Shown piece by piece: positions 1 through 64,000 of a stretch of DNA of 64,000 nucleotides. Where the stretch lies: positions 108,033 through 172,032 of the forward strand of contig DASWNF010000014.1 of assembly GCA_036399335.1 (NCBI GenBank). Reading direction: 5' to 3'. Each line of letters starts with the position of its first letter. Positions within the stretch are counted from its first letter, which is position 1. Source of the DNA: Minisyncoccota bacterium. Lineage in GTDB: Bacteria > Patescibacteriota > Minisyncoccia > Phycocordibacterales > Phycocordibacteraceae. Both the position numbers and the translations under genes were made by a program. Below the pieces are notes generated by a model. The model had not been told where the DNA came from. It did not search any database and saw only the letters and a program-made list of their open reading frames with translations.

Positions 1-33
1 TCATGTGATACAATACTAGCACAGCCCATTTTT

Positions 34-1038
34 ATGTCAAGTCCTTCCGACGATGTCCAGGTAGCCGCCGCCCCGCTCAAGATCCGGGACCAAGCGCTCG
101 ATAGTACGCTCCGGCCTTCGGCCTGGGACGAATATGTCGGCCAGGGGCACGTAAAGGCGAACGTACAGATAGTCCTCCAGGCCGCAAAGAAGCGCGGCGA
201 CATGCCCGAACACCTCCTCTTCTACGGGCCGCCGGGCGTCGGCAAGACCACGCTCGCCCACTTGATCGCGCGCTCGCTTGAGGCTCCGTTCAAGAGCACG
301 TCGGGCGTCGCCATCGAGCGCGCGGGCGACCTCGCCGCCATCCTGACGAACCTCGAGCCGGGCACCGTGCTCTTTATCGACGAGATCCACCAGCTCTCAT
401 CCAAGATCGAGGAACTCCTCTACCCGGCGCTCGAGAACGGCACGCTCGACATCGTACTCGGTAAAGGCCCGTCGGCGCGCACCGTCGAACTCGCGCTTCC
501 GCCCTTTACGCTCGTGGGTGCCACTACCCGCGTTGCGCAATTGTCGGGCCCGCTTCGCTCACGCTTCGGCGGCGGCGTGTACCAGCTCGATTTTTATAGC
601 GACGACGACCTCCGTGCCATCATCGCGCGCTCGGCGCGCGTCCTCTCCGTGTCCGCCTCAAGCGAAGTCGTCGACAAGATAGCCTCGCGCAGCCGTGCTA
701 CGCCGCGCGTGGCTAACGCCCTACTGAAGCGCGTGCGCGACTTCGCGCAGGTGCACGAGCAAGACCTCTCGCCGCAAGTGTGCGATGAAGCCTGCAAACT
801 CTTCGGCATCGACTCGCTCGGCCTCACCAAGGACGACCGCCGGTACCTTGAGACCTTGCGCGACGCATTCAAGGGCGGGCCGGCCGGCCTTCGCGCGCTC
901 GCGAGCCATCTCCACGAGGACCCGGATACCGTCGAGAACCTCTATGAGCCGTACCTCCTCCGCCTTACCTTCATTGAGCGTTCGCCGCGCGGACGCATCC
1001 TGACCGATAAGGGCCGCGAGTACCTCGCTAAGGGATAA
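34..1038 (+). CDS. ruvB: Holliday junction branch-migration ATPase RuvB
   Basis: 334 aa ORF; Walker A GPPGVGKTT, Walker B FIDEIHQL, RuvB C-terminal winged helix; extended -10 TGATACAAT ~19 nt upstream, no SD. Confidence 0.9.
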   Translation: MSSPSDDVQVAAAPLKIRDQALDSTLRPSAWDEYVGQGHVKANVQIVLQAAKKRGDMPEHLLFYGPPGVGKTTLAHLIARSLEAPFKSTSGVAIERAGDLAAILTNLEPGTVLFIDEIHQLSSKIEELLYPALENGTLDIVLGKGPSARTVELALPPFTLVGATTRVAQLSGPLRSRFGGGVYQLDFYSDDDLRAIIARSARVLSVSASSEVVDKIASRSRATPRVANALLKRVRDFAQVHEQDLSPQVCDEACKLFGIDSLGLTKDDRRYLETLRDAFKGGPAGLRALASHLHEDPDTVENLYEPYLLRLTFIERSPRGRILTDKGREYLAKG

Positions 1039-1219
1039 GCCCGAAGATGAGCGGGCGGCACGAGCTTACGAAGTCGCACTGCCCCGTCGTCGTGTCGCAA
1101 ATTTCTACTTTCTCCGTATCGCAGGATTCGATGATGAATCCAAGCGCAATAAGTATCGCCGCGAGCGCGAGGAAATAGACCGTAAGGGGTATGGTTCCAG
1201 GGGCTTCGGGCTCAGGCAT
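1028..1219 (-). CDS. small hypothetical membrane protein (one TM helix, Cys-rich N-terminus)
   Basis: 63 aa ORF with hydrophobic segment LALAAILIALGFII; TAGTAT -10-like box 9 nt upstream; overlaps ruvB stop by 11 nt; weak. Confidence 0.2.
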   Translation of the reverse strand: MPEPEAPGTIPLTVYFLALAAILIALGFIIESCDTEKVEICDTTTGQCDFVSSCRPLIFGLIP

Positions 1220-1254
1220 ATGCCCATACTAGCAGTAGCCGCACCGGTTTTGCA

Positions 1255-1503
1255 TCATCCTCCGCTTTTTTTGATGAGTTCGAGCTTCTTCGTGCGCGGC
1301 CACGCTTTAATCTCCGCTTCGCGCCTGAGGGCGCTTGAGCGGTCTTCGCAGGTTTCCGTATGCGCCATGCGCACGGCTTTTTTCGCGGCCGTGTAGTTAC
1401 TCCCCCTCCCGCTTACATGCTCCCTAAAGCGCCGCTCGACGTCCGTCGTGATGCCGGTGTAGAGCGTACCGTCAGCGCACTCGAGCAAGTAAACGAAGTA
1501 CAT
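1255..1503 (-). CDS. GIY-YIG nuclease superfamily protein (UPF0213-like)
   Basis: Internal Met start of the 1255..1911 ORF; 82 aa MYFVYLLECADGTLYTGITTDVERRFREH matches GIY-YIG core; the 5' extension of that ORF overlaps the next gene and is composition-biased, so it is rejected. Confidence 0.7.
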   Translation of the reverse strand: MYFVYLLECADGTLYTGITTDVERRFREHVSGRGSNYTAAKKAVRMAHTETCEDRSSALRREAEIKAWPRTKKLELIKKSGG

Positions 1504-1519
1504 CAGTTTATGCGCAGCC

Positions 1520-1939
1520 CTATGACGCAGACTGCTCGCAATACCTCTTGAAGGAATTGAGGATGGCCTGCCATCCAGCACGCTGAAGCTCGTGCGCGTT
1601 TTCCGCCTCCGGCTCGAATGTCTGGGTGATATGGGTCGTCTCACCTTCCTGTGCAAAGACGGTTTCCACCTTTCGGCCGTCCGCGAGCGTATACGCGAGG
1701 CGCTCATGCATGACCACGTCATCATAGGTGCCGGTGAGGTCGAATCCCTCGCTCCCGTCTTTGGCTTCCATGCGCGAAAGGAAGACGCCTCCGGCACGCA
1801 CGTCATTCTCTGCGTGAGTCGTATGCCAGTCATCGGACGCGCTGTTCCACGCCTTGATGGCCTCGGTGCTCGTAAAGTCTCTCCATACGTTCTCAATGGG
1901 AGCGTGTACACGCGTCTCTACGGTAATTCGTTCGTCCAT
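1520..1939 (-). CDS. SRPBCC/AHSA1-family (activator of Hsp90 ATPase homolog-like) protein
   Basis: 139 aa; N-terminal ITVETRVHAPIENVWRDFTSTEAIKAW typical of AHSA1/SRPBCC ligand-binding fold. Confidence 0.7.
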   Translation of the reverse strand: MDERITVETRVHAPIENVWRDFTSTEAIKAWNSASDDWHTTHAENDVRAGGVFLSRMEAKDGSEGFDLTGTYDDVVMHERLAYTLADGRKVETVFAQEGETTHITQTFEPEAENAHELQRAGWQAILNSFKRYCEQSAS

Positions 1940-2069
1940 GGGAAAAGTATACCAATAGCGCCTCCGTGCAGTACTCGAAAGACGGTTTCAAATTAAATGG
2001 ACGTCTGCGGCGTTTCGGCACTTTTTCGCAACGTATGATAGGTTTTGTTTAGGTAACAGGAGAACCGAA

Positions 2070-2480
2070 ATGAGTAGTCCCGGCTTTGGCGCTAGGGCTC
2101 GGTCCCTGCGCAAGAAACTTGGATTAAACCCGATCCAGGCAGCCCTTGCGCTGAACATTAAGGCTCCCTCGCGAATTGAGGATATGGAACGCACCGGGGT
2201 TAGTCCCTGGACCTTCGAGGCACTCGAGTCTGCGTATTCCGCATTTCTGCACGCTGGCCCAACGTCTAGGGGGAGGAACCTGCTTTTCGGGCAGCTCCCT
2301 ATCTCAGTGGCGCGTAGCCTTCTACGCTTATCCGTTGAGGAAATAGCTGAGCGGTGTGGCTACTCCGTTTCCTTCTGGATGAGGATGGAGGCGGACCATC
2401 GGCCCCTCCGTGCTGATGTACTTAAACGGCTCGAAGCCGACGTTAAAGAAGAGGTTCGAAGGACTATTTTAAAATGCTAA
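2070..2480 (+). CDS. hypothetical protein with helix-turn-helix-like segments (possible XRE-type regulator)
   Basis: 136 aa; SD AGGAGAACC 6 nt upstream of ATG; two HTH-like segments (LGLNPIQAALALNI, LSVEEIAERCGYS); lies at the left edge of the low-GC island. Confidence 0.5.
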   Translation: MSSPGFGARARSLRKKLGLNPIQAALALNIKAPSRIEDMERTGVSPWTFEALESAYSAFLHAGPTSRGRNLLFGQLPISVARSLLRLSVEEIAERCGYSVSFWMRMEADHRPLRADVLKRLEADVKEEVRRTILKC

Positions 2481-2522
2481 TCGCCCACAGGTCGCCCGAC
2501 CTAGTTGGGCGATTCTGTTTAT
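2479..2522 (+). terminator. rho-independent terminator after the HTH gene
   Basis: 9-bp stem AATCGCCCA/TGGGCGATT followed by CTGTTTATT. Confidence 0.5.
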
Positions 2523-2537
2523 TGCTGGCTTAGGAAC
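2522..2537 (+). repeat. short copy (L) of the interspersed repeat family: TTGCTGGCTTAGGAAC
   Basis: Shares TTGCTGGC...GGAAC ends with the family consensus; sits directly after a terminator like copies A, G, H and K. Confidence 0.45.
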
Positions 2538-3002
2538 AACTAAGCCTTATAAAAAGTGGGCCGTTGCGCGAAGCAACGGCCCGTGGATCCTACCAGACGA
2601 GTGAGTTTCCTCACTAGCCAAAACGTCGCACCTGAAAGCGCATAATGACTCGTCTCCGAAGCTTCGGCGGGTGGCTTGAGCCCTCGCACGATACGGCTAT
2701 CCATTTGCCCTTAACGAGCTTTTGAAAGCTGCTTTTAGCCACTACTTTGGGGCCTTAGCTGTCGGTTAGGGATTATCCCTCTATGGTTTCCTTGACCAAG
2801 GATTTTCAGTCTTAATGCGGAAACCACCTCAGATCCGTATTTAGCCTAGCACCATCAAAGGACTTGTCCAGTACAGGTGTGGATGCTGGGTACGCGTCGC
2901 ACCGCTTCCGGTGCGGCCACGAGACACACGGCACTTTGCCGCTCTGACGCACTGCCCGCAGCCAGCGAGAAGCCCGCTTCCTCACGGCAGCGGGCTTTTT
3001 TC
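2538..3002 (+). ncRNA. candidate structured non-coding RNA (~460 nt), unclassified
   Basis: No credible ORF on either strand; many local hairpins (GGGCCGTTGC/GCAACGGCCC, CCGAAGCTTCGG, AGGGATTATCCCT, GCACCGCTTCCGGTGC); ends in a strong terminator AGCCCGCttcctcacggcAGCGGGCTTTTTT at 2971-3002; flanked by repeat copies L and A. Confidence 0.35.
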
Positions 3003-3007
3003 TTACC

Positions 3008-3028
3008 GGGCGGTAGGATGTTGGAATC
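3008..3028 (+). repeat. partial copy (A) of the interspersed repeat: GGATGTTGGAATC
   Basis: 3' half of the consensus ...GATGTTGGAAC; immediately follows a terminator. Confidence 0.4.
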
Positions 3029-3030
3029 TA

Positions 3031-3531
3031 CTAATCCTGTGCAACTTCTTCCGAGACACTTTGGTTGCGCGTAAGTATTAATCGAGGTTCACCCGTATCG
3101 TCGTAATTTTCCTCTCTGCCGGTAATTTGGAAATCATAGGATTGATACAACTTAACCGCATTATTTTCAGGGTGAACTCTTAACCAGACTTGCGGAGCAC
3201 TCTTCAGGTGCTCAAGGATTTGTTCCAATGCCCTGCGTCCAAGGCCTTGTTTCTGATATTCAGGGTCTATCGCAAGGCCGTTGATGTACGCTCTTCCATC
3301 TTCTTCTATTGCGTACGAGGCTGCCCCCACTACCTGGTCTCCTCGTCTTATAAAAAACATTGGTCCCTTCCTATACTCCTCTTCAGCCTCTGAACGATCT
3401 TGAGCGGCCGCATATGTTTTGCCCTGGACTTTCTTCTCCAACGCGACATACGCCTCAAGGTCGTCGAGCGTCATGCGTTGAAGCTCTATAGGCATTTGGG
3501 GGCCTCGCTCGCCCTTACTTTCAACTGACAT
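3031..3531 (-). CDS. GNAT family N-acetyltransferase
   Basis: Acetyl-CoA binding motif QKQGLGRRALEQILEH; 3031..3582 ORF with likely start at an internal Met; low-GC codon usage. Confidence 0.7.
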   Translation of the reverse strand: MSVESKGERGPQMPIELQRMTLDDLEAYVALEKKVQGKTYAAAQDRSEAEEEYRKGPMFFIRRGDQVVGAASYAIEEDGRAYINGLAIDPEYQKQGLGRRALEQILEHLKSAPQVWLRVHPENNAVKLYQSYDFQITGREENYDDTGEPRLILTRNQSVSEEVAQD

Positions 3532-3589
3532 GTCGAAAGTATAGCAGCCAAGCAAATGCTGGGCTCTGAAACGATGTCGCATCCTGCTG

Positions 3590-4063
3590 TTATAAGTAGG
3601 ATGCGAACTCTTCGTCAGAAAGTTCTAGAAGGGTCGCGTCTCGCGAAATGGGGAGCGTGGTCATCTCAACTCCCATCCAAGGTAAGGGGACGAAATTCTC
3701 CGCCTCTTCCACTGAGGTAAACTCCACTTCGGCACGCATTAAACCCTCATACTTGCCACGATATACCTGTATAGAGATTTTTGGGTTCTCAGAAATGTCG
3801 TAGCGATCTCTAACTAAGGCGTCTGGTGCTACTTTCTTGAGTGTATCGAACTCCTCAGCTGAAATTTCCTTCTTCTCTCGAGTGCGCTCTAAACTAGATA
3901 AAAGTTCCTTTCTTTCATAAAAGTACTTCTCATTTATTTTGGAAATCCTCTCCTCAATATTACCTTCGTTCTTTAGGATATGTCGTTCGTAGTGAAGTGG
4001 GGCTATGCCAGACATGTTAGGCATTTCCCTTACATAAAACTTTCGCTCGATTTCATTTTGCAT
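3590..4063 (-). CDS. CYTH-domain protein (triphosphate tunnel metalloenzyme family)
   Basis: 157 aa; N-terminal EIERKFYV signature of the CYTH/CyaB-ThTPase family; AT-rich; 8 nt upstream of the GNAT gene, so probably co-transcribed. Confidence 0.65.
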   Translation of the reverse strand: MQNEIERKFYVREMPNMSGIAPLHYERHILKNEGNIEERISKINEKYFYERKELLSSLERTREKKEISAEEFDTLKKVAPDALVRDRYDISENPKISIQVYRGKYEGLMRAEVEFTSVEEAENFVPLPWMGVEMTTLPISRDATLLELSDEEFASYL

Positions 4064-4067
4064 AATC

Positions 4068-4370
4068 TCAGGCAGCTTTACATACTTTTTTGGTCACGGC
4101 ATCAACAAATAAACGGAAAGCCGGTCGCCTCTCTTTCTCCCAAATAACCCTTACTCCAAGGATGTGCTTATTGGGGCATGCAAATGTTTCTTCCGCGGTA
4201 GGGACTGCCGAATTGATGATGCGATCTAAGTACATACGCCTCAGCGTACCCGGTCCGTCTTTTTGATAAAGGCAGATGTGCTTCGAACATTTTTCGCAGG
4301 CGATATCCAAAAGTCGAGCATATCCCCCACGAGACTTTCTGTACTTGTCGCTTTTAAGGAGACTAGTCAT
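4068..4370 (-). CDS. small Cys-rich (zinc-ribbon-like) hypothetical protein
   Basis: ~100 aa from an internal Met (MTSLLKSD...); CEKCSKHIC...CPNKH spacing; TACAAT -10-like box 9 nt upstream; the 5' extension of the ORF runs through repeat copy B and is rejected. Confidence 0.45.
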   Translation of the reverse strand: MTSLLKSDKYRKSRGGYARLLDIACEKCSKHICLYQKDGPGTLRRMYLDRIINSAVPTAEETFACPNKHILGVRVIWEKERRPAFRLFVDAVTKKVCKAA

Positions 4371-4389
4371 GCAGTGATTGTAACAACGA

Positions 4390-4418
4390 TTGCTGCACTC
4401 TGGGGCGATGTTGGAACC
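4390..4418 (+). repeat. interspersed repeat copy B: TTGCTGCACTCTGGGGCGATGTTGGAACC
   Basis: Near-consensus copy in the gap between two minus-strand island genes. Confidence 0.6.
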
Positions 4419-4425
4419 AGTATTT

Positions 4426-5097
4426 CTAGTATTTGTCCCCTTCTTCGATAGCAATAACTGGCAATTTATATCCTTCGGTTAGAAGTACCTGCTGTATTTC
4501 ACTTACTCGACCCCTCGGCGCTTCAATATGAGTGAATTTCTTGATAGAAATTGGCTCTAATACCCTATCTTCATGCAAGTCGACAAATTCAGAGCCATGG
4601 GTAATTGCATAGGCTTCGCGTTCAACGCCAATTAGAATTGGGTAGTTGGATGATATATCTGTACCGCCGCGAAGAAGAAGATAAAAAAGCGATTGGTTTT
4701 TGTGGGTAAACTTCGCTATGAATGTCGCGGCCTTACTCCTATAGCCAACAGTAAACGGAAGCGGTACGCGTTCCTTCCAAGCGACCCATACGCTTGGAAG
4801 GAGGTAGCGACAGCACCAGAGGCAACGGTTACAGAGCTCTTGCAAACTTCTCTGGCTTTTTGGGAAAAAGAGGCTTGCATACAAGCGTGCGTACCCTCGC
4901 GAACGGGCAAATGATACTGACCGTGCATGCGGACGCTTTTGGTCTGAAGCGTCGTCATAAATAGAGAGTCCACCTTCGTGCAGTATTCCTTTTAAAATAT
5001 CCATGACTTCTCCATTTTCATATTTATAGCGGCCGGTTCCATGCCAAGAACCAATGTTCTCGTAAAGCTCTTCAATTTTTGAGCTGGGTTCACGCAT
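4426..5097 (-). CDS. hypothetical protein (223 aa), low-GC island cargo
   Basis: Long ORF with AT-rich codon usage distinct from the core genome; no recognisable domain. Confidence 0.5.
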   Translation of the reverse strand: MREPSSKIEELYENIGSWHGTGRYKYENGEVMDILKGILHEGGLSIYDDASDQKRPHARSVSFARSRGYARLYASLFFPKSQRSLQELCNRCLWCCRYLLPSVWVAWKERVPLPFTVGYRSKAATFIAKFTHKNQSLFYLLLRGGTDISSNYPILIGVEREAYAITHGSEFVDLHEDRVLEPISIKKFTHIEAPRGRVSEIQQVLLTEGYKLPVIAIEEGDKY

Positions 5098-5123
5098 AGA
5101 TATAGAAACTATACCAATACTAA

Positions 5124-5149
5124 TTGCTGGACTCTGTGATGTTGGAGCC
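5124..5149 (+). repeat. interspersed repeat copy C: TTGCTGGACTCTGTGATGTTGGAGCC
   Basis: Shortened copy of the consensus. Confidence 0.5.
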
Positions 5150-5205
5150 CTTTTACAGTATGCAATTAGAAGCCCCCGGGATGTTGGTCCCGGGGGCGAG
5201 GCGCT

Positions 5206-5853
5206 TCACGAGAGCGCGAGGGCTTGGAGATTTTCTCGTGCCTGCGGCTCAAGGTGTTTGAAGTGCGGGGTGAGGTAGATCTTTGGGCGTTCGAGGAACG
5301 TGGCAGCCCACATCTTCCTGCCCTCATCGTACTCGGCGCGTGTATACCGCGGCTCGTATTCGAGCCAGATGGCTTCCGTTTGCGACTGGAAGTACGCAGG
5401 GTCCTGTCCCAGCCCCCAGAGATCGAGGTCGATGAGCGGTGCGACGATGTTGACGAAGCGCTCATCCACGCATTCCAGGGTATGGGTGATAGTCGCGGTA
5501 ATGCCCTGGTACACGAGCTCTTCAAGAGGCGGGTGCCGTTCACCGTCACGGCGTTGCAGGTCTTCAATTGCCAGCCGAGCGCTTTCACGCTCGCTCTCAC
5601 CGTGTTCACGACCGACCTTAAGCCAGCGGTCGTGGCTCACGATAAGGAATTTAAGCAGAAGGAGCTCGTTCCCCATCAACACGAGGCCGCGCGCCCCTTC
5701 CAGCATGCCGAGGATATGGTTGGCATCATGGTACGTCCGCCACCTCTCGGAATAGGAGCAGCAGAGAGGCTCGACTGCCGCATAGGGGATGCCGAGCTCG
5801 CCGTAGATTTCGGTAACGGCCAGCCGCAGTTCGTCTGTCGGACTAAATTTCAC
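5206..5853 (-). CDS. hypothetical protein, possible HD-type metal-dependent phosphohydrolase
   Basis: 215 aa; GTG start with strong SD GAGGAGGG 4 nt upstream; His/Asp motifs (RTYHDANH, IVSHD) reminiscent of HD hydrolases; a competing 224-aa antisense ORF (5224..5898) is judged less likely. Confidence 0.45.
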   Translation of the reverse strand: MKFSPTDELRLAVTEIYGELGIPYAAVEPLCCSYSERWRTYHDANHILGMLEGARGLVLMGNELLLLKFLIVSHDRWLKVGREHGESERESARLAIEDLQRRDGERHPPLEELVYQGITATITHTLECVDERFVNIVAPLIDLDLWGLGQDPAYFQSQTEAIWLEYEPRYTRAEYDEGRKMWAATFLERPKIYLTPHFKHLEPQARENLQALALS

Positions 5854-5979
5854 AACGCCCTCCTCAAAGGTCTATGGTTTAAGCCAGCTTCACGATAATA
5901 CACAATAGTGGATATGTATAGGACGATTGGGCCTGGGATGATGCCGAGGTTTTTATATACAAAACCGCCCCAATCATCG

Positions 5980-5996
5980 TTGCTGGGACGGGCTTC
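5980..5996 (+). repeat. degenerate copy (M) of the interspersed repeat: TTGCTGGGACGGGCTTC
   Basis: Left half plus GGGACG core only; intergenic. Confidence 0.25.
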
Positions 5997-6005
5997 ATGG
6001 TCTGA

Positions 6006-6263
6006 TTAGACCGTTTCGAGCTTGGACGGGGGGACATTGGCTTGGTAACCAGGTCCCCCATTGTCGAAGTTGACTCGTACCACTCCCCCCGCATCTTCGG
6101 GGAGATGCTGGAGTCGAGAGTCCCAGACGTCGCCAATCTCTCCTTTCGGAATCGGCGAGTATCCAGGGAAAGGAACCTCCTCGGTCGTTCGCACCCTGCG
6201 ACCGCCCAGAGAAGGACGAACGGGTACTTGCCCGGCGACTCGGTCATCTTTGATAACAGACAT
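6006..6263 (-). CDS. hypothetical small protein (85 aa)
   Basis: ATG preceded by a canonical SD AGGAGGTG at 8-nt spacing. Confidence 0.5.
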   Translation of the reverse strand: MSVIKDDRVAGQVPVRPSLGGRRVRTTEEVPFPGYSPIPKGEIGDVWDSRLQHLPEDAGGVVRVNFDNGGPGYQANVPPSKLETV

Positions 6264-6316
6264 AACACTCACCTCCTGTCGCTATCTAACTACGAATGCA
6301 CCGCTCTGTCCATTAC

Positions 6317-6338
6317 TGCTCTGGGACGATGTTGGAAC
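6317..6338 (+). repeat. interspersed repeat copy D: TGCTCTGGGACGATGTTGGAAC
   Basis: Consensus core; lies 14 nt upstream of a small plus-strand ORF. Confidence 0.55.
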
Positions 6339-6351
6339 TTTTCTGTACGAA

Positions 6352-6540
6352 ATGCCGCCCATTGACCCGGGCGGCACGGCTCGAGACTTACCGTGTCTCG
6401 AGAGCCTCAACCCGCGCAGGAGGCGGATGCTGGAGGCCTGGGAAAAGTTGGCCGCTCTACCGACCCAACTGGTGCTCTTAAGAAATGCTTTGATCAACGC
6501 TTATCAGCGGGGTTGGCCCAAATGTTACTTTCTGAGATGA
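6352..6540 (+). CDS. hypothetical small protein (62 aa)
   Basis: ATG 14 nt downstream of repeat copy D; no SD; Arg-rich; could be a spurious ORF within the high-GC patch. Confidence 0.25.
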   Translation: MPPIDPGGTARDLPCLESLNPRRRRMLEAWEKLAALPTQLVLLRNALINAYQRGWPKCYFLR

Positions 6541-6625
6541 CCCACCTTTCAAATCACTAAACGTAACAGTTTCACCTTTAGAGCCAAACCCGTATCAACT
6601 TCAACGAGGAAATAGAAGTGTAGTT

Positions 6626-6655
6626 TTGCTGGCAGTCTGGGACGACGTTGGAACC
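6626..6655 (+). repeat. interspersed repeat copy E: TTGCTGGCAGTCTGGGACGACGTTGGAACC (near-consensus)
   Basis: Full-length copy. Confidence 0.65.
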
Positions 6656-6659
6656 TTTA

Positions 6660-6693
6660 TTTAAAAGACCACCCTCTCGCCGCAGCGAGAGGG
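6660..6693 (-). terminator. rho-independent terminator of the minus-strand gene 6715..6975
   Basis: Stem CCCTCTCGC/GCGAGAGGG followed by TGGTCTTTT on the minus strand. Confidence 0.5.
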
Positions 6694-6714
6694 GATCTCG
6701 CGGACATTGGGTGG

Positions 6715-6975
6715 TCAGCCTTGTGGCGGCTTATACGGCCTGGTACCGCCGCGCATGGCCATGACAGGAATCGGGAACGCATCGTTGAAGTCGTGGCCGC
6801 CTTCCTCTTCGAGGATCAGGACGACGGCATCGCAAATCGAGTCGAGCTCTTCTTGTTGCATGCCCATGAACTTCTTGGAATAAAGACGCGCCATGACATG
6901 CGAGGTTGTCGGGTCGATGCTGTTCTCCCCCGTGTCATCCGAAATGAAGGTTACGGTCGTCGAGTCGAGGAGCAT
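6715..6975 (-). CDS. hypothetical small acidic protein (86 aa)
   Basis: AGGAG 10 nt upstream of ATG; followed by a terminator. Confidence 0.4.
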   Translation of the reverse strand: MLLDSTTVTFISDDTGENSIDPTTSHVMARLYSKKFMGMQQEELDSICDAVVLILEEEGGHDFNDAFPIPVMAMRGGTRPYKPPQG

Positions 6976-7141
6976 TCCGAGTCGCTCCTGATAGAGCTGT
7001 TGAATCCGAGCACGAATTCTGCGCTTCTGCTCCGCTCACTTGCGTAGAAGCCTGAAATATCAACGATCGGCATGACGCCTCTCCCTTTGTGCTGTTGCAG
7101 GGATTAATATAGCACATATTCACCAGCTTGTCATCACTTCC

Positions 7142-7171
7142 GTGCTGGCAGTCTGGGACGATGTTGGAACC
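7142..7171 (+). repeat. interspersed repeat copy F: GTGCTGGCAGTCTGGGACGATGTTGGAACC (consensus)
   Basis: Full-length copy. Confidence 0.65.
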
Positions 7172-7326
7172 TTTCATACGCTGTGGTAGCTTCTTAGCAC
7201 TTGGCAGGAGGCGTCGGAAAGCTACGGACTATCCGCAGGGATAGAAACGGCACGAGTCGGCATGCATCTGTCCGTTGAACCTACGTAACAGCGAAAGCGA
7301 GGTTGGCAGTTCGGAAAGACGACATC

Positions 7327-7358
7327 GGAGCTTGGTTAAACTAAACCAAGCTCCTTTT
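7327..7358 (+). terminator. rho-independent terminator
   Basis: GGAGCTTGGTTaaactaAACCAAGCTCC followed by TTTTATT; repeat copy G begins right after it. Confidence 0.6.
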
Positions 7359-7359
7359 A

Positions 7360-7388
7360 TTGCTGGCAGTCTGGGACGACGTTGGGAC
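7360..7388 (+). repeat. interspersed repeat copy G: TTGCTGGCAGTCTGGGACGACGTTGGGAC
   Basis: Full-length copy immediately after a terminator. Confidence 0.65.
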
Positions 7389-7694
7389 TTTTTTATCCCC
7401 AGATAGGCACTTATGCTAAACTCGTCACAGATGGCGTGATGCCTGGTACGTAGTACGGAGCAACCCTCTTAGGGCCACTGCTAGTTACCAGTCACGAAAG
7501 GCTTGAAAACGCACCCGTAGCACCCACCATAGCCCTTCCCAGCCCCCTGTTGAGTAGTGCGACCTACTCGTCGCAACAGGGTCGTGGAGGGGTTACTAGG
7601 CAGAAGAACGGCATGCGGCTGGAAGGAGTGTGCGTAAACTCCACTGGTGACATCGCGCCATTGCAGAGAGCACCCGTAAGGGTGTTTTCTGTTT
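7389..7694 (+). ncRNA. candidate structured non-coding RNA (~300 nt), unclassified
   Basis: No credible ORF; nested helices (CCCTGTTG...CAACAGGG enclosing GAGTAG/CTACTC); ends with a GNRA-capped hairpin CACCCgtaaGGGTG plus TTTTCTGTTT terminator at 7671-7694; bounded by repeat copies G and H. Confidence 0.3.
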
Positions 7695-7697
7695 CCC

Positions 7698-7724
7698 TGC
7701 TGGGGTCTGAACGATGCTGGAATC
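7698..7724 (+). repeat. interspersed repeat copy H (divergent): TGCTGGGGTCTGAACGATGCTGGAATC
   Basis: Diverged copy following a terminator. Confidence 0.45.
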
Positions 7725-7734
7725 AAGCTGGGTA

Positions 7735-7765
7735 TTGACAGACTTATTTAAGAGCAGTAAAAAAT
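7735..7765 (+). promoter_or_regulatory. sigma70-like promoter TTGACA-17 nt-TAAAAAAT
   Basis: Near-consensus -35 with 17-nt spacer and an A/T -10; upstream of the 7832 ORF. Confidence 0.45.
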
Positions 7766-7831
7766 ATTACCGCCAAGGTGGCGGTTGCCTGCGAGGAAAT
7801 GTGGGTAAGCATCCTGGAATGGGAGGCTCTA

Positions 7832-8185
7832 ATGAGTGAATCTTTTGTTCTTACGTCGACAGTCAGCTGGGCACGGTATTGGGCTCTCGTGGCCGTGCAC
7901 ATGGAGGTGAAATGCAATCCCTTAATCGCTCAAACGTGCCCGCACAAGGTCATTGTCGAACCCATCGAGAATAACGAGCGCAGCGTAATCGTTCGTGGCA
8001 TGTGCGAAGGGCAGCTCTTCAGGCTGGTTTGCCAGATTTTCCAAGTTCGCACCGGCGGGTGGCGCCTCGTGCGGATTCGTGGTTACGTCGGTACGAACAA
8101 CAACATAAACATGTCTCCCGTGAATTTCGAAGGGTACGAGGCGGCTTGGACGATCATGGAGCGAAATTATAACGAAGTCGACTAG
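7832..8185 (+). CDS. hypothetical protein (~117 aa)
   Basis: Start chosen at an internal ATG preceded by GGGAGG; followed by the terminator at 8199-8250. Confidence 0.4.
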   Translation: MSESFVLTSTVSWARYWALVAVHMEVKCNPLIAQTCPHKVIVEPIENNERSVIVRGMCEGQLFRLVCQIFQVRTGGWRLVRIRGYVGTNNNINMSPVNFEGYEAAWTIMERNYNEVD

Positions 8186-8198
8186 GCCCTGCCTATTC

Positions 8199-8250
8199 AG
8201 AGCCCTGACGGAGAGCCCTCTTGCTCTGCATCAGGGCTCTTCTAATTTTA
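8199..8250 (+). terminator. rho-independent terminator
   Basis: AGAGCCCTGA...TCAGGGCTCT stem followed by TCTAATTTTA. Confidence 0.45.
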
Positions 8251-8274
8251 AGTTGGCAGACTAGGTTTCGAACT
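8251..8274 (+). repeat. variant copy K of the repeat family: GTTGGCAGACTAGGTTTCGAACTC
   Basis: J/K subfamily (TTGCTGGCAGAyTAGGTTTCGAAC); marks the right border of the low-GC island, just upstream of yebC. Confidence 0.5.
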
Positions 8275-8312
8275 CACCTCCTTCTACGTATACGCTTTGG
8301 TATACTCCAACC

Positions 8313-8873
8313 ATGTCAGGACACAGCAAATGGGCGCAGATAAAGCGGCAGAAAGGCGTCACGGACGCAGCGCGCAGCCGCGTATTCTCTAAATTCGCGC
8401 GGCTTATCACCATTGAAGCAAAAAAGTCGGGAGGCAATGCATCAGCACCCGGACTGCTCGCCGTCATCGCGCGCGCAAAGGCGGCGAATATGCCCAAGGA
8501 CAACATCGAACGCGCGGTCACGAAGGGCGCATCGAAAGAAGCCGGGGACTTGCACGAGGTTACCTACGAATTCTACGGTCCGGGTGGCGCTGCCGTTATC
8601 GTAAACGCCCTCACGGACAACAGGAACCGCACGACGCAGGAAATAAAACACCTTCTCACGAAGAATAACTTCGAGCTCGGCACCCCGGGAAGCGCTACGT
8701 GGGCCTTTAAGAAGAATCCAGACGGTTCCTTCACGCCGAACGAACCGTTGATGGACGTCGCGGGCGACGACGAGGAAGCGCTCGGCCGCCTGCTCGAGGC
8801 GTTCGACGAACACGAGGACGTACAGAACGTCGTGACGAATGCGCGCGGGTACGAGAACACGAGCGATGAGTAG
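8313..8873 (+). CDS. yebC: YebC/PmpR-family transcriptional regulator
   Basis: MSGHSKWAQIKRQKG N-terminus diagnostic of YebC; precedes ruvC as in many bacteria; TATACT -10 box 6 nt before ATG. Confidence 0.85.
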   Translation: MSGHSKWAQIKRQKGVTDAARSRVFSKFARLITIEAKKSGGNASAPGLLAVIARAKAANMPKDNIERAVTKGASKEAGDLHEVTYEFYGPGGAAVIVNALTDNRNRTTQEIKHLLTKNNFELGTPGSATWAFKKNPDGSFTPNEPLMDVAGDDEEALGRLLEAFDEHEDVQNVVTNARGYENTSDE

Positions 8874-8879
8874 TCCTGT

Positions 8880-9356
8880 ATGAGGGTGCTCGGCATAGAC
8901 CCGGGGTATGACCGGCTCGGCATGGCCGTGCTTGAAGGCGACCCGAGCCGCCCGACATTAGTCTGGAGCGAATGCGTGCTTCCAGAAAAGGGAAACCCTG
9001 AAGCCCGGCTTGCGCGCGTGTATGCCGAAGTCGCCAGCGCCCTCACGACCTATGCTCCCGATGTGCTCGCCATCGAGACCCTCTTTTTCAGTACCAATAA
9101 GAAGACGGCGCTCGCCGTGGCCGAGGCGCGTGGCGCCATACTCGCAGCTGCGGGTATGGCGCACATTCCCGTGCGCGAATTCTCCCCCGGACAAGTAAAG
9201 CTTGCGGTTACCGGCCACGGCGCCGCCGATAAGGCCGCGATTGCACGCATGCTTCCCCATCTCCTCACCCTCCCGCCAAAGAAGCGGCTTGATGACGAGC
9301 TCGATGCCATGGCGGTCGCGCTTGCCGGACTCGCAGCAAGGCTTCCCTCACGCTAG
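8880..9356 (+). CDS. ruvC: crossover junction endodeoxyribonuclease RuvC
   Basis: MRVLGIDPG...AIE...DAMAVAL catalytic motifs of RuvC. Confidence 0.85.
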   Translation: MRVLGIDPGYDRLGMAVLEGDPSRPTLVWSECVLPEKGNPEARLARVYAEVASALTTYAPDVLAIETLFFSTNKKTALAVAEARGAILAAAGMAHIPVREFSPGQVKLAVTGHGAADKAAIARMLPHLLTLPPKKRLDDELDAMAVALAGLAARLPSR

Positions 9357-9463
9357 CCGCTATCCACACACCAAGCGCCGAAAATGGGCTTGCAAATCAA
9401 CTCGCTTTTGTTCAAATAGAGAGGCTTCGAACGCGGGGCACATATTAGTATTAGCAACGGCGT

Positions 9464-9631
9464 ATGGATGAAGAAGAAGAGGAAACCCTTGATATCGATG
9501 ATGCAGCAGTAGTGCTCGGTGATGAGGACGAGGATGAAGACGATGACGACACGGAAGAAGTGCCCGAAGGCTTCCACGAAGTCGACCCCTTCATCGGCGG
9601 CGTCGCCCCAGACGAGGAAGAACCAGTCTAA
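9464..9631 (+). CDS. small highly acidic hypothetical protein (55 aa)
   Basis: Uninterrupted ORF MDEEEEETLDIDD...; followed by a strong terminator hairpin at 9632-9663; not in the ORF track (<60 aa). Confidence 0.35.
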   Translation: MDEEEEETLDIDDAAVVLGDEDEDEDDDDTEEVPEGFHEVDPFIGGVAPDEEEPV

Positions 9632-9673
9632 ACAAACGGCCCCGCACGGGGCCGTTTGTGTTAGGATAAACGC

Positions 9674-11938
9674 ATGAAAAAAGCCAAGAAAGGCCTTGGT
9701 TCCCTCCTCCACAGCTCACATCCGTTCGTACGGCTGGGCTTCGTGGCAGTCGGTATCGCACTCGTCTTCTTGGGCGGGAGCATCCTCTGGGTAGCCTTTA
9801 CGCCAATCCCCGCACTTAATACGTTCGACCCGTCCAAGGTCGCGATGTCGACCAAGATTTACGACCGGACCGGCAAGACCGTGCTCTACGACCTCAACCG
9901 TGACATGCGCCGCACGATCGTCCCGCTTTCGGACGTCTCCCCCAACCTCCAGAAGGCGACCCTCGCCATCGAGGACTCCGATTTCTATTCGCACGGCGGC
10001 ATCAGCATCACCGGTACGGCCCGCGCCCTCCTTACGGACGTCGTAAGCATGTCATTCGCCCAAGGTGGCTCAACCATCACCCAGCAGGTGGTGAAAAACA
10101 CCATCCTGACCGGGAAGAAGAGCGTCATCCGCAAGGCGCAGGAATGGATTCTCGCCATCCGCTTCGAGGGTGAGTACACCAAGGATGAGATCCTTGAGTT
10201 CTATTTCAACGTATCGCCGTACGGCGGTACGCTCTACGGCGCCGAGGCTTCGAGCCGCGCCTTCTTCGGGAAGAGCGCGAAAGACCTCACCCTCGCCGAA
10301 GCTGCATATATGGCTTCCATCCCCCAGCGCCCGACCTACTACTCCCCGTACGGGAATAACCGCGAAGCGCTCGATGAAAGGAAGAACCTCGTGCTCGCCC
10401 GCATGCTAAAACTCGAGCAGATCACTAAAGAGGAGCATGACGCGGCGCGGAACGAAAAGGTTGCCTTCAGCCGCCAGCAGAACAACTCCATCATCGCGCC
10501 GCACTTCGTCTTTTACATCGAACAGCAGCTCGAGGAGATGTACGGCCCCGAGGTCGCGAACCAGGGCTATAGTGTTATCTCGACCCTGGACGTCGACCTC
10601 CAGCGTGAGGCCGACACCATCGTGAACCGCCACGCAATTGCGAATACCTCGCGCTTTAATGCAAGCAATGCGGCGCTCGTCGCCATCGACCCGAAGACGG
10701 GGCAGGTGCTCGCCATGGTCGGCTCTCGCGACTACTTCGATAAGGAGATTGACGGTAACTTCAATGCTGCGCTCGCGCTCCGGCAGCCGGGCTCGGCCTT
10801 TAAGCCGTTCGTGTATGCCGCAGCTATCGCCAAGGGCTACACGCGCGACACCATTGTCTTCGACCTCCCGACACAGTTCTCGACGACCTGTTCCCCAGCG
10901 GACAACCAGAACGGCGAACCGCCGTGCTACGCCCCAGGTAACTTCGACGACAAGTTCCGCGGCCCGATGACCTTCACGACGGCGCTTGCGCAGTCGATCA
11001 ATATTCCGGCCGTGAAGATCCTCTACCTCGCAGGCATCCCGAACGTGCTCACGCTCGCAAAGAGCATGGGGCTCAATACGCTCGGCGAACCCCGCGACTA
11101 CGGGCTCTCCCTTGCGCTCGGTGCAGCCGAGGTACGCCTCCTCGACCTGACGGCCGCCTTCGCGGGCTTCGGTAACGAGGGCATGGTGAATAAGCCGTAC
11201 GGCATATTGAGTGTGTCTGATGCCGCCGGGAAGACGCTTGATGACTTCAAGCCGGAGCCCAAGCGCGCCATCGACCCTGAGGTAGCGCGCGAAGTTTCCT
11301 ACATGCTTTCAAATAACGCCGCGAGAGAGAACGCAGTGAACCCATTCAACTTCCCTGGGTATGATGTGGCAGCGAAGACCGGTACGACGAACGAGTCGCG
11401 TGACGTATGGACCGTCGGGTACACGCCGTCTATCGCCATCGGTGTCTGGGCCGGAAACAACAACAACGCGCCCATGGTGAAGCAGACGGCCGGCTTCATC
11501 GTCGCGCCTATGTGGAATGAGGTCATGCGGTACGCGCTCGGTAAGTACCCGCAGGAATTCTTCAGCGCGCCGCCCGAGATACCGGCTGACGCCCCTGCAG
11601 CGCTCCGTGGCGTGTACTCGGGCCCGACGGGCGTCCACGACATCCTCCACTGGGTGAATAAGGACAACCCGCGCTCCGGCGGCTCATCACAAGGCGATGG
11701 CCAGTACCGCTACTGGGAATACCCTCTTTCGGGATGGTTTGTAGGTGGCATGCCGGACCCTAACGCAACGACGACTGCGTCAACGACACCAAGCTTCGAC
11801 TTCCTCTTCGAAGGCGAACCTGACGGCGATGGCGGCCAAGGGGATCCCGGAGACAACGGCAACAACGGGAACGGTGACGGAAACGGTAATGGCGACCCTC
11901 CCCGGCGCCCAGAGGACGACGCCGAAGACGCCGCCTAA
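9674..11938 (+). CDS. class A penicillin-binding protein (PBP1A-type glycosyltransferase/transpeptidase)
   Basis: 754 aa; N-terminal TM; GT51 motifs (EDSDFYSHGG, GGSTITQQ); transpeptidase motifs SAFK, SNN, KTGT; low-complexity G/N/D tail. Confidence 0.9.
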   Translation: MKKAKKGLGSLLHSSHPFVRLGFVAVGIALVFLGGSILWVAFTPIPALNTFDPSKVAMSTKIYDRTGKTVLYDLNRDMRRTIVPLSDVSPNLQKATLAIEDSDFYSHGGISITGTARALLTDVVSMSFAQGGSTITQQVVKNTILTGKKSVIRKAQEWILAIRFEGEYTKDEILEFYFNVSPYGGTLYGAEASSRAFFGKSAKDLTLAEAAYMASIPQRPTYYSPYGNNREALDERKNLVLARMLKLEQITKEEHDAARNEKVAFSRQQNNSIIAPHFVFYIEQQLEEMYGPEVANQGYSVISTLDVDLQREADTIVNRHAIANTSRFNASNAALVAIDPKTGQVLAMVGSRDYFDKEIDGNFNAALALRQPGSAFKPFVYAAAIAKGYTRDTIVFDLPTQFSTTCSPADNQNGEPPCYAPGNFDDKFRGPMTFTTALAQSINIPAVKILYLAGIPNVLTLAKSMGLNTLGEPRDYGLSLALGAAEVRLLDLTAAFAGFGNEGMVNKPYGILSVSDAAGKTLDDFKPEPKRAIDPEVAREVSYMLSNNAARENAVNPFNFPGYDVAAKTGTTNESRDVWTVGYTPSIAIGVWAGNNNNAPMVKQTAGFIVAPMWNEVMRYALGKYPQEFFSAPPEIPADAPAALRGVYSGPTGVHDILHWVNKDNPRSGGSSQGDGQYRYWEYPLSGWFVGGMPDPNATTTASTTPSFDFLFEGEPDGDGGQGDPGDNGNNGNGDGNGNGDPPRRPEDDAEDAA

Positions 11939-12189
11939 CGAAGCTCCATCACTTGAATACCGTCTCGGTTGAGGCGGTTTTTCAATGCGTCGAGATTGAG
12001 GAGTATGGCCGACTTAAGGACGGGCGGCACGCTAAGCACCAGGCGGCCATCCGTATGCGTGACCTGGCTTGGGGTTATGGGTACGCCCGTGACGGCGGTG
12101 ACTGCCTCCGCAACCATTTGCCTGATCCCTGCCTCCCGAAGGCCGGGCATTGGGTGCCGGGCGAGGATGTCCTTGATGGAGAATTCCAT
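11935..12189 (-). CDS. DUF721 (DciA-like) protein
   Basis: 84 aa; composition and size like DUF721 proteins that typically sit beside dnaA/dnaN/recF; assignment from motif memory only. Confidence 0.4.
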   Translation of the reverse strand: MEFSIKDILARHPMPGLREAGIRQMVAEAVTAVTGVPITPSQVTHTDGRLVLSVPPVLKSAILLNLDALKNRLNRDGIQVMELR

Positions 12190-12252
12190 GCCTCTAGCAT
12201 ACCTGCCTACTCAAGGAGAACGAAGTGATTAAAAACGGAGGTAGTCCGGGGG

Positions 12253-12810
12253 TTATACGAGGCCGCTTTGCAGCAGCTTTTTAGTAAACCGGTGCATTTG
12301 GGGATCGAGGATTGCTGGGTCAGCAGCTAGCACTTCTTCGTATCCAAACCATCGGTAGCCATGGAATTCGCTTGTGTCGAAAGTAATATGCTGCCTTGAG
12401 TCCCCTTTCACTACATACCAGAAACTCACGTCGGTATGCCCTGCAGTTAAGCCAACAGTAACCGTACGCGTGAGGAAGATTGGTAACTCAGAAATAAAGT
12501 CTGCATTTATATTAAGTTCTTCTTGTATTTCTCGCTCAACTGTCGTTTTTGGATGCTCGCCCTTCTCGACGTGCCCGCCGCTTGGCAGCCAAAGGCAGGC
12601 TTTAATATGGTCCATAAGCAGAATCTTTTTTGCCTCTGGATCTACAACAACAAAGTATGAAACAAGATGTTTGGGTGGCACGTCTGGTTTCTCAATGCGA
12701 AATATCTCTACTTCGCTCTCGATCCAATTAACAGCATCGGTAATTGTTTGCTTCTCTAGATCATCATATGGGCTTATGGCCCGTATGAGTGCGTGTATTT
12801 GCTCTCTCAT
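12253..12810 (-). CDS. NUDIX hydrolase
   Basis: Nudix box GGHVEKGEHPKTTVEREIQEELN. Confidence 0.8.
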   Translation of the reverse strand: MREQIHALIRAISPYDDLEKQTITDAVNWIESEVEIFRIEKPDVPPKHLVSYFVVVDPEAKKILLMDHIKACLWLPSGGHVEKGEHPKTTVEREIQEELNINADFISELPIFLTRTVTVGLTAGHTDVSFWYVVKGDSRQHITFDTSEFHGYRWFGYEEVLAADPAILDPQMHRFTKKLLQSGLV

Positions 12811-12827
12811 CAGGTTAGAGACTGGAC

Positions 12828-13928
12828 CTACTGGTTCATCGGCATCACGAGGTAGAGGAAGGTGTTGTCACCGACGCCGCGGATGACGAGCGGGCGGCCG
12901 ATGCCGGCGGACGAAAGAGAAAGGTTCTCGCTCGTGATAAGCGAAAGCGGCGCTGAAAGGTACCGATGGTTGAAGGAGAGTTCGATAGGTTCGCCCGTGA
13001 GTGAGGAAGTGACGCTTTCATTCGACTCTCCGACATCACTGTTACGCGCCGAAAAGAACAACTGTTTATCCGGGACGGAGAAGCTGACGCGGATCTTCTG
13101 GAATGAGTCGGAGAAGACGGCGGTACGGCGAAGGACGGCCTCGAAGTCTTTCTTGAGGACGGTGGCCTCGCAGGAGAACGACTTCGGGATGATCTGGGTG
13201 TAGTCAGGATACGGCACGGTCACGAGACGGGTCGTCACGAGGCCGGTGTTCCAAGAAAAGGCGCATTGGTGCTCGTCGATAAGCACTTCCACATTATCGT
13301 CCGGTATGGTCTGGACGATATCGAGTGCATTCTTCGCGGGAATGAGTATTGAGAAGGGGGTGATCGACCCTGATACGGGCATGCGCTTCTCCGCCAGGCG
13401 GAAGGAGTCGGTCGCGACGGCCTTTATCGTCCCTGCTTCAGCTGAAAGGAGTACACTTCCGAGCTCAGGGCGCACTGTCGACGGTGAAGCATATGCGGCA
13501 ACCGCCCCGACAAGCGCCCGAAGTGAACTTCCCGCGAGCGAAAATTTGGTCTTACCTGCGTCCGGAAGCGGCAGTGTAGGGAAATCCTCGTAGGCAAGGG
13601 TCTTGAGGGTGCTCTTGCCCGCTTTTGAGCCGAGGATGACTGTTTCTCCCGTATGCTCAAGTTTGATTAACCCCGTGTCCGTGAACGACCCGGTTATCTC
13701 GCGAAGGGTGGTTGCAGGAAGGACGACTACACCCGGAGTCTCAATCGTTCCATTCACCCGCAAATCGATTCCCGTCTCAAGGTTTGTTGCGCGAAGCTTG
13801 ATACCGTCGTCACCCGCAATGATGGCGATACCTGCGAGAACCGGGAGTGTTGCTGAACGACGTTCTGCAAATCGTGCGACCCGAAGAACAGCTTCCGCGA
13901 ATTCCTTCTTTTCTAAAGTGATAACCAT
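12828..13928 (-). CDS. dnaN: DNA polymerase III beta sliding clamp
   Basis: 366 aa three-domain clamp; immediately downstream of dnaA. Confidence 0.9.
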   Translation of the reverse strand: MVITLEKKEFAEAVLRVARFAERRSATLPVLAGIAIIAGDDGIKLRATNLETGIDLRVNGTIETPGVVVLPATTLREITGSFTDTGLIKLEHTGETVILGSKAGKSTLKTLAYEDFPTLPLPDAGKTKFSLAGSSLRALVGAVAAYASPSTVRPELGSVLLSAEAGTIKAVATDSFRLAEKRMPVSGSITPFSILIPAKNALDIVQTIPDDNVEVLIDEHQCAFSWNTGLVTTRLVTVPYPDYTQIIPKSFSCEATVLKKDFEAVLRRTAVFSDSFQKIRVSFSVPDKQLFFSARNSDVGESNESVTSSLTGEPIELSFNHRYLSAPLSLITSENLSLSSAGIGRPLVIRGVGDNTFLYLVMPMNQ

Positions 13929-14170
13929 GAAATGCTTATTATTAGGGGTGTTGATACTGGGGAAACGAAACTCTATCCAGTATATATGCCGCGTAAGGGT
14001 CTGCCCACGAACTGATAACTCGGTTGCTGCACGACTTCTGCTTGGGGAGAACTATAAGCCCGTAAAAGCTTGCGTGGATAAGTAGTGGTGATTTTCATGA
14101 CTTGTACCCACCTATCCACTGAGCTTTTCATTGTTTATTCATAACTTCTCCCCAGCCTTATGCCTCTTGC
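13929..14170. promoter_or_regulatory. dnaA-dnaN intergenic region with DnaA-box-like sites (candidate oriC)
   Basis: CTTATCCAC (complement of GTGGATAAG), CTATCCACT and CTATCCAGT resemble the TTATCCACA consensus; AT-rich. Confidence 0.45.
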
Positions 14171-15544
14171 TTAAACAAGGAGGCTGCGTATGTCCTGAAT
14201 CTCCTTCGCGAGTTCAGCATCGTTAACGATTTCCCGCTTCACTTTCTCGCACGAATGGATGACGGTCGTATGGTCGCGTCCGCCAAGCTTGCTGCCGATG
14301 GTCGGGTACGAGACGCTGAAGTCCTCACGGAGGATATACATGATGACCTGGCGAGGCCGCACCACTTCCCTGCGGCGGGTCTTCTCATAGATACTGTCTT
14401 CCTCAATGCCGTAGAACTCGGCGATCTTTGAGACGACATGTTTCACTGAGACGGTCTTGGTAGGCCGCGAGAATGAGCGGAGCGATTGGCGCACCTCGGC
14501 AAGGTCGGGCGGTATGCCCTTTACCTGCGTATGGCAGACAATCGAATTGATGACGCCCTCGAGCTCGCGAATAGAGCCTGATACGGAGGTCGCAATGAAC
14601 TCTACCGCCTCTTCAGCGAGCGTAATGCCTTGGGAAGCGAGCTTCTTCCGCACGATGGCAATACGGGATTCGGCGTCAGGCTCGCTGATATCGACCGTCA
14701 TGCCGCTCGCAAGGCGCCCGCGAAGGCGATCGGCGATATCAGGAATCGCTACCGGTGCCCTATCGGAGGAGAAGACGATCTGCTTGTTGTTGTCGTAGAG
14801 GGAGTTAAAGAGGTGGAAGAGCTCCTCCTGGAACTTGTCCTTCTTCGAGAAGAACTGGACGTCGTCGATGATGAGGAGGTCATACCCGCGGTACTTATCC
14901 TTAAAGCGGTTTGCCGTCCCGAGCTGGAGGGAGTCGGTGAACTCGTTTCCGAACCGGTCCGAGGTCAGGTAATAGACCTTCCGGGAGGGATAGAGCTTCT
15001 TGTACTGGTTCCCTATCGCCTGGATAAGGTGGGTCTTGCCGCGGCCGGTATCCCCGTAGATGAAGAGCGGGTTGTAGGTAATGCCGGGGCGATGAAGCGC
15101 TGCCTGGGCAGCCGTATAGGCGAGCTCGTTGAAGGGGCCGACGACGAAGGTGTCGAAGGTATAGCGCGGGTTGAGGTTGTCGCTCTTATTAATGTAGAAG
15201 TCGTTTAGCGGGAGCTCGGTGTTTGGCACCGGAGCGCGGCGTACTTCCTTGGGTTTTCGGGATGCGTCCTTCACTATCGTGTACTCGATATTGCGGTACT
15301 CGTATGAGACCCCACGCAAGATCTTGAGAAGGAGCGTGTGGAACTTCTTGAGGTACCAGTCGCGGAAGAACTGGCTCGGTACGCCGATGTAGACGATACC
15401 GTCCTCTATCTTCTGGATCGAACTCTCACGGAACCAGGTGTTGAAGTTGGCGGGCGAGATGGAGAGCTCGACCTGGGTGAGCATGAATTCCCATAACTCA
15501 TGCGGGTCAGAACGGTTAACAACGTTAGAAAGGGTGAGACTCAT
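14171..15544 (-). CDS. dnaA: chromosomal replication initiator DnaA
   Basis: 457 aa; AAA+ Walker A GDTGRGKTHL; C-terminal DNA-binding domain; canonical synteny. Confidence 0.95.
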   Translation of the reverse strand: MSLTLSNVVNRSDPHELWEFMLTQVELSISPANFNTWFRESSIQKIEDGIVYIGVPSQFFRDWYLKKFHTLLLKILRGVSYEYRNIEYTIVKDASRKPKEVRRAPVPNTELPLNDFYINKSDNLNPRYTFDTFVVGPFNELAYTAAQAALHRPGITYNPLFIYGDTGRGKTHLIQAIGNQYKKLYPSRKVYYLTSDRFGNEFTDSLQLGTANRFKDKYRGYDLLIIDDVQFFSKKDKFQEELFHLFNSLYDNNKQIVFSSDRAPVAIPDIADRLRGRLASGMTVDISEPDAESRIAIVRKKLASQGITLAEEAVEFIATSVSGSIRELEGVINSIVCHTQVKGIPPDLAEVRQSLRSFSRPTKTVSVKHVVSKIAEFYGIEEDSIYEKTRRREVVRPRQVIMYILREDFSVSYPTIGSKLGGRDHTTVIHSCEKVKREIVNDAELAKEIQDIRSLLV

Positions 15545-15818
15545 GCGCGCAGAAACGTATTACCTGATAAGAACCCGTATCCTGAATCGTAAGCGCGTAC
15601 TTTCTACCGGGGTTCATCGTTTCCAAAGTATACGCAGGTTTTTTCTTTAGTGAAGTTTTAGGGAATTTCTTACCCACCTGAGCGCAAGCTGTTATTAACC
15701 TGTGGATATCCTTAAATCCCGAGCCATGAATACCAGGTTTTATTGCCCCAAAACGTAATTTGTGGGAGAATGCTCGAAATTAACCATTCCCGACCTCAAA
15801 GCCGGATTTTAGAGATAT
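15545..15818. promoter_or_regulatory. rpmH-dnaA intergenic region with DnaA-box-like sites and an AT-rich stretch (candidate oriC or dnaA promoter region)
   Basis: TGTGGATAT (8/9 to TGTGGATAA) and TTACCCACC; A/T-rich segment near 15640-15700. Confidence 0.45.
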
Positions 15819-15971
15819 ATGCCTAAGCGAACGTACCAACCGAAGAAAAGGAAGCGCGCCCGAACCCACGGTTTCCTTGCCCGTACCGCGACCCCTGGAG
15901 GGCGCCGCGTGCTTCTTGCCCGCCGCCGCAAAGGACGCGCAAGCCTGACGGTTTCGAAGAAAGTAAGGTAA
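15819..15971 (+). CDS. rpmH: 50S ribosomal protein L34
   Basis: 50 aa [45 protein letters not shown]; not in the ORF track (<60 aa); directly upstream of rnpA. Confidence 0.9.
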
Positions 15972-15977
15972 TACGCC

Positions 15978-16304
15978 ATGTTTCCGCGTAAGCTTCGGCT
16001 TTCTCGTCGCGGTTTCGAGTCGGCTCGCGGCCTCAATAGGGCGGCGAGCCGTTACTTTTCTGTCTCCCACGGTCCCGCTCCCGAGGAAGGAGGTGCTGCC
16101 GTCGTAGTCTCAAAGAAGGTGGCGCGCCTCTCGGTTATGCGCCATCTCCTAAGGCGACGGGTCATGGCCGTCGCCCGCCCGTACGCGTCCCCCGAGCGAG
16201 CGCTTATCATCCATGTGCGTCCGGGTGCCGGGCAGGTGGCCTTCCCTCTGCTTCGGGATGAGCTTATTGGGCTATTACGGTCTATACTACCTGCACAACC
16301 ATAA
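15978..16304 (+). CDS. rnpA: RNase P protein component
   Basis: 108 aa basic protein; conserved rpmH-rnpA-yidC order. Confidence 0.85.
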   Translation: MFPRKLRLSRRGFESARGLNRAASRYFSVSHGPAPEEGGAAVVVSKKVARLSVMRHLLRRRVMAVARPYASPERALIIHVRPGAGQVAFPLLRDELIGLLRSILPAQP

Positions 16305-16313
16305 CGTCCCTCT

Positions 16314-17060
16314 ATGTTTTCTGCGTTTTTCCACAACTTCCTCTACGCCCCAATCTATAACCTGCTCGTATTCCTCGTAGGCCTCGTTCCTGGAGGAGAT
16401 GTCGGCCTTGCCGTCATCATCGCTACGGTCATCGTGAAGCTCATTATCATGCCGCTTTCCTTGCGCGCCGTACGGACGCAGCGCCAAATGAAGCTCATCG
16501 AGCCCCAGCTGAGGGCACTCAAGGAAACCCACAAGAATGACCGCGAGCGCCAGGCAAAGGAAATGCTTACGCTTTACCGTGAGCACAACATCCGCCCGTT
16601 CGCGAGCATCCTGGGCATCCTGATCCAGCTCCCTATAATCGTTGCGCTCTACTTCGTCTTTAGCCGTGAAGCGCTTCTTAATATTGATCCGTCGCTCCTC
16701 TATAGTTTCGTCGGCGTGCCGGAAACCATCTCTCCGCTCTTCCTCGGTACGTTCGTGGTCACCGGCTCAAGCGTTATCCTCGCCGTTCTCGCCGGCCTTG
16801 CACAGGCGGCACACGCCCGCCTATCCGTTCCTGTCCCAGACGCACCGGCAGCGGGAGCAGTGCGAAGCATGGGTGACGACTTCGGCCGGATCATGGCGAT
16901 GCAGGCGCGCTACATCCTCCCGGTTATCGTGGTGGTCATCGCCTACATAACCTCGGGCGCCGTTGCCCTCTATTTCATAACGAGCAGCCTGGTTGGCCTT
17001 CTCCAGGAGTGGGTGGTGCGAAGGATGAAGCATCCGGAGTCCCCTTCTTCGGCTGCGTAA
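16314..17060 (+). CDS. yidC: membrane protein insertase YidC (short, Gram-positive/Oxa1-like form)
   Basis: 248 aa; 5 TM helices; conserved after rnpA. Confidence 0.85.
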   Translation: MFSAFFHNFLYAPIYNLLVFLVGLVPGGDVGLAVIIATVIVKLIIMPLSLRAVRTQRQMKLIEPQLRALKETHKNDRERQAKEMLTLYREHNIRPFASILGILIQLPIIVALYFVFSREALLNIDPSLLYSFVGVPETISPLFLGTFVVTGSSVILAVLAGLAQAAHARLSVPVPDAPAAGAVRSMGDDFGRIMAMQARYILPVIVVVIAYITSGAVALYFITSSLVGLLQEWVVRRMKHPESPSSAA

Positions 17061-17068
17061 CCCGGCAT

Positions 17069-17110
17069 AAAAAGAAAAGGCGGCGCCCAGAGGGCGCCGC
17101 CTTTTCTTTT
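17069..17110. terminator. bidirectional rho-independent terminator between yidC and the T4SS-like operon
   Basis: AAAAAGAAAAGGCGGCGCCCagagGGCGCCGCCTTTTCTTTT. Confidence 0.7.
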
Positions 17111-17113
17111 TAC

Positions 17114-18340
17114 CTAGAGGTCGTAGAGCCAAAGCGCACCATTGTGCTTGTCGGTAAAAAGGAGGACGTCTTCGCCCGGGTCAGTCGTGAGGGCAATGGC
17201 GTCTATCGAGACGTCAGCGACTGCGCTCGGGTCGATAACGAGGGTCGCGAGGCGGTTGCCCATGTCGATTTCCCATATGCGGTCGGCGAACGTCACGGCT
17301 CCCTGGTACCAGAAGTCCGGCAGTCCGCGCGGCAGGCTCTTCGGCACGGCGCAGTACACGGAACCACTATCAGGTGCCCACGTACACTTCTCCGGTAAGG
17401 TAGCGACCGGAAGCGCCGTAGCCTGGCGCGTTGCCGTGTCGAAGACGGCAAGGCGAAGCGTGCCGCGGTCGATGTAGCTGTAGAGGACGAGGTTCCCCGC
17501 AGGGCTCGGAAGTATGGAGAGCCCGGCGAGCGGCCCTAGGATGCGGGTGAAGGCGCCGTTTGCGGTGCTGATGCGGAAGGCGTAGCCGCTCCGGAATACC
17601 GAAGCTTTCGTGTGCGCAAAGTAGTCGCCCTGGGTCGGGTGGACGATAATGGAGGAGAGGAGCGAGGTGAATAGCGTGCGGGCGTTCGTGCCGTCAGCGC
17701 GCGCGACCGAACCGACCGAACCGGCTGTGCCCGAAAGCATGGTAAAGAGCGTACTCGAGCCCACCGCCTGTGCCGCTGCCAGGTTTTGCTCGAGGAAGAA
17801 GCCCCCTTCCCCGCTCTCAGGGAGCACGTACGTTGCGACCTGCTCTGCGCCCGGCGTCCCGGCTGCGAAGCGCGCGTAGGCCATCGAGCCGCCAGGAAGC
17901 CATGAAACCCGTTGGACGCCCGGCAGGGTCTTGTTTGAAATGCGCACGAGGCTGCGTTCCTCTTTGAGGTAACGGTATATGTTGCCGCTCGCGCGGTCGA
18001 TGAAGCGGGCTTCCGTGTCGCGCACCTCGACCTCGACGAGGGCCGGCGTACCGGACGCCGTCTCGACGGTTTGGGTGGTCGTTGATATGCGCGGTATGGC
18101 AACCATGCCTTCGGCCACCGGCCGGTCCGTGATACGGATAAGGCGTGGTGCGAACTCGTCCCCTGCCCCGGAACTGATTTCAACAGGCCCCTCCTCGCTC
18201 ACGAGGCCGCTTCCCGTACCGCCGAACGGGTCGTCGGTTGCCGTAAGTTCACCCGAGTCGGCAAAGAGGAAGTATGCGCCGGCCACGAGCCCGAGGATGA
18301 CGATGATGCTCGCACTGATGATGAGTGTCCGTTTTCGCAT
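17114..18340 (-). CDS. membrane-anchored hypothetical protein, last gene of the T4SS-like operon
   Basis: Internal Met start gives an N-terminal TM helix (TLIISASIIVILGLVAGAYFLF); its start overlaps the stop of the upstream gene. Confidence 0.5.
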   Translation of the reverse strand: MRKRTLIISASIIVILGLVAGAYFLFADSGELTATDDPFGGTGSGLVSEEGPVEISSGAGDEFAPRLIRITDRPVAEGMVAIPRISTTTQTVETASGTPALVEVEVRDTEARFIDRASGNIYRYLKEERSLVRISNKTLPGVQRVSWLPGGSMAYARFAAGTPGAEQVATYVLPESGEGGFFLEQNLAAAQAVGSSTLFTMLSGTAGSVGSVARADGTNARTLFTSLLSSIIVHPTQGDYFAHTKASVFRSGYAFRISTANGAFTRILGPLAGLSILPSPAGNLVLYSYIDRGTLRLAVFDTATRQATALPVATLPEKCTWAPDSGSVYCAVPKSLPRGLPDFWYQGAVTFADRIWEIDMGNRLATLVIDPSAVADVSIDAIALTTDPGEDVLLFTDKHNGALWLYDL

Positions 18341-18342
18341 GC

Positions 18343-19359
18343 TTATGGCTCGCAACGCATGGTACCTGCGTAACACCTTGGAAGTGCGACTCCCACCGCG
18401 TCCCCGGGACAAAGGCTCGGATTTGCTGCTGCCCGTACCTTCCACGTGCCGCCGTCCGCGGTGCATGACTTCTGGAAGGCGAGGTAGCGCTCCTTGTCGC
18501 TTTCTCGGGGACCGTAGGTGCCAGTGTTCCCGGTCTTTTCAAGAGCGACGCTTGCCGTAAGTCCGCAATAGGCCGTGTATGCGGAACATCCGTCAGCATC
18601 GCAATCCCCCTTCCCTTTCGTGGTACAGGTTGTCGTGCACCCCTTACTCGTAGCGATGCCCTCATTCACCATAACCTTTGCCGTACATTGTGTGAGGAAG
18701 GTATCCAGCCCTGCCTTCGTGGGGAATACGCCCTTTTTAAGGGTCGTGCCGGTAACGGATCCGCTACCGAGCGATGTAATCGCATCCTGGCCACGTTTCT
18801 GCTCCGGTGTCTGCGGGATATCCGTAAGCGTGCGGCTTAATGACGAAAGGTCGAGCTTCAATTTCAGTATGTCAGGGTTTATGATGCCGAAAACGATAGC
18901 CGGGGAGAGCACCAGGAGAAGTCCGAGGAGTGAGCTTGAGATGAGGTGCTTCGCTTGTTCGTTATGCCCCACGCTGCCTTTATGGAACATGAAATATGCA
19001 CCCGCACGCATGATTTGGAGGACGGCAATGCCGGCTGCAATACCGATACAAAGGCGGTACAGGTAATTGAGGAAGTCGGGCAGAGTGTCTGGCTTTGACG
19101 CATCTTCAATGCCGGGAAGGTTCGTAAGCGGTACGAACTTATAATCGTCGCCCGTTGCCGCTGCGCCCGTTGCCGGGGTTTCGTCAGTTGCGGGCGGAGC
19201 CGCAGGATCGGCCGCCGGTTTTGGCGTTTCGTCAGTTGCAGGCGTCGCAGCTGCCGGTGCTTCCGTGGTAGGCTGCGCCTTCGTACCCTGGGCATGCAGT
19301 ACAAGCGGCATGCCGGCAACGAGAGCCGAGAGGATGAAGATAATGAGGTGCGTACGCAT
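18343..19359 (-). CDS. secreted/membrane protein with signal peptide, Pro/Thr-rich linker, two hydrophobic helices and a Cys-rich C-terminal domain (possible T4SS pilin-like component)
   Basis: Start at the internal Met MRTHLIIFILSALVAG (signal peptide); begins 2 nt after the stop of the upstream gene. Confidence 0.45.
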   Translation of the reverse strand: MRTHLIIFILSALVAGMPLVLHAQGTKAQPTTEAPAAATPATDETPKPAADPAAPPATDETPATGAAATGDDYKFVPLTNLPGIEDASKPDTLPDFLNYLYRLCIGIAAGIAVLQIMRAGAYFMFHKGSVGHNEQAKHLISSSLLGLLLVLSPAIVFGIINPDILKLKLDLSSLSRTLTDIPQTPEQKRGQDAITSLGSGSVTGTTLKKGVFPTKAGLDTFLTQCTAKVMVNEGIATSKGCTTTCTTKGKGDCDADGCSAYTAYCGLTASVALEKTGNTGTYGPRESDKERYLAFQKSCTADGGTWKVRAAANPSLCPGDAVGVALPRCYAGTMRCEP

Positions 19360-19363
19360 ATGG

Positions 19364-20350
19364 TTATAGGCCAAAGAAGCCGAGTGAGCTCTCGCCCTTG
19401 AACGTAATAGTAAGCCGCTGGCTCGCACTTTGTCCCGTATCGGGAACCTCGGCAAGTACTTGTACGAGTGCCGTCCCGCCCCTCGACCCCGAGGAGCGTA
19501 GAGTGATGTCCTGGTCATTGTCGCTTGCATCATCCCCCACGCTCCATGTGAGGAGTGGCCGGTCGGGGAAGAAGTACGGCACGGCACGGAAAGTTTCCTC
19601 CGTACCGACGAGTGCCGTATTTGCGGGGAGCGCCGTGCCGTACAGGGGGCCGAGTAGCGGGTCGTTGCGGTATACCCGGACGAACGGGTCGCTCGGCGCG
19701 ACAACGGTTGCCGCCTCAGCTACCACGGAACGGTCTTGGCTCGTCACCGTCACCGATATGCGCGCGTCGCGGTGCCTCACTGGGGCACTTGCCGAAAGTA
19801 CGGACTTCCCTATCCCGGATGCGCCCTGGAGGATCTGGTCGCCGTTCCGCCAGGTGTAGACCAAGCTTGCCGCAGGTATGGGCGCCCCTGAAGACGTGCG
19901 AAGGTCGGGGATGGCAACGAGACGGACGGCGCCTTCGGACGAGGTGAGCGCTCCTCCCTCATAGAAAGGATGCACCGTCGAATATGGCTCGACGACGAGT
20001 GCCACGTCCGCCGGGCGAATCGTCAGGCTCTTGGTGAAACTTTGGGCACCGGATGTCGCGCGTATGGTAATCGTGGTCACGGTGCCCGGGCCCCCGACGG
20101 TTACGTATGCGGGCTCCGCCCCGCTGCCTTCGGATACGACCGAGCCGTTTACGAGCACGGTCACTTTACTGGCGGAAAGGTCTATATACGTACTTTCCGG
20201 GATGATGGTCACGGTTTCATACGGCCGTGGGTACGACGGCATGATGGTTGCTGTAATCGGTTCGGTCCCAAGCATCTGCTGGGCCTGTGAGGCCGAGACT
20301 ATGCCGAAGCCTGCAGCGATAAGGAGCAGGGTCGCGAATGCACGCTTCAT
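19364..20350 (-). CDS. secreted hypothetical protein (328 aa)
   Basis: Signal peptide MKRAFATLLLIAAGFGIVSASQA; beta-rich composition. Confidence 0.55.
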   Translation of the reverse strand: MKRAFATLLLIAAGFGIVSASQAQQMLGTEPITATIMPSYPRPYETVTIIPESTYIDLSASKVTVLVNGSVVSEGSGAEPAYVTVGGPGTVTTITIRATSGAQSFTKSLTIRPADVALVVEPYSTVHPFYEGGALTSSEGAVRLVAIPDLRTSSGAPIPAASLVYTWRNGDQILQGASGIGKSVLSASAPVRHRDARISVTVTSQDRSVVAEAATVVAPSDPFVRVYRNDPLLGPLYGTALPANTALVGTEETFRAVPYFFPDRPLLTWSVGDDASDNDQDITLRSSGSRGGTALVQVLAEVPDTGQSASQRLTITFKGESSLGFFGL

Positions 20351-20404
20351 GCATACAGTATACCTGAGCGGCCCCGCAGCCGTTGCACCCTGCGGCGGAT
20401 AAGT

Positions 20405-21046
20405 TTACACGGCCTCGAGTTCGTCGGCCCGTTCGCGCCGCGCCGCGCCGTCCTTTGCGGTCGTAGGTACGCCCGGCCCGGGGGCTCTTGGCATGGGTGT
20501 CTTGGGGGCGTAGGAGTCGACCTTCGTCCAATCCTGGCGAGGGCGCGCTATAGGACGAGGCTCCGGTAGTGCGGCCCTCGATCCCTGTGGCTCCTCGGCT
20601 TCTCGTGCTTCTGGCATGCCTGCGGGTACGCGGCCGGATATCCTGGTCGGGAACATGCGGGTTTTTGCGGCCGCCTTTTCCTTAACCTCCTTTCTTTCTT
20701 TGGCTTTTTCGCGATCCTCCATACGCGTGCCTATGATCACGAGCGCGACTCCGAGCGTAAGCGCAGGAAGCGCGTTTACGATAGGGACGAGTTCCAATAC
20801 CGTACCGGTCATAATGCCCAGTACCTTGAGCCCCGCCTTCTTCCCCGTGAAGTAGTTGACCCCATCACAGAAGATGAACAGCCAAAGGGAGGCTATGAAT
20901 ATACCGATGAAGGTTACGCCTAAATTAATGACCTGTCCCAGGACAGGGATGAGGTTGATGAGGAACTGGACGCCGTCGAGAAAAAGTTCGACGGTAAGAA
21001 GGCTTATGGCTGAGGCGGTCCCTACGCGATACGTAACCTTATCCAT
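20405..21046 (-). CDS. polytopic membrane protein with Pro-rich C-terminal tail (T4SS-associated, unclassified)
   Basis: Four predicted TM helices; stop/start adjacent to the VirB4 C-terminal gene. Confidence 0.5.
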   Translation of the reverse strand: MDKVTYRVGTASAISLLTVELFLDGVQFLINLIPVLGQVINLGVTFIGIFIASLWLFIFCDGVNYFTGKKAGLKVLGIMTGTVLELVPIVNALPALTLGVALVIIGTRMEDREKAKERKEVKEKAAAKTRMFPTRISGRVPAGMPEAREAEEPQGSRAALPEPRPIARPRQDWTKVDSYAPKTPMPRAPGPGVPTTAKDGAARRERADELEAV

Positions 21047-21048
21047 GG

Positions 21049-22860
21049 CTACTCACTCCCATGCCGGTCTTTCTCGCGCTTGATGGCGAGGAGTTGCGAG
21101 GGGTCAGACGTAATGATCTGGTCTTCCGTGTATGAGGCGACGATTTTAATGGCGACATGCTTCATGCCGGCAAAGAATAGCCCCTCACCGACGTTTGATT
21201 CGAGAAGCAGGAACTTCTCTTCCTCGGTAAGGTTAAAGGTCTCTTGGAGCGTATCGATGACTGTTGGTGACTGCTTGAGCAGGAGCTGTATGGAGGAGTT
21301 GCTGAGGATAGGGCGACCGTACGGCGAACGGAGGAAGTCTTCCACGTCTTGGGTGATGGTGGCGAGCCCGAGGTAGTACTTACGTCCGCGCTTCGCAAGG
21401 CTGTAGAGGAAGGAGGCCGTGTCCTCCGACTTCATCATCCACCACGCCTCGTCGATGATAAGCAGGCGCTTCTTAAGCTCCTGGCGGACGGAGTTCCAGA
21501 TGTAGTGGGTAATGATGTACATCGCCACGGGCTTGAGCTCGTCTTCCATATCGCGCACCGAGAAAACGATGAACTGCTTCTTGATATCGATATTAGTCGG
21601 CTGGTTCAGGAAGCCCGACCAGGTACCGCGAGTGTATTTCGAGAGGCGGGTCACGAGCGATTCGCTGCCTTCCATGCCCGAGAGCACGCTTTCAAAGTCG
21701 GAAAGGAGCGGCGGCTCCATGCCGGTAAAGTCGGCATCGCCGGTAATGTCCTTGAGCGCATAGGTTTCGGTAATCGCGCGGTCGATGATGGCATCCTCTT
21801 CGGGGCTCAGCCCACCCAGCATGATGCGGAAAAGGCCGACGAGGTTAATGATGTTATTCCGCAGGATATCTGTCGGCTCTTCGTCTTCGCGCACGGGAGG
21901 GAGGTCGAACGGGTTGATGTGGTGCTCGCTCGAAAGCGAAATGTTGAACATGCGTCCGCCCGTTGCCTGGGCAAGGTACTCATACTCGCGCTCAGGGTCG
22001 ATGACGATGACCTCGGTGTCGAACATGAGCGAGCGCAAGATCTCGAGCTTCACGGCATAGGACTTCCCCGAACCCGACTTCGCAAAGACGACCGAGTTGT
22101 AGTTTTCGAGGGAGAACCGGTCAAACAGGATGAGCGACGAGTTGTGGCGGTTAATGCCGTAGAGGATGCCGCGGTCGCTCGAAAGGTCGAAGGAGACGAA
22201 GGGGAATATCGAAGAAAGCGGTGAAGAGTTCAGTTTTGAGTGGACGTTTAGCTCGTCGATGGCGAGCGGCAGGGTCGAGCGGAAACCCTGCTCCTGTTCA
22301 AAGAGCGCCGGCTTGGTATACACCAGCTTGGAGTCGAGGATACCGCGCACTTCGCCCTCGACCTTGTCGAGTTCTTCCTTCGTGCTCTCATAGAGGGTGA
22401 TATACAGGCCAACCTCGAAGAGGCGTTCCTGCGCCTGCTGCAGCGTGTCGCGCAAGTTCTCGAGGTCCTGGTACGCCGTGTCGAGCATCGGGTCGCGCAC
22501 GAGGCCTTTTTGTTCGCGCTCCATGATCTGGCTCTCGACTTCAGCGACCTTCTTCTGGAAATTGCGCAGCATGAGGCCGGTCTCAAGCGGATGGATGAAG
22601 ATGCCCACGTCGAAGACCTTGTCGAGGTTGATGATCGGCGTGAACCAGCCGTCGTTGAGGAAGCGAGGGTATGAAATGGTGTAGAACGAGCGGGCAATCT
22701 TCTCCCCGAGCTCGAGCTCGCGCGAAGCAACCTTGAGGGCGGCCGGGGCAATGGTATCGGCAAGGTCGAGCTTCCCTTCCGCATAGATGTCCTTCGGCAG
22801 GACCGGGGTAATTTTCACCTCGTCCTCCTTATTCCGGTTGAAAAAATCGAGTAGGGCCAT
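21049..22860 (-). CDS. VirB4/TrbE-family conjugal transfer ATPase, C-terminal ATPase part
   Basis: Walker A FAKSGSGKSY; Walker B LLIIDEAWWM; VirB4/CagE-like motifs; start MALLDFF lies 1 nt after the stop of the upstream N-terminal part. Confidence 0.8.
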   Translation of the reverse strand: MALLDFFNRNKEDEVKITPVLPKDIYAEGKLDLADTIAPAALKVASRELELGEKIARSFYTISYPRFLNDGWFTPIINLDKVFDVGIFIHPLETGLMLRNFQKKVAEVESQIMEREQKGLVRDPMLDTAYQDLENLRDTLQQAQERLFEVGLYITLYESTKEELDKVEGEVRGILDSKLVYTKPALFEQEQGFRSTLPLAIDELNVHSKLNSSPLSSIFPFVSFDLSSDRGILYGINRHNSSLILFDRFSLENYNSVVFAKSGSGKSYAVKLEILRSLMFDTEVIVIDPEREYEYLAQATGGRMFNISLSSEHHINPFDLPPVREDEEPTDILRNNIINLVGLFRIMLGGLSPEEDAIIDRAITETYALKDITGDADFTGMEPPLLSDFESVLSGMEGSESLVTRLSKYTRGTWSGFLNQPTNIDIKKQFIVFSVRDMEDELKPVAMYIITHYIWNSVRQELKKRLLIIDEAWWMMKSEDTASFLYSLAKRGRKYYLGLATITQDVEDFLRSPYGRPILSNSSIQLLLKQSPTVIDTLQETFNLTEEEKFLLLESNVGEGLFFAGMKHVAIKIVASYTEDQIITSDPSQLLAIKREKDRHGSE

Positions 22861-22861
22861 G

Positions 22862-23491
22862 TTATGCGAAATGAATAGGGTTTTCCATATCCCCCACGTT
22901 AAAGGAACGGTACAGGAGCTCAATAATCTCCTCGGTCCCGAGCGGCGCGGCGCGCACGCCCGCTGAGGCGAGCCCGTTCATGACCAATGACATGCGCTGC
23001 TCAAGCTGCACGCGGCTTTCTTCGAAGGAAGTGTCCTCGTTTGATTCACCCTTATCCTTTTTCCCGCTGAGGAAGGACAATCCGCTCGAGACCGATACCC
23101 CGCTCCCGCCCTCGTACGGGACGACGGCATAAAAGGTTTTCGTCATGATGTCCGCACCCTCGATGAAGTTGCGGATGAAGTTCGAGTACTCGCGCAGCTG
23201 CACGCGCATGAGTTCGCTTCCCTGGAGCGGCATACGCTCTTCGAGCAGGTTCAAGTACGGACGGATATCGGTTTTGCGTGAGTGGACGACAATCTGTACG
23301 GAGAAGTCGATGGTATTCAGGAACGTCTGGAAGCCGCCGATGATGGCGCGCTGCTCGTCTCCCGACTTGAGCGCGAAGTTGACCGACGAGCACATAAGGA
23401 TGCCGCGGTACCCGCCGCTCTTCAAAATGACGACGCCGCTGCGCACTTCTTCGACTGGCACGAATGACTGTGAAGCTTGGGAAGAAGGCAT
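22862..23491 (-). CDS. VirB4-family N-terminal domain protein (split VirB4, N-terminal part)
   Basis: ~209 aa resembling the N-terminal domain of TrbE/VirB4 (VILKSGGYRGILMCSSVNFALKS); TAA-C-ATG junction with the ATPase part. Confidence 0.6.
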   Translation of the reverse strand: MPSSQASQSFVPVEEVRSGVVILKSGGYRGILMCSSVNFALKSGDEQRAIIGGFQTFLNTIDFSVQIVVHSRKTDIRPYLNLLEERMPLQGSELMRVQLREYSNFIRNFIEGADIMTKTFYAVVPYEGGSGVSVSSGLSFLSGKKDKGESNEDTSFEESRVQLEQRMSLVMNGLASAGVRAAPLGTEEIIELLYRSFNVGDMENPIHFA

Positions 23492-23492
23492 A

Positions 23493-23903
23493 TTACGTGG
23501 TTGGGGCACCTGGGTTCTGGTCCTTAATATCAAGCGACCAGGCGAGCTCCTTCAGCTTTCCTTGGGTAAGTACGAGCTTTTCCCGCACCGGGGCTACGGG
23601 CGCCGCTACAGGCGCTGCCTCATGCTCCTGCTTCTTCCAGAGGTAGAGGCGGTCTTTTGTGTAGAAGGTAATGGCCGCCTCGATGATGTCGACGAAGCTC
23701 TTGTTGTTGATTTTATAAAAAGCGAGCGCTCCTGAGAATGCGGCCACGGGCAGCGCGAGCACGATGCCGACCATGAGCGGCAAGGAAAGCACGAGTATGG
23801 CGCACAAGCCGATGCCGCCGGCAAGATAGATGAATTGTTTGAGTGAAAGAGGACCGAATATCTTGTCCTCAACTTCAATGAACTGCGGCACCTGGTACTC
23901 CAT
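23493..23903 (-). CDS. PrgI/VirB3-like small membrane protein
   Basis: 136 aa with two TM helices, sitting directly upstream of VirB4 as in Gram-positive T4SS. Confidence 0.5.
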   Translation of the reverse strand: MEYQVPQFIEVEDKIFGPLSLKQFIYLAGGIGLCAILVLSLPLMVGIVLALPVAAFSGALAFYKINNKSFVDIIEAAITFYTKDRLYLWKKQEHEAAPVAAPVAPVREKLVLTQGKLKELAWSLDIKDQNPGAPTT

Positions 23904-23934
23904 AAACAGTAGTATACCGCACGCCTACCGACCC

Positions 23935-24810
23935 TTACTCGATGGCTTCGCGGTAGGGGTCGCTTCCGTACTCTTTCGTAATGGGCGTGTTCTCATACGT
24001 CCGGTCGATCGGCGTCAGGCGTACGGGCGCGAGCGCGGGAGGCGCATATGCAGACTCCGGATATGTCGGTGCGGGCTGGGACTGGGGCGCCGGTGGAGGC
24101 GGAGGTGCGTAGGTAACGGGCACCGACGCCGTCTGGAACGAGCGCGCAGGGCTTGCTGCCTGGCCTTCGAGGCCTTGGGAGGCGAGCTGCATGTCCCCGG
24201 CCATGGTACGCGCATGGGGATAGGTAGGAACCGGTACGTTCATATATATAGGAGCGCTCGCCGGTGCAGGCGTATATACCGGTACCGGCGGTGTCGGTAG
24301 AGGTGCGGGAGCCGGTGTCGGTGCGGCTACCGGCGGCGGCATGGGCTGATGTGGCCGTTGAGGTACCGGTTCCGCGGGCGTGCTCGCGGCAGGAGGTTTA
24401 GGTGGCTCCATACCCTCTCCCACCGCCATAGGTGGTACGGCAGGGCTTGGCCGACGCGGCGGCTCGGGCGTCGCAGGCCCGACGCGCTCCTCATCACGGA
24501 GCTTCTTGAACACCTGATCGTTTACGTCGGCCGTAAGGCTCCTAATGGTCGCGTCGTCAATGCCCCCCTCGCGGAGCGCACCCACGAATTCGTCGGGCGA
24601 GTATACGCCAAGCAGCATGAATATGTATGCGCGCTCGAAGGCCCCGGCGGCGTCAGCATGAAGGCTATGTTTCTGCGACAAACGCAACGAAACCGCATCG
24701 CGTTCCGGACTGCGCAAGAAATTCTGTATCGCAGGCGGAAGCTCCTCCATGAGGAGCTCGACTTGGTCACTGATACTTGTCGTTGAGACGTCGATCTCTT
24801 CTTCGGGCAT
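23935..24810 (-). CDS. proline-rich hypothetical protein (291 aa)
   Basis: Long PxP/PPPP low-complexity tracts; member of the T4SS-like operon. Confidence 0.5.
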   Translation of the reverse strand: MPEEEIDVSTTSISDQVELLMEELPPAIQNFLRSPERDAVSLRLSQKHSLHADAAGAFERAYIFMLLGVYSPDEFVGALREGGIDDATIRSLTADVNDQVFKKLRDEERVGPATPEPPRRPSPAVPPMAVGEGMEPPKPPAASTPAEPVPQRPHQPMPPPVAAPTPAPAPLPTPPVPVYTPAPASAPIYMNVPVPTYPHARTMAGDMQLASQGLEGQAASPARSFQTASVPVTYAPPPPPAPQSQPAPTYPESAYAPPALAPVRLTPIDRTYENTPITKEYGSDPYREAIE

Positions 24811-24837
24811 AGTTTCATATTACACGAGGGTGACTAC

Positions 24838-27285
24838 TTAGTGGTCGGCTTTGTCATGGCCGTGGTCGTCACCGTGGTCGTCACCGTGCCCGTCTTCCTT
24901 GTCGGCTGCCTTTGTCGCGCGTTCGGCGTGCTCTTTTATCTCATGCGTATCCTTGCCTGACTTCGCTATCTCACCCTTAAGTTCGTCGAAGAGCTTCTCG
25001 GACTTCGATTTCTTCATCTCTTTCTTGATCGCTTCATACGCATGGTGGCGCGCACGACCCTTGGCGGTGATAGAGGTTCCACTCGACTCATGCAAATCGT
25101 TAGCGTACCGGGTCATTGGCGCTTTCTTCGCCTTCTCTATGTTCGCTTCAGCATCCTTTATGTCCTTATCGAAGTCCTTCATCGCCTGGTCGTGGTCTTT
25201 CTGCCGGTCGGCGATCGCTTCCTGCCTATTCCGTATGTCATCGCGTTCTTTCGTCGCTGTGGCGCGGTGCACCTCAAGGAGGGCGTTAAGGGCCTCTTGT
25301 TCGCGCTCTACTGCGGCCCTCCGGGCCGCTTGAATTTCCGGCTTGTCGTCATCAGCCTCTGCCGCCGCATTCGCAGCCGCGTTCAACTGCGCCATTTGGG
25401 CTTCACGCTGCGCCGCGCGCGTCTTCTCGATTTCCGCATACTCGTCCTTGAGCTTGTTCGCCGCCTTCTCCATGGTTCGCTTCTCGTCTGCCCAAGTCTT
25501 TTGTGCTGTTTCTTTCTTGGTGCCAATTGTTTCCTTTTTCTGCTCGTAGTGAGTTTGGATGGCTTTGTCGTCATCAGTCTGCTTGAGCGACTTCGCGTAC
25601 TTCACGCGAGCTTCTTCGCCGTGATGGACCAGGTCTGCATACCCGCCCTTATGGGCCTTACCAAGATCTCCCACCTGCTTACCGAGCGTTCCACCGAGTG
25701 CGGTAGCACGGAAGTCGAAACTCGCCTTACCGCCGTAATCAGCGATGCTGGCCATACGGTAACCCATCTCAGTGTGCCCCCAGTCTGTTGCGCGGATGCG
25801 CTCGCTTGCCTTCGAGGCGGCCCGGCCGACGGTCCTCCGTCCCATGAAGCCCATGGCGCCTATGCTGGTTTTTCCTGCAGTCGCTATCGCAAACGACGCC
25901 CCGGCCGCACCGAATTTTCGTGCAGCCGCTAGTGAGGCCAGGAGGAAGCCGATGACGAGCGCGTATATGAGAATGACGCCCATCATGCCGGTCTTGCCCG
26001 TCGTGAGTGCCTGCATTAAGGAGCCTCGGGTGCCCATGCCTGCAAGCCCGTCGGTAATTTTAAGGCTGATGAGCATGAGGAGGAGCATCACCGGAGCGAA
26101 GAACGACTGGTTGATGAGGTTATGCCACCACTGCTCGCCAATCTTCCGGAGTGGCGGTATTGCCATACCGGCAAAGCCTATAGGTGCGGTGACCATAAGG
26201 AAGGTAAGGGTCACTGCGCGGATGATGAGCATGATAGACGCGCCGAAAAGTACGCCAGCGGCAATAAACGCTAGGATGGTAGTCGCGAGGAGTGACGTCG
26301 TGCTTATGTCGAATATGCTTTCGTCATTCCTGAATAGGGAAGAAATTCCCGTACTCTCCATAATGTGGGCGGAAATTCCATAGTTAATGGCGCATCCTTG
26401 CTCACTCTTCCCGTCCTCAGAAATACCACCGATCTCGCTCCCGGCATTAACGTCGTCCGAAAAACACGGGTCAGTATTCGCCTGGTTGTATACGACGGAG
26501 CTTAGGCCGTTCGCCGTGTCGATTACCGCCTCTGCGGCAAACAGGCTGAAGTTCATGAGTACGGCAAAGATAATGAGGAAAGGAAGCGTCTTCTTTGCCG
26601 GGTACGAGTGGAGGTCGAGGATGGTCGAGATCCCGATGAATATGAAGCCGAAGAGGAGGAGCATGTTCCCGATGTCCCGGAGGATCGTCCATGCGGCAAG
26701 GAGCCCCTCGGAGTTCCCGATAAGCGTGGAGAACTGGAAGACGGTCTTCAAGATGACCCAGTTAAAGAGGATGCCGGAAATACCCAGTAGGAAGGTCGCA
26801 AACGTAAGCGCAATGCCGGCCATGCCGCGCGCAAGACAGTTCGGCCAACTCGATGGGTCTGTTGCCGAACAACCGTCTCCCTCCGGTGGTGCTCCTTGCG
26901 CGGTGGAAGTAATAGTCATCTCGCCGGTCACTGAGTCATCCGCTACCTTAACGACGGCACCGCCCGTCGGAATTTCCGTGCTCGACGCACCTACGGGAGT
27001 CCCGGCAGCGTCCTTCACGGCGCATGAAGTTGATGGCGCCATGTCCGGCAAGGGAGAAGGTGAGGATACGCACGTTTCCGTATTTCCATTCGCCTCCTTA
27101 CACTCTACAGTCGTGGCTCCGGATAATGCGCTTGTCGTACTTACGCATTGCCGTCCCTTGTCGTCCGTAAAACGTGTTTGGGCATTACTGATATAAGGCA
27201 CGAGTACGAAAAAGACGGCAATTAAGGCAACCCAAAGCGTGCTTTTCGTTACACTGCTCCTAGGTAGGGTGAGGAATCTAGGCAT
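24838..27285 (-). CDS. large polytopic membrane protein, VirB6/TrbL-like, with C-terminal charged coiled-coil and HGDDHGDDHGHD tail
   Basis: ~815 aa from the internal Met MPRFLTLP; signal/TM, then at least 6 TM helices, then a K/E/D-rich coiled coil; position typical of VirB6 in PrgI-VirB4 clusters. Confidence 0.55.
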   Translation of the reverse strand: MPRFLTLPRSSVTKSTLWVALIAVFFVLVPYISNAQTRFTDDKGRQCVSTTSALSGATTVECKEANGNTETCVSSPSPLPDMAPSTSCAVKDAAGTPVGASSTEIPTGGAVVKVADDSVTGEMTITSTAQGAPPEGDGCSATDPSSWPNCLARGMAGIALTFATFLLGISGILFNWVILKTVFQFSTLIGNSEGLLAAWTILRDIGNMLLLFGFIFIGISTILDLHSYPAKKTLPFLIIFAVLMNFSLFAAEAVIDTANGLSSVVYNQANTDPCFSDDVNAGSEIGGISEDGKSEQGCAINYGISAHIMESTGISSLFRNDESIFDISTTSLLATTILAFIAAGVLFGASIMLIIRAVTLTFLMVTAPIGFAGMAIPPLRKIGEQWWHNLINQSFFAPVMLLLMLISLKITDGLAGMGTRGSLMQALTTGKTGMMGVILIYALVIGFLLASLAAARKFGAAGASFAIATAGKTSIGAMGFMGRRTVGRAASKASERIRATDWGHTEMGYRMASIADYGGKASFDFRATALGGTLGKQVGDLGKAHKGGYADLVHHGEEARVKYAKSLKQTDDDKAIQTHYEQKKETIGTKKETAQKTWADEKRTMEKAANKLKDEYAEIEKTRAAQREAQMAQLNAAANAAAEADDDKPEIQAARRAAVEREQEALNALLEVHRATATKERDDIRNRQEAIADRQKDHDQAMKDFDKDIKDAEANIEKAKKAPMTRYANDLHESSGTSITAKGRARHHAYEAIKKEMKKSKSEKLFDELKGEIAKSGKDTHEIKEHAERATKAADKEDGHGDDHGDDHGHDKADH

Positions 27286-27289
27286 GTGT

Positions 27290-28696
27290 TTATGTCTCGC
27301 ACGAAGCGGCAAGGCGTCTCATTTCTGAATAGAAACTGCCGGGGCGTGCGTCTCCAGTGTCTGCTGCTTCCACTTCGCCTTGGGCGAGCGCGCTTAAACC
27401 GCGCATAAGCGCCTGGAAACGACTGACAAGCGCATTTACGGCAACAGGGTCGTTCGCGCCCGAGGTAACCATCGCATTCTTATCGGTTTCTATCCGGTCG
27501 AGTTCGGCAAGCGTACGGTTCGCCTCGGCAAGCCGCTCGGTTGCGCGTCCGTATATGGCATCTGCTGCCTCACGGTCTCCGCCGGTGCACCGTTGTCGGG
27601 CAGCGTTGGCTGCGTCGGCGATGCGCTGCCAGTCCGCCCGGTATTTCGTAACCTGGCTCCGCACGTCCCGGATGCCTTCCGTAAACCCGGAGCTGAGGCT
27701 CGCTGAGAAATCAGTCGCACTACTGAGGAACGAGCGGCCACCTCCGCTCGTAGGCTCGGACACTCCTGAAAGCCCGTTCCCGCCAAGGACCTTGCCCACC
27801 ATCTGGGTCATAAGGGCTCCGACTATCTCATTTATGGAATCTGCGACCTCGAGTTGCCGCAAGGGCGAGTTGACGGTGATGCCAAGAGTTTCTTCAATCA
27901 TCGCGCCTGGAGTTCGGATACTGCATTTGGCATTCGGCTCCTTCTGTTGTAGCGAAACCTTATTATTGGCGACAGATTTGCCGCCTGCAGTCGTTGCGCT
28001 GGCAGCGGACTTGTTGGCTGCGGCGATGGTCTTAGCCGGATCTGCATTCGGCCCGCACGGACCGCGCCATGAAAGGAAGCCGTTGCCCCAACCGAGTTCG
28101 GTCATCCGGGTCTCAAGCTGTTTGTCGACTTCTGCAAAGAGTTCCCGGCGTGCGAGCTGGTACCTGCCGTACGGGTTGTTTGCCGGGTTCTGGCTCTCGC
28201 ACATCCATCCATCAAGCGAGAAGTCCCCGCCGCCGTAGCAGTCGCGATACGGGTGCCGCGCATCAAATCCGTAGCTGCTCGTTGTGCGGTAGAACTCATC
28301 GCGGAGCGCATTGCGGAGTTGGTCCTGGAACGGTGCGCGTATGGAAAGGCCGGTGTTGTCGACGGCGACCTTGTCGAGGCCATAGATGAAGTCATCGGCA
28401 ATGGTGTCGGCAAGGTTCCCGAGGTTGCGGTTTAAATCGGTTACGAAGGCGGGCGAACCCTGGAAACCAGAGTTTATCCACGTAACAATGCTCTGGGTCA
28501 TCGACTGGATGATGGTTTTCGCAGCCATCCATGCGGCAGCGTCGAGCACCTGTTCAAGGAGGCGCGGCGCGTCGCCGACGATAGCTACGGGGAGGGCGTG
28601 CGCCTTCGGGGTTACGGGAGCGTACGGTGCGTACGCGAAAGATGCCACGAGAATGGTGCACGCCACACCTGCGAATGTTTTCTTTAAGGTGTTCAT
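27290..28696 (-). CDS. secreted hypothetical protein (468 aa)
   Basis: Signal peptide; start overlaps the upstream gene stop by 4 nt (ATGA). Confidence 0.55.
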   Translation of the reverse strand: MNTLKKTFAGVACTILVASFAYAPYAPVTPKAHALPVAIVGDAPRLLEQVLDAAAWMAAKTIIQSMTQSIVTWINSGFQGSPAFVTDLNRNLGNLADTIADDFIYGLDKVAVDNTGLSIRAPFQDQLRNALRDEFYRTTSSYGFDARHPYRDCYGGGDFSLDGWMCESQNPANNPYGRYQLARRELFAEVDKQLETRMTELGWGNGFLSWRGPCGPNADPAKTIAAANKSAASATTAGGKSVANNKVSLQQKEPNAKCSIRTPGAMIEETLGITVNSPLRQLEVADSINEIVGALMTQMVGKVLGGNGLSGVSEPTSGGGRSFLSSATDFSASLSSGFTEGIRDVRSQVTKYRADWQRIADAANAARQRCTGGDREAADAIYGRATERLAEANRTLAELDRIETDKNAMVTSGANDPVAVNALVSRFQALMRGLSALAQGEVEAADTGDARPGSFYSEMRRLAASCET

Positions 28697-29685
28697 TGCT
28701 CTTGTTCGCGACGCACGGTGTCGACAATATAGAACCCGGGATTCCCCGGTAGCGGTTCACCCTGAAGAATCACTTCTCCGGCAATTTGGTCGAACGAGAG
28801 AAGGATATCGGTTCGTGCGGGGAGGAGTACCGAGAGCGCTCCCATCGTGAGGAGGGGGTCAGTCTTGTACGTGCTTACGGCCTTAGCTGCACGCCCCGCT
28901 TGTTCGAAGGCGCGCACGAGACGGAGGTGGCTTTCGACGAGTCCCGGGGGCGCAGGAACGGCGAGAAGCGCGCGCGCCGCGGCGAGGTATTGTCCGCCGA
29001 GGACATCAAGCCGTTCGGCTGCGGCCTCGTCGCCCTGCTCTATGACCGCTTGGGTAAGGAGGAACATGTCCGAGTTAGGTGCCGTGGGAATAGCAATATC
29101 GAGCGCCCGTTCCACATTGCCCGCATAGGTCGTTGCTGAGCCGAAGGCGTCAGTGCGCATCGATACCCGTGTGTACGAGGACGTAAGGGAGGCTGCCGCC
29201 TTGCGGGTGAACTCACCGAGGAGCTTCGTTACGACCGCCTCTTTAGAGGAATCATCGAGGGGCTCCCCGGTATTTGCGCGCATGTACTCCTCAAAGAACG
29301 ACCGTGAGAATTGCTCCGTGAAGCTTCCCGGTGCCGGCGGTTCGCCGGGGATGTCTTCGGTCGCCGCGTTGTTTGTCGGGAGTTCAGCAGCGAGCGAAAC
29401 CGGCGTTAGGAGCCCTTGGCGTACCGCCTCTCCGTCCGTAATGCCGTCGCCGTCCGTATCCGCAGTATTGCTGTCGGTGCCGTACAGCACTTCTTGCCAG
29501 TCGGGAAGCTTGTCGTTGTCCGTGTCTTTTGCGACGTAATCAGCAAGGAGTTCGTCAGTCAGTGCGGCGTTAACCGTCTTAGTATTCGGCGCACCGATAC
29601 CCGGGAGAACATACCCTCCTACGACAAGAAGCAGGGCAATAAGTGATGCTCCACCGATGCGCACATTTCGTGAAGATATGGGCAT
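28693..29685 (-). CDS. membrane-anchored protein with Ca-binding-like DxDxDG repeats, first gene of the operon
   Basis: N-terminal TM; DTDNDKLPDW and DTDGDGITDGEA motifs. Confidence 0.5.
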   Translation of the reverse strand: MPISSRNVRIGGASLIALLLVVGGYVLPGIGAPNTKTVNAALTDELLADYVAKDTDNDKLPDWQEVLYGTDSNTADTDGDGITDGEAVRQGLLTPVSLAAELPTNNAATEDIPGEPPAPGSFTEQFSRSFFEEYMRANTGEPLDDSSKEAVVTKLLGEFTRKAAASLTSSYTRVSMRTDAFGSATTYAGNVERALDIAIPTAPNSDMFLLTQAVIEQGDEAAAERLDVLGGQYLAAARALLAVPAPPGLVESHLRLVRAFEQAGRAAKAVSTYKTDPLLTMGALSVLLPARTDILLSFDQIAGEVILQGEPLPGNPGFYIVDTVRREQEQ

Positions 29686-29876
29686 AAATGCTAGGTAAAT
29701 ACTAGCATGAACAGGTCATGAATGTGGAAAACAGGTGTACAACGTTGTATAACTCATCTGACAACCACCTAATAAACATAGGGACAGCTCTGTATAAGTG
29801 CCCCTATCGCAGGGCATACTGAGTGGAAACCTTGGGGATAAAACCTTCCAAACCCGAAAAAGCGGGGATACGTGAC

Positions 29877-30668
29877 CTATTTTATGTAGGAAAGAAGCCG
29901 CAACCAGTCGGCCAGGGATAAGTCTTCCGAGCGGGTCTTTTCGGAAATGTTTGCGGTGGCAAGTGATTTACGTACGTGCTCCGGAGGATAATGGAGCGCG
30001 AGGTTGCCGCCTAATTGCTTGCGTTTGTGCGCAAACCCGGCGCGAACTAGGTTGAAGAACGCGGATTCCCCTTCGGCATTCGCGAAAGCGTCCGGGTTAA
30101 TGTCCCGAATGGCCAATACTGCGGAGTCTACGTTTGGCGCCGGGCGAAATGCGCCGCGGGGCACCGTAAAGCAGTATTCAGGCTTCCCGAATACCTTTAC
30201 CGATAGCGAAAGGAGGCTTTCTTTGGGCCGTTTTTCGTCCAAGCGGGCGATGCGCTCAGCGACCTCCTTCTGTACCAGGAGCGTCATCGATTGGGGCTTG
30301 TTAGGCGCCGTCAGGAAGGTGCGGATGATCTCACCGGTAATGTAGTACGGGATATTGGCTATAAGGGCATACGGGCGTGGGAGCGAAGCGGTGTCGAAAG
30401 CCCGGATATCCTCATGGATAACCGTTAGCTTCCCTGCCCCGATTTCGCTTGCAAAGGTTTCCCGTAAGGGCGCGATGAGTTCATCGTCAGCCTCCACGGC
30501 TATCACGCGGTAGCCAGCCCCGAGGAGCGCGCGCGTGAGCATACCCGTTCCGGGACCGATCTCGAGCACGGGGACGCCTGCGGGTACCTGCGCAACGTTT
30601 ACGATACGTTCCGCGATTTGCGGATGCATGAGGAAGTTTTGACCGAGTGACTTTTTTGGGAGCGGCAT
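29877..30668 (-). CDS. rsmA: 16S rRNA (adenine1518/1519-N6)-dimethyltransferase RsmA/KsgA
   Basis: SLGQNFL and LEIGPGTGMLT SAM motifs; start set at the internal Met MPLPKK, which abuts the uvrD stop; the 5' ORF extension overlaps uvrD and is rejected. Confidence 0.85.
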   Translation of the reverse strand: MPLPKKSLGQNFLMHPQIAERIVNVAQVPAGVPVLEIGPGTGMLTRALLGAGYRVIAVEADDELIAPLRETFASEIGAGKLTVIHEDIRAFDTASLPRPYALIANIPYYITGEIIRTFLTAPNKPQSMTLLVQKEVAERIARLDEKRPKESLLSLSVKVFGKPEYCFTVPRGAFRPAPNVDSAVLAIRDINPDAFANAEGESAFFNLVRAGFAHKRKQLGGNLALHYPPEHVRKSLATANISEKTRSEDLSLADWLRLLSYIK

Positions 30669-30669
30669 A

Positions 30670-32595
30670 TTAGATGTGGATGACGTCTTCGTATTCGGTA
30701 TCCCCCGATTCAAGGAACGACACGAGGGACGGGTCGATGTCGCGCAGGAAGTTCGAAGGCTCGGAGAAGTATTCGGTACCGTAGATGCGGCGTACGCGCG
30801 CAAGCGTGAGCACGAGACGCTTGCGCGCACGCGTGACGGCGACATAAAAGAGCCGCCGCTCTTCTTCCTCATCGCGCTCCTCTTCGTTCATGCCCTCATG
30901 CGGGAAGAGCCCCTCCTCCAGCCCGGTAACGAAGACGAGATCGAATTCGAGCCCCTTCGCCGCGTGTACCGTCATCAAGGTCGCACCTTTCTTCTTCTGG
31001 TCGCGGTCCATCTCGTCCTGGTCGCTGGCGAGCGCCGAGTCGGCAAGGAAGCTGGCAAGACCCTCCTTCCCCGGAAGGTGGTCGTGCCGGCTCGCGAGCG
31101 CACCGAGCTCGCGGATGTTCTCAAGGCGGTCCTGGCCCTCCTCCCCTTCCTTGAGGAGCGCCGTCTCCATCCCGCTTTTCTCAAGCACGAGCTTCACGAA
31201 TGCCGAGGGCGGAGTCGCTTCTGCCGCTGCCGACAACTCCGCAACAACCTTCTCGAAGTCGCCGACTTTGGCGCGCTCTGCAGGACGGAGCGTATCGAGT
31301 TTCCCTGCCGTTATCTTGCCGAGCGTAACTTTACCGATGCCGCGCGGGGGCGATTGTACGGCGCGAATACGGTCTATATCGCGCCCGGGCTCAAGCGCGA
31401 GGCGAGCCCAGGCGAGTACGTCCTTCACTTCCTTACGGTCGAAGAAGCGCGTACCGAGAAGCCGGTACGGTATCCCTGCATGGAGGAATGCTTCCTCAAG
31501 CGCGCGCGACTGCGCGTTCGTCCTATATAAGACGGCGACCTCCTCGGAAGGGGTTCCGTTCCGTATTGCTTGGCGTGCCTCGCGCGCGACCCATCCCGCT
31601 TCAAGTTCGGCGGTGTCGGCTGCATGCACGGTGATGCGCTCGCCATCGGGGTTGTCGGTTACGGAACGTTTCTCTTTGCGGTTCCGGTTCTTCTCGATGA
31701 TGTCGTTCGCGGCGGCAACGATGGTCTTCGTTGAGCGGTAGTTATGTTCGAGCACGACATGCTTCGCGTCGGGATAGGTCTCCTCGAACTTAAGGAGGTT
31801 ATCGATAGTCGCGCCCCGCCAAGTGTAAATCGACTGGTCGATGTCGCCGACAACGAATACGTTCCTGCGCTCTCCCGCAATGAGGCCGACAAGCCGCGCC
31901 TGGAGCTCATTCGTGTCCTGGTACTCGTCGATGTGCAGGTGGGTGAAGCGCTCTTGTACGAGCGTACGCACGTCATCGTGCCGCTCAAGAAGGCGTACAG
32001 GAAGGAGAATGAGGTCATCAAAGTCGAGCGCCTTCTCCTTCTTGAGCGTTTCCTCGTACTTAACCCAGACTTCGCTTGTGACGCGCGAACGGAAGCTTTC
32101 CCTTCCGTGCTTTTCACGGAACTCGGCGAGCGACATGCCTTCGCCCTTCGCTTTTGAGATGCGCCCGAGGATAGCTGCCGGCGGCACTTCCTTCGGGTCG
32201 ATGTCGAGCTCCTTGAGGGCCGTGCGCACGGCGCTCTTAGAATCGTCGCGGTCAAAAACACAGAAATAGCGCGGAATTCCCATCGCGGCACCGTACGTCT
32301 GGAGCAATTCGCGTCCAAGCCCGTGGAACGTCGCGAGTAACGGCAGGGGCGTGTCCGGAAGGCGCTGTTGGAGGCGTTCGCGCATCTCTCGCGCAGCCTT
32401 ATTGGTAAAGGTTACAGCAAGGATCCGTTCGGGAAGTACGCCTTCGCGTATGAGATGGTAGATGCGGGTCGTAAGGACGGAGGTTTTTCCCGAACCGGCA
32501 CCGGCAAGTACAGAAACGGGCCCCTGAGTAGCAAGTACAGCCTCTTTTTGGCGGGCATTCAGGCGCACAAGGTACTCTGGCTCTCGGGTATCCAC
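30670..32595 (-). CDS. UvrD/PcrA-family ATP-dependent DNA helicase
   Basis: 641 aa; Walker A AGAGSGKT; helicase motifs I-VI. Confidence 0.9.
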   Translation of the reverse strand: MDTREPEYLVRLNARQKEAVLATQGPVSVLAGAGSGKTSVLTTRIYHLIREGVLPERILAVTFTNKAAREMRERLQQRLPDTPLPLLATFHGLGRELLQTYGAAMGIPRYFCVFDRDDSKSAVRTALKELDIDPKEVPPAAILGRISKAKGEGMSLAEFREKHGRESFRSRVTSEVWVKYEETLKKEKALDFDDLILLPVRLLERHDDVRTLVQERFTHLHIDEYQDTNELQARLVGLIAGERRNVFVVGDIDQSIYTWRGATIDNLLKFEETYPDAKHVVLEHNYRSTKTIVAAANDIIEKNRNRKEKRSVTDNPDGERITVHAADTAELEAGWVAREARQAIRNGTPSEEVAVLYRTNAQSRALEEAFLHAGIPYRLLGTRFFDRKEVKDVLAWARLALEPGRDIDRIRAVQSPPRGIGKVTLGKITAGKLDTLRPAERAKVGDFEKVVAELSAAAEATPPSAFVKLVLEKSGMETALLKEGEEGQDRLENIRELGALASRHDHLPGKEGLASFLADSALASDQDEMDRDQKKKGATLMTVHAAKGLEFDLVFVTGLEEGLFPHEGMNEEERDEEEERRLFYVAVTRARKRLVLTLARVRRIYGTEYFSEPSNFLRDIDPSLVSFLESGDTEYEDVIHI

Positions 32596-32758
32596 CTATC
32601 CACTATACCGAGCCTCTCCCGAGGCGTCATCTTTCGGAGTTATACACACTTTATGAAGACTTTTGAGTTTTTGGAACGAGCCCTTAAACCCTAGGTTTTA
32701 GGCCATTACAGTTGAGGTGAAGGGTTCATGAGCCCTTAACTTTAGCCATCGTCAAGAG

Positions 32759-32786
32759 TTGACCCCATTCCCTCGCTGGCTATACT
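32759..32786 (+). promoter_or_regulatory. sigma70-like promoter TTGACC-16 nt-TATACT
   Basis: Near-consensus hexamers upstream of the M23 peptidase gene; a 10-bp stem-loop plus T tract (32815-32852) lies between promoter and start. Confidence 0.5.
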
Positions 32787-32853
32787 AGCCAAGTTGAATG
32801 TGATGCCGTAACTCAAGGAATGGCGTATTTAAATAACTTTAAGTACGCCATTC

Positions 32854-33726
32854 TTGTATTCTGAAGAAACGCTGAACCACCCTTCCTTTCGTATTACGCA
32901 AAACCAAAACCTTTCCGAAGCATCAATTTCCCGTTTCGTTCGGAATGCATATCTAGCGGTTGGTCTTGCCGGCATATCGGCAGCCCTTCTCGGCCTTCTC
33001 ATCCTCTTCTACCCACGTTTCGTTGACGCGAAATGGCTCTTTACGGGCGCCGAGGCAGCTGACGGGAGCGAAATAATCCTCCATGACCCCGGTCTGGCAC
33101 TCCTTGAGGCTGCGGTTAACCCTGACCCGAACCCGACCAAGGACACCCAACTCCTCATTCTCTCCGAAGGGTCTGCCCTTCTTGCCGCAGGCGGTGTCGA
33201 AGGAATCGAGGTTATAACCAAGAGCGAATCTCCTAGCGAGCAGCCTAAGGTTGTTGTTGAGGAAAGGAAGAAAGAAGAAGCTCCGGCCGTTAAAAAAGTT
33301 GAGAAGAAAGTGGCACCGAAGCCCGCAGTCGCGAAGGCAGCGCCTAAGGCCGCCGTTAAGACCAAGGTTTCAGGTACCGGCTACTTCACCAACCCCGTCC
33401 CTGCAGGCCGTAAGTCCCAAGGTATCCATGGCAATAACGCTGTCGACATCGCTGCTCCTGCCGGTACGCCGATTTATGCATCTGCAGCAGGACGCATCAC
33501 CGTCGCAAAGACGGACGGGGGTTACAACAGCGGTTGGGGTAACTACCTGAAGATTTCACACGGTAACGGTGCCCAAACCCTGTACGCCCACATGTCGCGA
33601 GTGGTTGTCGCAAGCGGCTCGGTCGCCAAAGGACAGCTGATCGGCTACGTCGGCAGCACGGGAGAGTCCACGGGCAACCACCTCCATTTCGAGGTATACG
33701 GCGCAAAGAACCCGCTCGCCTACTAA
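32854..33726 (+). CDS. M23 family metallopeptidase (LytM domain) with N-terminal TM and Lys/Ala/Pro-rich linker
   Basis: HxxxD and HLHFE zinc motifs; apparent TTG start. Confidence 0.8.
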   Translation: MYSEETLNHPSFRITQNQNLSEASISRFVRNAYLAVGLAGISAALLGLLILFYPRFVDAKWLFTGAEAADGSEIILHDPGLALLEAAVNPDPNPTKDTQLLILSEGSALLAAGGVEGIEVITKSESPSEQPKVVVEERKKEEAPAVKKVEKKVAPKPAVAKAAPKAAVKTKVSGTGYFTNPVPAGRKSQGIHGNNAVDIAAPAGTPIYASAAGRITVAKTDGGYNSGWGNYLKISHGNGAQTLYAHMSRVVVASGSVAKGQLIGYVGSTGESTGNHLHFEVYGAKNPLAY

Positions 33727-33739
33727 GGAACGAGCAACG

Positions 33740-33770
33740 AAGAAAGGCCCGCATGCGGGCCTTTCTTCGT
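33740..33770. terminator. bidirectional terminator hairpin
   Basis: AAAGAAAGGCCCGCATGCGGGCCTTTCTT. Confidence 0.6.
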
Positions 33771-33772
33771 GC

Positions 33773-35277
33773 TTAGGTGATACCCAGCAAGCCGCGGGGG
33801 CGGTATTGGAGCGCTTCCATGACGTGCGGGGTCTCAACCGTATCGACATCGGCAAGGTCGGCGATTGTCCGCGCTACCCGCATGGCGCGATGGTAGGAGC
33901 GAGGTGAGAGGTCCAGGGTACGGCTTGCGGCAAGCAGTGCCACTTTAGCGGCGCTTGAAAAGCCGGCCGTCTCTAACTGCCGGCCACTTAGCTTTGCGTT
34001 GGCCCCGCCTCGGGCGTTTGCCCGCGCGCGGGCCCGCATGACGCGCATACGGACGCGTACTGAAGGCTCGCCCTGCCCAAGCCCGTGAAGCGTTTCGTGC
34101 GGCACGTGTGGGACTTCTTATCAATGATAGGCCGCGAGAGCCGGCGCGATTGCTTTTCCGCTTCGCGCGCCATGGCGCGGCCGTCGCTCGAGAGCGTCTC
34201 TGCGGGGTTCATGGCGGCCACAAGCATGCAGTCAGCCGGGAAAGTAACGCTTGCCTTCGTACGTGAGACGGTCACTACCCGGTCTTCGAGCGGTTGCCGC
34301 AGCGCCTCGAGCGTACGGGCATCGAATTCCGGGAGCTCGTCCATGAAGAGCACGCCGTTATGCGCGAGCGTCACTTCGCCTGCGCGCGGGTATGCCCCGC
34401 CACCGACTAAGGCCGTATGCGATACCGTGTGGTGCGGACTCCTGAAAGGCGGCAGCCGTACGATGCCGCCCGCAGGCAGCGTGCCCGCAGTCGAATGTAT
34501 GGAAGTCGTCTCTAGCACCTCATCGTCGTTTAAGGGCGGGAGGATGCCTACCAAGGCCCGGGCAAGCGTCGTCTTCCCCGTACCCGGCGGGCCGTAGAGG
34601 ACGAGGTTGTGGCGGCCGGCGGCGGCAATCTCAAGGGCACGCTTCGCCCCTTCCTGGCCCCTAATTTCTGAAAGGTCGAGCGCAGGAGCGTCAGGTCCCT
34701 CGACTTCTTCAGGCACAGAAGGACTAAGCAGGACGCTACCCTTCAGGTGGAGCACCAAGTCGCTGAGCGTAGCTGGCGCATACACGGTGAGGTCGCGGGC
34801 AAGAAGCGCTTCTGCCTGGTTTCCCGGCGGCACGAACACCTCACGCACTCCTGCCCCTGCGGCGCGCATTACTTGCGGTAGGATGCCCCGTACGGCGCGG
34901 AGCGTGCCATCAAGACCGAGCTCTCCTGCGAAGAGCGCAGACCCTTTCGGTAGGCGCACATCCCCGGCCGCAACGAGATAGCAGAGCGCAAGCGGAAGGT
35001 CGTAATGGGAGCCTTCCTTCTTGAGGTCGGCAGGAGAGAGCGAAAGGATAATCCTTTTATTCGATGCCTTCGGTGAGGTAAACCCCGAGTGCCGTATGGC
35101 AGCGGCAATGCGGTCGCGCGCCTCTTCCATCGCCTTATCGGGTAGCCCGATAATACTGAATGCGTGAAGCCCGTGCGTAAGGTCAGCTTCAACGGTAACC
35201 AGACGAGCCCCTGCACCTGTTGGTTGTGCGCATAGGAGTCGCGCATACCCTCGCTCGCTCTTTCTCAGATCGTTCAT
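33773..35277 (-). pseudogene. comM: Mg-chelatase-like competence ATPase ComM/YifB, frameshifted
   Basis: N-terminal 357 aa (Lon-like domain, Walker A GPPGTGKTT, MDELPEF) in ORF 33988..35277; the conserved C-terminus ([16 protein letters not shown]) is in a different frame (ORF 33773..34105) and the Zn-finger region between them is garbled. Confidence 0.6.
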
Positions 35278-35397
35278 ACAATTAGGGTAGCCTCATTCCC
35301 ACCTCGGAAGCTGAATCTTCGGCGGGGAGAAGCCATAGGCCGCATCATAAAAAACACATCCCGCGCAAGCGGGATGTGTTTTTTATAGGCCAAAGGT

Positions 35398-36069
35398 TTA
35401 CAAAACCGGACCCGAGACCGTTTCCGCAGCAACCGTGGGTAGTTCCGTTGTTCCAGCGGGTACGGCAGCGTTCGTGATTATGCGGTACGCATGTGCGAAG
35501 GCGAACATGCTGACCGGTATGGACACGAGAAGCCCGACAATGAACGCGAGTGCACCGAGGAAGTTCACGATGAACACGGTGAGGATGAGCAAGAAGAGCT
35601 TCATTCGGTAGCCCTTGGTGATGCGCCAGCTTTCCTTGGCGGCAGCGACCGGCCCCATACCCTTGTCGACGACTAGGTAGGTCGCGAGCGAAAGCCCCGC
35701 ACCGACGATGATACCGGGAATGATAAGCAGGATAAGGCCTAGGATTACGAGCACGCCGGTGATGATGCTGATTCCCAGGTACCGGAAGTACGCCTCCGGG
35801 TACCATAGGTCCTCAAGCCGCGCAGCCTCGACATCATCATACGCCTTCAGGGTGAAGCGGGTTCCGGCCAAGTAGATGAACTGGTTTAGGAGGAAGGAAA
35901 CGACAAAGACTCCGGCTATAACAAACCACGGGTCGTGGCGGTCAACCGACGGAAGGATAGAGCTTACGACAACAATAAGAAGCGAAACGCCTGCGAAGAA
36001 CCACGGGCGCTTTTTAAACGTCTGCCAGCCATAACGGAAGCACGCGCGCACTGAGAGTGCCGTGTCCAT
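35398..36069 (-). CDS. DUF975-like polytopic membrane protein
   Basis: Start set at the internal Met MDTALSV, which abuts the dksA-like stop; multiple TM helices. Confidence 0.5.
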   Translation of the reverse strand: MDTALSVRACFRYGWQTFKKRPWFFAGVSLLIVVVSSILPSVDRHDPWFVIAGVFVVSFLLNQFIYLAGTRFTLKAYDDVEAARLEDLWYPEAYFRYLGISIITGVLVILGLILLIIPGIIVGAGLSLATYLVVDKGMGPVAAAKESWRITKGYRMKLFLLILTVFIVNFLGALAFIVGLLVSIPVSMFAFAHAYRIITNAAVPAGTTELPTVAAETVSGPVL

Positions 36070-36070
36070 G

Positions 36071-36427
36071 TTACTGGTCGAGGTGCTCCTTGCACGTATC
36101 GGCCGAAGGGTCGACATCGAGGCGTTCTGCCTCGATTTCTTTTTCACATATGCGGCAGGTGCCGTAGCTTCCTGCCTCGAGGCGCGCGAGCGCTCCGGTC
36201 ACTTCGTTATAGCGGATCTCAAGGTCGTTAAGGATAGCCGCGTTCCCGCTGTATTCGGCCATCTGATCGGCGCGCTCATTCGGATCAGGCTGGAACTCGC
36301 TATTAATGGCCGTCGGCTCCCAGTCCTCAGGGTTCGAAGGGTTCCGGCGCCCGACAGTCTTAAGTTCTTCCTCCAGGCGGGCCTTTTCTTCATCGAGGCG
36401 CACGCGGTATTGGCTTTGGTCAGTCAT
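36071..36427 (-). CDS. DksA/TraR-family zinc-finger protein
   Basis: 118 aa acidic coiled-coil plus C-terminal CRICEKEI...DTCKEH finger. Confidence 0.6.
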   Translation of the reverse strand: MTDQSQYRVRLDEEKARLEEELKTVGRRNPSNPEDWEPTAINSEFQPDPNERADQMAEYSGNAAILNDLEIRYNEVTGALARLEAGSYGTCRICEKEIEAERLDVDPSADTCKEHLDQ

Positions 36428-36471
36428 GGCACCAGACTAGCACGTGTCGCCTCTCGGGCGCCATAGTGGCT

Positions 36472-38043
36472 TTACGGTTGGGCAGTGGTCGCCGTAAGCC
36501 GAGCGACCAGGGCTGTAAAGGCCGCTTCGTCCCGCACGATGATGAGGGTCTGGCGGTCAGCATACCCATAGAGGATAAGCGAGCGGCCGGAACGGTCGCG
36601 GAGCACGCGTACGTCGTGGTTCGCAACGACTGCGTCGACGAAGTTTTGCGGCGCCGGAGGCAGGAGCGGCTGCATGACAATGCTCGAAGTTGCCGTCGTT
36701 GGCGTAACGGGCTCAGGCATAACCGTACTTGTCGCATATTCCGGATACCAGAGACCCAGATCGGTAACCATGCGGTTCTCCCAACCGAGCATGCCGGCGA
36801 ATGTCCGCTCATATGAATTCACACGAAGGATGAAGAACGGCCTCGTCTCTCCTCCTGCGGCTATGACGCCGACGGTGCTTGAGAGGTCGACGTTACGCAT
36901 GAGTATGTCCGGAGCACCGAGACTGAGGCGGCGGATGAGCGCACCCCCGGGCTGCGGGGAGTTTGAGAGCCCGAGCGGCGTCGAGCTGGCTTCGGTCACA
37001 TAGGTCACAAGGATGTTCCCTTCGACGAGCGGTTGCCCTGCGGCGTCCGCGAGATCCTGTCGGTAGTTAGGGCCCATGAGTTCCATCTTCTCGTCAGCGT
37101 ATATGAGTGACGGGACGCCAAGCGTAGCCTGCTCCACGTTCCGATTCGTGGTGAACTGGTATGCGGCGAAGAGGCCGCCCGCTCCGAGCACGATAAGGAG
37201 TACGGAAAAGACCACCGGCAGGATGTGCCGTTCTTTCTTGGGCGCGGTGCGGCGGGTACCCGCATCCTTTTCCGCCGCGAGGACGCTGAAGGTAGAGGCG
37301 CGCTGGCTGTCGATGCGATCGGCAAAGTCCGAGGTATACGTGTGAAGCGAAGGTGCCCCCGCATCTTTCTGAAGCGGTATAACTCCGGGCGGCGGCATGG
37401 AGGGAGGCGCAGGCGCAACGTACGGCGGAGGGGCCGGTATGGGCGGAGGAACAGGCGCGGGCGGTATGTAAGCCGGTGGTGCAGGCGGAACATATGCTGG
37501 CTGAGGAGGCGGTGCGGGCGGGGGGGTGTACGCCGGAGGAGGGGGGACAGGTGCTGGCGGAACGTATGGCGGTGGCGGAGGAACAGGCGCGGGCGGCACG
37601 AATACGGGTGTCGGGGGAGGAGGTGGGACTGGAGGAGGTACTGGCCCTGCGGCAACTTTCTGGCGAAGGCGTGCGAGTACGGCTTCGCGCTGTTCGTCGG
37701 CGGATGGTGACGGTGGTGCAGGCGGCGGCGGCGGTTGTGTCGGTGCTGGCGGCGTGGGTGCCGGCCTTCGCACGGTAAAGATGTCTGCACTGTCGTCCTT
37801 CGAGAGCTCGAGAGTTTCTTGTGGGAAGTCGTGCACGATACCGCCCGGCCGATTTACGGGGGATGCATCGAACTCCGGCAAGGTAACGCTGTCGGCAGCG
37901 GGAGCTGCGGGCTTCGGGGACTGGGGCACCGGCTGGTTCGTAAGCCGAGCCACGTCTTTCGCATACGTACGGATGTACGGCGACATGTCGCGCGAGGGAT
38001 CGTTTCCTTGGTTTTGGTCTCCCGCAGGGGTAGCGTCAGCCAT
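36472..38043 (-). CDS. proline-rich membrane protein (523 aa)
   Basis: SD AAGGAG; ~150-aa run of PPxP repeats (PVPPPPPYVPPAPVPPPPAYTPPPAPPPQPAYVPPAPPAYIPPAPVPPPIPAPPPYVAPAPP); one TM; C-terminal globular domain. Confidence 0.6.
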   Translation of the reverse strand: MADATPAGDQNQGNDPSRDMSPYIRTYAKDVARLTNQPVPQSPKPAAPAADSVTLPEFDASPVNRPGGIVHDFPQETLELSKDDSADIFTVRRPAPTPPAPTQPPPPPAPPSPSADEQREAVLARLRQKVAAGPVPPPVPPPPPTPVFVPPAPVPPPPPYVPPAPVPPPPAYTPPPAPPPQPAYVPPAPPAYIPPAPVPPPIPAPPPYVAPAPPSMPPPGVIPLQKDAGAPSLHTYTSDFADRIDSQRASTFSVLAAEKDAGTRRTAPKKERHILPVVFSVLLIVLGAGGLFAAYQFTTNRNVEQATLGVPSLIYADEKMELMGPNYRQDLADAAGQPLVEGNILVTYVTEASSTPLGLSNSPQPGGALIRRLSLGAPDILMRNVDLSSTVGVIAAGGETRPFFILRVNSYERTFAGMLGWENRMVTDLGLWYPEYATSTVMPEPVTPTTATSSIVMQPLLPPAPQNFVDAVVANHDVRVLRDRSGRSLILYGYADRQTLIIVRDEAAFTALVARLTATTAQP

Positions 38044-38105
38044 TTCTCCTTATATTACACACAAAGCCCCATAAACGGGGCTTTGTGTGTGTAGACTGGG
38101 GCGAT

Positions 38106-38621
38106 TTAGCCTCGCTGGCCTATCAGGAACTTCTTCGGGTCTTCGCACATGTCGGTAAAGGCATGGGCGGCTTCCTTGAGCTTGGCGCTTGAGGACTTGC
38201 CGAAGGAGATGACTTCGACCTGGCAGCCCATGTTCATGTCTAAGTACTCGATAAGCGGCACGAAGTCGCCGTCCCCGGTCGCGAGGATGACGGTATCCAG
38301 TTTCGGGGCGAGCTTTACGGCGTCGATGGCGATGCCCACGTCCCAGTCGGCCTTCTTGGCGCCATCCGAGAATATCTGGAGTCCTTTTACCTTCGTCTCG
38401 ATACCGATCTTGGTGAGTGCGTCGAAGAAAGCACCCTCTTCGCCGCCTTCGGTCGAAATGACGTAGGCGATGGCGCGCACGAGGACGCGGTCCCCCACTG
38501 CCTCGGCGAGGACGTTGGCGAAGTTTACGCGAGTCTTATAAAGGTGCTTGGCGCTATGGTAGAGGTTCTGCGTATCGATAAATACGCCTACGCGCTGCGC
38601 TGGATGTTTGATAACGGCCAT
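38106..38621 (-). CDS. NYN-domain (LabA/DUF88-like) protein
   Basis: VGVFIDTQNLYHS...ILATGDGDFVPLIEYL acidic motifs of NYN/PIN-like nucleases. Confidence 0.7.
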   Translation of the reverse strand: MAVIKHPAQRVGVFIDTQNLYHSAKHLYKTRVNFANVLAEAVGDRVLVRAIAYVISTEGGEEGAFFDALTKIGIETKVKGLQIFSDGAKKADWDVGIAIDAVKLAPKLDTVILATGDGDFVPLIEYLDMNMGCQVEVISFGKSSSAKLKEAAHAFTDMCEDPKKFLIGQRG

Positions 38622-38764
38622 ACAAATCTGGGTTATGTGTGGCGGTCCGTAGTCCGGACTGCCCTAAGTGTTATTAAAATGTGGTGGGCGAGTGCGCCAC
38701 TCCATTCAGCTTACCATCCGAAGCCTTGTAAAAAGCAAATGCCCGGGAAGCTCCCGGGCACCGG

Positions 38765-39031
38765 CTACTTCTTCAACCCCAGCTTCTTGATGAGGGCCGA
38801 GTACTGGCGCTTGTTGCTCTTCTCCAGGTAACGGAGGTGCGTGCGACGGTCGGCGACCATCTGCAAGAGTCCGCGGCGGGAGTGAAAGTCCTTCTGGTTC
38901 TTCTTGAGATGCTTCGTGAGCTCCTCAATCTGACGGGACAAAAGCGCTACCTGCACCGACACGGAGCCGGTATCAGCAGTATGCTCGGCCGCACCCTTGA
39001 TGGTGGCGGTCTTTACTCGTTTGGTAAGCAT
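38765..39031 (-). CDS. rpsO: 30S ribosomal protein S15
   Basis: 88 aa; conserved S15 sequence; terminator hairpin downstream. Confidence 0.9.
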
Positions 39032-39145
39032 TGAGCCTACCTTACCACACCTTGACTATTTATGCAAGTGTACCGAAAAAGCGGAGCGGTCAGTCTCGAG
39101 CCTGAGCTAAACATTGTGCGAAGCTCCAGATGCTACACTTTTACC

Positions 39146-40057
39146 ATGCAAGCCGAGCCCATGAAGCGACAATTCCTCGAATATATCGAGATCGAGCGCG
39201 GCCGTGCCGTGAAGACCATAGAAAACTATGACCATTACCTCACCCGCTTCTTCGCGCAGATGAACATCACGGATACGTCGGACATTACCGAAGACCGCGT
39301 ACGCGAATTTCGCATGTGGCTTAATCGCCAGCCGGGCGTGTCGGGCTCAATGAAGCGTCGTACCCAGAATTATTACCTCATCGCGCTCCGTGCCTTCCTC
39401 AAGTACTTGCGGAAGCGCGATGTCGTCGCGCTGTCCCCCGAAAAGATAGAGCTCGCAAAACTCCCCGAGCGTTCACTCGACCTCATAAGTTCCGCCGAAC
39501 TCGAGCGGCTGATGGACGCTACCAAGGGCGACGATATCAAGGCCTTCCGCGACCGCGCCATCCTCGAACTCCTTTTCTCGACTGGCCTTCGCGTCTCCGA
39601 GCTCTGTTCGCTCGATAGCGACCTCGACCTCACGCGCGATGAGTTCTCCGTCCGCGGTAAGGGCGACAAGGTTCGTGTCGTATTCTTGTCGCCGGCCGCA
39701 AAGGAATCCGTACGCACGTACCTGGCAGCACGGAAGGACATGGAGGAGGCGCTCTTCGTCAGTACGCCCCGCGGCGGCAAGGGCGGAGGTCCCATGTCCG
39801 TGCCTACCCGACTTACTCCCCGCTCGATAGAGATGCTCATCAAGACCTACGCCACCAAGGCCGGCATAACGAAGAAGGTCACGCCCCACGTCCTTCGCCA
39901 CTCCTTCGCAACGGACCTCTTAAGTAACGGTGCGGACATCCGTTCCGTACAGCAGCTTCTCGGGCATGCCTCCATAAACACCACCCAGATCTATACGCAC
40001 GTCACCGACGCCCACCTCCGAGAGGTGCATAAGAAGTTCCACTCCCGCAGCCGCTAG
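39146..40057 (+). CDS. tyrosine site-specific recombinase XerC/XerD family
   Basis: C-terminal catalytic motifs HVLRHSFAT...LLGH...TQIYTHV; start at an internal Met of the 39062 ORF. Confidence 0.85.
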   Translation: MQAEPMKRQFLEYIEIERGRAVKTIENYDHYLTRFFAQMNITDTSDITEDRVREFRMWLNRQPGVSGSMKRRTQNYYLIALRAFLKYLRKRDVVALSPEKIELAKLPERSLDLISSAELERLMDATKGDDIKAFRDRAILELLFSTGLRVSELCSLDSDLDLTRDEFSVRGKGDKVRVVFLSPAAKESVRTYLAARKDMEEALFVSTPRGGKGGGPMSVPTRLTPRSIEMLIKTYATKAGITKKVTPHVLRHSFATDLLSNGADIRSVQQLLGHASINTTQIYTHVTDAHLREVHKKFHSRSR

Positions 40058-40389
40058 GGAGTGCACGCGCAAGGCTTTGTTTTCAACAGCTCGCGCTGCG
40101 TAGCGATGTCGTCGATATAGTCGTTCTGGATCTGCTTCCCTCCGGCGAGCTTCTTATCAAGCGGCGAGGCGTGGTTGTAGCCGCGCGCTTCCATCTCACG
40201 CACGAGCGCTTCGTGCCTCGTGTAGAGGGCTGCCGTCTTCCCCACCCAGCGTTTCGTCTCCGGATGGTTGGCGTAGCCGCCTTTCCCTTTGTGCTTGGTC
40301 AGGATGTTCCAAAGCCCGTGGAGCTCACGGTGCTCGCCGAGCAAATGCTGTCGGCATAATTCCTCTGGCGGGACGTCCCAAATTCTCAT
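40054..40389 (-). CDS. pyrimidine-dimer DNA glycosylase-like protein (T4 endonuclease V / Pyr_excise family)
   Basis: N-terminal MRIWDVPPEELCRQHLLGEHRELH...W resembles the family N-terminus; 111 aa. Confidence 0.55.
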   Translation of the reverse strand: MRIWDVPPEELCRQHLLGEHRELHGLWNILTKHKGKGGYANHPETKRWVGKTAALYTRHEALVREMEARGYNHASPLDKKLAGGKQIQNDYIDDIATQRELLKTKPCACTP

Positions 40390-40442
40390 CTTTCGAGTAT
40401 ACCGCCGAAGCGAACGGCCGATCTTCGCCTTAGCCCAGGGCC

Positions 40443-41090
40443 CTATTTCTTTTTACCCACAAATCGCACGAGGTTTGAGTTGCCGAGCGCCCGGTCCTTA
40501 TAAGTCTCTCCGAGTTCGTCAAGGATTATAGGATTGAAATCCCCTACGTATGCGCTTAACGACTGGGCACTAAAGTACCGCTTCTTTACTCCATCAACTA
40601 AAAAATACCCGTCCTCAATAAATGTTCCTTTCCCAAACTCAGCATCATGTACGGAGTTAAGTAGGAGCGTTAAGACTCCACCCTCCTTAAGTACTCGCGC
40701 GAATTCGCCGATAAGAGTTCGTGTTTCAACCTCCGTAAAATAGTGTGCGGCGAGATGTGAGTGCACTACGTCAAACTCCCCGTCTTGAAATGGCAGCCTC
40801 GAAGCGAGGTCAGCTTCGATAAAAGATAGGCGGCTCGCCAATACAGGTGGAGTCTTCTCAATCGCCTTTTGTATTCCTGCAGGAGCAAAGTCCATTCCGG
40901 TCACGTGGTATCCCCTTCCAGCAAAAAATCTTGAGTCCTGCCCTTGTCCACAACCGGCGTCCAGTACTTTTCCTTCCGCTGGGAAATATTCAAGTACGGA
41001 CTCAGCGAATAGGGTCGGCTTATGTATCCAATCGGTGTGTGCGTACCGCTCGTGGGCCTCGTCCCAGTACGGCTTCGGCGCTATTACCAT
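40443..41090 (-). CDS. class I SAM-dependent methyltransferase
   Basis: Motif I VLDAGCGQGQD; motif post-I; 215 aa. Confidence 0.75.
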   Translation of the reverse strand: MVIAPKPYWDEAHERYAHTDWIHKPTLFAESVLEYFPAEGKVLDAGCGQGQDSRFFAGRGYHVTGMDFAPAGIQKAIEKTPPVLASRLSFIEADLASRLPFQDGEFDVVHSHLAAHYFTEVETRTLIGEFARVLKEGGVLTLLLNSVHDAEFGKGTFIEDGYFLVDGVKKRYFSAQSLSAYVGDFNPIILDELGETYKDRALGNSNLVRFVGKKK

Positions 41091-41188
41091 GCTCCAATAC
41101 TACATTACTGCCGGATTCTGAAATGATGGAACCTTTCTACAACTATGATAGGTTGGGAACCAGAACTGCGAGGGAGGATTCCGTGAGA

Positions 41189-41503
41189 ATGATAAGCCTT
41201 AGCCTCCCGCTTGGTGTGGGAGACAATCGAATCGATGCATTTTGGTCCGTATTGGCCGCAGAAATTAATGCCCGTGGAGGCTTGGCTCAAGGACAGGTCG
41301 ACTTCTTCACCCATCCAACGAAAATCAGGTCGGTGTATGTCTTGGTGTATGAGGCCGTGGTCATTGACCTGATCACTGACGCACTCCGTGAAGCCTTGGG
41401 TTCCACGTGGCCCGAACACACTAACCTCTATGTAATTGAGTCCTTGGTTCGAGGGGAAAGCATCGTTCGTCTAGGCATGGTCCGCGGTGGGAAAGGAGAT
41501 TAA
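41189..41503 (+). CDS. hypothetical protein (~105 aa)
   Basis: SD AGGGAGG upstream of GTG/ATG; preferred over the antisense ORF 41105..41419. Confidence 0.35.
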   Translation: MISLSLPLGVGDNRIDAFWSVLAAEINARGGLAQGQVDFFTHPTKIRSVYVLVYEAVVIDLITDALREALGSTWPEHTNLYVIESLVRGESIVRLGMVRGGKGD

Positions 41504-41591
41504 TGACACCAAGTAAAAGCCCCTGCAATGAGGGGCTTCTTTTATCTTGGCAGAATAGGTTCCAGACCTTTGGGTGGTATAGAATGCGGGC

Positions 41592-42359
41592 ATGAAAATC
41601 GTTTCCTGGAACGTTAACGGCCTGCGCTCCGTCGCCCGGAACGGCTACTGGCAGCCCTTCCTGAAGGCCGCGAAGCCCGACGTTATCTGCCTCCAGGAAG
41701 TTAAGGCGGAGCCTGACCAGCTGCCGGACGACGTGCGCGAGGTCGGCGGGTTCTCGTCTTTCTTCTCCCCCTGTCAGATCAAAAAAGGATATAGCGGTGT
41801 TGCGCTGTATTCGCGTATCGAGCCCCTGTCAGTCATATATGGCATGGGTATAAAGGAGTTCGACCAGGAAGGGCGGCTAATCGGGGCCGAATACGAGGAC
41901 TTTTGGCTCTTAAACATCTACTTCCCAAACGGCGGACGGGGCCCCGAGAGGCTGGACTTCAAGCTCCGGTATTACGAAGCCTTCCTCGCCTTTTGCGAAG
42001 GGCTGCGTAAAAGTAAGCCGGTGGTCTTTTGCGGCGATGTGAACACTGCTCACTTCCCTATCGATCTTGCTCGCCCTACCCAAAACCAAAACAACACGGG
42101 CTTCCTCCCTATCGAGCGGAAGTGGATGGACGAGCTGGTCGACGCCGGTTACGTGGACACCTTCCGTCATTTTTATCCCAAAAAGATAGAAGCATATTCA
42201 TACTGGGATACGTTCACCCATGCCCGCGAACGCAACGTAGGATGGCGCATCGACTACTTTTTTGCCGCCGAAGAATTCTTGAGACATATCCAAAAAGCCG
42301 AAATACATACGGAAATATTTGGTTCCGACCACTGCCCCGTGTCCGTTACATTAAAGTAG
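41592..42359 (+). CDS. xth: exodeoxyribonuclease III (Xth/APE1 family AP endonuclease)
   Basis: MKIVSWNVNGLRS...CLQE...DHCP motifs; 255 aa. Confidence 0.9.
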   Translation: MKIVSWNVNGLRSVARNGYWQPFLKAAKPDVICLQEVKAEPDQLPDDVREVGGFSSFFSPCQIKKGYSGVALYSRIEPLSVIYGMGIKEFDQEGRLIGAEYEDFWLLNIYFPNGGRGPERLDFKLRYYEAFLAFCEGLRKSKPVVFCGDVNTAHFPIDLARPTQNQNNTGFLPIERKWMDELVDAGYVDTFRHFYPKKIEAYSYWDTFTHARERNVGWRIDYFFAAEEFLRHIQKAEIHTEIFGSDHCPVSVTLK

Positions 42360-42770
42360 TTTAAAGGACATATCCCCAGGTATGTCCTTTACAATGTCCT
42401 ATAGAGGAATAGACTGCTAACAGACGGCTGATCTTTGCTTAATGCACCTGTACCTTGAATCAGGTGTCCGTAACGTGTTTGTCCCTCCCGCTAACGAATC
42501 GGGCGATCCCCGCATATAAAGAGAGTGAGGCAGGACTTGTTACACGTGAAAGACACAATCAAAATCGAAACCATCCAGAACCGAATTCTCCCTGGAGACC
42601 AAACCAATCCCTGCCCAACTCAATACCCCGGTCTTCAATGGTTCCACGACGGTTACAACGCAAGAGGCCGCGCAGAGCGATTTCATCCCCCATGGAATCC
42701 CTCTTCGCGGCCTCTTTTCTTATTCTATTTGTTACACGCGAAACATAAATCCTGACGTTTCGCGTGAAAA

Positions 42771-44234
42771 CTAGCTAACGTGGTGTTTTTTAAGGATTTC
42801 TTGTACTTCTGCTTCTTCGCGCTCTTCCCTCTTTTTCTTACCTTCGTCCCCGAGTAGCTTAAGTTCTTGGTCCGGGAGCTCCAATAGTCTCAATGCCTGA
42901 GCCTCTAGGTATTCCGTGGTGTTTTTAGAAGGTTCCTCTAATACCTCCTCAAGTAAGGCGTTGAGAGTCCAGCCAATCCGGGGTCCAGGTTGCACGTGTA
43001 ACTTAGTCATAAATACATTTCCGTCGATATTAAGCCTTTTCACAGAGATTGGGTCGCGTAGCGCCTCGTCCACCATGGCCTTGTATTTACGGAAGCGGAA
43101 TGGTTGCTCCTTAGGGCGCCCAGTACCGATGCGGTCACAAATACGCAGGTTCAGAAGATCCCATATATGCTCCTCACCGACGTTACGTATCATCCTGCGG
43201 ACAGCAGAAAGGCTTATTTGGTCTGGATCTGAGAAAAACATGTGCCAGCGCACCAATTTGCTTACCTTTTCTATTGTTTCGCGTGAAAAGCGCAGGTCAT
43301 TAAGTGCGGAACGTGTTACACGTGAACCCACCACTTCATGGCCGTGGAAGGTCCAATCTTTCTTTTCGTCAGACCAGCGGCGCGTTTCGGGCTTTGAAAT
43401 ATCGTGAAACAGAGCTGCAAGTCGTGTGTCAAATTCCCAGCCCTTATCTGCGGCGTGTTGAAGGGCCCTAAGGTTATGCTCAAATACCGTATAACTATGA
43501 GCCTGGTTTTGGTCTATGCCGATTCCACGGAGCAAGTCCGGGGCAATGTATTCAAGAAGGCCTAGCTGCTGACAGAGTATGAGCGCCATCATTGGCTGGT
43601 CAGAGTTGAGGATGCGTACGAATTCGTCACGAATGCGCTCTTTTGATATGTGGCTTAGGTTTGGCGCCTTAACCTGTATTGCGGCAGCCGTGTCGGTGTT
43701 GAGCGCAAACCCGAGTTCTGCCACCAATCGGACAGCCCGCATAAGACGCAATGCGTCCTCCTCAAAGCGTTCAAGCGGGTCACGGACTGTCCGCAGTACC
43801 TTAAGCTCAATGTCTTTTTGGCCTTGATAGGGATCTACCAAGTGATTCCGCAAATCGTCGTACGCGAGGGCGTTAATAGTGAAGTCGCGACGCGCAAGGT
43901 CTTCTTCGAGGCTTTCGCCGAAGGCGACGGCGTCTGGCCGGCGTTTATCCGAGTACCCGGCTTCAGTGCGGTAGGGAGTTACTTCGATGATGGCTAACCG
44001 GAGGTCTTCCGAGCCTGTCTTCACGCCGACCGTGCCAAAGTCGTTCTCATAGAAGGAGTCGGGGAAGGCGGCTTGGATATCTTGCGGCTTCGCGTTCGTG
44101 GTCACGTCCCAGTCCTTGGGGGCGCGGCCTATGAGTAAGTCCCGTACGCAGCCGCCGACGAGGTAGGCTTCGAAGCCCGCCTCACGGAGTTTTCCCGATA
44201 CGGCAGCTACCTCCTCAGGAACCTTAAAATGCAT
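42771..44234 (-). CDS. cca: CCA-adding tRNA nucleotidyltransferase with HD domain
   Basis: GGCVRD and DxD polymerase-beta motifs plus a C-terminal HD domain; 487 aa. Confidence 0.85.
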   Translation of the reverse strand: MHFKVPEEVAAVSGKLREAGFEAYLVGGCVRDLLIGRAPKDWDVTTNAKPQDIQAAFPDSFYENDFGTVGVKTGSEDLRLAIIEVTPYRTEAGYSDKRRPDAVAFGESLEEDLARRDFTINALAYDDLRNHLVDPYQGQKDIELKVLRTVRDPLERFEEDALRLMRAVRLVAELGFALNTDTAAAIQVKAPNLSHISKERIRDEFVRILNSDQPMMALILCQQLGLLEYIAPDLLRGIGIDQNQAHSYTVFEHNLRALQHAADKGWEFDTRLAALFHDISKPETRRWSDEKKDWTFHGHEVVGSRVTRSALNDLRFSRETIEKVSKLVRWHMFFSDPDQISLSAVRRMIRNVGEEHIWDLLNLRICDRIGTGRPKEQPFRFRKYKAMVDEALRDPISVKRLNIDGNVFMTKLHVQPGPRIGWTLNALLEEVLEEPSKNTTEYLEAQALRLLELPDQELKLLGDEGKKKREEREEAEVQEILKKHHVS

Positions 44235-44291
44235 AGGAAAATAGTAGTATGCGTTAACTGTTTTTCCTAACGTATAGTATTGTGCGGTTAC

Positions 44292-44363
44292 GCCCCTGTA
44301 GTGAAATGGATATCACAACAGTCTTCGGAACTGTCGTTCTAGGTTCGAATCCTGGCGGGGGCA
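44292..44363 (+). tRNA. tRNA-Arg (anticodon TCG)
   Basis: Hand-folded cloverleaf: acceptor GCCCCTG/CGGGGGC, T-arm CTAGG-TTCGAAT-CCTGG, anticodon loop CTTCGGA. Confidence 0.65.
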
Positions 44364-44402
44364 CTAGAAAATAGGCGCAGCTTTGTGTATGATGCTTTCG
44401 AA

Positions 44403-44473
44403 GCGGATATGGTTTAGTGGTAAAACGCGTCCTTGCCAAGGACGAGTCGGGAGTTCGATTCTCCCTATCCGCA
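44403..44473 (+). tRNA. tRNA-Gly (anticodon GCC)
   Basis: Acceptor GCGGATA/TATCCGC, anticodon stem CGTCC/GGACG with loop TTGCCAA, T-loop TTCGATT. Confidence 0.75.
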
Positions 44474-44657
44474 CTACTAAGAGTTAGGAAGGTAGGGTTG
44501 GTCTTAAATATCAAAAACCGTTACGGACGCGTTAACTTCTCTTCATCAAAAGAGGGGATAAAGGTGTTAATACTGGGGATAAAGGACAGCCTGAAAGTCA
44601 GGAATATTTTAGAAAGTCTTAAACAAATGCCGTACCTAGGCCGTATATGTTAAGGGC

Positions 44658-45050
44658 GTGGATATTACGGGTTATACAAGAAAAGACATAGGCAACCTTG
44701 GTGAACGGGTAGCGGCGGAATACGCCCGGAGGCTCGGATTCACCGTAATTGCACGAAACGTAGCTAGGAAAACCGGCGAATTAGATGTCGTGGCGCGAAA
44801 GGGCAAGGTGCTTCACGTCATAGAAGTGAAGACACTTGTCTGCGAAGAATTCCCAACCGCACACGCCAATCGGCATCATCCTGGGGATAACCTGCACCTG
44901 TATAAGATCCGGAAGGTAGCGAGAACTGCGGAGTGGTATGTAGCCGATATTAAGTGGGCAGGGGAGTGGCAAGTCGACGGAGTGCTCGTGTGGCTCAGAA
45001 AGCGCGACGCGCTCGCGAAGGTGCGTTATGTGCCGCAAATTATTCAATAA
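44658..45050 (+). CDS. YraN/UPF0102-family endonuclease
   Basis: GERVAAEY...ELDVVARKGKVLHVIEVKT restriction-endonuclease-like core; GTG start. Confidence 0.7.
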   Translation: MDITGYTRKDIGNLGERVAAEYARRLGFTVIARNVARKTGELDVVARKGKVLHVIEVKTLVCEEFPTAHANRHHPGDNLHLYKIRKVARTAEWYVADIKWAGEWQVDGVLVWLRKRDALAKVRYVPQIIQ

Positions 45051-45123
45051 CATGGTACGCTGTGCGGAATCGGCTACCGCTTCCAAGCCGATGTCCCTGG
45101 CAATGGAGGTGGAGGCAATAATT

Positions 45124-45194
45124 CGGGCCGTAGTATACCGGTAGTACGTCTGCTTTGGGAGCAGATAGACCGAGTTCGATTCTCGGCGGCCCGA
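45124..45194 (+). tRNA. tRNA-Pro (anticodon TGG)
   Basis: Acceptor CGGGCCG/CGGCCCG, anticodon loop TTTGGGA, T-arm CCGAG-TTCGATT-CTCGG. Confidence 0.75.
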
Positions 45195-45234
45195 CAACTA
45201 AAAGTGTGGTATTCTCGCCCTGTAGCGGGATTAG

Positions 45235-45298
45235 TTTAATGGTAGAACATCAGTTTTCCAAACTGAGAGCAGGAGTCCGATTCTCCTATCCCGCACCA
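45235..45298 (+). tRNA. tRNA-Gly (anticodon TCC), CCA encoded
   Basis: Acceptor GCGGGAT/ATCCCGC, anticodon loop TTTCCAA, 3' ACCA; terminator hairpin follows at 45307-45344. Confidence 0.7.
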
Positions 45299-45421
45299 GG
45301 TTAGTAACAAGAAAAGGCAGTCCTAGGAACTGCCTTTTCTTGTTGAAACAGAGAACCACGGCTCTTCATTACCGGACCAGCTTCATGCAAAACGCGTTTA
45401 GAAAAGTGCTACTATCAAGGC

Positions 45422-45655
45422 ATGAATTTTAACGGGCCGCCTCGGCCATCGGAAGCCCCAAAAGGACCAGTGATTGGGCCGGACGAAAAGGACATTCTGA
45501 CTGTCCTTAAGGAACTCGAGGCAAGGAAAGCGGGGATTGCCCTTCCTGAAGAGGCTGCCGACGAAACCCTGGAAGACACATTAGAAACGGATGCTTTCGG
45601 TTCTGCAGACCTCGGAGACCTCGTCCGGAAGTTTGAAGAAGAAAGGGAAGGGTAG
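45422..45655 (+). CDS. small acidic hypothetical protein (77 aa)
   Basis: Plus-strand ORF with natural composition, preferred over the Ser-rich antisense ORF. Confidence 0.35.
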   Translation: MNFNGPPRPSEAPKGPVIGPDEKDILTVLKELEARKAGIALPEEAADETLEDTLETDAFGSADLGDLVRKFEEEREG

Positions 45656-45739
45656 GAAGCCCTTCCCTTCATGCTCTCTGCATGATAGGTATGGTAGAGA
45701 TTGCAGAGTTTACTTAATTACCACCTAGTCATATTACCC

Positions 45740-46873
45740 ATGTCTATCACCAAGAACGGCTTCATATTGGCCGCTGTAAGCGCGCTTTTCCTCGCTTCGG
45801 CGGTTATTGCCCCTATAAGTGCCCAGGCGCAGACTTCCTGCTCCTTTTACCGTAACCTCGCCGTAGGTTCTTCGGGCGGCGATGTTTACTGCCTCCAGAA
45901 CTGGCTCGCTGCACAGGGCTACTTTGCTGCGGGTTCGACCGGCTACTACGGTCCAATCACCCAGCAGGCCGTAATCCGCTGGCAGCTTGCCTCTGGACAG
46001 CCGGCTACCGGCGTCTTCACTCCGGGTAGCTTTGGCCGCGAACTCGCGCCGCTCGGCGTGTCCTATACGAATAACTCAGCCGGTGCCGCTGATGCTATTC
46101 GGGACGCGGAAGAGGCTATCGATGATGCTGAAGACGAAATTGACGACGCGAGCGGAAGTCGTGCAGACGAAGCCGAAGACCTCCTCGACGACGCAGAAGA
46201 CGAGCTCGATGATGCTCGCCGCGCCTATGCGTCTGCTGACTACAGCCGCGCTATCGACCACGCCGAAGAGGCGGAAGACCTGGCCAACGAAGCCATTGAC
46301 GAGGTCGACGGTGACCGCAACGACCGTGATAACGACCGTGACGACGAAGACCGTGACGACGCGGCTGATGCCATTGATGACGCCCGCAACTCACTCGATG
46401 ATGCGTGGGACGAGGTAGATGAAGCATGGGAAGACGGTTGGGACACCGACGAGGCCGAAGATACCCTTCATGACGCCGATGACGTCCTGATGGACGCTGA
46501 GGACGCGTACGACGACCGTGACTACGACGAGGCACTCGACCTTGCCGACGTAGTCGAAGACCTCATCAGCGAGGCTCTCGATGAGATAGACGAGGACCGT
46601 GATGATGATTGGGATAACGACTACTACGGGAACGCTACTGACGCTCGGGATGCCCTCGAAGACGCTGAGGATAACCTCAACGATGCGTGGGATGACCTTG
46701 ATGACGCTTGGTATGACGGTTGGGACACCGACGAGGCCGAAGACATCCTCCACGACGCCGATGACGCCCTTATGGATGGCTGGGATGCCTACCGTGACGG
46801 TGATTACAGCGAGGCACTCGACCTTGCCGATGAAGTCGAAGACCTCATTGACGAGGCAATGGACGAAATCTAA
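45740..46873 (+). CDS. secreted protein with peptidoglycan-binding (PG_binding_1-like) domain and a long acidic D/E repeat region
   Basis: Signal/TM MSITKNGFILAAVSALFLASAVIA; DVYCLQNWLAAQGYFAAGSTGYYGPITQQAVIRWQ PG-binding motif; ~55-aa repeats DAEDxLDDAxDAYDDGDYDEALDLADEVEDLIDEALDEID; terminator at 46896-46925. Confidence 0.7.
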   Translation: MSITKNGFILAAVSALFLASAVIAPISAQAQTSCSFYRNLAVGSSGGDVYCLQNWLAAQGYFAAGSTGYYGPITQQAVIRWQLASGQPATGVFTPGSFGRELAPLGVSYTNNSAGAADAIRDAEEAIDDAEDEIDDASGSRADEAEDLLDDAEDELDDARRAYASADYSRAIDHAEEAEDLANEAIDEVDGDRNDRDNDRDDEDRDDAADAIDDARNSLDDAWDEVDEAWEDGWDTDEAEDTLHDADDVLMDAEDAYDDRDYDEALDLADVVEDLISEALDEIDEDRDDDWDNDYYGNATDARDALEDAEDNLNDAWDDLDDAWYDGWDTDEAEDILHDADDALMDGWDAYRDGDYSEALDLADEVEDLIDEAMDEI

Positions 46874-47010
46874 GCTCTACTGAGCTCGTTAAGCAAAAGA
46901 GCGCCCGTAATGGGCGCTCTTTTGCTTTTACACGCCTAAAGAGAGGAAACGCACATGGTATCCTTGGGTATCGTTGTTAAGCGACGTTACCAGTATTAAC
47001 AAAGATCTTT

Positions 47011-48180
<1,170 letters not shown>

Positions 48181-48267
48181 CCGTCCCTTCGGAACGACAA
48201 AAGCCCGGCTCTAGAGCCGGGCTTTTGTCGTTCACGCAAACTTTCCCGAAAGGAGTACCATGGGGCC

Positions 48268-49458
48268 ATGGAACCGCTTGCATCACGCATACGTCCAACG
48301 TCGTTAACTGAAGTCGTTGGCCAGGAGCATTTGGTAGGGGAGGGTAAGCCGCTTCGGGTGGCCGTTGAGAAGGCGCATCTCTTCTCCTTCGTCCTCTGGG
48401 GCCCGCCAGGCACGGGGAAGACCACTATTGCCCGTATCTACGCAAATGCCCTCGACGCCGAGCTCCATGAGCTTTCAGCCGTCTCTGCGGGGAAGGAAGA
48501 CATACGCAAGATCCTGGGAAAGCCCGAGACCCGCGGCGCGCTCGGTACGGGGCAACCGCTTCTCGTGCCTGACCGGCCGAAGGTGCTTTTCCTCGATGAG
48601 ATACATCGGTTCAATAAGAGCCAACAGGACTTCCTCTTACCCTATGTCGAAAGCGGCCAATTGACGCTCATCGGCGCGACGACGGAGAACCCCTCGTTCG
48701 AAGTCATCCCGGCGCTCCTCTCGAGATGTCGCGTCTTCGTACTTGAACCGTTATCCGAAGAGTCGCTTCGCGCAATCGTAAAGCGCTCGAAGCTGAAGCT
48801 CGGCAAGGACGCTTTCGAATGGCTCATGGCGTACGCAAACGGGGATGCCCGTCGCGCGCTCACGCTTCTCGACAATACGCAGAGCCTCTACGGGAAAATC
48901 ACTACCGAGACGCTCAATAAGGCGCTTGAGTCGCCGCATCTCCGGTATGACAAGAAGGGCGATGAGCATTACGACACCATCAGCGCTTTCATTAAGAGCA
49001 TGCGGGCGTCACAGCCGGATGCGGCAGTCTATTATCTTGCACGTATGGTCGAGGCCGGGGAGGACCCGCTTTTCATCGCACGCCGGATGGTCATATTCGC
49101 CTCCGAAGATATCGGGCTTGCGCAGCCCACGGCGCTCGTTGTTGCAAACAGCGTGTTCCGGGCCTGCGAAACCATCGGGTATCCGGAATGCGCGATAAAT
49201 CTCGCGCACGGGGTTGCGTACTTGGCGAATTGCCCGAAGACAAAGTCGGCGTACGAAGCATTACGGGAGGCCCAAGCCGATATACGGAAATACGGGAACC
49301 TGCCGATACCGAAGAAGATACGCAATGCGCCGACGAAGCTCATGCAAGACCTCGACTACGGCAAGGGGTATGAACGCTACGACGACGAGAGCTATTTACC
49401 CGATAAGCTCAAGAAGAAAGCCTACTTCCCTAAGAAGAAGAAACAAGAAGGCGAATGA
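48268..49458 (+). CDS. rarA: replication-associated recombination protein A (RarA/MgsA AAA+ ATPase)
   Basis: Walker A GPPGTGKTT; LFLDEIHRFNKSQQD; MgsA C-terminal domain. Confidence 0.9.
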   Translation: MEPLASRIRPTSLTEVVGQEHLVGEGKPLRVAVEKAHLFSFVLWGPPGTGKTTIARIYANALDAELHELSAVSAGKEDIRKILGKPETRGALGTGQPLLVPDRPKVLFLDEIHRFNKSQQDFLLPYVESGQLTLIGATTENPSFEVIPALLSRCRVFVLEPLSEESLRAIVKRSKLKLGKDAFEWLMAYANGDARRALTLLDNTQSLYGKITTETLNKALESPHLRYDKKGDEHYDTISAFIKSMRASQPDAAVYYLARMVEAGEDPLFIARRMVIFASEDIGLAQPTALVVANSVFRACETIGYPECAINLAHGVAYLANCPKTKSAYEALREAQADIRKYGNLPIPKKIRNAPTKLMQDLDYGKGYERYDDESYLPDKLKKKAYFPKKKKQEGE

Positions 49459-49511
49459 TAGGTAAAAAGCGCCGGCCTTGTGGCCGGCGCTTTTTACCTA
49501 CATGGGTCGAA

Positions 49512-49784
49512 CTACTTAACCGCGTCCTTGAGGGCCTTTGCGGGGCGGAACTTAGGAGTGCGGGTTGCAGCGATCTTGATGGTCTCGCCGGTGCGCGGGT
49601 TGCGTCCGGTGCGAGCTGGGCGTGCCTTTGCGACAAAGATGCCGAGTCCTGCGATAGAAACCTCGTCACCGCTGCGGAGACCGCCAGTAATGCTCTCGAT
49701 GACGCACTCGACTGCACGATCTGCATCAGCGCGCGTGCCGCCGAGTACTTCCTGCACCTTCGATACGATATCTGCTTTGTTCAT
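49512..49784 (-). CDS. hup: HU-family DNA-binding protein
   Basis: 90 aa MNKADIV...GFGKF-like arm RNPRTGETIKI. Confidence 0.9.
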   Translation of the reverse strand: MNKADIVSKVQEVLGGTRADADRAVECVIESITGGLRSGDEVSIAGLGIFVAKARPARTGRNPRTGETIKIAATRTPKFRPAKALKDAVK

Positions 49785-50146
49785 AGTGTTAAACCTTGCT
49801 TGGTATTAGGGCTAAGTCCACCTTCCGGGGGCTATGCTAAAAAGTATAGGAAATGCGCCATATTGTGCAATAGCAGCAAAATGAGAGCGGGGATAGCCGA
49901 TTTTGTTGACGGATGGGCTTATTCCGGTCATGATTGCGGAGGTTGGCAAGCATCCCAGCCCTTATTGGAGCATAGATATGCCGAGAATTTTTGCCGGACT
50001 GATTGCGGTACTGCTTGTGAGCGTGGTGCTCATCGCACTCGCGACGGAAGGGAACCTCTCGAACCTTTCGAACATCTTCTAGAGGCCGCACGCGCAATCA
50101 GGAAGGGGCGCCCCTCACCGGGCGCCCCTTTTTCTCATCCCTTTTA

Positions 50147-51676
50147 TTACCGCGCGAACTCAACGACGCGATTCTCCCTAATGACGTTCACCTTTATCTC
50201 TCCCGGGTACTTAAGCTCCTCCTGGATGCGGTTTGCGATATCTGCCGCAAGCCGGTGGGTCGCAATATCGGATACCTTGCCGGGGTTAACGAAGATGCGT
50301 ATCTCGCGGCCTGCCTGTATGGCATAGGCCTTCTCTACTCCGTGGAAGCCTGAAGCAAGGCGCTCAAGGTCGTTCAGGCGCTCAAGGTAGCGTTCTACGG
50401 TATCGCGGCGCGCGCCTGGGCGGCCAGCGGAGACGGCGTCTGCAACCTGCACGATCATGGACTCGGGCGTTTCGTAGGGGAATTCCTCATGGTGCGATTG
50501 CATCGCTTGGATTACCGGCTTTCCTACGCCGAATTTCTCAAGGATGCGGCGGCCTATCTCGACATGGGTACCTTGGACTTCATGGTCGACTGCCTTGCCG
50601 ATATCGTGAAGAAGGGCACCGGCGCGCGCAATGTCAGGATTAGCGCCCAGCTCTTCGGCGAGCATGCCGGCTATGTGCGCCATTTCGACTGAATGCTGGA
50701 GGACGTTCTGGCCATAGCTGCTGCGGAAGTGGAGGCGGCCGAGAAGCGAAATGAGCTTCGGGTCGAGCCCGACAACGCCGGCCTCGTACGCGGCTTCTTC
50801 ACCCTTCTGCTTCACTATGTCGCTTACTTCGCGGCGCACCTTCTCCAGGGTCTCCTCGATCTTCGCGGGCTGGATGCGGCCGTCTTCAAACAAGCGCTCG
50901 AGGGTGACTTTCGCGATGTAGCGGCGAAGCGGGTCGAAGGAAGAAAGGGTAATGCGTTCAGGAGCATCGTCGATGATGATGTCGACGCCGGTTGCCCGCT
51001 CGAAGGCTTTGATGTTGCGGCCTTCCTTACCGATGACCTTACCCTTCATTTCTTCAGATGGGATGGAGACGGACGTACTCATGACCTCGGCATTTACGCT
51101 CGAACCAAGGCGATGGATCGCCGTAATGAGGAGTTCGCGCGCCTTGCCCTCAAGCTTCCTTCGCGAGGTCGTCTCGAGCTTCTGCAGGCGGGCAAGAAGC
51201 GCTTCCTTATGGATCTCTTCGAGGTCGCCCATGAGCTTCTTGAGCGCCTCTTCTTCGGTGAGGTGGGCGAGCCGGACCAGGTCGTCACGGCGTTCGCGGA
51301 TAAGCGCCTCGGCTTCAGCGCGTGCCTTGCGCAGTTCACTCTCTCGCTTTTCAAGCGAGTCCGCGCGCTCGACCAGCGACTGCTCACGGTCATCGAGGAA
51401 TTCCTCGCGCTTTCCGAGGCGCGCGGCAAACTTTTCCACCCGTTCCTCGCGCTCGCGCAAGGGGCCTTGCCCGGCCTTCTCGATGTCCTCAGCGCGCGCC
51501 TCGGCCTCTTCTATGATGCCGGCTGCCTTCTCGCGGGCCTCAAGGAGCCGCTGTTTAACTTGGATATCGAGCGAGCCGCGCTGTCCGAGCGCGATGAGGA
51601 CACGCAGAATATACCCGAGCGCGATGCCGGCAAGGCCCGAAAGGGCCAATAATATGAGTACCAGTTTTATGGACAT
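50147..51676 (-). CDS. rny: ribonuclease Y
   Basis: N-terminal TM, coiled coil, KH domain and HD domain (LLHDIGKAVDHE); start set at the internal Met MSIKLV. Confidence 0.9.
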   Translation of the reverse strand: MSIKLVLILLALSGLAGIALGYILRVLIALGQRGSLDIQVKQRLLEAREKAAGIIEEAEARAEDIEKAGQGPLREREERVEKFAARLGKREEFLDDREQSLVERADSLEKRESELRKARAEAEALIRERRDDLVRLAHLTEEEALKKLMGDLEEIHKEALLARLQKLETTSRRKLEGKARELLITAIHRLGSSVNAEVMSTSVSIPSEEMKGKVIGKEGRNIKAFERATGVDIIIDDAPERITLSSFDPLRRYIAKVTLERLFEDGRIQPAKIEETLEKVRREVSDIVKQKGEEAAYEAGVVGLDPKLISLLGRLHFRSSYGQNVLQHSVEMAHIAGMLAEELGANPDIARAGALLHDIGKAVDHEVQGTHVEIGRRILEKFGVGKPVIQAMQSHHEEFPYETPESMIVQVADAVSAGRPGARRDTVERYLERLNDLERLASGFHGVEKAYAIQAGREIRIFVNPGKVSDIATHRLAADIANRIQEELKYPGEIKVNVIRENRVVEFAR

Positions 51677-51849
51677 GAGTTTTCGATGCCTGGCGAACGC
51701 GTATCCCGAGTCATGCAACCGCAATGGAGTCCTGGGGAGGGGTGCTTCGCTAGGTGTTGTTTTCTGTAACCTCACCACCTTGCCACAACGGGCGTGGTTT
51801 GTAAAAAGAACGGCCGCGCACGAGGCGCGGCCGTTCTTTTTACGCGCAA

Positions 51850-52461
51850 TTAACGCTTATATACCTGGTCGACGATGCCGTACTTCTTTGCGTCTTCGGC
51901 CATCATGAAGTAGTCGCGGTCTACGTCCTTTTCAATCCTTTCAAGCGGCTGCCCGGTCGTCTTCGCGAGGATCTTATTCAGGCGGTCGCGGGTGGCAAGG
52001 ATGTGCCGCGCTGTAATCTCGATGTCGGTTGCCTGGCCCTGGGCACCGCCCCATGGCTGGTGGATCATCACTTCGGCATTCGGGAGCGCGTAGCGCTTAC
52101 CCTTTTCTCCCGCCGCAAGGATAACGGCTGCGGCGCTGGCTGCCATGCCGACGCAGACGGTCGATACGGCCGGCTTTACGTGGTTCATCGTGTCGAGGAT
52201 GGCGAGGCCCGCCGTGACTGAGCCGCCGGGCGAATTGATGTAGAGCGAAATATCCTTCTTCGGGTCCTCGGACTCGAGGAAGAGGAGCTGGGCGATGATG
52301 AGGTTCGCTACGTCGTCATCGATACCGCCGCCGAGGAAGACGATGCGGTCCTTCAGGAGGCGGGAATAGATGTCATAGCCGCGTTCGCCGAACTGCGACT
52401 TTTCAATAACCATCGGTACGAGCATGGCGGAACGGGTGTGGGTTTGTTTTTCCATAGGCAA
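51850..52461 (-). CDS. clpP: ATP-dependent Clp protease proteolytic subunit
   Basis: Ser-His-Asp triad context GGSVTAG...MIHQP; 203 aa. Confidence 0.9.
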
Positions 52462-52508
52462 AAGCTTAGTTACGGAATGGTAACAGAATTTGGAAGGCGA
52501 GGCTAACG

Positions 52509-52691
52509 TTAATAGGTTCCGGGAAGCGTAACCTCAGCCGGCTGGAGTGCGATACGGTCCGTGAGTGCATAATAGGCGCCGGCTACGACGATGGCGAGGA
52601 TGAGGAAGATAGAGATAAGAGCGCCCCAGGAACCTTTAGAAGGCCTGTTCGTGCGGGGAAGGGCTGGGGTAGTGGTGAATTCCATACTCAT
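52509..52691 (-). CDS. small single-TM hypothetical protein (60 aa)
   Basis: Hydrophobic helix [20 protein letters not shown]; no SD. Confidence 0.3.
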
Positions 52692-52823
52692 TTAATTAGT
52701 ACAGATGCCGTGTGGATCCGGTGAATCTTACGAACTTTGAAACGCAGACTGTTCGTTAGGTACATTCCCTGCGACAAAGCAAAACGCCCCGCAATGCGGG
52801 GCGTTTTGCCTGAGCGTTGTTGC

Positions 52824-53345
52824 CTATGCCTTCTTCTCCGCGTACATCTGGCATGCACGGTCGAAGGCTGCCTGTGCTGCGTCCTTTCCTTCGAACTCAC
52901 CGAGCGACACCTTCTTCTCCTGGAGTTGCTTGTAGGTGAGGAAGAAGTGGGAAATCTCCTTCAGGGTGTGCGGGTTCACGTCCTTGAGGTCCTGTATTTC
53001 CGCAAAGCGCGGGTCGGTCGCCGGTACGGCGAGCACCTTTTCGTCCTTCTCGCCGCCGTCGACCATGGGCAGGATGCCGATGGGCCGGGCATGCACGAGG
53101 ATGCCGGGCATGAGGGGCTGGGTCGTGAGGAGTACGACATCGAGCGCATCACCGTCGTCCCACAGGGTCTGCGGCACGAAGCCGTAGTCGAAGGGGTACT
53201 GCTGTGCCGTGTGGAGTACGCGATCCAGCGCGATGAGGCCGGTCTCCTTGTCGATCTCGTACTTATTTTGCGAACCGCGCGGAATCTCGATGATGACGTT
53301 CATCACGTCCTTCGTTCCCGGGGTGATGTCGTGAAGCAGGTTCAT
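52824..53345 (-). CDS. ppa: inorganic pyrophosphatase
   Basis: Family I PPase motifs DGDALDVVLL; 173 aa. Confidence 0.9.
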   Translation of the reverse strand: MNLLHDITPGTKDVMNVIIEIPRGSQNKYEIDKETGLIALDRVLHTAQQYPFDYGFVPQTLWDDGDALDVVLLTTQPLMPGILVHARPIGILPMVDGGEKDEKVLAVPATDPRFAEIQDLKDVNPHTLKEISHFFLTYKQLQEKKVSLGEFEGKDAAQAAFDRACQMYAEKKA

Positions 53346-53359
53346 ATATAGAGTATAGG

Positions 53360-54811
53360 CTATGCCTGGTGCTCGGCCTGTTCCTCCGTGGTGACATCGC
53401 GGTCTTCGAGGTTGGTCGAGTCGCCGCTGTCGGAGAGCTTCATCTCGTCCTCGACGGTAAGCGCACCGGAGTCGTTGGTTGCGTCGTCCTCAGTCGTGAC
53501 GACCGAGGCGCTTTCGTTTGGTGCGATGCCTGCCTCGATAGATGGGCTCCGTTCTACCGCAGCTTCTGCGGCCTCAAGCTCGCCTTCAACGGCGATGCTC
53601 GTGTCGGGGGCGTTCTTCTTCTCGGCGTAGAGTTCGCTTGAATCGGCACCGCCCACGGCGTCTCCGCCGACCGAAGCGATGTCGATGTTCCAGCCGGTCA
53701 GCTTTGCGGCGAGGCGTACGTTCTGTCCGCCGCGGCCGATAGCGAGCGACTGCTGGTCTTCTGAAACGGTAACAGTGGCACGGTGGCCGGCTTCGTCGAG
53801 CTCAACTTCGAGCACGGTCGCAGGCGAGAGGGCTTCCTTAATGAAGTCACTCTGGTTCTCCGACCATTCGATGATGTCGATGCGTTCGCCGCCGAGCTCG
53901 CCCATGACGGTCGAGACGCGGACGCCGCGCTGGCCGACGAGCGAACCGACCGGGTCGACATGCGGGTCAAGCGAACCGACGGCAATCTTCGTACGGCTGC
54001 CGGCTTCGCGTGCAAGCCCCTTCACTTCAAGGCTGCCCGCAGCGAGCTCCGGTACCTCGGCTTCAAAAAGCTTCACGAGGAACTTCGGATGCGAACGGGA
54101 CAGGCGCAGGTATACGCCGCGAAATCCTTCGTCCACGTTGTAAAGGAAGGCGCGGATGCGCTCTCCGGGACGGAAACGTTCGCCGGGAATCTGCTCCTCG
54201 TACGGGATGATACCGGTTGCGCGGCCGAGGTCGACGAAGATGGCGCCGCGCTCTACGCGCTGCACGATGCCCGATACGATCTCGCCCTTCTTGTGGCCGA
54301 ATTCCTCCAAGATAGAAAGTTTCTCGGCTTCGCGGATCTTCTGGATGACGACCTGCTTCGCCGTCTGTGCGGCGATGCGGCCGAAGTCGTCCTGAGGTTC
54401 GAGCGGGAAGACTATTTCGCCGCCCAGCTCGGCGTCGCGCTTAATGCGCTTCGCGTCCTCAAGGAGGATGTGCTTTTCGGCGTCAAAGCGTGGCAGCTCG
54501 CCCTCGGGAACCTCTTCGTGCTCATGATGAAAACGATCCTGGTGTTCGTGGACTACCTCGGCAGCTTCAGCTTCCTCCTCGGGGGAGGGGAAGCGGACCA
54601 TGCTTTCGTCGACGATGGACTTCACTTGCTCAAAGCCGACGCTACCCGAGTTCATGTCGAGCATGGCGCGCACGATCTGGCCGCGCTTGCCGTACTCCTT
54701 CTTGTACGCCGTTGCCATCGCGGATTCGATGGCCTCGAGCATGGTTTCGCGGGAAATTCCGCGATCCTCGAACTCTCCAAGCACGGAATGTATTGTTTTT
54801 AGGTCCAACAT
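53360..54811 (-). CDS. nusA: transcription termination/antitermination factor NusA with a long acidic C-terminal extension
   Basis: N-terminal domain, S1 and two KH domains, then a ~90-aa D/E-rich tail. Confidence 0.9.
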   Translation of the reverse strand: MLDLKTIHSVLGEFEDRGISRETMLEAIESAMATAYKKEYGKRGQIVRAMLDMNSGSVGFEQVKSIVDESMVRFPSPEEEAEAAEVVHEHQDRFHHEHEEVPEGELPRFDAEKHILLEDAKRIKRDAELGGEIVFPLEPQDDFGRIAAQTAKQVVIQKIREAEKLSILEEFGHKKGEIVSGIVQRVERGAIFVDLGRATGIIPYEEQIPGERFRPGERIRAFLYNVDEGFRGVYLRLSRSHPKFLVKLFEAEVPELAAGSLEVKGLAREAGSRTKIAVGSLDPHVDPVGSLVGQRGVRVSTVMGELGGERIDIIEWSENQSDFIKEALSPATVLEVELDEAGHRATVTVSEDQQSLAIGRGGQNVRLAAKLTGWNIDIASVGGDAVGGADSSELYAEKKNAPDTSIAVEGELEAAEAAVERSPSIEAGIAPNESASVVTTEDDATNDSGALTVEDEMKLSDSGDSTNLEDRDVTTEEQAEHQA

Positions 54812-54954
54812 AGCCTTCCTTTATTTAGTTGTGCGCACGTATGTAATTGTCGCCTCGTTAATAAGAAATGCCCGCGGGGGCGGACATTTCAGGTAATAAA
54901 AACGTACCATATATATAGGTGGGGGGTCAATGAAGCCCGCACGGATTGAGTCGG

Positions 54955-54974
54955 CTCTGGGGCGATGTTGGAAC
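54955..54974 (+). repeat. interspersed repeat copy I: CTCTGGGGCGATGTTGGAAC
   Basis: Right-half consensus copy downstream of the low-GC gene. Confidence 0.55.
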
Positions 54975-54986
54975 TTTGTACCCGTC

Positions 54987-55532
54987 TTAAGTTTCCGAAT
55001 AAACACTACCTGTTTGAGTAGTTGATCCCGTGCGTACATCAAGCTCCCACTCCCCGTATGTGCTCCCGCCCCCATCTCCACTGTACGTGGTAAAGAATAC
55101 TGTGTATTCATCTATAAAACGAAGACTGTCCGGATTTATGCCGGGGCCTCCTGTGTAAGAACCAATGTACTCAATAGCAGGCGTATCAGCCCATACCGAT
55201 TCGAGAAAGAAATAGCAGGTAGGCGCTCCATAAGGACCGCATGTTGAATTCCTAAAACCGTCAGTCTCTCGCTCGACTACGACATAAAGCGCATCGTATT
55301 TTTTTGAACTTGTTGAAAGTTGTGAAATGAATTTGTTCCTTACGATGCTTACTATCTTGAACCTGGAGCTCTCATACAACTCACGAGTCGATAGACCTTC
55401 TTTAGTTTCTGTCAGAGTTGATGAGGGTGTTGTTTTAAAATCACTAGTCTTTGAGTAAGAGACATAAGATAGTATTCCTAACAAAGCAACTAGGAGAAGC
55501 GGCACAACAATTCGACCGGCTTTTATATTCAT
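54987..55532 (-). CDS. secreted hypothetical protein (181 aa), low-GC single-gene insertion
   Basis: Signal peptide MNIKAGRIVVPLLLVALLGILSYVSYS; AT-rich codon usage unlike the flanking core genes; TATTAT -10 box 9 nt upstream; flanked by repeat copies I and J. Confidence 0.6.
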   Translation of the reverse strand: MNIKAGRIVVPLLLVALLGILSYVSYSKTSDFKTTPSSTLTETKEGLSTRELYESSRFKIVSIVRNKFISQLSTSSKKYDALYVVVERETDGFRNSTCGPYGAPTCYFFLESVWADTPAIEYIGSYTGGPGINPDSLRFIDEYTVFFTTYSGDGGGSTYGEWELDVRTGSTTQTGSVYSET

Positions 55533-55553
55533 ATAGAACGATAATAGCAGTGA

Positions 55554-55578
55554 TTGCTGGCAGATTAGGTTTCGAACC
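55554..55578 (+). repeat. variant repeat copy J: TTGCTGGCAGATTAGGTTTCGAACC
   Basis: J/K subfamily; upstream of the low-GC gene. Confidence 0.55.
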
Positions 55579-55634
55579 TATTCCCACATGAAAGGCATTA
55601 AGCCCACCCTTATGCACGCTATACTGCATACAGC

Positions 55635-57386
55635 ATGCAGGTTGCAGAAAGCGAACTGAAAACATTCATCCTCGATTCGGGGCTCGTGTCGCGTGCCGAA
55701 GTCGACGACGCGGAGAAGGAAGCAAAAGAACGGAAGCAGTCCATCGGCGACATCCTCGTGTCAAAGGGCACCTTATCCGAGGACGCGCTCCGCCGTATCA
55801 AGGCATACGTGCTCGGCATTCCTTTTGTGAACCTGAAGGAGCTCAAGGTGCCGCTCGACGTCCTCTCGCTCATCCCGGAGCCGATCGCGCGCACGCACAA
55901 CATCATCGCGTATAAGAAGACGGATAAAGGGCTCGAGGTAGCCATGCTCGACACCGAAGACTTGCCGGCTATCGACTCGGTCAGGAAGAAGACACGCCTT
56001 AACATCCTCCCGCGCCTTACGGACGACGAGTCAATCAAGCATGCGCTCCTGCAGTACCAGAAGTCCCTCAAGGAAGAGTTCGGCGACCTCATCACGACCG
56101 AGGCCAGCCGGCTTACGCTCGTCTCTGAAGACCCGTCGGGCGAGACCTCGGGCGAGGATTTGAAGCGCATGGCCGAAGACCTGCCTATCGTCCGCATTGT
56201 CGACACGCTCCTGCGCCACGCCATCATGGAAGACGCCTCTGACATCCATATCGAGCCTATGGAGAAGGAGGTCATGGTCCGGTACCGCATCGACGGCATC
56301 CTGCACGACGCGATGACGCTCCCGAAGCAGGCATCCGCCGGGCTTACGGCCCGCATCAAGGTGCTTTCATCCTTGAAGCTTGATGAAAAGCGCCTTCCGC
56401 AGGACGGACGCTTCAAGATGGAGACGGAGCGCGACAAGGTCTCCTTCCGCGTGTCGCTCCTCCCGACTTACTACGGCGAGAAGATCGTCATGCGCCTCCT
56501 TCGCGAGAGCGGGGAAGGGTTCACGCTCGATGCCCTCGGCTTCCATGGTGCTCCCCTCGAACGCATCCACCAGGCGGTGAAGCAGACGACCGGCATCATC
56601 CTTATTTCCGGACCGACGGGCTCGGGCAAGACGACTACCCTCTATACTGTCCTCGACATCCTCAATACGCCCCAGGTAAACATCTCCACGGTCGAAGACC
56701 CGATCGAGTACCAGATGAAGCGCGTGAACCAGACGCAGGTGAACCCGGCAATCGGCTTTACGTTCGCGAACGGCCTCCGCGCGCTCCTGCGCCAGGACCC
56801 GAACATCATCATGGTCGGCGAAATCCGTGACAGCGAGACGGCATCGCTTGCCATCAACGCCGCGCTCACCGGCCACCTCGTCCTTTCGACCATCCACACG
56901 AATAGCGCATCCGGCGCCATCCCGCGCCTCATGGATATGGGTGTCGAACCGTTCCTCCTCGTGTCGACCCTACGTCTCGTTGTCGGGCAGCGCCTCGTAC
57001 GCCGCCTCTGCGACAGCAAGCAGCCGTATACGCTCGATGATGTCGCGCGCGCAAAGGTCGCGACCGAGGACCGCTTTGGTGCGGCGCTCGAAGCCCTGAC
57101 CTCCGAGAAGCTCGTGAAGCCAGGAACGGCGATAGGGGAGGTGCCGTTTTATAAGCCGGTGCCGTCTCCCGAATGCGACGATGGGTACCAAAGCCGTATC
57201 GGCATCCACGAAGTCCTCTCCATTTCACCTGCCATACGCGAACTCATCCTCCATAACGGCACGCCGGACGCCATCGAGGCCCAGGCGCAGAAGGAAGGCA
57301 TGCTCACCATGCTTGAGGACGGCGTGTACAAGAGCGCCCGGGGCATCACTTCGCTCGAGGAAGTGCTTCGCGCTATCTCGGAATAG
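55635..57386 (+). CDS. pilB: type IV pilus assembly ATPase PilB (GspE family)
   Basis: Walker A GPTGSGKTTT, Asp box, His box, tetracysteine-region remnant; 583 aa. Confidence 0.9.
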   Translation: MQVAESELKTFILDSGLVSRAEVDDAEKEAKERKQSIGDILVSKGTLSEDALRRIKAYVLGIPFVNLKELKVPLDVLSLIPEPIARTHNIIAYKKTDKGLEVAMLDTEDLPAIDSVRKKTRLNILPRLTDDESIKHALLQYQKSLKEEFGDLITTEASRLTLVSEDPSGETSGEDLKRMAEDLPIVRIVDTLLRHAIMEDASDIHIEPMEKEVMVRYRIDGILHDAMTLPKQASAGLTARIKVLSSLKLDEKRLPQDGRFKMETERDKVSFRVSLLPTYYGEKIVMRLLRESGEGFTLDALGFHGAPLERIHQAVKQTTGIILISGPTGSGKTTTLYTVLDILNTPQVNISTVEDPIEYQMKRVNQTQVNPAIGFTFANGLRALLRQDPNIIMVGEIRDSETASLAINAALTGHLVLSTIHTNSASGAIPRLMDMGVEPFLLVSTLRLVVGQRLVRRLCDSKQPYTLDDVARAKVATEDRFGAALEALTSEKLVKPGTAIGEVPFYKPVPSPECDDGYQSRIGIHEVLSISPAIRELILHNGTPDAIEAQAQKEGMLTMLEDGVYKSARGITSLEEVLRAISE

Positions 57387-57436
57387 GGCGCCGTCGGTCG
57401 CCTGGCCAGTACTTCCTGCGTGCTACACTTTTTCTA

Positions 57437-58648
57437 ATGAAATTCAGCGTCGTGCTGCGCCACCCTGACGGTAGCGAGACCAAGCAGGTCATTGAGGCGG
57501 AGAATCGCCTTGCCGTATACGGACTCGTCGAGAAAGAAGGCGCACTCGTCGCCTCCATGGAAGAGAAAAGGGGCTTTGCCATGCCGGCGTGGACAACGAT
57601 GACCTTCGGTACGGGGGTAAAGGCCGACCATAAGATTACGTTCACCAAGAACCTTTCCGCCATGCTCGGTGCGGGGCTTACGCTTTCACGCGCATTGTCG
57701 GTGCTTGAGCGCCAGACCCAGCAGAAGCCCTTGAAGCGCATCATTATCTCGCTCGAGAACGGGGTAAAGAGCGGCGCCTCATTCCACGAGGCGCTTGCCG
57801 TCCACTCGAAAGTTTTCTCACGGCTCTATGTCGCCATGGTAAAGGCGGGTGAGGAAGGCGGACAGCTCACCGACACGCTCCGCGTACTTGCGAAACAGAT
57901 GGAAGCTTCCCAGAACCTCCGGAAAAAGGTGAAGGGCGCGATGATCTATCCCGCCATCATCCTCTCCGCCGTCTTCATTATCGGTATCCTCATGCTCATC
58001 TACGTCGTGCCGACCTTGTCGAGCACGTTCGCCTCGCTCGGCGCCGACTTGCCACGTTCGACGACCATCATCATTGCCGTCTCGGATTTCTTCATCAACA
58101 ACCTGCTCATCGCGATTTCCCTCATCCTCGCCGGGATCATCGCCCTCGTTGTTTTCCTGAAATCCGGTATCGGGCGCCGTGCCGTGCTCGGTGGCGCGCT
58201 GTACGCACCGGTCATCAAGGACCTTGTGCGTGAGACGTATAGCGCGCACGCGACCCGCACGCTCTCCTCGCTTCTTGCGTCCGGTGTGGAGATGCTGACC
58301 GCGATCGGCATCAGTGCCGAAGTCGTGGGCGACAACCGCTTCGGGAAAGTGTTGAAGGAGGCTGAAGACCGGGTGCGCAAGGGCGAGGCGCTCTCGGCAA
58401 CATTCATCGCGTATCCGAAGCTGTACCCTATTTTTGTTTCGGAAATGATTTCAGTGGGAGAGGAGACGGGTAAGCTCGCCGAAATGCTCGGCCAGGTCGC
58501 CGAGTTCTACGAGAACGATGTCGAAGCCCGCACCAAGGACCTCTCGACCATCATCGAGCCCGTGCTCATGCTTTTCATCGGCGTGTTCGTCGGTATCTTT
58601 GCGCTCTCGATGATCGCACCTATCTACTCGCTGTCGGACAAGATTTAA
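57437..58648 (+). CDS. pilC: type IV pilus inner-membrane platform protein PilC (GspF family)
   Basis: Two GspF repeats; 403 aa. Confidence 0.9.
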   Translation: MKFSVVLRHPDGSETKQVIEAENRLAVYGLVEKEGALVASMEEKRGFAMPAWTTMTFGTGVKADHKITFTKNLSAMLGAGLTLSRALSVLERQTQQKPLKRIIISLENGVKSGASFHEALAVHSKVFSRLYVAMVKAGEEGGQLTDTLRVLAKQMEASQNLRKKVKGAMIYPAIILSAVFIIGILMLIYVVPTLSSTFASLGADLPRSTTIIIAVSDFFINNLLIAISLILAGIIALVVFLKSGIGRRAVLGGALYAPVIKDLVRETYSAHATRTLSSLLASGVEMLTAIGISAEVVGDNRFGKVLKEAEDRVRKGEALSATFIAYPKLYPIFVSEMISVGEETGKLAEMLGQVAEFYENDVEARTKDLSTIIEPVLMLFIGVFVGIFALSMIAPIYSLSDKI

Positions 58649-58702
58649 GAGGTAACAAAAACAGCCGCCCCCTTGGGGCGGCTGTTTTTGTTACCTCGCT
58701 AC

Positions 58703-59044
58703 TTACATCGGTAGCTCGTTCACCGGCATTACTTCGATTGCTGCCTGGGGGATTTGGAGATGGGTATGGTTCTCAAACATCTTGGCCGCAGCCTCATGGG
58801 ATTCGGCCTCGACGATGGAGTAGAGCATGATGTCGTTCGTGACATCGTTGACTCCGTCCTTCGTAACGCGCTTATTCTTGCCGGCACCAGCCGTCGTGAT
58901 GACCGCGCTTGCGTGCGTGCCCATCCACGTTTGCCACTCGCCTTGCATCTGGTCGGTCTGCGCCTTGCGTTCTTCCTCGGGGGTCTGCATCCATTCCTGG
59001 ATGACCGCTGCGGGCGCTGTGTAGAGTACTAAGAATTGGGACAT
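58703..59044 (-). CDS. hypothetical protein (113 aa)
   Basis: Start set at the internal Met MSQFLVLY; the 5' ORF extension is composition-biased and rejected. Confidence 0.4.
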   Translation of the reverse strand: MSQFLVLYTAPAAVIQEWMQTPEEERKAQTDQMQGEWQTWMGTHASAVITTAGAGKNKRVTKDGVNDVTNDIMLYSIVEAESHEAAAKMFENHTHLQIPQAAIEVMPVNELPM

Positions 59045-59416
59045 GGAATATTCGTTAAGCGGTAATGGGGACAGTATAGGCCTCAAAGGCCATAAAACAG
59101 AATCGCCTGACGGGCAGGTGATCCCGTCAGGCGATGGGCCTGAATCAATCGCACTCATCTTCGGGCGGTGGCTTTTTCGGCAGGTCATGGCTCTGTGCCG
59201 GTGCTTCATACCTGCGAACGAAGTCCCGGGGCAGTCGACCTGCCTCCATGTCCTCAATCTCCATGCCGGAGTCGGGGTTAGGCTCGGGTGTTACGTGCAT
59301 TTCGCCTCTCCTCTTGGCTTCTCCTGTGCGTAGTCTTCTCACCGCAGATTGCCTCATCTACAGGGGAGTGTCAACGGATGCAGCGATAGCCGGTACGGGT
59401 GCGCTATCATAAGCAC

Positions 59417-59791
59417 ATGCGCGGTTTCACTCTTATCGAAGTGGTCATCTCCGTATTCATTATTGGCATGCTCGTCGTGCTTTCGGGCGCGATGGTTACG
59501 GCGGCGCCCCTCTCCCGCCAGGTCCGCTATGAGAACCTTGCACGCACCATTGCCGCCGGGGAACTTGAGCGCGTGCGCGCGCTCGGGTACGACGCGCTCC
59601 CTGCTACCGGCGCTTTTACGCACGCACGGCTTGCCGACCTGCCTGCGGGAAGCGGGTACGTGACCGTGTCCGAATATAACGACCGGACGAAGGAGATCGT
59701 CGTCACGGTTTCCTGGCGCGAGTCGGCTGCGACGGCCGTCTCGACCGCATCGCTCACGGCGCTCGTTACGGCCGTCGGCGGACTGCCATGA
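59417..59791 (+). CDS. prepilin-type N-terminal cleavage/methylation domain protein (pilin or pseudopilin)
   Basis: MRG|FTLIEVVISVFIIGML class III signal; start at second Met. Confidence 0.8.
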   Translation: MRGFTLIEVVISVFIIGMLVVLSGAMVTAAPLSRQVRYENLARTIAAGELERVRALGYDALPATGAFTHARLADLPAGSGYVTVSEYNDRTKEIVVTVSWRESAATAVSTASLTALVTAVGGLP

Positions 59792-60360
59792 GTACTCCCG
59801 TTACCCGTACCCGTGCCTTTACGCTTATCGAAATGGTTATTACGGTAGCTATCTTCACGGCCATGATGGCCGTCGTGCTGGGCTTTTTCGTGAGCTCGAA
59901 CCGGAGCTTCCTCTACCAGAAGCGCTTTGTCGAAGTCGCGAGCGCTGCCGATGCGGTGATGGTAACCGCGACGGAAATTATCCCGCCTGCGAACGCCGTC
60001 GTCGCCTCGCATACCTTCCCCTCCGGCACCTACACCTCGGATGCGTCGACGCTCGTCCTCGAGCTCCCTGCGATAGACGGGTCGGGCACCATCATTAGCG
60101 GCTCGTATGATTACGTAGCGCTATACGTGGCGGACGGCAAGGTGCAGCGGGTTATCGAGGCGGATAGTGCGAGCGCCCGACGCTCAGGCACGCGCGCGCT
60201 TACGGACGCACTCCAATCAATCGCATTTGCGTACGACAACTCAGACCTTACCCAGGTCCAGGCGGTCACCATCGATATCACTGCTTCAGGCACTACGCAG
60301 GATTCGTCGCTCTCTGAGCGGATGACACAAACGTTCCGTCTCCGTAACGCACCCCAATGA
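59788..60360 (+). CDS. prepilin-type pilin/pseudopilin
   Basis: RA|FTLIEMVITVAIFTAMM N-terminal motif; ATGA overlap with neighbours. Confidence 0.75.
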   Translation: MSTPVTRTRAFTLIEMVITVAIFTAMMAVVLGFFVSSNRSFLYQKRFVEVASAADAVMVTATEIIPPANAVVASHTFPSGTYTSDASTLVLELPAIDGSGTIISGSYDYVALYVADGKVQRVIEADSASARRSGTRALTDALQSIAFAYDNSDLTQVQAVTIDITASGTTQDSSLSERMTQTFRLRNAPQ

Positions 60361-62120
60361 GTACCATGAACCTAAAGCCTGTCCGCGGATACGTCCTCCT
60401 CCTCACGCTCGTATTTTTTGGCGTATTCTTGTCGCTCTCGGCCGCGCTCATGGCCTATGTGCTCCAATATTCGCAATCGGGTAAATATGCGCTTGCCGCG
60501 ACGCAGGCTCTCTACCTCGCCGAGAGCGGTATTGAGGTGGCGGCCTACGAGCTTAACCGCAACTCAGGATATACGGGCGAATCGGATACGCCGCTCGGTG
60601 CCGGCGCCGTATCCATCGAAGTATCAAGCGTCGACTCAAGCACGAAGGCCGTGACCGTGACGGCCTCCGTCCCTTATAAAGGCACGGAGGTAAGGCGTAC
60701 CGTGCAGGCCAAGCTCGGCATCAACTCGTCCGTCGTGTCGTTCCGCTTCGGCGTGCAGGTCGGGGAAGGGGGCGTGACGATGGCGAACGGGTCGCGCATT
60801 AACGGCAACCTTTATTCGAACGGGGATATTACGGGCGGCGGTAATGCCATCGTGACCGGCGATGCTACCGTGGCCGGCGGCACCCAGGCAACACCAAGCC
60901 AGTCGTCGACCGTGCAGAGCGCGACGGTAAACCTAGGTGACGCAACCGCGCGGACGAGCCTCGCGCAAAGTTTCCGCCCATCGTCTTCCCAGGCGATTAA
61001 CAAGGTAAGCCTGTACCTCCGTAAGGTAGGTACCCCGGGCGACCTCACCATACGCATCATGGGCACGACGAGCGGCTCGCCGAATACGACGGTGCTCGCA
61101 TCCGGCACGCTACCCGCATCAAGCGTGTCGGGCACGTTTTCCTTCGTTGACGCGACCTTCTCCTCGAGCCCGACGCTCTCGAGCGGCCAGACCTACTGGC
61201 TTGTCGCAACGGCTTCGGTAAACGCTTCAAACTATTTCACGTGGGGGAGCGATGCGAGCGACGCGTACGCAAACGGTACCGGCAAGCGAAGCAGCAGTTG
61301 GAGCGGGGGTTCCTCTTCCTGGACCGCGCTCGCCCAGGACCTCGCCTTTAAGGCGTGGATGGGCGGGGTAACGACGTCGCTTTCCGGCATCCAGGTTTGG
61401 GGCAACGTATGGGCACCGTCCCTGTCCTCGTGCCAGGTCAGCGGGAACGCCATGTACCAGACGATGTCGGGGTGCTCGATTGGCGGTGTGGCGGAGGTTA
61501 CCTCAGACACTGCCGCCCCCGCTTCGATGCCGATTGCAGACGCACAGATCGCTGAGTGGGAGGATATCGCAAGCGATGGCGGCACCATCGTAGGCGATTA
61601 CGCCATTACGGGGACACAGCTCCTCGGCCCTAAAGCTATCAACGGGAACCTTACCGTGAGCGGCGCGATATACCTCACCGGGCCGGTGTGGGTCAAAGGG
61701 AACGTCACCTTCGCCAATAACTCGAGCATGATCGTGCACTCCTCGACCGGGAGTAACGGCGCGATCATCATTGCCGACAAGGAAGGAAGCGAAAGCACGA
61801 GCGGACGAGTGACACTTTCAAACAATATGACCATTGCAGGCAACGGGAACGCCGGAAGCTACCCGATGATCATCTCGACGAACACGAGCAGCAATGCCGT
61901 AACGATGAGCAATAACTCAACGAGCGTAATCCTGTACGCGCCGGACGGTACGGTAAACATCCTGAACAATGCGGCAGCAAACCAGATATCCGCAAAGTCC
62001 CTCAATTTGAATAACAACGTCACCGTTAACTACGTGAACGGCCTCCAGAGCCAGAGCTTCTCGAACGGGCCGGGCGGTTCATGGGCTTTCCTTCCAGGAT
62101 CATACGCAATTGTTCCGTAA
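60357..62120 (+). CDS. large pilus-associated secreted protein (587 aa) with N-terminal TM
   Basis: N-terminal hydrophobic segment LLLTLVFFGVFLSLSAALMAYVL; Thr/Ser/Asn-rich beta-type sequence; ATGA-coupled to the upstream pilin. Confidence 0.6.
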   Translation: MSTMNLKPVRGYVLLLTLVFFGVFLSLSAALMAYVLQYSQSGKYALAATQALYLAESGIEVAAYELNRNSGYTGESDTPLGAGAVSIEVSSVDSSTKAVTVTASVPYKGTEVRRTVQAKLGINSSVVSFRFGVQVGEGGVTMANGSRINGNLYSNGDITGGGNAIVTGDATVAGGTQATPSQSSTVQSATVNLGDATARTSLAQSFRPSSSQAINKVSLYLRKVGTPGDLTIRIMGTTSGSPNTTVLASGTLPASSVSGTFSFVDATFSSSPTLSSGQTYWLVATASVNASNYFTWGSDASDAYANGTGKRSSSWSGGSSSWTALAQDLAFKAWMGGVTTSLSGIQVWGNVWAPSLSSCQVSGNAMYQTMSGCSIGGVAEVTSDTAAPASMPIADAQIAEWEDIASDGGTIVGDYAITGTQLLGPKAINGNLTVSGAIYLTGPVWVKGNVTFANNSSMIVHSSTGSNGAIIIADKEGSESTSGRVTLSNNMTIAGNGNAGSYPMIISTNTSSNAVTMSNNSTSVILYAPDGTVNILNNAAANQISAKSLNLNNNVTVNYVNGLQSQSFSNGPGGSWAFLPGSYAIVP

Positions 62121-62139
62121 GCCCTGGTATCATGGGCGC

Positions 62140-62883
62140 ATGATACTTGCTGCAAACTGGAAGGCATACGTAGAGGATACGAAGAAGGCTAAGGCGCTCG
62201 CCGCAACGGTAAAGCGTCTCGCGCTTAAGAGCCCCCATACTTTTATTATCGCGCCCTCGTCCGCGCATCTTGCCCTGTTTGCTAAGGCTGGGAAGAAGAA
62301 CTTCCAGTTTGCTGCACAGGACATGTCAGTTGCTGCGGGCGGCGCGGCTACGGGAGAAACGACCGCAGTGCAGCTGAAGAACCTCGGCGTCGCGTACGCC
62401 ATCATCGGGCATTCCGAACGGCGCGCTATGGGCGAGACCGACGCTGAGGTTTCCGGGAAGGTGGTACAGGCGCTTGCCCAGAAAATCACCCCAATCCTCT
62501 GTATCGGCGAGCGGGTGCGCGATGCCGACGCGACGTACCTCCAGGGGCTCCGCTTGCAGCTTTCTTCCGTACTCTCCGCAGTCGCGCCGAATGAGCGCGG
62601 CAGCCTAGTCATCGCGTACGAGCCCGTCTGGGCCATCGGCCGTTCCGCGCGCGAAGCGCTTTCGCCGGGCGACCTTGCCGAGATGGTCCTCTATATACGG
62701 AAGGTGCTGGCCGAACACCTGCCCGCACGCGCAGCGGCAAAGGTGCCCGTGCTTTATGGCGGTTCGGTCGAGCCCGGGAACATCCGTGACCTGGCCGAGG
62801 GCGGTCGTGTCGACGGGTTCCTTATCGGCCACGCGAGCGTCGACTCTGCGACGTTTTCCACGCTCGTAAAGCAAGTCCCGTAA
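62140..62883 (+). CDS. tpiA: triosephosphate isomerase
   Basis: AANWK, IGHSERR and YGGS motifs; start at Met MILAANWK. Confidence 0.9.
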   Translation: MILAANWKAYVEDTKKAKALAATVKRLALKSPHTFIIAPSSAHLALFAKAGKKNFQFAAQDMSVAAGGAATGETTAVQLKNLGVAYAIIGHSERRAMGETDAEVSGKVVQALAQKITPILCIGERVRDADATYLQGLRLQLSSVLSAVAPNERGSLVIAYEPVWAIGRSAREALSPGDLAEMVLYIRKVLAEHLPARAAAKVPVLYGGSVEPGNIRDLAEGGRVDGFLIGHASVDSATFSTLVKQVP

Positions 62884-62884
62884 C

Positions 62885-63604
62885 ATGAGCTTGCGTACCA
62901 CCCTCATGGCGCTTGGGGGAGCGGTACTCGCCGCCCTTATCTGGTGGGGTATACGCACCTACCTCTCGCTCAACGCCTCAAAGCAGCTTATTGAACATAC
63001 GCGACCGTTTGAGCGCCTGACGGATGATACGCGCGTGTCGTTGCTCGTGCTTGGTGACAGCACGGCCGTCGGCGTGGGTGCGACCCTACCTGAAGAAAGC
63101 GTTCCTGGCCGCGTTGCAGCCGCACTCGGCGCAACCTACGTCGAGAACCATGCCGTCATCGGCGCCGTTACTGCCGACCTCGCCGACCAGGTTAAGCAGG
63201 GTGCGCTCCCCGCATACGATTTCATACTTATACAAATAGGCGCAAACGACATGGTGCGATTCCATGATGCGGAAGCGACTGCGCGCGCGTTGGGAACGAC
63301 GCTCGCGTCGCTTCCGCCGGCAGGCTCAGTCGTCGTGATTTCTGCAGGTGACCTGGGGACGGCTCGTTTGTTTCCGTATCCCCTCCGGGTTTTATATACG
63401 CGCATTAACCGGGAGTACCACCAGGCCTTCGGTGCAGCCGTTCGGGCTGAGGGCGCAACCTACGTCGACCTTTCAAAGGGGCCGGGCGTTGTCCGATTTG
63501 AGGAAGACCCGACCGCACACTTTGCTGCCGATAATTTCCATCTTTCCTCACGCGGATACGGGCTTTGGTTCGAGGCCATCCGCGAGAATGTGCAGGGGTT
63601 GTAA
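62885..63604 (+). CDS. SGNH/GDSL-family hydrolase
   Basis: N-terminal TM; GDSTAVG block I; GAND block III; DxxH end. Confidence 0.7.
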   Translation: MSLRTTLMALGGAVLAALIWWGIRTYLSLNASKQLIEHTRPFERLTDDTRVSLLVLGDSTAVGVGATLPEESVPGRVAAALGATYVENHAVIGAVTADLADQVKQGALPAYDFILIQIGANDMVRFHDAEATARALGTTLASLPPAGSVVVISAGDLGTARLFPYPLRVLYTRINREYHQAFGAAVRAEGATYVDLSKGPGVVRFEEDPTAHFAADNFHLSSRGYGLWFEAIRENVQGL

Positions 63605-63653
63605 GGGTCCTCGGTGGTCCCGGACGAGGCCTGGAGTGGAGTAGTATAGGTAC

Positions 63654-64000
63654 ATGCGCAGCCTCCGGTACATCCCGCACCTCGAGAACATTCCCGTGCT
63701 GGTACGGGCGGCACTTAACGTGCCCGTCGAGAACGGAAGGGTGACGAGCACGTACCGGCTCCGCAAAGCCGTGCCGACCATTAATTTCCTACGCCGCGAG
63801 TACGCGCGCGTCATACTTATCGGCCACATAGGTGACGGCGGCACGGAGACGCTCGCGCCCGTGTATGAGGCGATGAAGGCCTATGTCCCAGGCATGCGCT
63901 TTTGCTCTTCGACCGTAGGGCCTGAAGCACGCGCCGCGATACGGGACCTCCCGCCCGGCGGGGTACTCATGCTTGAGAACCTGCGGCGGCATGCAGGCGA
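63654..64000 (+). CDS. pgk: phosphoglycerate kinase (5' partial, runs off window)
   Basis: N-terminal motifs VLVRAALNVP...ENLRRH; no stop within the window, hence absent from the ORF track. Confidence 0.8.
   Translation, partial: MRSLRYIPHLENIPVLVRAALNVPVENGRVTSTYRLRKAVPTINFLRREYARVILIGHIGDGGTETLAPVYEAMKAYVPGMRFCSSTVGPEARAAIRDLPPGGVLMLENLRRHAG

Follow-up and report, generated by a model that had tools for sequence, protein, structure and literature searches.

A directional 29-33-bp motif bounds arrays of small gene cassettes that end at tRNA-Gln sequences in CPR bacteria

What is the repeat of about 29 bp that recurs between the genes of a low-G+C region in a Minisyncoccota bacterium? We analyzed a stretch of 64,000 nucleotides around it (the window), in which the repeat has the consensus ttGCTGG-NNG-TCTGGGACGAYGTTGGAAC-cTTT and a motif extent of 29-33 bp. 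A position weight matrix was built from 165 CPR copies; the highest null score was 6.8 bits per 64 kb (both strands), and the null 95th percentile was 1.8. Copies E, F, G, D, B and I scored 56, 54, 51, 29, 26 and 20 bits, respectively, with nhmmer E-values from 2e-11 to 5e-5 across these six. The 29-mer with one or two mismatches was found at 6626 (E), 7142 (F) and 7360 (G), where shuffles gave an expectation of zero. The repeat family is real, and these six copies are far above chance. The first-pass annotation had counted thirteen copies; in addition to the six strong ones, A, C and H are decayed copies of the motif, L and M are doubtful, with little in common beyond TTGCTGG and no statistical support, and J and K are real yet distinct from the motif and not its variants. 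All copies are on the plus strand and intergenic, as that annotation stated, and the T-rich tract it described 3′ of the motif (cTTT in the consensus) often contains the stop codon of an opposite-strand gene.

Array 1 (2.5-8.3 kb) consists of about ten units with intact motif copies at E, F and G, and it coincides with the low-GC island already reported (G+C 0.46-0.55 vs about 0.58-0.60 elsewhere). Its outer limit is possibly L (2522..2550, plus strand), which follows the terminator of the HTH gene (2490-2514) and in which TTGCTGG precedes a hairpin with a 5-bp stem; L has no significant score in either model. Next come a non-coding unit (2551..3007, plus) that has no ORF above 65 aa and no Rfam match and ends in a terminator (2965-2995), and the decayed copy A (3008..3036, plus; core 3012-3029), which keeps only GGATGTTGGAAT and scores a marginal 5.6 bits. 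Three minus-strand genes without a motif between them (3031..4370) encode a GNAT acetyltransferase (3031-3582) and two ORFs (3590-4063 and 4068-4370). Copy B (4390..4418, plus; 25.6 bits, nhmmer E = 7e-6) precedes a minus-strand gene for a 223-aa protein with no family match (4426..5097). Copy C (5124..5152, plus) has a 3-nt deletion and several mismatches and was recognized by eye and by position, its ungapped score being negative; it is followed by a minus-strand gene of 215 aa (5206..5853) with a terminator on the same strand (5172-5197). In the doubtful copy M (5980..6020, plus), TTGCTGG continues into TCTGATTAGACCGTTTCGAGC with a faint resemblance to the anchor described below, seen by eye only and not significant in the weight-matrix and nhmmer scans, and an 88-aa gene lies at 6006..6272 on the minus strand.

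Copy D (6311..6342, plus; E = 7e-7) has an intact right arm and a diverged left half. The intact copies E (6626..6654, plus; E = 5e-11) and F (7142..7170, plus; E = 2e-11) enclose an apparently frameshifted minus-strand gene (6715..7073) with its promoter (ATGACA-N17-TATATT, 7134-7106) and terminator (6693-6672). Intact copy G (7360..7388, plus), also recovered by nhmmer, separates two plus-strand non-coding cassettes, both ending in a terminator: 7171..7359 (terminator 7327-7354) and 7389..7697, the latter with a predicted RNA fold z-score of -2.0. Copy H (7698..7724, plus), found by eye and missed by the ungapped and HMM scans, has two 1-nt deletions and several mismatches. The last cassette carries a plus-strand gene of 135 aa (7778..8185) and a terminator (8199-8240, inverted repeat I10). 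Of the terminators said to precede several copies, those of L, G and K were found, and those of A and H were recognized by eye.

Array 1 ends at K (8251..8278, minus), which is a tRNA-Gln 3′ end in reverse complement (AGTTCGAAACCTAGTCTGCCAAC; E = 5e-6 and 24 bits with a tRNA-Gln 3′-end model). The tRNA body is absent, and the yebC -10 box lies 26 nt downstream. Read in reverse complement, the J/K form corresponds to the T-loop, T-stem and acceptor 3′ strand of tRNA-Gln, so for J and K the earlier annotation was wrong to deny a fit with tRNA 3′ ends; of the two subfamilies proposed, the J/K form is indeed distinct, as a tRNA-Gln 3′ end, and the inclusion of L was unsupported. Array 2 (54.95-55.58 kb) is a single cassette. 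Motif I, at its outer end (54956..54977, plus; E = 5e-5), has its left half replaced by flanking sequence and lies 12 nt from the stop codon of the sole gene (54987..55532, minus; 181 aa), which is leaderless behind TGCTATTAT. Its anchor is J (55554..55581, minus), a tRNA-Gln 3′ fragment (TAGGTTCGAAACCTAATCTGCCAGCAAT; E = 3.5e-8 and 31 bits with the same model) upstream of a pilB-type ATPase gene. A third, decayed array between xer and xth (40057..41592, plus) contains Pyr_excise and methyltransferase genes on the minus strand and an ORF on the plus strand, together with a relic of the motif (near 41105-41140) and a sequence that resembles an anchor (41546-41567). In the relative L037, two cassettes and the anchor are intact at the same xer-xth site. 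The arrays are near the replication origin, with dnaA at 14.2-15.5 kb.

This arrangement is widespread. A genome scan matched 119 loci. The motif with its extended consensus is present as 183 strong copies in 76 fetched loci, and almost all of these loci are labelled CPR/Patescibacteria (Paceibacterota, Saccharibacteria and others). Copies within a locus are on one strand (152 of 152 copies, from the 45 loci that have two or more), with an orientation fixed relative to the tRNA-derived anchor and not to the genes. Read in the tRNA sense, an array consists of tRNA-Gln or another anchor (...GGTTCGAWMCCTAGTCTSCCAGCAA), cassette 1, GTTCCAACATCGTCCCAGA-CNN-CCAGCAA, cassette 2, the same motif, and so on. 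A complete tRNA-Gln gene is the anchor in 14 loci (L002, L005, L010, L051, L052, L061, L065, L071, L085, L096, L110, L115, L116 and L331), and a 3′ fragment of about 28 nt elsewhere. Motif copies were on one side only of all 33 anchors, and thus every anchor terminates its array. Common to motif and anchor are the block C-NN-CCAGCAA, which comprises the acceptor 3′ strand and a few further bases, and GGTTC at the far end, with different middles; only about 11-17 nt of the repeat are shared with the tRNA. In the weight matrix the NN positions have the lowest conservation (0-0.7 bits) and lie between conserved parts, placed as a crossover spacer would be. The spacer triplet is identical in 51% of copy pairs within an array vs 21% between arrays.

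The 140 units between copies measure 136-2807 bp (median about 480 bp) and usually contain one ORF. Among the encoded proteins, 119 of 123 are singletons; Pfam matches point to diverse small enzymes and include no recombinase. Genes lie either way relative to the motif (80 to 43), and in 40 of 76 cases the stop codon directly adjoins the site.

Comparison between relatives indicates that array contents turn over while syntenic flanking genes and the anchor persist. Flank homology begins exactly at the anchor, next to unrelated arrays, in L005/L115 (77%), L096/L116 (83%) and L031/L038 (both flanks). The ruvB-yebC interval holds entirely different genes in four relatives, with the anchor retained in three of the four lineages, and the anchor upstream of yebC is conserved in L244 and L247/L248. 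Two cassettes turn up in more than one genome, each time in other surroundings, and their homology ends at the motif. One is common to L079 and L114 at about 80% identity, and motif copies bound the homology on both sides. The other carries the array-2 gene, whose homologue (62% identical) occupies the second cassette position after a genuine tRNA-Gln(CTG) in L331; both genes are oriented alike with respect to the motif, and the homology stops at the motif or anchor. The strain's two assemblies show no differences, and therefore no strain-level presence/absence difference was seen.

What is demonstrated here is a motif of strict polarity, a terminal anchor, one-gene modules, turnover between relatives and two recurring cassettes, and this supports the suggestion in the first-pass annotation of a recombination or attachment site for cassette-like accretion. 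The motif probably serves small mobile gene cassettes as their attachment (recombination) site, much as attC does in integrons, with arrays that grow at an attI-like tRNA-Gln 3′ end or at a copy of it, about 28 nt long, located elsewhere in the chromosome. A free cassette, circular or otherwise, would carry one motif and recombine with the anchor or another motif through a short common core, which we infer to lie around GCTGG-NN-G. The catalyst would be a putative site-specific recombinase encoded elsewhere in the genome and unlinked to the arrays, most likely a tyrosine recombinase, with a chromosomal Xer-like enzyme as one candidate. The XerC-like gene named earlier (39062-40057) is not beside arrays 1 and 2; it does border the decayed third array, which had gone unnoticed. 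When the window's Xer protein was used as a phmmer query against all ORFs of at least 70 aa in the fetched genome-scan loci below 60% G+C, the only match was in L037.

Several observations count against this reading. The arrays lack a linked recombinase gene, the cassette genes have their own promoters, and only one motif arm is conserved, with no clear inverted pair of binding arms. The anchor spacer differs from the internal-copy spacers in some arrays (L066), motif quality falls only weakly with distance from the anchor, and two distantly related gene pairs are in opposite orientation relative to the motif. The origin of the tRNA-Gln fragments upstream of yebC, pilB and xth is also not accounted for by an attachment-site model.

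The missing linked recombinase would be explained if the motif were portable homology, with RecA using its 29-33 bp as arms to swap cassettes taken up by CPR bacteria and no dedicated recombinase involved. CPR bacteria are probably naturally competent, the motif is nearly identical across genomes, and the breakpoints of common cassettes fall within it. However, anchor and motif have only about 11 contiguous bases in common, a match so short as to be unusable by RecA, and yet the anchor ends every array; the location of arrays at tRNA-Gln ends or copies would be left without reason, and the strict polarity and the low-information spacer inside a highly conserved site would be unexplained. We therefore consider this unlikely.

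A tRNA-based origin is addressed by a different alternative, in which larger tRNA-Gln-targeting elements (prophages or tycheposon-type islands) integrated repeatedly and decayed, leaving the motifs as leftover att sites and the cassettes as cargo remnants. Tyrosine integrases classically target tRNA 3′ ends; tandem accretion that leaves partial tRNA repeats has documented precedent (10.1101/2020.12.28.424599; PMC4383910); and both the third array and copies A, C and H are decayed. Such scars would not be expected to be so tightly small, with one intact gene and its own promoter per unit, or to recur as complete motif-bounded single genes. The 76 loci and their surroundings contained no integrase fragments, the CPR-type motif was absent from IMG/VR viral contigs, and this origin appears quite improbable.

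A short selfish repeat of the REP, Correia or MITE-like kind, interspersed by insertion in intergenic DNA of already variable regions, would likewise be short, intergenic and multi-copy, but it is very hard to credit for a motif with no dyad symmetry, terminal inverted repeats or hairpin (fold energy about zero), with copies that all point the same way in a locus, with confinement to arrays ending in a tRNA-Gln anchor, with zero matches in 709 kb of other, mostly CPR, DNA, and with an exact 19-mer common to Saccharibacteria and Paceibacterota, which is difficult to reconcile with a neutral repeat; the REP/Correia-like role suggested earlier is not supported on these grounds. Equally implausible is a regulatory role, in which a conserved CPR protein would bind the motif as an operator, insulator or promoter element and control the accessory genes: the motif does precede sigma-70-like promoters by 8-20 nt where cassettes are co-oriented, and opposite-strand TGnTATAAT boxes by 10-17 nt, but the promoter distance is variable, the motif is as frequent at gene 3′ ends as at 5′ ends, every base is conserved, would-be promoter spacer included, sigma-54/ECF geometry is absent, as previously noted, and the neighboring HTH gene, whose operator the repeat had been proposed to be, is not conserved beside arrays. 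Identity with an integron attC, a REP, a CRISPR repeat, a promoter or a known RNA was rejected; the first-pass annotation had already excluded CRISPR and attC.

If the motif is an attachment site, how does it compare with known systems? Xer-dependent modules (IMEX elements and the pdif modules of Acinetobacter plasmids) are small gene modules with simple sites of about 28 bp and a housekeeping recombinase encoded elsewhere, as is putatively the case here. The motif right arm GATGTTGGAAC faintly resembles the XerD arm TTATGTTAAAT. In contrast to those modules, there is no inverted pair of 11-bp arms around a 6-bp center, the sites are all direct instead of alternating, the anchor is a tRNA end and not dif, and the arrays lie near the replication origin. 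The CIMEs of streptococcal integrative elements are also integrase-less segments with att-type flanks and a recombinase acting in trans (here putative), but they are few per genome and several-kb remnants of a known integrative element, whereas here long single-gene arrays are found. Like tRNA-targeting islands (Prochlorococcus tycheposons, 10.1101/2020.12.28.424599; islands mapped by Islander, PMC4383910), the arrays involve insertion at a tRNA gene 3′ end with the tRNA intact, tRNA-end-related direct repeats between successive insertions, and older insertions that are pushed outward and decay. Unlike these islands, the units are about 0.5 kb, single-gene and without integrase, replication or excision genes, the repeat has a conserved non-tRNA arm beside its short tRNA-derived part, the same site is used across CPR classes, and arrays also occur at isolated 28-nt tRNA-Gln fragments.

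The likeness to integrons (sedentary chromosomal integrons and integrase-less attC clusters, CALINs; PMC4889954) extends to arrays of many mostly one-gene cassettes of diverse, largely unknown function, a repeated recombination site that bounds each cassette in one orientation, a distinct anchor at one array end, stop codons that often abut the site, and rapid turnover of content between relatives. The differences are that the site is a sequence-conserved duplex motif without a hairpin, whereas attC is a structure-conserved palindrome of 57-141 nt, and that its GTTGGAA does not fit GTTRRRY; that the anchor is a tRNA-Gln 3′ end instead of an attI beside intI; that no integrase is adjacent; that cassettes have their own promoters and lie in either orientation; and that the hosts are CPR bacteria. 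No description of such arrays was found in the literature searched. Carried by many ultra-small (CPR/Patescibacteria) bacteria, they look like an integron counterpart that has so far gone undescribed.

The 29-mer proposed as an interspersed repeat in the first-pass annotation was searched in the window allowing up to three mismatches, and the copies at 6626 (E), 7142 (F) and 7360 (G) were recovered, with none expected in shuffled sequence. A weight matrix trained on 165 copies from other genomes scored these at 56, 54 and 51 bits and copies D, B and I at 29, 26 and 20 bits, compared to a best score of 6.8 bits in 50 shuffled windows, and nhmmer was concordant for all six (E-values 2e-11 to 5e-5). 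The core of the family is therefore borne out, and it extends to other genomes, but not all of the thirteen copies claimed could be kept. Copy A was marginal by the weight matrix (5.6 bits), C and H carry small deletions and were identified by eye and position alone, and L and M, which have hardly anything in common with the motif past TTGCTGG, are not counted as established. K (8251) and J (55554) are a separate thing, described below. As annotated, every copy is on the plus strand, no copy is inside a gene, and the G+C content of the array is below that of its surroundings. Terminators reported ahead of copies were detected at L, G and K and seen by eye at A and H. An independently made Logan assembly of the window strain (SRR10954984) is broken exactly at copy F, where position 1 of its contig (L121) corresponds to window position 7143, which suggests either that assemblies break because of the repeat or that their graph has a branch at this point.

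A one-genome-per-species scan with TCTGGGRCGAYGTTGGAAC as query returned at least 119 loci. Around 40 of these fall in a conserved coding sequence, present in Rhodobacterales, Myxococcus and a few other taxa, that has no bearing on the repeat. Among the matches listed, nearly all remaining loci are labelled as CPR (Patescibacteria), with labels including Paceibacterota/Parcubacteria, Saccharibacteria, and Nomura-, Kaiser-, Wolfe-, Lloyd- and Berkelbacteria, and several loci contain 2-7 copies inside a few kb. When extended, the motif has the consensus ttGCTGG-NNG-TCTGGGACGAYGTTGGAAC-cTTT. Its right-hand 19 bases each carry 1.6-1.9 bits of information (1.2 at the R and Y positions), the GCTGG bases 0.9-1.3 bits and the two N positions 0-0.7 bits, and by the weight matrix conservation is limited to about 33 nt. 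The matches listed include 183 strong copies in 76 loci, with strict polarity: 45 loci have two or more copies, and in these 152 of 152 copies keep to one strand within their locus. No copy was present in 709 kb of yebC neighbourhoods taken from other, mostly CPR, metagenomic contigs. In IMG/VR, the bare 19-mer had 120 matches, all in conserved coding sequence of proteobacterial prophage-like DNA, a CPR-specific 26-mer had none among the viral contigs, and the anchor pattern described below had a single match, an ordinary tRNA-Gln; a phage attP reading was rejected on these results. The 19-mer also lies inside protein-coding sequence (...ARMEDASLD..., WDDVGTFDGRPWRG) in L003, L004, L007, about 40 other genome loci and the IMG/VR loci L124-L243, which come from Rhodobacterales, Myxococcus and many prophage-like viral contigs. 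This match is a coincidence and would contaminate a naive census of the motif.

Every array closes, in the orientation of the motif, with a last repeat in which TTGCTGG(C/G)AG is joined to AYTAGG(G/T)(A/T)TCGAAC. On the opposite strand this reads as part of tRNA-Gln, namely its T-loop, the 3' strands of its T-stem and acceptor stem, and its discriminator; we refer to it as the anchor. Among the matches listed, an intact tRNA-Gln gene (anticodon TTG or CTG) stands at the array end in 14 loci (L002, L005, L010, L051, L052, L061, L065, L071, L085, L096, L110, L115, L116 and L331). Elsewhere the anchor consists of no more than about 28 nt, (TAG)GTTCGAWMCCTAGTCTGCCAGCAAT, beside unrelated core genes. 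These fragments include K, which lies upstream of yebC and closes array 1 (2.5-8.3 kb), and J, which lies upstream of a pilB-type ATPase gene and closes array 2 (54.95-55.58 kb, with motif copy I). The earlier statement that the repeat does not fit tRNA 3' ends is thus wrong for J and K, which are tRNA-Gln 3' ends; ARAGORN called no tRNA at either. For 33 of 33 anchors the motif copies are confined to one side, and the genes next to anchors are dnaX, dus, ftsQ, serS, an M23 peptidase gene, yebC, pilB and xth. The acceptor variant TCTGCCA, common to fragments and motif, is a natural tRNA-Gln form. Motif and anchor have two blocks in common, a terminal GGTTC and, at the opposite end, C-NN-CCAGCAA, and differ in the middle (CAACATCGTCCCAGA in the motif versus GAWMCCTAGT in the tRNA). 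In one Saccharibacteria assembly (L010, 6287-6600), the 3' part of tRNA-Gln occurs three times with runs of N between; this repetition was probably introduced artificially when the array end was scaffolded.

The units between successive copies, here called cassettes, are small and diverse. The 140 intervals in the fetched loci span 136-2807 bp (median about 480 bp) and mostly contain one ORF, in agreement with the earlier conclusion that this is not a CRISPR array. The ORF runs against the motif, that is, in the sense of the tRNA, in 80 intervals and is co-oriented with the motif in 43. Genes in tRNA sense follow the previous motif or anchor with a TGnTATAAT box, 6-7 nt and a start codon, a distance that indicates a leaderless transcript, and in 40 of 76 the stop codon is at most 12 nt from the motif. 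Co-oriented genes have a median of 51 nt of promoter room and 54 nt of terminator room. No relative was found among the rest for 119 of 123 cassette proteins. Their Pfam matches are scattered over small enzymes and domains of unknown function, including NUDIX, methyltransferases, hydrolases, M14 and S66 peptidases, DUF2726 and GNAT. Similarity among cassettes at the DNA level is almost nil, the exceptions being stubs of promoters and terminators and, in L069, a single pair that is duplicated.

In the window, at 8292-8315, 55618-55637 and 41572-41594, genes also begin 6-7 nt past an extended -10 element (TGnTATACT or TATAAT) with no ribosome-binding site, and the same layout is seen at many cassette starts in other loci. 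This spacing indicates that core genes (yebC, the pilB-type ATPase gene and xth) and cassette genes alike would be transcribed without leaders. Not all cassettes contain an ORF, and the few without one close with intrinsic terminators. In the window these units start just past the motif and end at a terminator (2551-3007, 7171-7359 and 7389-7697). They have no Rfam match, and the region 7400-7690 has a fold z-score of -2.0. Such cassettes may encode novel small RNAs. In the relative L037, a promoter (TTGACA-N17-TACTGT) lies ahead of an ORF-less unit at about 3500-3800 on the reverse strand. The gene in the cassette between E and F (6715-7177, minus strand) seems to be broken by a frameshift, with ORFs 6715-6975 and 6951-7073 in different frames; the promoter ahead of it is good (ATGACA-N17-TATATT, 7134-7106).

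Comparison of related loci showed turnover of whole units. In L005 and L115 (77% identity over 4.2 kb) homology of the flank starts exactly at the anchor and the arrays have nothing in common, L096 and L116 (83%) have a homologous flank up to the anchor and unrelated arrays, and in L031 and L038 both flanks are homologous with unrelated arrays between them. Relatives of the window organism (YebC 81-87% identical) keep the gene order ruvB ... yebC-ruvC-PBP ... dnaN-dnaA, whereas the ruvB-yebC interval is wholly different among them, containing RelB/YafQ, OTCase and HAD in one, His_Phos_1, CSD, cyclase and LOG in another, and His_Phos_1 and NUDIX in a third. The anchor upstream of yebC is retained in three of four lineages, and the motif copies of these relatives are mostly decayed. 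Single cassettes also recur in different settings. L079 (Saccharibacteria) and L114 have one in common at about 80% identity, with an alignment that runs from the motif on one side to the GCTGG of the next motif, between unrelated neighbours. The array 2 gene (54987-55532) has a 62% identical homologue in Patescibacteria JAIETW010000001.1 (L331). In that genome a genuine tRNA-Gln(CTG) closes the array, and the homologue forms the second cassette counted from it, lying between two motif copies and oriented to them as the window gene is; similarity stops at the motif or anchor. Two copies have the same triplet in the low-information spacer in 51% of pairs from one array versus 21% of pairs from different arrays, which is compatible with a need for matching triplets when crossover takes place or with cassette pools that differ between lineages. 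The trend of motif decay with distance from the anchor was weak. Neither circular forms nor empty sites nor strain-level polymorphism was seen, as other assemblies of the window strain are identical, and a metagenome scan with YebC returned distant relatives without arrays only. Exchange of cassettes by homologous recombination through the common motif would be another way to swap them, but it leaves the anchor unexplained and we consider it unlikely.

A second spot that varies between these relatives lies between the PBP gene and dnaN, with NUDIX in the window (11938-12828), a periplasmic binding protein and ORFs in L244 (8653-12365), a 482-aa ORF in L245 (13527-15434), and GlmS and PNPOx in L247 (13557-16137). 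No strong motif copy was found in this interval, the only match being a weak one in L245 and L246 (GGACGCTGTTGGAACCA, E = 0.08). The dnaN and dnaA genes (12828-15544) are 4.5-7 kb from array 1, which places this array next to the probable replication origin.

No recombinase gene was linked to the arrays. When all ORFs of 70 aa or longer from the fetched genome-scan loci (<60% G+C) were searched by phmmer with an Xer query, there was one match, at the distal end of the array of L037, and no intI next to any array head. Clustering of ORFs over all loci returned housekeeping genes as the recurrent neighbours and no linked recombinase, and Pfam detected no recombinase among 143 cassette proteins plus the 10 largest. 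The only tyrosine recombinase of the window is an Xer-like gene (39062-40057) next to rpsO. In L037, an intact two-cassette array begins 7 nt past the xer stop codon and ends at an anchor before xth. The corresponding interval in the window (40057-41592) holds a third, decayed array with genes that differ from those of L037 (Pyr_excise and a methyltransferase on the minus strand, and an ORF on the plus strand), a relic motif at about 41105-41140 (CATTACTGCCGGATTCTGAAATGATGGAACCTTT) and an anchor-like sequence at 41546-41567 (GGCAGAATAGGTTCCAGAC). The xer-xth interval is a third hot spot, and it provides no evidence that Xer is the enzyme.

Integron attC sites are imperfect palindromes (R''-L''...L'-R') of 57-141 nt that form a hairpin and are conserved in structure, not in sequence. 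The 41-mer consensus has a folding energy of -0.3 or 0 kcal/mol and on neither strand is more stable than shuffled sequence, and the 90-nt contexts of E and F have fold z-scores of +0.6 to -0.7; that of G (-2.0 to -2.4) is due to a neighbouring terminator. The R' core GTTRRRY is absent, as the motif reads GTTGGAA with A in place of Y, and the earlier exclusion of attC therefore holds. Integrons resemble the CPR arrays in consisting of single-gene, highly diverse cassettes (140 units, 119 of 123 proteins singletons), but the CPR arrays are without the attC hairpin, the GTTRRRY core and an adjacent intI, and their cassettes have their own promoters, unlike those of integrons. In the way they work, the CPR arrays are most like an integron, yet they lack its defining features. 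Xer/dif-type sites (IMEX, pdif) are about 28 bp long, with a 6-8-bp centre between two 11-bp arms in inverted orientation, and are used by XerC/D. Modules that depend on Xer are small and unlinked to their enzyme, as CPR cassettes would be, but the CPR motif shows no clear pair of inverted arms. On inspection of the consensus, its arms match each other at 3-5 of 11 positions, and 6 of 11 positions of its right arm agree with the XerD arm of E. coli.

Like tRNA islands (tycheposons, 10.1101/2020.12.28.424599; Islander), the CPR arrays have a tRNA target, intact at the array end in 14 loci, and apparent outward accretion, and their repeats have C-NN-CCAGCAA and GGTTC in common with the tRNA end, in the manner of the direct repeats of such islands. 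Such islands encode their own integrase, while the CPR units encode none and are ten to a hundred times smaller. That the arrays are scars of larger elements targeting tRNA-Gln is also unlikely, slightly more so than homologous exchange, as scars would explain neither the uniform one-gene units nor the missing integrase remnants. No palindrome, terminal inverted repeats or dispersal in both orientations as in REP, BIME, Correia or MITE elements was found, and the absence of a hairpin led us to reject attC, REP and terminator readings alike. Rfam, a match in which had been named as a possible refutation, gave none in 2400-8400 at E up to 1 or in the whole window at gathering score, and a known RNA was rejected accordingly. 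Sigma-54, ECF and sigma-70 readings were rejected for misfitting spacing, conservation of all "spacer" bases and variable promoter distance. A selfish repeat and a regulatory site are both highly improbable.

A short, asymmetric and strictly polar site with a weak centre, together with tRNA 3'-end identity closing the array, has the anatomy of site-specific recombination. The recombination-site reading of the first-pass annotation is supported by polarity, tRNA-Gln anchors, modular units and turnover, and from the anatomy of the site we consider it probable that the arrays arise by site-specific cassette recombination. Cassettes carrying one site would be inserted at the docking site, and earlier cassettes would be pushed outward from it. 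More tentatively, the arrays may represent a lineage-wide, separately evolved integron-like cassette system of the CPR, with a duplex 29-bp site, a copyable docking site derived from tRNA-Gln and an unlinked recombinase (possibly a housekeeping Xer), which would pool accessory genes for minimal genomes. In full-text literature outside subscription journals we found neither the sequence nor an integron-like or cassette system of CPR bacteria, and an earlier description is possible.

CPR bacteria have very small genomes, and to our knowledge few mobile elements have been recognized in them and the routes by which they gain and exchange accessory genes are largely obscure. With two short models, one for the motif and one for the anchor, arrays could be found in metagenomes and the CPR accessory gene pool catalogued, and in cultivable Saccharibacteria the same models could mark natural insertion sites for genetic tools. 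If the system is as proposed, Saccharibacteria, Paceibacterota and other CPR groups, a large share of bacterial diversity, would have in it a main channel of gene flux, and the integron principle would have been invented a second time, independently.

Follow-up and report, generated by a model that had tools for sequence, protein, structure and literature searches.

A tiny candidate-phyla bacterium of the Paceibacteria (Patescibacteria) carries a foreign island between ruvB and yebC, a junction where insertions recur; the DNA was probably acquired horizontally. The core of the island (2522-8273) consists of about ten small cassettes arranged in tandem. Between them stand copies of a 33-nt motif, TTGCTGGCAGTCTGGGACGAYGTTGGAACCTTT, some intact and others decayed but all in one orientation, and it is because repeats sit between nearly every gene, beyond the edges, that the island is a cassette array. 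Such arrays probably grow as integrase-less cassettes are added one after another, site-specifically, at tRNA-Gln-like sites; both the recombinase and the mobility are inferred. Positions are those of the window, the whole 64,000-nt stretch of DNA that was analysed.

The island between ruvB and yebC

The order ruvB-yebC-ruvC-PBP is conserved among relatives, ruvB identity being 49-91% over 80 of their loci and 72-91% in the loci that have this order. In the window 7.27 kb separate ruvB from yebC. The gap does not exceed 100 bp in 33 of 64 loci from related Paceibacteria, and 13 relatives carry other, unrelated DNA of over 1 kb at this junction. Absence from the same site in relatives, a generic feature of genomic islands, was found here: no cargo gene from GIY-YIG to p94 is at the ruvB-yebC site of any relative (tblastn, E<=1e-5), and gene order across the insert is not conserved. 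The reading of the region as an inserted accessory island, made in a preliminary description of the sequence, is thereby supported, as is its placing between ruvB and yebC-ruvC (8313-9356); dnaN and dnaA are 4-6 kb further on. The left side is occupied as follows.

34-1038, plus strand: ruvB, the left core flank (Pfam RuvB_N, AAA, WHD_RuvB)
1028-1219, minus strand: orf63, a small ORF that is beside ruvB in the closest relatives
1255-2480: left accessory block (Pfam), with GIY-YIG at 1255-1503 (minus), AHSA1/SRPBCC at 1520-1939 (minus) and an HTH_31 regulator at 2070-2480 (plus)

Copies of orf63 adjoining ruvB in loci L003 and L147 are 47-62% identical, and the ORF is probably ancestral rather than cargo. 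Judged against other genomes, the inserted DNA begins at about 1220, further left than had been described, and takes in the GIY-YIG, AHSA1 and HTH genes. In the left block (1255-2480) there are no detectable motif copies, GC3 of the genes is 0.58-0.73, and the AHSA1 gene has a homologue (65% identity) in a tRNA-Gln-linked island of L086. Logan contigs, which are independent assemblies, are 100% identical to the window over 1-7172 and 7143-16130, so the island is not an assembly artefact; these assemblies break at the motif copy at 7142-7174.

Composition is not uniform, as anticipated. The lowest GC of the 64 kb (0.462; mean 0.569, sd 0.033) is that of the 2-kb interval starting at 3001, and four genes at 3031-5097 have a GC3 of 0.42-0.47 compared with 0.65-0.81 for core genes, which suggests that these four are the compositionally most foreign cassettes. 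The AT-rich codon usage that had been ascribed to 3.0-7.0 kb is real for these genes, to which low GC and low GC3 are confined (about 2 kb), and does not extend to those from 5.2 to 8.3 kb, where GC3 is a host-like 0.57-0.74. As a mark of an island, composition gives a mixed picture, clearly atypical at 3031-5097 and host-like over the rest of the island.

Cassettes and repeat copies in the array

From the HTH gene to yebC the features are these.

2522-2537, plus: internally deleted motif copy (TTGCTGGC-TTAGGAAC), recognized in the sequence directly 3' of the HTH terminator hairpin (2490-2514)
2541-2996, minus: non-coding cassette with a 23S rRNA-like fragment, 2595-2766, minus strand
3011-3029, plus: degenerate motif copy (GGTAGGATGTTGGAATCT) immediately beyond the GNAT stop codon
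3031-3531, minus: cassette of a RimI-like GNAT acetyltransferase (Pfam Acetyltransf_1, 2e-16; NCBIfam rimI, 5e-13)
3556-3585, plus: degenerate motif copy, flanked by the CYTH stop and the GNAT promoter
3590-4063, minus: low-GC CYTH triphosphate-tunnel protein (PDB 2FBL and 3TYP at ~6e-9; PHROG 6660)
4068-4370, minus: Znr, a low-GC CxxC...CxxxH protein (putative zinc ribbon); -10 box TACAAT at 4382-4377
4389-4421, plus: motif copy, one mismatch in the 18-nt core, PWM score 26
4426-5097, minus: p223, an orphan of 223 aa in a single-gene cassette; -10 box TATAGT at 5113-5108
5123-5152, plus: degenerate motif copy (TTGCTGG-ACTCTG---TGATGTTGGAGCC) upstream of the p223 promoter
5206-5853, minus: HD-type phosphohydrolase (PHROG 19425 'phosphohydrolase', 4e-20); terminator 5172-5197; GC3 0.71
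6006-6263, minus: p85; Shine-Dalgarno AGGAGG; GC3 0.57
6310-6342, plus: motif copy, core 18/18
6345-6623, plus: short cassette with a 37-aa ORF (6427-6540) preceded by AGGAGG
6626-6658, plus: motif copy, PWM score 55
6661-7139, minus: p86 cassette (p86 6715-6975; promoter 7134-7106; terminator 6693-6672)
7142-7174, plus: motif copy matching the consensus at 32 of 33 positions
7177-7357, plus: non-coding cassette of 181 nt, folding z-score -2.5, with an intrinsic terminator (7327-7354) at its end
7360-7392, plus: motif copy, PWM score 48
7697-7722, plus: degenerate motif copy, gapped alignment score 15; TTGACA 13 nt later
7778-8245, plus: last cassette, with an orphan ORF (94-135 aa, end 8185) and a terminator hairpin at about 8205-8245
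8253-8273, plus: D8, the variant that closes the array (TTGGCAGACTAGGTTTCGAAC); its reverse complement resembles a tRNA-Gln 3' end
8301-8873, plus: yebC including its promoter, the right core flank; extended -10 TTTGGTATACT

In most cassettes there is a single gene, served by a -10 box of its own, with a leader that is very short or absent; some cassettes are non-coding. For the GNAT gene, for instance, the -10 box TATACT is at 3543-3538, 6 nt before the ATG. The 18-nt core of the motif occurs six times in the window, where 0.1 would be expected, and five more copies are degenerate or variant; in the array 6 of 11 sites are degenerate. The island had been described as bounded by repeats, and copies are indeed at both edges (2522-2537 and 8253-8273), with others between nearly every gene. 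Of the decayed copies, that at 3011-3029 has a PWM score of 9.0, no shuffle reaching 8, and its gapped alignment score of 12 is at the 99.9th percentile of the null; that at 3556-3585 (gapped score 13) aligns with the intact motif of L153, and that at 5123-5152, with a gapped score of 15 exceeding the null maximum of 14, aligns with intact copies of L324 and L327. The hairpin that follows the HTH gene is also present, with a full motif after it, in L006 and L161 (88-92% identity). The best copies in the window array are those nearest yebC, a decay gradient that is not general, as over 30 arrays mean rho is 0.06 (p = 0.6). D8, shorter than the 33-nt motif, sits just upstream of the yebC promoter, whose extended -10 is conserved with the ATG 6 nt downstream, and the same variant is upstream of yebC in L003, L004, L007, L029, L032, L063 and L147.

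The GNAT, CYTH, HD-like and HTH proteins named in the preliminary description are all borne out by the matches given above. Its view of 5854-8312 as a long non-coding stretch has to be abandoned, for small ORFs, terminators and motif copies mark out five or six short cassettes there. In one of these, p86 probably represents the 3' portion of a tautomerase-like gene that begins near 7077 and is frameshifted, and joining the two frames gives a match to Pfam Tautomerase (E 7e-4). Searches without a match were the family search for the 37-aa ORF and the Rfam search for the 181-nt cassette. In the cassette at 2541-2996 the 23S rRNA-like fragment corresponds to positions 1031-1226 of Rfam LSU_rRNA_bacteria (36.6 bits, E 1.7e-8, below the gathering score), the folding z-score is -3.4, and intrinsic terminators lie on the minus strand (2558-2582) as well as on the plus strand (2968-2998). 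Homologues of p223 form 22 clusters, none with a Pfam domain, and have so far been found in Parcubacteria-group bacteria only. When the cargo was compared with defence and toxin-antitoxin families, as had been suggested, PADLOC gave weak HTH matches only (4e-4) and zero for the other nine proteins. An anti-phage defence or toxin-antitoxin island was rejected on that ground, and the cargo appears to be miscellaneous (acetyltransferase, CYTH, HD hydrolase, orphans).

The repeat, tRNA-Gln and other genomes

Judged by alignment, the 33-nt repeat derives from the 3' end of tRNA-Gln, from the T-loop to the acceptor end, with a 5-nt insertion. D8 matches genuine tRNA-Gln 3' ends at 21 of 24 positions, D4 matches at 22 of 26 with the 5-nt insertion, and tRNA-Gln was the top score among the six tRNA species compared with the two. 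At 15 other loci the array begins directly at the 3' end of a genuine tRNA-Gln gene; near 8.2 kb of the window ARAGORN and Rfam find no tRNA, and there is just the 21-nt D8 pseudo-site.

Unrelated cassettes are flanked by the same motif in many related genomes, and the motif is found in over 80 loci altogether. Matches in metagenomes number at least 120 stretches, of which about 72 are true array loci, and the inserts at the ruvB-yebC junction of relatives have 7 (L007), 7 (L032) and 4 (L063) copies. Arrays elsewhere have up to 11 copies per contig at a median spacing of about 0.5 kb, the median cassette length being 493 bp (n = 124 cassettes). In compact cassettes about 50-65 nt lie between stop and ATG, occupied by the motif and a -10 box. 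Conservation is limited to some 33-35 nt that are neither palindromic nor provided with an inverted partner (232 instances), and within these limits the motif is almost unchanged across genomes of 28 to 64% GC. Copies are co-oriented in 44 of 45 multi-copy metagenome loci, and in all 11 copies of L324.

Nearly all cassettes are unique. The three recurrent families are single-gene cassettes: GNAT in L153, L088 and L136, Znr in L191, and p223 in L324 and L327, these last two loci having been found via protein homology, independently of the motif. In L153 the GNAT-like cassette lies between motif copies 1048 and 1592 and is 71% identical in DNA to that of the window over 527 nt; in L191 copies 6972 and 7328 enclose a single-gene cassette with a homologue of Znr at 61% identity; and the p223 homologues too lie between motif copies. 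In every case the orientation of the gene relative to the motif is the same as in the window. Homology between cassettes of different genomes ends at the motif.

Mechanism, alternatives and related systems

Within 8 kb of the arrays at 81 loci no recombinase and no recurrent recombinase family was found, and tblastn with the tyrosine recombinase of the window gave zero matches there, a search that would miss serine recombinases and very divergent enzymes. None is present at 1-12 kb of the window either. As the preliminary description had it, there is no integrase inside the island. The sole recombinase of the 64 kb is a Xer-like tyrosine recombinase at 39062-40057, 31 kb off, that scores 135.5 bits against TIGR02249 (integron integrase, cut-off 265) and passes the XerA model. 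By inspection of its consensus, the repeat is without the inverted-arm symmetry typical of tyrosine-recombinase core sites.

In the accretion proposed here a cassette would arrive as a circle bearing one copy of the repeat, which would recombine with a copy already in the chromosome, much as elements integrate in tandem at tRNA attachment sites. A site-specific recombinase, most plausibly of the tyrosine type, would catalyse this in trans from a gene lying outside the arrays, and the cassettes would afterwards decay in place. As almost all cassettes are unique, we infer movement from the three recurrent families only; presence/absence polymorphism, a circular junction or an empty internal site was not observed. 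Also counted against the proposal are the failure to find a recombinase near any array, the repeat's lack of inverted arms, a decay gradient that does not hold for arrays in general, a left block with no detectable repeats, and the fact that genomes with an empty ruvB-yebC junction are mostly without a D8 site.

A dedicated recombinase would be dispensable if the repeat were portable homology, exchanged by RecA after natural transformation or lost and re-inserted between direct repeats. The absence of a recombinase near the arrays fits this, co-orientation would be expected here too, pilB and pilC are in the window, Paceibacteria encode type IV pili and competence proteins, and direct repeats of this size, about 33 nt, come close to the shortest that homologous recombination can use. 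However, homology alone leaves unaccounted for a near-identical sequence across 28-64% GC genomes, and equally its tRNA 3'-end origin and the start of arrays exactly at tRNA-Gln, the classical signature of an integrase attachment site. This explanation is unlikely.

Somewhat lower in rank, and improbable, is the motif being an operator or activator site, and the array a variable region of small co-regulated genes. Its hexamers TGGGAC and TGGAAC, 11 bp apart, are in the layout bound by OmpR/PhoB/WalR-type response regulators, a 6-5-6 direct repeat with conserved hexamers and a more variable spacer, and promoters adjoin it on both sides (TTGACA 4-11 nt past it for sense genes, a -10 box 13-24 nt past it for antisense genes). 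Yet its orientation is constant whatever that of the genes (relative to the motif as written, 64 genes are antisense and 43 sense), its distance to the -35 or -10 is unphased, and it also stands between two 3' ends (as at 6626-6658, beside a minus-strand terminator). Its derivation from the tRNA-Gln 3' end, at which arrays start, and the ending of cassette homology at the motif speak against an operator as well. An ordinary origin as a decayed prophage, integrative element or defence island, with the repeats incidental, is very improbable: some cargo matches PHROG families (GNAT, HD hydrolase, CYTH-like) and an HTH regulator is at one edge, but structural, replication, integrase and defence genes are all absent, the full 26-nt motif is absent from viral contigs, where shorter 19-mer matches are coding coincidences, and the repeat separates nearly all the genes and is found again in over 80 loci.

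Among known systems, integrons and CALINs, the latter reportedly described by Cury et al. in 2016 as attC-site arrays without an integrase, are similar in having co-oriented sites that separate mostly single-ORF cassettes of about 0.5-1 kb, diverse and largely orphan, at fixed chromosomal places, with an integrase sometimes not adjacent. The differences are that no IntI-type tyrosine recombinase is beside the array, that cassettes here have their own promoters, in both orientations, and that attC sites, which are imperfect palindromes of 57-141 nt with R''/L''...L'/R' boxes (RYYYAAC ... GTTRRRY), are lacking, the intergenic space being too short for them. Xer/dif-dependent modules (IMEX, pdif) use a roughly 28-nt site whose two 11-nt arms are inverted around a 6-8-nt spacer, and were rejected since the motif consensus has direct, not inverted, repeats. 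Integrase-less cis-mobilizable elements accrete in tandem beside integrative elements and would depend on an enzyme supplied in trans. In Dehalococcoides several ssrA-specific islands can be in tandem at one small-RNA gene, about half having an integration module, and the vcrABC islands are about 12 kb (PMC3146451). The likeness lies in tandem units at one small-RNA gene, some needing an enzyme in trans; those units are typically several kb or more, whereas here they are single genes and no array has a module.

Tycheposons of Prochlorococcus integrate at tRNA 3' ends and are flanked by partial-tRNA direct repeats, newcomers pushing older elements inward so that degenerate remnants and extra partial tRNAs pile up (bioRxiv 10.1101/2020.12.28.424599). 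Here too each unit is flanked by direct repeats from the 3' part of a tRNA, co-oriented and tRNA-Gln derived, and many arrays abut tRNA-Gln. Tycheposons, however, are multi-gene, at least some of them with their own tyrosine or serine recombinase, in contrast to one-gene units of about 0.5 kb and a recombinase in 0 of 81 loci; their repeat is a plain partial tRNA, that inside the present arrays a fixed 33-nt derivative; and the terminal site in the window is a tRNA-like pseudo-site before yebC, not a tRNA gene.

Whether Paceibacteria possess a previously undescribed gene-capture system is close to an even call, tilting slightly against. In such a system a chromosomal, trans-acting recombinase would move single-gene cassettes with promoters of their own into and out of the 33-nt tRNA-Gln-derived site, and integron-like arrays would be built at tRNA-Gln and tRNA-like pseudo-sites. 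If true, it would be a main way in which these ultra-small, reduced genomes acquire genes.

The window has a second mini-array of the same kind at 54946-55577 (plus), made up of a motif copy (54946-54978), a low-GC ORF of 181 aa (54987-55532, minus) and a D8 copy (55554-55577) upstream of pilB. On the gene-capture reading, the core genes with tRNA-like pseudo-sites in front of them would include yebC, pilB and dnaN.

The ruvB–yebC island and its cargo

Between ruvB (34-1038) and yebC-ruvC (8313-9356) lies inserted DNA, most of which (2522-8273) is an array of small cassettes separated by copies of a 33-nt repeat, D4, and ended on the yebC side by a shorter variant, D8. The window belongs to a 314-kb JGI metagenome contig (3300034138, Ga0334955_000011) and is not chimeric, since two independently assembled contigs of SRR10954984 are 100% identical to its nucleotides 1-7172 and 7143-16130. 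Both of these terminate within the repeat copy at 7142-7174, which is expected assembly behaviour at a repeated 32-mer. The organism is placed in Patescibacteria because its RuvB is 72-91% identical to proteins from MAGs whose labels are mostly Parcubacteria, Paceibacteria or Kaiserbacteria.

The window's proteins were mapped onto 80 loci around RuvB homologues, taken from one-genome-per-species data, and the order conserved among these relatives is ruvB-yebC-ruvC-PBP. The gap between ruvB and yebC is at most 100 bp in 33 of the 64 informative relatives, often just 10-60 bp, and 7.27 kb in the window. From the GIY-YIG gene to the orphan ORF p94, no gene was found in the 80 loci searched; the one ORF of the gap that is shared, orf63, overlaps the end of ruvB and is found in L003 and L147, the closest relatives. 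At this junction 13 relatives have inserts of their own, 1.2-7.4 kb long and unrelated. The short gaps, the absence of the cargo and the unrelated inserts together mark the junction as an insertion hot spot and the island as accessory, in agreement with the preliminary description, which had also placed it near the origin, as dnaN and dnaA 4-6 kb to the right of the region bear out. The left boundary, put there at 2481, is actually near 1220.

GC falls to 42-50% in 3000-5250 against a window mean of 57%, and the lowest 2-kb value of all 64 kb (0.462, 3.2 sd under the mean) starts at 3001. AT-rich codon usage had been attributed to the genes from 3.0 to 7.0 kb; this is so for the four at 3031-5097 (GNAT, CYTH, a CxxC protein and the orphan p223; GC3 0.42-0.47), the only ones of foreign codon composition, but not for the HD hydrolase and the ORFs p85, p86 and p94 (0.57-0.74). 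Core genes have GC3 of 0.65-0.81.

The cargo is miscellaneous, with a RimI-like acetyltransferase, a CYTH enzyme, an HD hydrolase, a probable frameshifted tautomerase, orphans and at least two non-coding units. The initial identifications of the GNAT and HTH genes were confirmed, as were those of the CYTH gene (matches to PDB 2FBL and 3TYP, about 6e-9) and the HD-type hydrolase (PHROG 19425, 4e-20); for p223, p85, p86, p94 and the CxxC protein no relatives were found in Pfam, NCBIfam or PDB. PADLOC gives no defence or toxin family for the cargo, and there is no sign in it of a coherent defence or toxin-antitoxin function. The cassette ORFs of other arrays, read by eye from sequence alone, resemble a HAD hydrolase, an ITPase, a ClpP-like protease, a peptidase and membrane proteins. 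Directly upstream of ruvB, just left of the window start (L001 830-1390), is a second gene with a CYTH domain (186 aa), beside a pilB-like ATPase gene.

The repeat, its cassettes and tRNA-Gln

D4 is the 33-nt sequence TTGCTGGCAGTCTGGGACGAYGTTGGAACCTTT, and its 18-nt core has 6 matches in the window where 0.1 would be expected.

Repeat copies in the window
2522-2537: internally deleted repeat copy, immediately past the HTH terminator
3011-3029, 3556-3585, 5123-5152 and 7697-7722: decayed D4 copies, from a position-weight matrix and gapped alignment
4389, 6310, 6626, 7142, 7360 and 54946, + strand: D4 copies
8253-8273: D8, TTGGCAGACTAGGTTTCGAAC, 27 nt upstream of the yebC -10 box
55554-55577: second D8 copy, upstream of pilB

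Scores of the decayed copies reach or exceed the 99.9th percentile for shuffled sequence, and two can be aligned base by base to intact copies beside homologous cassettes in other genomes. Repeats had been taken to bound the island, and copies do stand at its edges (2522-2537 and 8253-8273), but they are not confined to the edges and lie also between units throughout, dividing 2522-8273 into about ten units with a mean of about 570 bp. The HTH-gene terminator hairpin and the left part of the repeat recur together, at 88-92% identity, in three contexts that are unrelated (window 2481-2528; L006 19748-19797; L161 1223-1270), so what some cassette ends share goes beyond the 33-nt motif.

The same 33-mer, with 0-3 core mismatches, is present in relatives whose RuvB is just 77-85% identical, its copies clustering within their own ruvB-yebC inserts (7 each in L007 and L032, 4 in L063, 1 each in L004 and L029) and always in the orientation of ruvB. 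An exact 20-mer scan of metagenomes matched at least 120 contigs; among the matches listed, about 72 are genuine arrays with GC from 0.28 to 0.64, of up to 8 copies; among 45 metagenome loci with at least two copies, 44 have them all in one orientation. Conservation is limited to about 35 nt with unrelated flanks (232 distinct repeat instances), and the segments between repeats (n=124; median 493 bp, 10th-90th percentile 322-880) are hardly ever alike, with nearly no cassettes common to arrays. Recurrent array neighbours are dnaX, pilB, PBP, yebC/ruvC, dnaN and dnaA. The motif sequence had no match in the literature, where such arrays in Patescibacteria were not found described.

The repeat derives from the 3′ end of tRNA-Gln. 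In every genome examined the arrays have a D8-type site at their end, always on the same side, and D8 is upstream of yebC in every D4-bearing relative and in L003, with a weaker match within the 65-bp gap of L024. In 15 loci a genuine tRNA-Gln gene (UUG or CUG anticodon) has its 3′ end at the D8 position, and the array starts directly past the tRNA gene, mostly downstream of dnaX; one of the loci compared, L083, has an additional 55-nt partial tRNA-Gln duplicate. Aligned with the tRNA-Gln 3′ end, the reverse complements of D8 and D4 agree with it at 21 of 24 and 22 of 26 positions respectively, the latter with a 5-nt insertion in the T-loop, and tRNA-Gln outscores the Arg, Lys, Leu, Pro and Gly tRNAs of the same loci. 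Tandem inserts flanked by direct repeats of a tRNA 3′ end are what integrase-mediated integration classically leaves behind.

Relative to the motif as written, 64 cassettes have their longest ORF antisense and 43 have it sense. The antisense type is very compact and reads, in gene-sense order, GTTCCAACATCGTCCCAG-ACTGCCAGCAA, followed by 6-15 nt, a -10 box (TATACT, TATAAT or TAGAAT), 5-8 nt, ATG, the gene, its stop codon and 0-20 nt before the next repeat; this layout points to leaderless or nearly leaderless mRNAs. Sense cassettes have their own TTGACA box 4-11 nt past the repeat and a hairpin-plus-T terminator ahead of the next one. The cassettes of the window conform, for example with TACAAT and 6 nt to the CxxC gene, TATACT and 6 nt to GNAT, and TGGTATAGT and 10 nt to p223.

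Individual cassettes recur. Repeat to repeat, with the -10 box and ATG included, the GNAT cassette shares 71% DNA identity over 527 nt with a cassette in L153 whose neighbours differ from those in the window; more distant GNAT cassettes in L088 and L136 each come after a repeat, and L191 has a single-gene cassette 61% identical to the CxxC gene. A search with the p223 protein, made independently of the motif, gave 22 clusters in which the only organism names are Parcubacteria or Kaiserbacteria. Homologues stand exactly between D4 copies in two loci, L324, where the order is dnaX, tRNA-Gln, D8 and then 11 co-oriented D4 copies, and L327, which is another site on the chromosome; L326 has a more distant homologue without the repeat. 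The orientation of recurrent cassette genes relative to the repeat is in every case that of the window.

How the arrays may grow

On the observed anatomy, distribution, derivation from tRNA-Gln and recurrence of the cassettes a mechanism can be proposed in which cassettes would circularise and then integrate by site-specific recombination between repeat copies, with the recombinase probably supplied from another part of the genome or by a helper element and old repeat copies decaying in place. The island ORFs match no recombinase family, as the preliminary description had anticipated in finding no integrase inside. The nearest recombinase, at 39062-40057, is Xer-like (XerA 250 bits, cut-off 220) and scores 135 bits with an integron-integrase model, under the cut-off of 265; tblastn with it found nothing in 81 loci, and no recombinase family recurs within 8 kb of the arrays. 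The repeat is without the inverted arms usual for tyrosine recombinases, and asymmetric sites are known for some recombinases, such as the shufflon recombinase Rci. RecA-dependent exchange, for which the repeat would serve as portable homology, would dispense with a dedicated enzyme; set beside the tRNA 3′-end footprint it is an unlikely alternative to site-specific recombination.

The 6-5-6 direct repeat within the motif might instead have a regulatory role, and in antisense cassettes a -10 box does follow close by. The motif keeps a constant orientation while that of the genes varies, is found also between convergent 3′ ends, and is unphased in its distance from promoters, behaviour of a boundary mark and not of a promoter or operator, and regulation is an unlikely reading. 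On inspection a sigma-54, ECF or fixed -35 element was rejected too, as the GG/GC spacing does not suit one and the -10 box stands at variable distance (13 to 24 nt).

Several further candidates were rejected. The motif reads LAVWDDVGTF in one frame, but some array copies have stop codons in that frame. Its 19-mer core occurs in at least 120 high-GC viral contigs (L204-L323), in a conserved phage gene encoding VWDDVGTFDG, with the extended motif in none. About 48 of the metagenome matches listed are unrelated high-GC contigs of this same class, with the 20-mer inside a gene, and contaminate exact-match repeat scans; the occurrence of the core in the phage gene is judged a coincidence. The viral contigs have no 26-mer match, against a helper phage or integrative element with the motif, and a replication-polar (KOPS- or Ter-like) motif does not fit L007, where arrays just 5 kb apart have opposite orientations. 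In the window, intact copies at 6.6-7.4 kb and decayed ones at 2.5-5.2 kb fit growth at the tRNA/yebC end only; a polar decay from that end, seen there and in L007 and L032, lacks significance across 30 arrays, which do not support such growth.

In how it works the array resembles that of an integron, but without IntI and attC: its site has no palindrome and is too short for a classical attC, and there is no intI. It resembles also a tandem tRNA-site island, but without integrase-bearing elements and, in the window, without the tRNA gene at its end. Growth of islands through repeated tRNA integration has been described as a model for Prochlorococcus tycheposons (bioRxiv 10.1101/2020.12.28.424599) and for Dehalococcoides ssrA islands (PMC3146451). 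As it fails defining tests of both systems the array is classed apart, as site-specific, tRNA-linked gene accretion reduced to single-gene cassettes, which suggests that tRNA-targeted integration and integron-like cassette capture are maybe two ends of one continuum.

Patescibacteria have tiny genomes with few recognised mobile elements. Up to 13% of their genome length has been ascribed to horizontal transfer with no mechanism described, in a 2025 study that makes no mention of integrases, tRNA sites, cassettes or repeats (PMC12455944). A mechanism would be provided by a conserved repeat that delimits hundreds of one-gene cassettes, unrelated to one another and placed at a few fixed sites. 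In metagenomes such a repeat would further act as a simple tag by which to retrieve the accessory genes of the lineage, as attC does for integrons, and it would define a recombination site that can be tested.

Smaller observations in the window

In Rfam, neither the motif nor the non-coding cassettes (2541-2996 and 7177-7357 in the window) match a known RNA family, a sub-threshold 23S-like fragment excepted. This fragment (172 nt, 2595-2766, minus strand; 36.6 bits, E 1.7e-8, below the Rfam gathering score, and not listed again by a narrower Rfam scan) corresponds to positions 1031-1226 (helices 41-45) of bacterial 23S rRNA, with the L11/L10-binding arm cut from 106 to 45 nt. The non-coding cassette around it (2541-2996) has terminators on both strands and a minus-strand RNA folding z-score of -3.4; the fragment could be captured rDNA or a ribosomal-protein-binding mimic.

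The ORF p86 is seemingly the 3′ part of a frameshifted 4-oxalocrotonate-tautomerase-like gene (6715-7077, minus strand), starting MPIVDISGFYAS. With its two frames joined it matches Pfam Tautomerase at E 7e-4 and 19.8 bits, under the cut-off of 22, and is either a pseudogene or a sequencing error.

The promoter form TTTTG(G/C)TATA(C/G)T, with an ATG 6-7 nt on, is kept upstream of yebC in about 40 relatives (8296-8315 in the window) and is found also upstream of many cassette genes. This lineage-wide form implies that leaderless mRNAs may be widespread in these bacteria.

A second mini-array (54946-55577) between nusA and pilB consists of one D4, one ORF and D8 upstream of the pilB promoter, the ORF encoding a secreted or membrane protein of 181 aa with low GC (GC3 0.37). 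The D8-like sequence TGGCAGAATAGGTTCCAGAC at 41548-41567, just upstream of an Exo_endo_phos gene (41592-42359), is in a lower-GC stretch (about 40-46 kb) with four tRNA genes. A NUDIX gene of foreign composition (12253-12810, GC3 0.44) stands between p84 and dnaN, at a second variable spot where L004, L007 and L011 have D4 and D8 copies. At 45701-48180, two long ORFs are packed with acidic, D/E-rich degenerate repeats of families D1, D2 and D5-D7.

What the first reader, a model, noticed from the sequence alone, without database searches (positions are those of the whole stretch)
2538..3002. ~460-nt ORF-free, hairpin-rich segment ending in a strong terminator: candidate novel structured RNA
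No convincing ORF on either strand and many perfect local stems. A canonical rho-independent terminator sits at the 3' end, and the segment is bracketed by repeat copies L and A. It does not show the conserved P4 or GNRA elements of RNase P RNA, the tmRNA tRNA-like ends, or the SRP domain IV motif.
Basis: seen in the sequence. Interest (0 to 1): 0.55.

Follow-up and report, generated by a model that had tools for sequence, protein, structure and literature searches.

The report
Orphan 23S rRNA fragment, opposite strand
The "new structured RNA" is mostly a stray, damaged copy of part of the large ribosomal RNA, lying on the other strand in a strain-specific gene-cassette island of a Patescibacteria (CPR) genome; it is probably a relic, but two other CPR genomes carry similar stray rRNA pieces, which leaves a small chance that it has a function.

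Summary
The segment is real and non-coding. It has no ORF over 65 aa, no codon periodicity and no protein match in any of the six frames. It is only moderately hairpin-rich, in about the top 3-7% of the window.

It is not a new RNA family. Rfam's bacterial LSU rRNA model matches the minus strand at 2845->2589 (38.3 bits, E 2e-10, below the 50-bit gathering score). The match covers 23S domain II helices 39, 40, 41 and 45 (E. coli 946-1191), all correctly paired. The GTPase-centre arm (H42-44) is collapsed from 106 to about 45 nt. The remaining ~155 nt (2846-3000) resembles nothing.

No other rRNA piece lies in the 64 kb. Intrinsic terminators close the unit on both strands.

The segment is one ORF-free unit in an island (~1.1-8.3 kb, between ruvB and yebC) whose units are separated by a 33-nt motif. 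That motif is conserved across Patescibacteria. The nearest relatives lack the whole island, and no homologue of the segment was found anywhere.

Best reading: a captured, decaying 23S gene fragment (about 0.55).

Main rival: an expressed rRNA-domain mimic (about 0.25). It gains some support from two other CPR loci (L009, L070), which carry free-standing, well-formed H42-44 copies next to the same motif.

The parts
2589..2845 (-). 23S (LSU) rRNA-like core, equivalent to E. coli 23S 946-1191 (domain II helices 39-45)
   Evidence: Rfam RF02541 scores 38.3 bits, E 2.2e-10, model positions 968-1232, and 30.6 bits, E 1.1e-7 in a longer stretch. blastn against plasmids gives 33 records, all inside LSU genes on the opposite strand. 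There are two collinear blast/nhmmer blocks. Local alignment to E. coli 23S gives z 7.3 against shuffles.
2785..2825 (-). Helix 39 equivalent: GGUUUCC (2825-2819) pairs with GGAAACC (2791-2785); the loop is 27 nt instead of 10
   Evidence: Covariance-model alignment. All seven pairs differ from the consensus and all seven are kept.
2769..2779 (-). Helix 40 equivalent: GGGA-UAA-UCCC
   Evidence: The same hairpin was listed by the terminator scan.
2735..2766 (-). Helix 41, 5' strand (E. coli 991-1022)
   Evidence: 80-86% identity to E. coli, Methylobacterium and Paracoccus 23S. Paired in the model alignment.
2685..2734 (-). Degenerate remnant of the H42-H44 arm (GTPase-associated centre): about 50 nt where the rRNA has 106-112
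   Evidence: The model skips 106 positions against 45 nt here. Pairwise alignment keeps GGCU.A.AAGCAGC and AUAGC but lacks the 5' strand of H42. A GAC-arm model does not detect it.
2656..2684 (-). Helix 41, 3' strand (E. coli ~1135-1163)
   Evidence: 93% identity over 28 nt to Methylobacterium 23S. Paired with 2766-2735.
2589..2655 (-). Helix 45 equivalent: AGACGAGU (2655-2648) pairs with ACUCGUCU (2602-2595) around a 45-nt loop, then the conserved GGUAGG (2594-2589)
   Evidence: E. coli coordinates.
2548..2582 (-). Intrinsic terminator for minus-strand transcripts: 10-bp hairpin at 2582-2558 plus ACUUUUUAUA
   Evidence: Sequence.
2846..2967 (.). Unassigned ~120 nt with local hairpins (2898-2915, 2929-2941, 2848-2887). 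On the minus strand it holds a weak promoter-like site: TGGACA (2870-2865), 16 nt, TGC-TAGGCT (2851-2843)
   Evidence: No similarity to 23S (z about -0.5) and no Rfam match. The promoter was read by eye and fails the scan's criteria, so it is inference only.
2967..3001 (+). On the minus strand it has only a weak U-tract
   Evidence: Sequence. MFE helix of 12 pairs. Sub-threshold terminator-type Rfam matches.
2998..3035 (+). Decayed copy ('A') of the Patescibacteria-wide 33-nt motif TTGCTGGCAGTCTGGGACGATGTTGGAACCTTT
   Evidence: PWM score -5.8, the 7th best site in 64 kb.
2518..2546 (+). Doubtful, strongly decayed motif copy ('L'); resembles the short variant TTGCTGGCAGAYTAGGTTTCGAAC
   Evidence: Gapless PWM score -49.6. 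Short-variant copies at 8254 and 55558.
2490..2514 (+). Terminator of the upstream HTH gene (2070-2480)

Best explanation
The core of the segment (2589-2845, minus strand) is a fragment of a 23S rRNA gene, covering domain II helices 39-45. It now sits alone as the cargo of one ORF-free unit in a strain-specific island (about 1.1-8.3 kb, between ruvB and yebC). The units of this island are separated by a 33-nt motif found all over Patescibacteria.

The fragment is most likely a decaying relic with no role of its own. It cannot act as rRNA, because it holds under 10% of a 23S. Its GTPase-centre arm has lost one strand of helix 42. The motif copies beside it are the most decayed in the island. 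Close relatives do without the whole island.

Shown: the homology, strand, helix map, isolation, absence from relatives and non-coding nature. Inferred: that it was captured from a 23S gene (donor unknown) and that it is functionless.
For: - Homology to 23S on the minus strand: Rfam LSU model E 2.2e-10 with H39, H40, H41 and H45 paired (also 68). blastn gives 33 alphaproteobacterial replicons, all inside LSU genes on the opposite strand. There are two collinear blocks at 80-93% identity, with z 7.3 against shuffles.
- Not a working rRNA gene. The score is below the gathering threshold. Only model positions 968-1232 of 2925 are present. No other LSU or SSU piece lies in 64 kb.
- Signs of decay. 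H42-44 is reduced from 106 to about 45 nt, with the 5' strand of H42 gone and the 3' strand region left unpaired. A GAC model does not detect it. The flanking motif copies are degenerate while others in the island are near-perfect.
- Not conserved. Relatives with 87-91% identical RuvB (76-82% nucleotide identity in flanking genes) carry quite different genes between ruvB and yebC and have no trace of the segment. No homologue was found among 80 AHSA1-linked loci, about 120 motif loci, phages or viral contigs.
- Non-coding.
- No strand bias in G-U pairs.
- Published work reports one rRNA copy per CPR genome and loss of H9, H63, H78 and H98, not of H42-44 (PMC9297842).
Against: - The retained helices are all perfectly paired, which is unexpected for an old pseudogene. 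It is compatible with a recent one.
- A good minus-strand terminator follows the rRNA-like part within 7 nt, and a weak promoter-like site precedes it. Together they look like a tidy ~290-nt transcription unit.
- Two other CPR loci hold free-standing, well-formed copies of the neighbouring 23S arm (H42-44) right next to copies of the same motif and in the same relative orientation. This recurrence hints at selection for rRNA-derived cargo.
- No 23S from this organism or any other CPR bacterium could be retrieved, so the donor and age of the fragment are unknown.
- About 155 nt of the segment (2846-3000) remain unexplained.
Confidence: 0.55

Rival explanations
1. The fragment is an expressed, trans-acting mimic of a 23S rRNA domain. 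A minus-strand RNA of about 290 nt would present the H39-H41/H45 platform. By established knowledge, the H40-H41 junction is the binding site of ribosomal protein bL20. The RNA would then act as a sponge or decoy for ribosomal proteins, assembly factors or ribosome-targeting agents. It would belong to a wider set of rRNA-derived cassettes in Patescibacteria.
For: - H39, H40, H41 and H45 are intact and perfectly paired.
- A terminator follows immediately on the correct strand.
- A weak promoter-like site lies at 2870-2843 (read).
- L009 (5295-5448) and L070 (5800-5641) carry orphan H42-44 arms next to motif copies. The two are homologous to each other (E 4e-3), and 13 of 28 predicted pairs are kept through double changes relative to real rRNAs.
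Against: - Only three instances, and this one covers a different part of domain II from the other two.
- The GAC part here is crippled.
- No homologue of this unit exists elsewhere, and close relatives lack it.
- The compensatory changes could all predate the copying from a real 23S.
- No expression data.
- No match to the Rfam L20 leader or any other r-protein leader.
Confidence: 0.25
2. A plus-strand RNA of about 445 nt runs from about 2558 to the strong terminator at 3001. It is then either a new structured RNA or an antisense RNA complementary to 23S helices 40-41 and 45.
For: - The plus-strand terminator is canonical.
- The 5' end would start with a stable 10-bp hairpin.
- z is -4.15 on the plus strand, and the 2847-2996 sub-window folds better on + (-3.0) than on - (-0.9).
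- Other ORF-free units in the island (7175-7359, 7393-7696) also end in plus-strand terminators.
Against: - No promoter-like site on the plus strand. The nearest TATAAA is 20 nt from a TTGCTG, which is too far.
- The recognisable, base-paired homology is on the minus strand.
- The left-hand hairpin is built as a minus-strand terminator.
- No conservation, so no covariation.
- The terminator can equally serve read-through from the HTH gene.
Confidence: 0.07
3. It is a genuine piece of this organism's 23S rRNA, whose gene is split or interrupted by very long insertions. Such insertions are common in CPR rRNA genes.
For: 77% of CPR 23S genes carry insertions of 100 nt or more, totalling up to 5.7 kb per gene (PMC9297842; PMC11270868). 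The long H39 and H45 loops sit at helix tips, where such insertions usually occur.
Against: - No other LSU segment lies anywhere in 64 kb by Rfam or nhmmer.
- The essential H42-44 arm is defective.
- A terminator cuts the sequence after H45.
- Relatives with the same flanking genes lack the locus.
- Protein genes and motif copies surround it.
Confidence: 0.02
4. It is a decayed protein-coding cassette, or simply a long spacer between convergent genes whose terminators account for the structure. On this reading the rRNA similarity is incidental.
For: Four short minus-strand ORFs tile the region in alternating frames. Units of 300-700 nt in other arrays each hold one small gene. The central 150 nt is not unusually structured.
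Against: No protein similarity in any frame. No codon periodicity. The rRNA match is significant by three independent methods and respects four helices.
Confidence: 0.05

Closest known systems
Bacterial 23S (LSU) rRNA, domain II helices 39-45 (Rfam RF02541)
   Same: Sequence blocks of 80-93% identity to real 23S genes. Collinear order. H39, H40, H41 and H45 base-paired as in the family model. The conserved GGUAGG follows H45.
   Different: - Only about 257 nt of about 2900.
- Score below the curated threshold.
- H42-44 arm collapsed.
- No 16S, 5S or other 23S parts nearby.
- Ends in a terminator.
- Lies in an accessory island that relatives lack.
Ribosomal-protein leader mimics of rRNA (e.g. 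the L20 leader, which imitates the H40-H41 junction; the L10 leader)
   Same: Contains the H40-H41 junction that bL20 recognises on the ribosome (established knowledge). Would be an rRNA look-alike outside the ribosome.
   Different: Leaders are short convergent mimics upstream of ribosomal-protein genes. This element is a long, collinear copy of rRNA sequence. It is not upstream of any ribosomal-protein gene and has no Rfam leader match.
Orphan H42-H44 (GTPase-associated centre) elements found here in two other CPR genomes (L009 = JAHJZL010000054.1, 5295-5448; L070 = JBBDKG010000020.1, 5800-5641)
   Same: Free-standing 23S domain II pieces in ORF-free units, directly beside copies of the same 33-nt motif. 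The rRNA-sense strand lies on the reverse-complement strand of the motif. In L009 the piece is followed by a terminator.
   Different: Those two hold the arm that is defective here, and they lack H39-41 and H45. They are homologous to each other but not detectably to this unit, apart from the shared rRNA ancestry.
Integron gene-cassette arrays (attC-delimited)
   Same: Co-oriented short repeats separate single-gene units of unrelated content. Content varies between close relatives.
   Different: The repeat is a 33-nt, near-invariant, non-palindromic sequence rather than a variable attC hairpin. No integrase was seen. Genes occur in both orientations. Recombination was not shown. The repeat may instead be a promoter-associated protein-binding site.

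Membership tests
Bacterial LSU rRNA (Rfam RF02541) | Score at or above the curated gathering threshold (50 bits) | tested here: not met
   38.3 bits and 30.6 bits. Not reported at gathering level.
Bacterial LSU rRNA (Rfam RF02541) | Sequence and base-pairing of helices 39, 40, 41 and 45 | tested here: met
   Model alignment with these helices paired, E 2.2e-10. Collinear blast/nhmmer blocks.
Bacterial LSU rRNA (Rfam RF02541) | Full-length molecule with all six domains, including the peptidyl-transferase centre | tested here: not met
   Only model positions 968-1232 of 2925. No other LSU-like stretch in 64 kb. The upstream 155 nt is not LSU-like.
Bacterial LSU rRNA (Rfam RF02541) | Intact GTPase-associated centre (H42-H44) | tested here: not met
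   106 model positions are replaced by about 45 nt. The H42 5' strand is missing. No hit with the GAC-arm model R1.
   The three contigs are 100% identical. The nearest relatives lack the locus. No hits.
   There are no divergent homologues to align.
   Terminators are present on both strands. No promoter passes the scan. A weak minus-strand candidate was read by eye. No expression data.
RNase P RNA, tmRNA, SRP RNA, 6S and all other Rfam families | Match to the family covariance model | tested here: not met
   ARAGORN finds no tmRNA.
Ribosomal-protein leader (rRNA mimic) | Located in the 5' UTR of a ribosomal-protein operon and matching a leader model | tested here: not met
   The neighbours are an HTH gene and a GNAT acetyltransferase. 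No leader family appears in the Rfam scans.
Protein-coding gene or pseudogene | ORF, codon periodicity or protein similarity in some frame | tested here: not met
Intrinsic (rho-independent) terminator | G+C-rich hairpin followed by a U-run | tested here: met
   Minus strand: 2582-2558 plus U5. Plus strand: 2970-2997 plus U6 (terminator-type matches).

The most novel reading that the evidence does not exclude
Patescibacteria carry, in motif-delimited accessory cassettes, small genes for free-standing copies of 23S rRNA domain II sub-domains. Examples are the H42-44 GTPase-centre arm in L009 and L070, and the H39-41/H45 platform here. These copies would be transcribed and would act in trans as decoys or sponges for ribosomal proteins, assembly factors, antibiotics or toxins that recognise those rRNA surfaces. 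The unit in this window would be a member, possibly a decaying one.
Probability: 0.2. Interest if true: 0.8.

Novelty: new variant of a known kind. Interest (0 to 1): 0.42.

Why it matters
Taken as a relic, this is a warning for RNA-discovery screens. rRNA-derived fragments below the family threshold, and on the unexpected strand, pass as ORF-free, hairpin-rich, terminator-ended novel RNAs. Rfam found this one only when the search was narrowed to a few hundred bases.

If the recurrence seen in two other CPR genomes is real, it points to something new: mobile cassettes that carry isolated ribosomal-RNA domains.

The 33-nt motif that delimits these units is itself near-invariant across very distant Patescibacteria classes. 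I found no description of it, and its role is open (promoter-associated operator or cassette boundary).

Tried and rejected
- Rfam on the whole window and on 701 nt missed the LSU match. It appeared only with 301- and 446-nt inputs.
- tmRNA and tRNA by ARAGORN: none in the region.
- Pseudogene test: six-frame Pfam scan, plus one concatenated six-frame query against 5.8 billion proteins, found nothing.
- Synteny route 1: the neighbouring HTH protein has no homologue at all.
- Synteny route 2: 80 metagenome loci with AHSA1 homologues (48-64% identity) carry no similar DNA beside the gene.
- Synteny route 3: exact-protein look-ups of the HTH protein, RuvB and YebC return only the same population.
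- Synteny route 4: RuvB relatives at 87-91% identity have different cargo between ruvB and yebC.
- Sequence route: nhmmer and blastn against all held loci, phages and two junction-specific 21-23-mers in viral contigs found nothing.
- A MAFFT alignment suggested that 2846-3000 continues the 23S homology into H35-38. I rejected this because local alignment scores equal those of shuffles and Rfam finds nothing there.
- The other ORF-free units of the island (6343-6625, 7175-7696) were tested for rRNA or other known RNA similarity. None was found.
- Motif as a sigma-70, sigma-54 or ECF promoter: no conserved -10 at a fixed distance, and the hexamers do not fit.
- Motif as rRNA-derived: its best matches to E. 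coli 23S (33-56 and 985-998) are not beyond shuffles.
- A GAC-arm covariance model found no further orphan copies in 775 kb of CPR loci.
- A first attempt at window-wide z-scores timed out and was redone with 150-nt windows.

Full report
**The locus**

The finding lies in the 550-nt gap between a plus-strand HTH gene (2070-2480) and a minus-strand GNAT acetyltransferase gene (3031-3582). The window is a chromosome piece of a Patescibacteria (Parcubacteria/Paceibacteria-type) bacterium. It holds ruvB at 34-1038 and yebC, ruvC and a PBP1A gene from 8313 on. The closest RuvB proteins are annotated as Parcubacteria or Paceibacterota. Between ruvB and yebC the G+C content drops from about 0.6 to 0.40-0.55. 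Three assemblies from different samples carry the locus with 100% identity. It is therefore not an assembly artefact, but these copies give no comparative signal.

**Checking the observation**

The stretch is non-coding.
- No ORF exceeds 65 aa.
- Codon-position G+C differs by 0.05-0.12, against 0.15-0.32 in the flanking genes.
- Six-frame translations match no Pfam family and nothing among 5.8 billion proteins.

The right-hand terminator is real: stem 2970-2978/2989-2997 followed by T6. A second terminator, built for the opposite strand, closes the left end (2582-2558 plus U5).

The structure is above chance but not extreme.
- Whole-segment z is -4.15 (+) and -3.54 (-).
- Against the window's own 150-nt background (mean -0.35, sd 1.5), the outer thirds reach about -3 to -4 on one or both strands while the middle third is ordinary. 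The three-window mean ranks 14th of 423.
- There are three perfect hairpins of 6 bp or more, against 0.94 +/- 0.94 expected.
- G-U pairs do not favour a strand.

**What it is**

Rfam at its gathering thresholds, and an E-value scan of 701 nt, gave only terminator-like noise.

The clue came from a blastn search of plasmids. Window 2735-2782 matched 33 alphaproteobacterial replicons at 84-86% identity. Rfam showed that every such place lies inside an LSU rRNA gene on the opposite strand.

Local searches then gave two collinear blocks on the window's minus strand:
- 2782->2735 corresponds to E. coli 23S 973-1021.
- 2683->2656 corresponds to E. coli ~1136-1163, with 93% identity to Methylobacterium 23S.

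Given only 301 nt, Rfam's LSU_rRNA_bacteria model aligned 2845->2589 at 38.3 bits, E 2.2e-10. With 446 nt it scored 30.6 bits. The alignment shows:
- Helix 39 (2825-2819/2791-2785), helix 40 (2779-2769), helix 41 (2766-2735 with 2684-2656) and helix 45 (2655-2648/2602-2595) are all base-paired.
- The conserved GGUAGG follows at 2594-2589.
- The H42-44 arm, the GTPase-associated centre, is reduced from 106 model positions to about 45 nt. Pairwise alignment shows remnants of H43/H44 but no 5' strand of H42.

The 155 nt upstream on that strand (2846-3000) are not rRNA-like (z about -0.5 against shuffles, versus 7.3 for the core). Nothing else in the 64 kb resembles 23S or 16S rRNA.

The segment is therefore an isolated, truncated derivative of 23S domain II. 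Published surveys report one rRNA copy per CPR genome, frequent insertions at helix tips, and loss of H9, H63, H78 and H98, not of H42-44 (PMC9297842, PMC11270868).

**Context**

- It occurs on the plus strand at 4389, 6310, 6626, 7142, 7360 and 54946. Weaker copies lie at 2998, 3554, 5119 and 7697.
- A pattern scan of one genome per species found it, often in co-oriented arrays, in Saccharibacteria, Paceibacterota, Levyibacteria, WWE3, Berkelbacteria, Nomurabacteria, Wolfebacteria, Lloydbacteria and Kaiserbacteria. Single hits in Rhodobacterales and other groups share coding flanks and are unrelated.
- Units between copies are 300-700 nt and usually hold one small gene in either orientation.
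- No conserved -10 box follows at a fixed distance.
- Next to the finding, copy A is a decayed copy and copy L is doubtful.

The island is thus a string of roughly ten such units, and the rRNA-like unit is the end one. The closest relatives (RuvB 87-91% identical; 76-82% nucleotide identity in ruvB, yebC, ruvC and the PBP gene) have entirely different genes between ruvB and yebC. They have no motif and no trace of the segment.

**Search for homologues**

None was found by synteny or by sequence. Covariation cannot be assessed.

**A recurrence elsewhere**

nhmmer with 23S queries over all 2.5 Mb of held loci found two more orphan pieces, both in CPR loci that had been fetched only because they contain the motif.
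- In L009 a 155-nt ORF-free unit lies between two reverse-complement motif copies (5266-5294 and 5449-5477). It holds a complete-looking H42-H44 arm closed by an 11-bp stem and followed by a hairpin and T-run.
- In L070 a similar arm follows a degenerate motif copy.
- The two are homologous to each other over about 120 nt (E 4e-3).
- Both keep the H42, H43 and H44 pairs. 13 of 28 predicted pairs are kept through double changes relative to proteobacterial rRNAs.
- No ribosomal-protein gene is adjacent.
- In all three cases the rRNA-sense strand is the reverse-complement strand of the motif.
- A covariance model of the arm found no further copies in 775 kb of CPR loci and does not detect the remnant in this window.

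**Interpretation**

The identity of the core is secure. Its meaning is less so.

For a relic:
- one strand of H42 is deleted;
- the flanking motif copies are decayed;
- close relatives lack it;
- no homologues were found.

For a function:
- the remaining helices are perfectly paired;
- a terminator sits 7 nt after the rRNA-like part on the correct strand;
- a weak promoter-like site (TGGACA-16-TGCTAGGCT, 2870-2843) lies just upstream. I read this by eye, and it fails the scan's criteria;
- the L009 and L070 elements exist.

I rate a captured, decaying 23S fragment at about 0.55 and an expressed rRNA-domain mimic at about 0.25. A genuine split 23S, a dead protein gene or mere spacer together get under 0.1.

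**Verdict**

This is not a new RNA family. It is a new variant of a known kind: a free-standing, truncated 23S domain II copy. It is ordinary if it is junk. It is notable if the hinted class of rRNA-domain cassettes in Patescibacteria proves real.

Noticed in passing
window 4389-4421, 6310-6342, 6626-6658, 7142-7174, 7360-7392, 54946-54978 (+); weaker copies at 2998-3035, 3554-3591, 5119-5150, 7697-7725: The 33-nt motif TTGCTGGCAGTCTGGGACGATGTTGGAACCTTT is near-invariant across distant Patescibacteria classes and often forms co-oriented arrays 300-700 nt apart. It commonly follows a terminator and lies 20-70 nt from a start codon on either side. No fixed -10 box follows it, and the sequence appears in no paper of the searched library. 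It could be a promoter-associated operator or a cassette boundary; this is unresolved.
   Followed up: partly
L009 5295-5448 (+); L070 5800-5641 (-): Free-standing, well-paired copies of 23S helices 42-44 (the uL11/uL10-binding GTPase centre) sit in ORF-free units beside motif copies in two other CPR genomes. They are homologous to each other and are not next to ribosomal-protein genes.
   Followed up: partly
window ~1040-8300: The ruvB-yebC interval is a hypervariable spot. This genome has about 7 kb of mostly unannotatable genes with lower G+C. Three relatives with 87-91% identical RuvB each carry different cargo: a phosphatase and NUDIX; an ABC transporter and peptidase S9; RelB/YafQ and OTCase.
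   Followed up: yes
window 6343-6625, 7175-7359, 7393-7696: Three further ORF-free units lie between motif copies. The last two end in plus-strand terminators directly abutting the next motif. They have no Rfam, rRNA or plasmid similarity and no unusual folding.
   Followed up: partly
window 8244-8273 and 55545-55577 (+); weaker copy at 41548-41567: A shorter relative of the motif, (T)TGCTGGCAGAYTAGGTTTCGAAC, lies about 30-45 nt upstream of TATACT boxes of the core genes yebC and a pilB-like ATPase gene. Copy 'L' beside the finding resembles this variant.
   Followed up: no
window 2070-2480 (+): The HTH (XRE-like) ORF next to the finding has no homologue other than itself among 5.8 billion proteins, and it shows weak codon periodicity.
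   Followed up: partly
motif compared with E. coli 23S 33-56 and 985-998: The motif resembles two conserved 23S stretches: 19 of 24 positions at 33-56, and its reverse complement matches 13 of 14 at CCCAGACCGCCAGC. In L009, nhmmer ran a motif copy collinearly into the H42-44 arm. By shuffling this is not significant (fraction of shuffles scoring at least as high: 0.017 and 0.10, over eight tests).
   Followed up: partly
window 46100-48173 and 37442-37756: Long runs of acidic (GAC/GAA-rich, D/E/A-coding) imperfect repeats, including 194-nt units, and a Gly-rich GGC/GGA repeat block. These are presumably low-complexity protein regions.
   Followed up: no
several CPR loci, e.g. L014 4839-, L022 4266-, L038 5709-, L097 4286-, L106: A subset of motif copies carries a conserved extension...GGAACCTTTATGCAAYNTRTGNTAGGTTCTGTCYAGA, just before the RBS and ATG of unrelated genes. 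The extension can pair with the right half of the motif.
   Followed up: no
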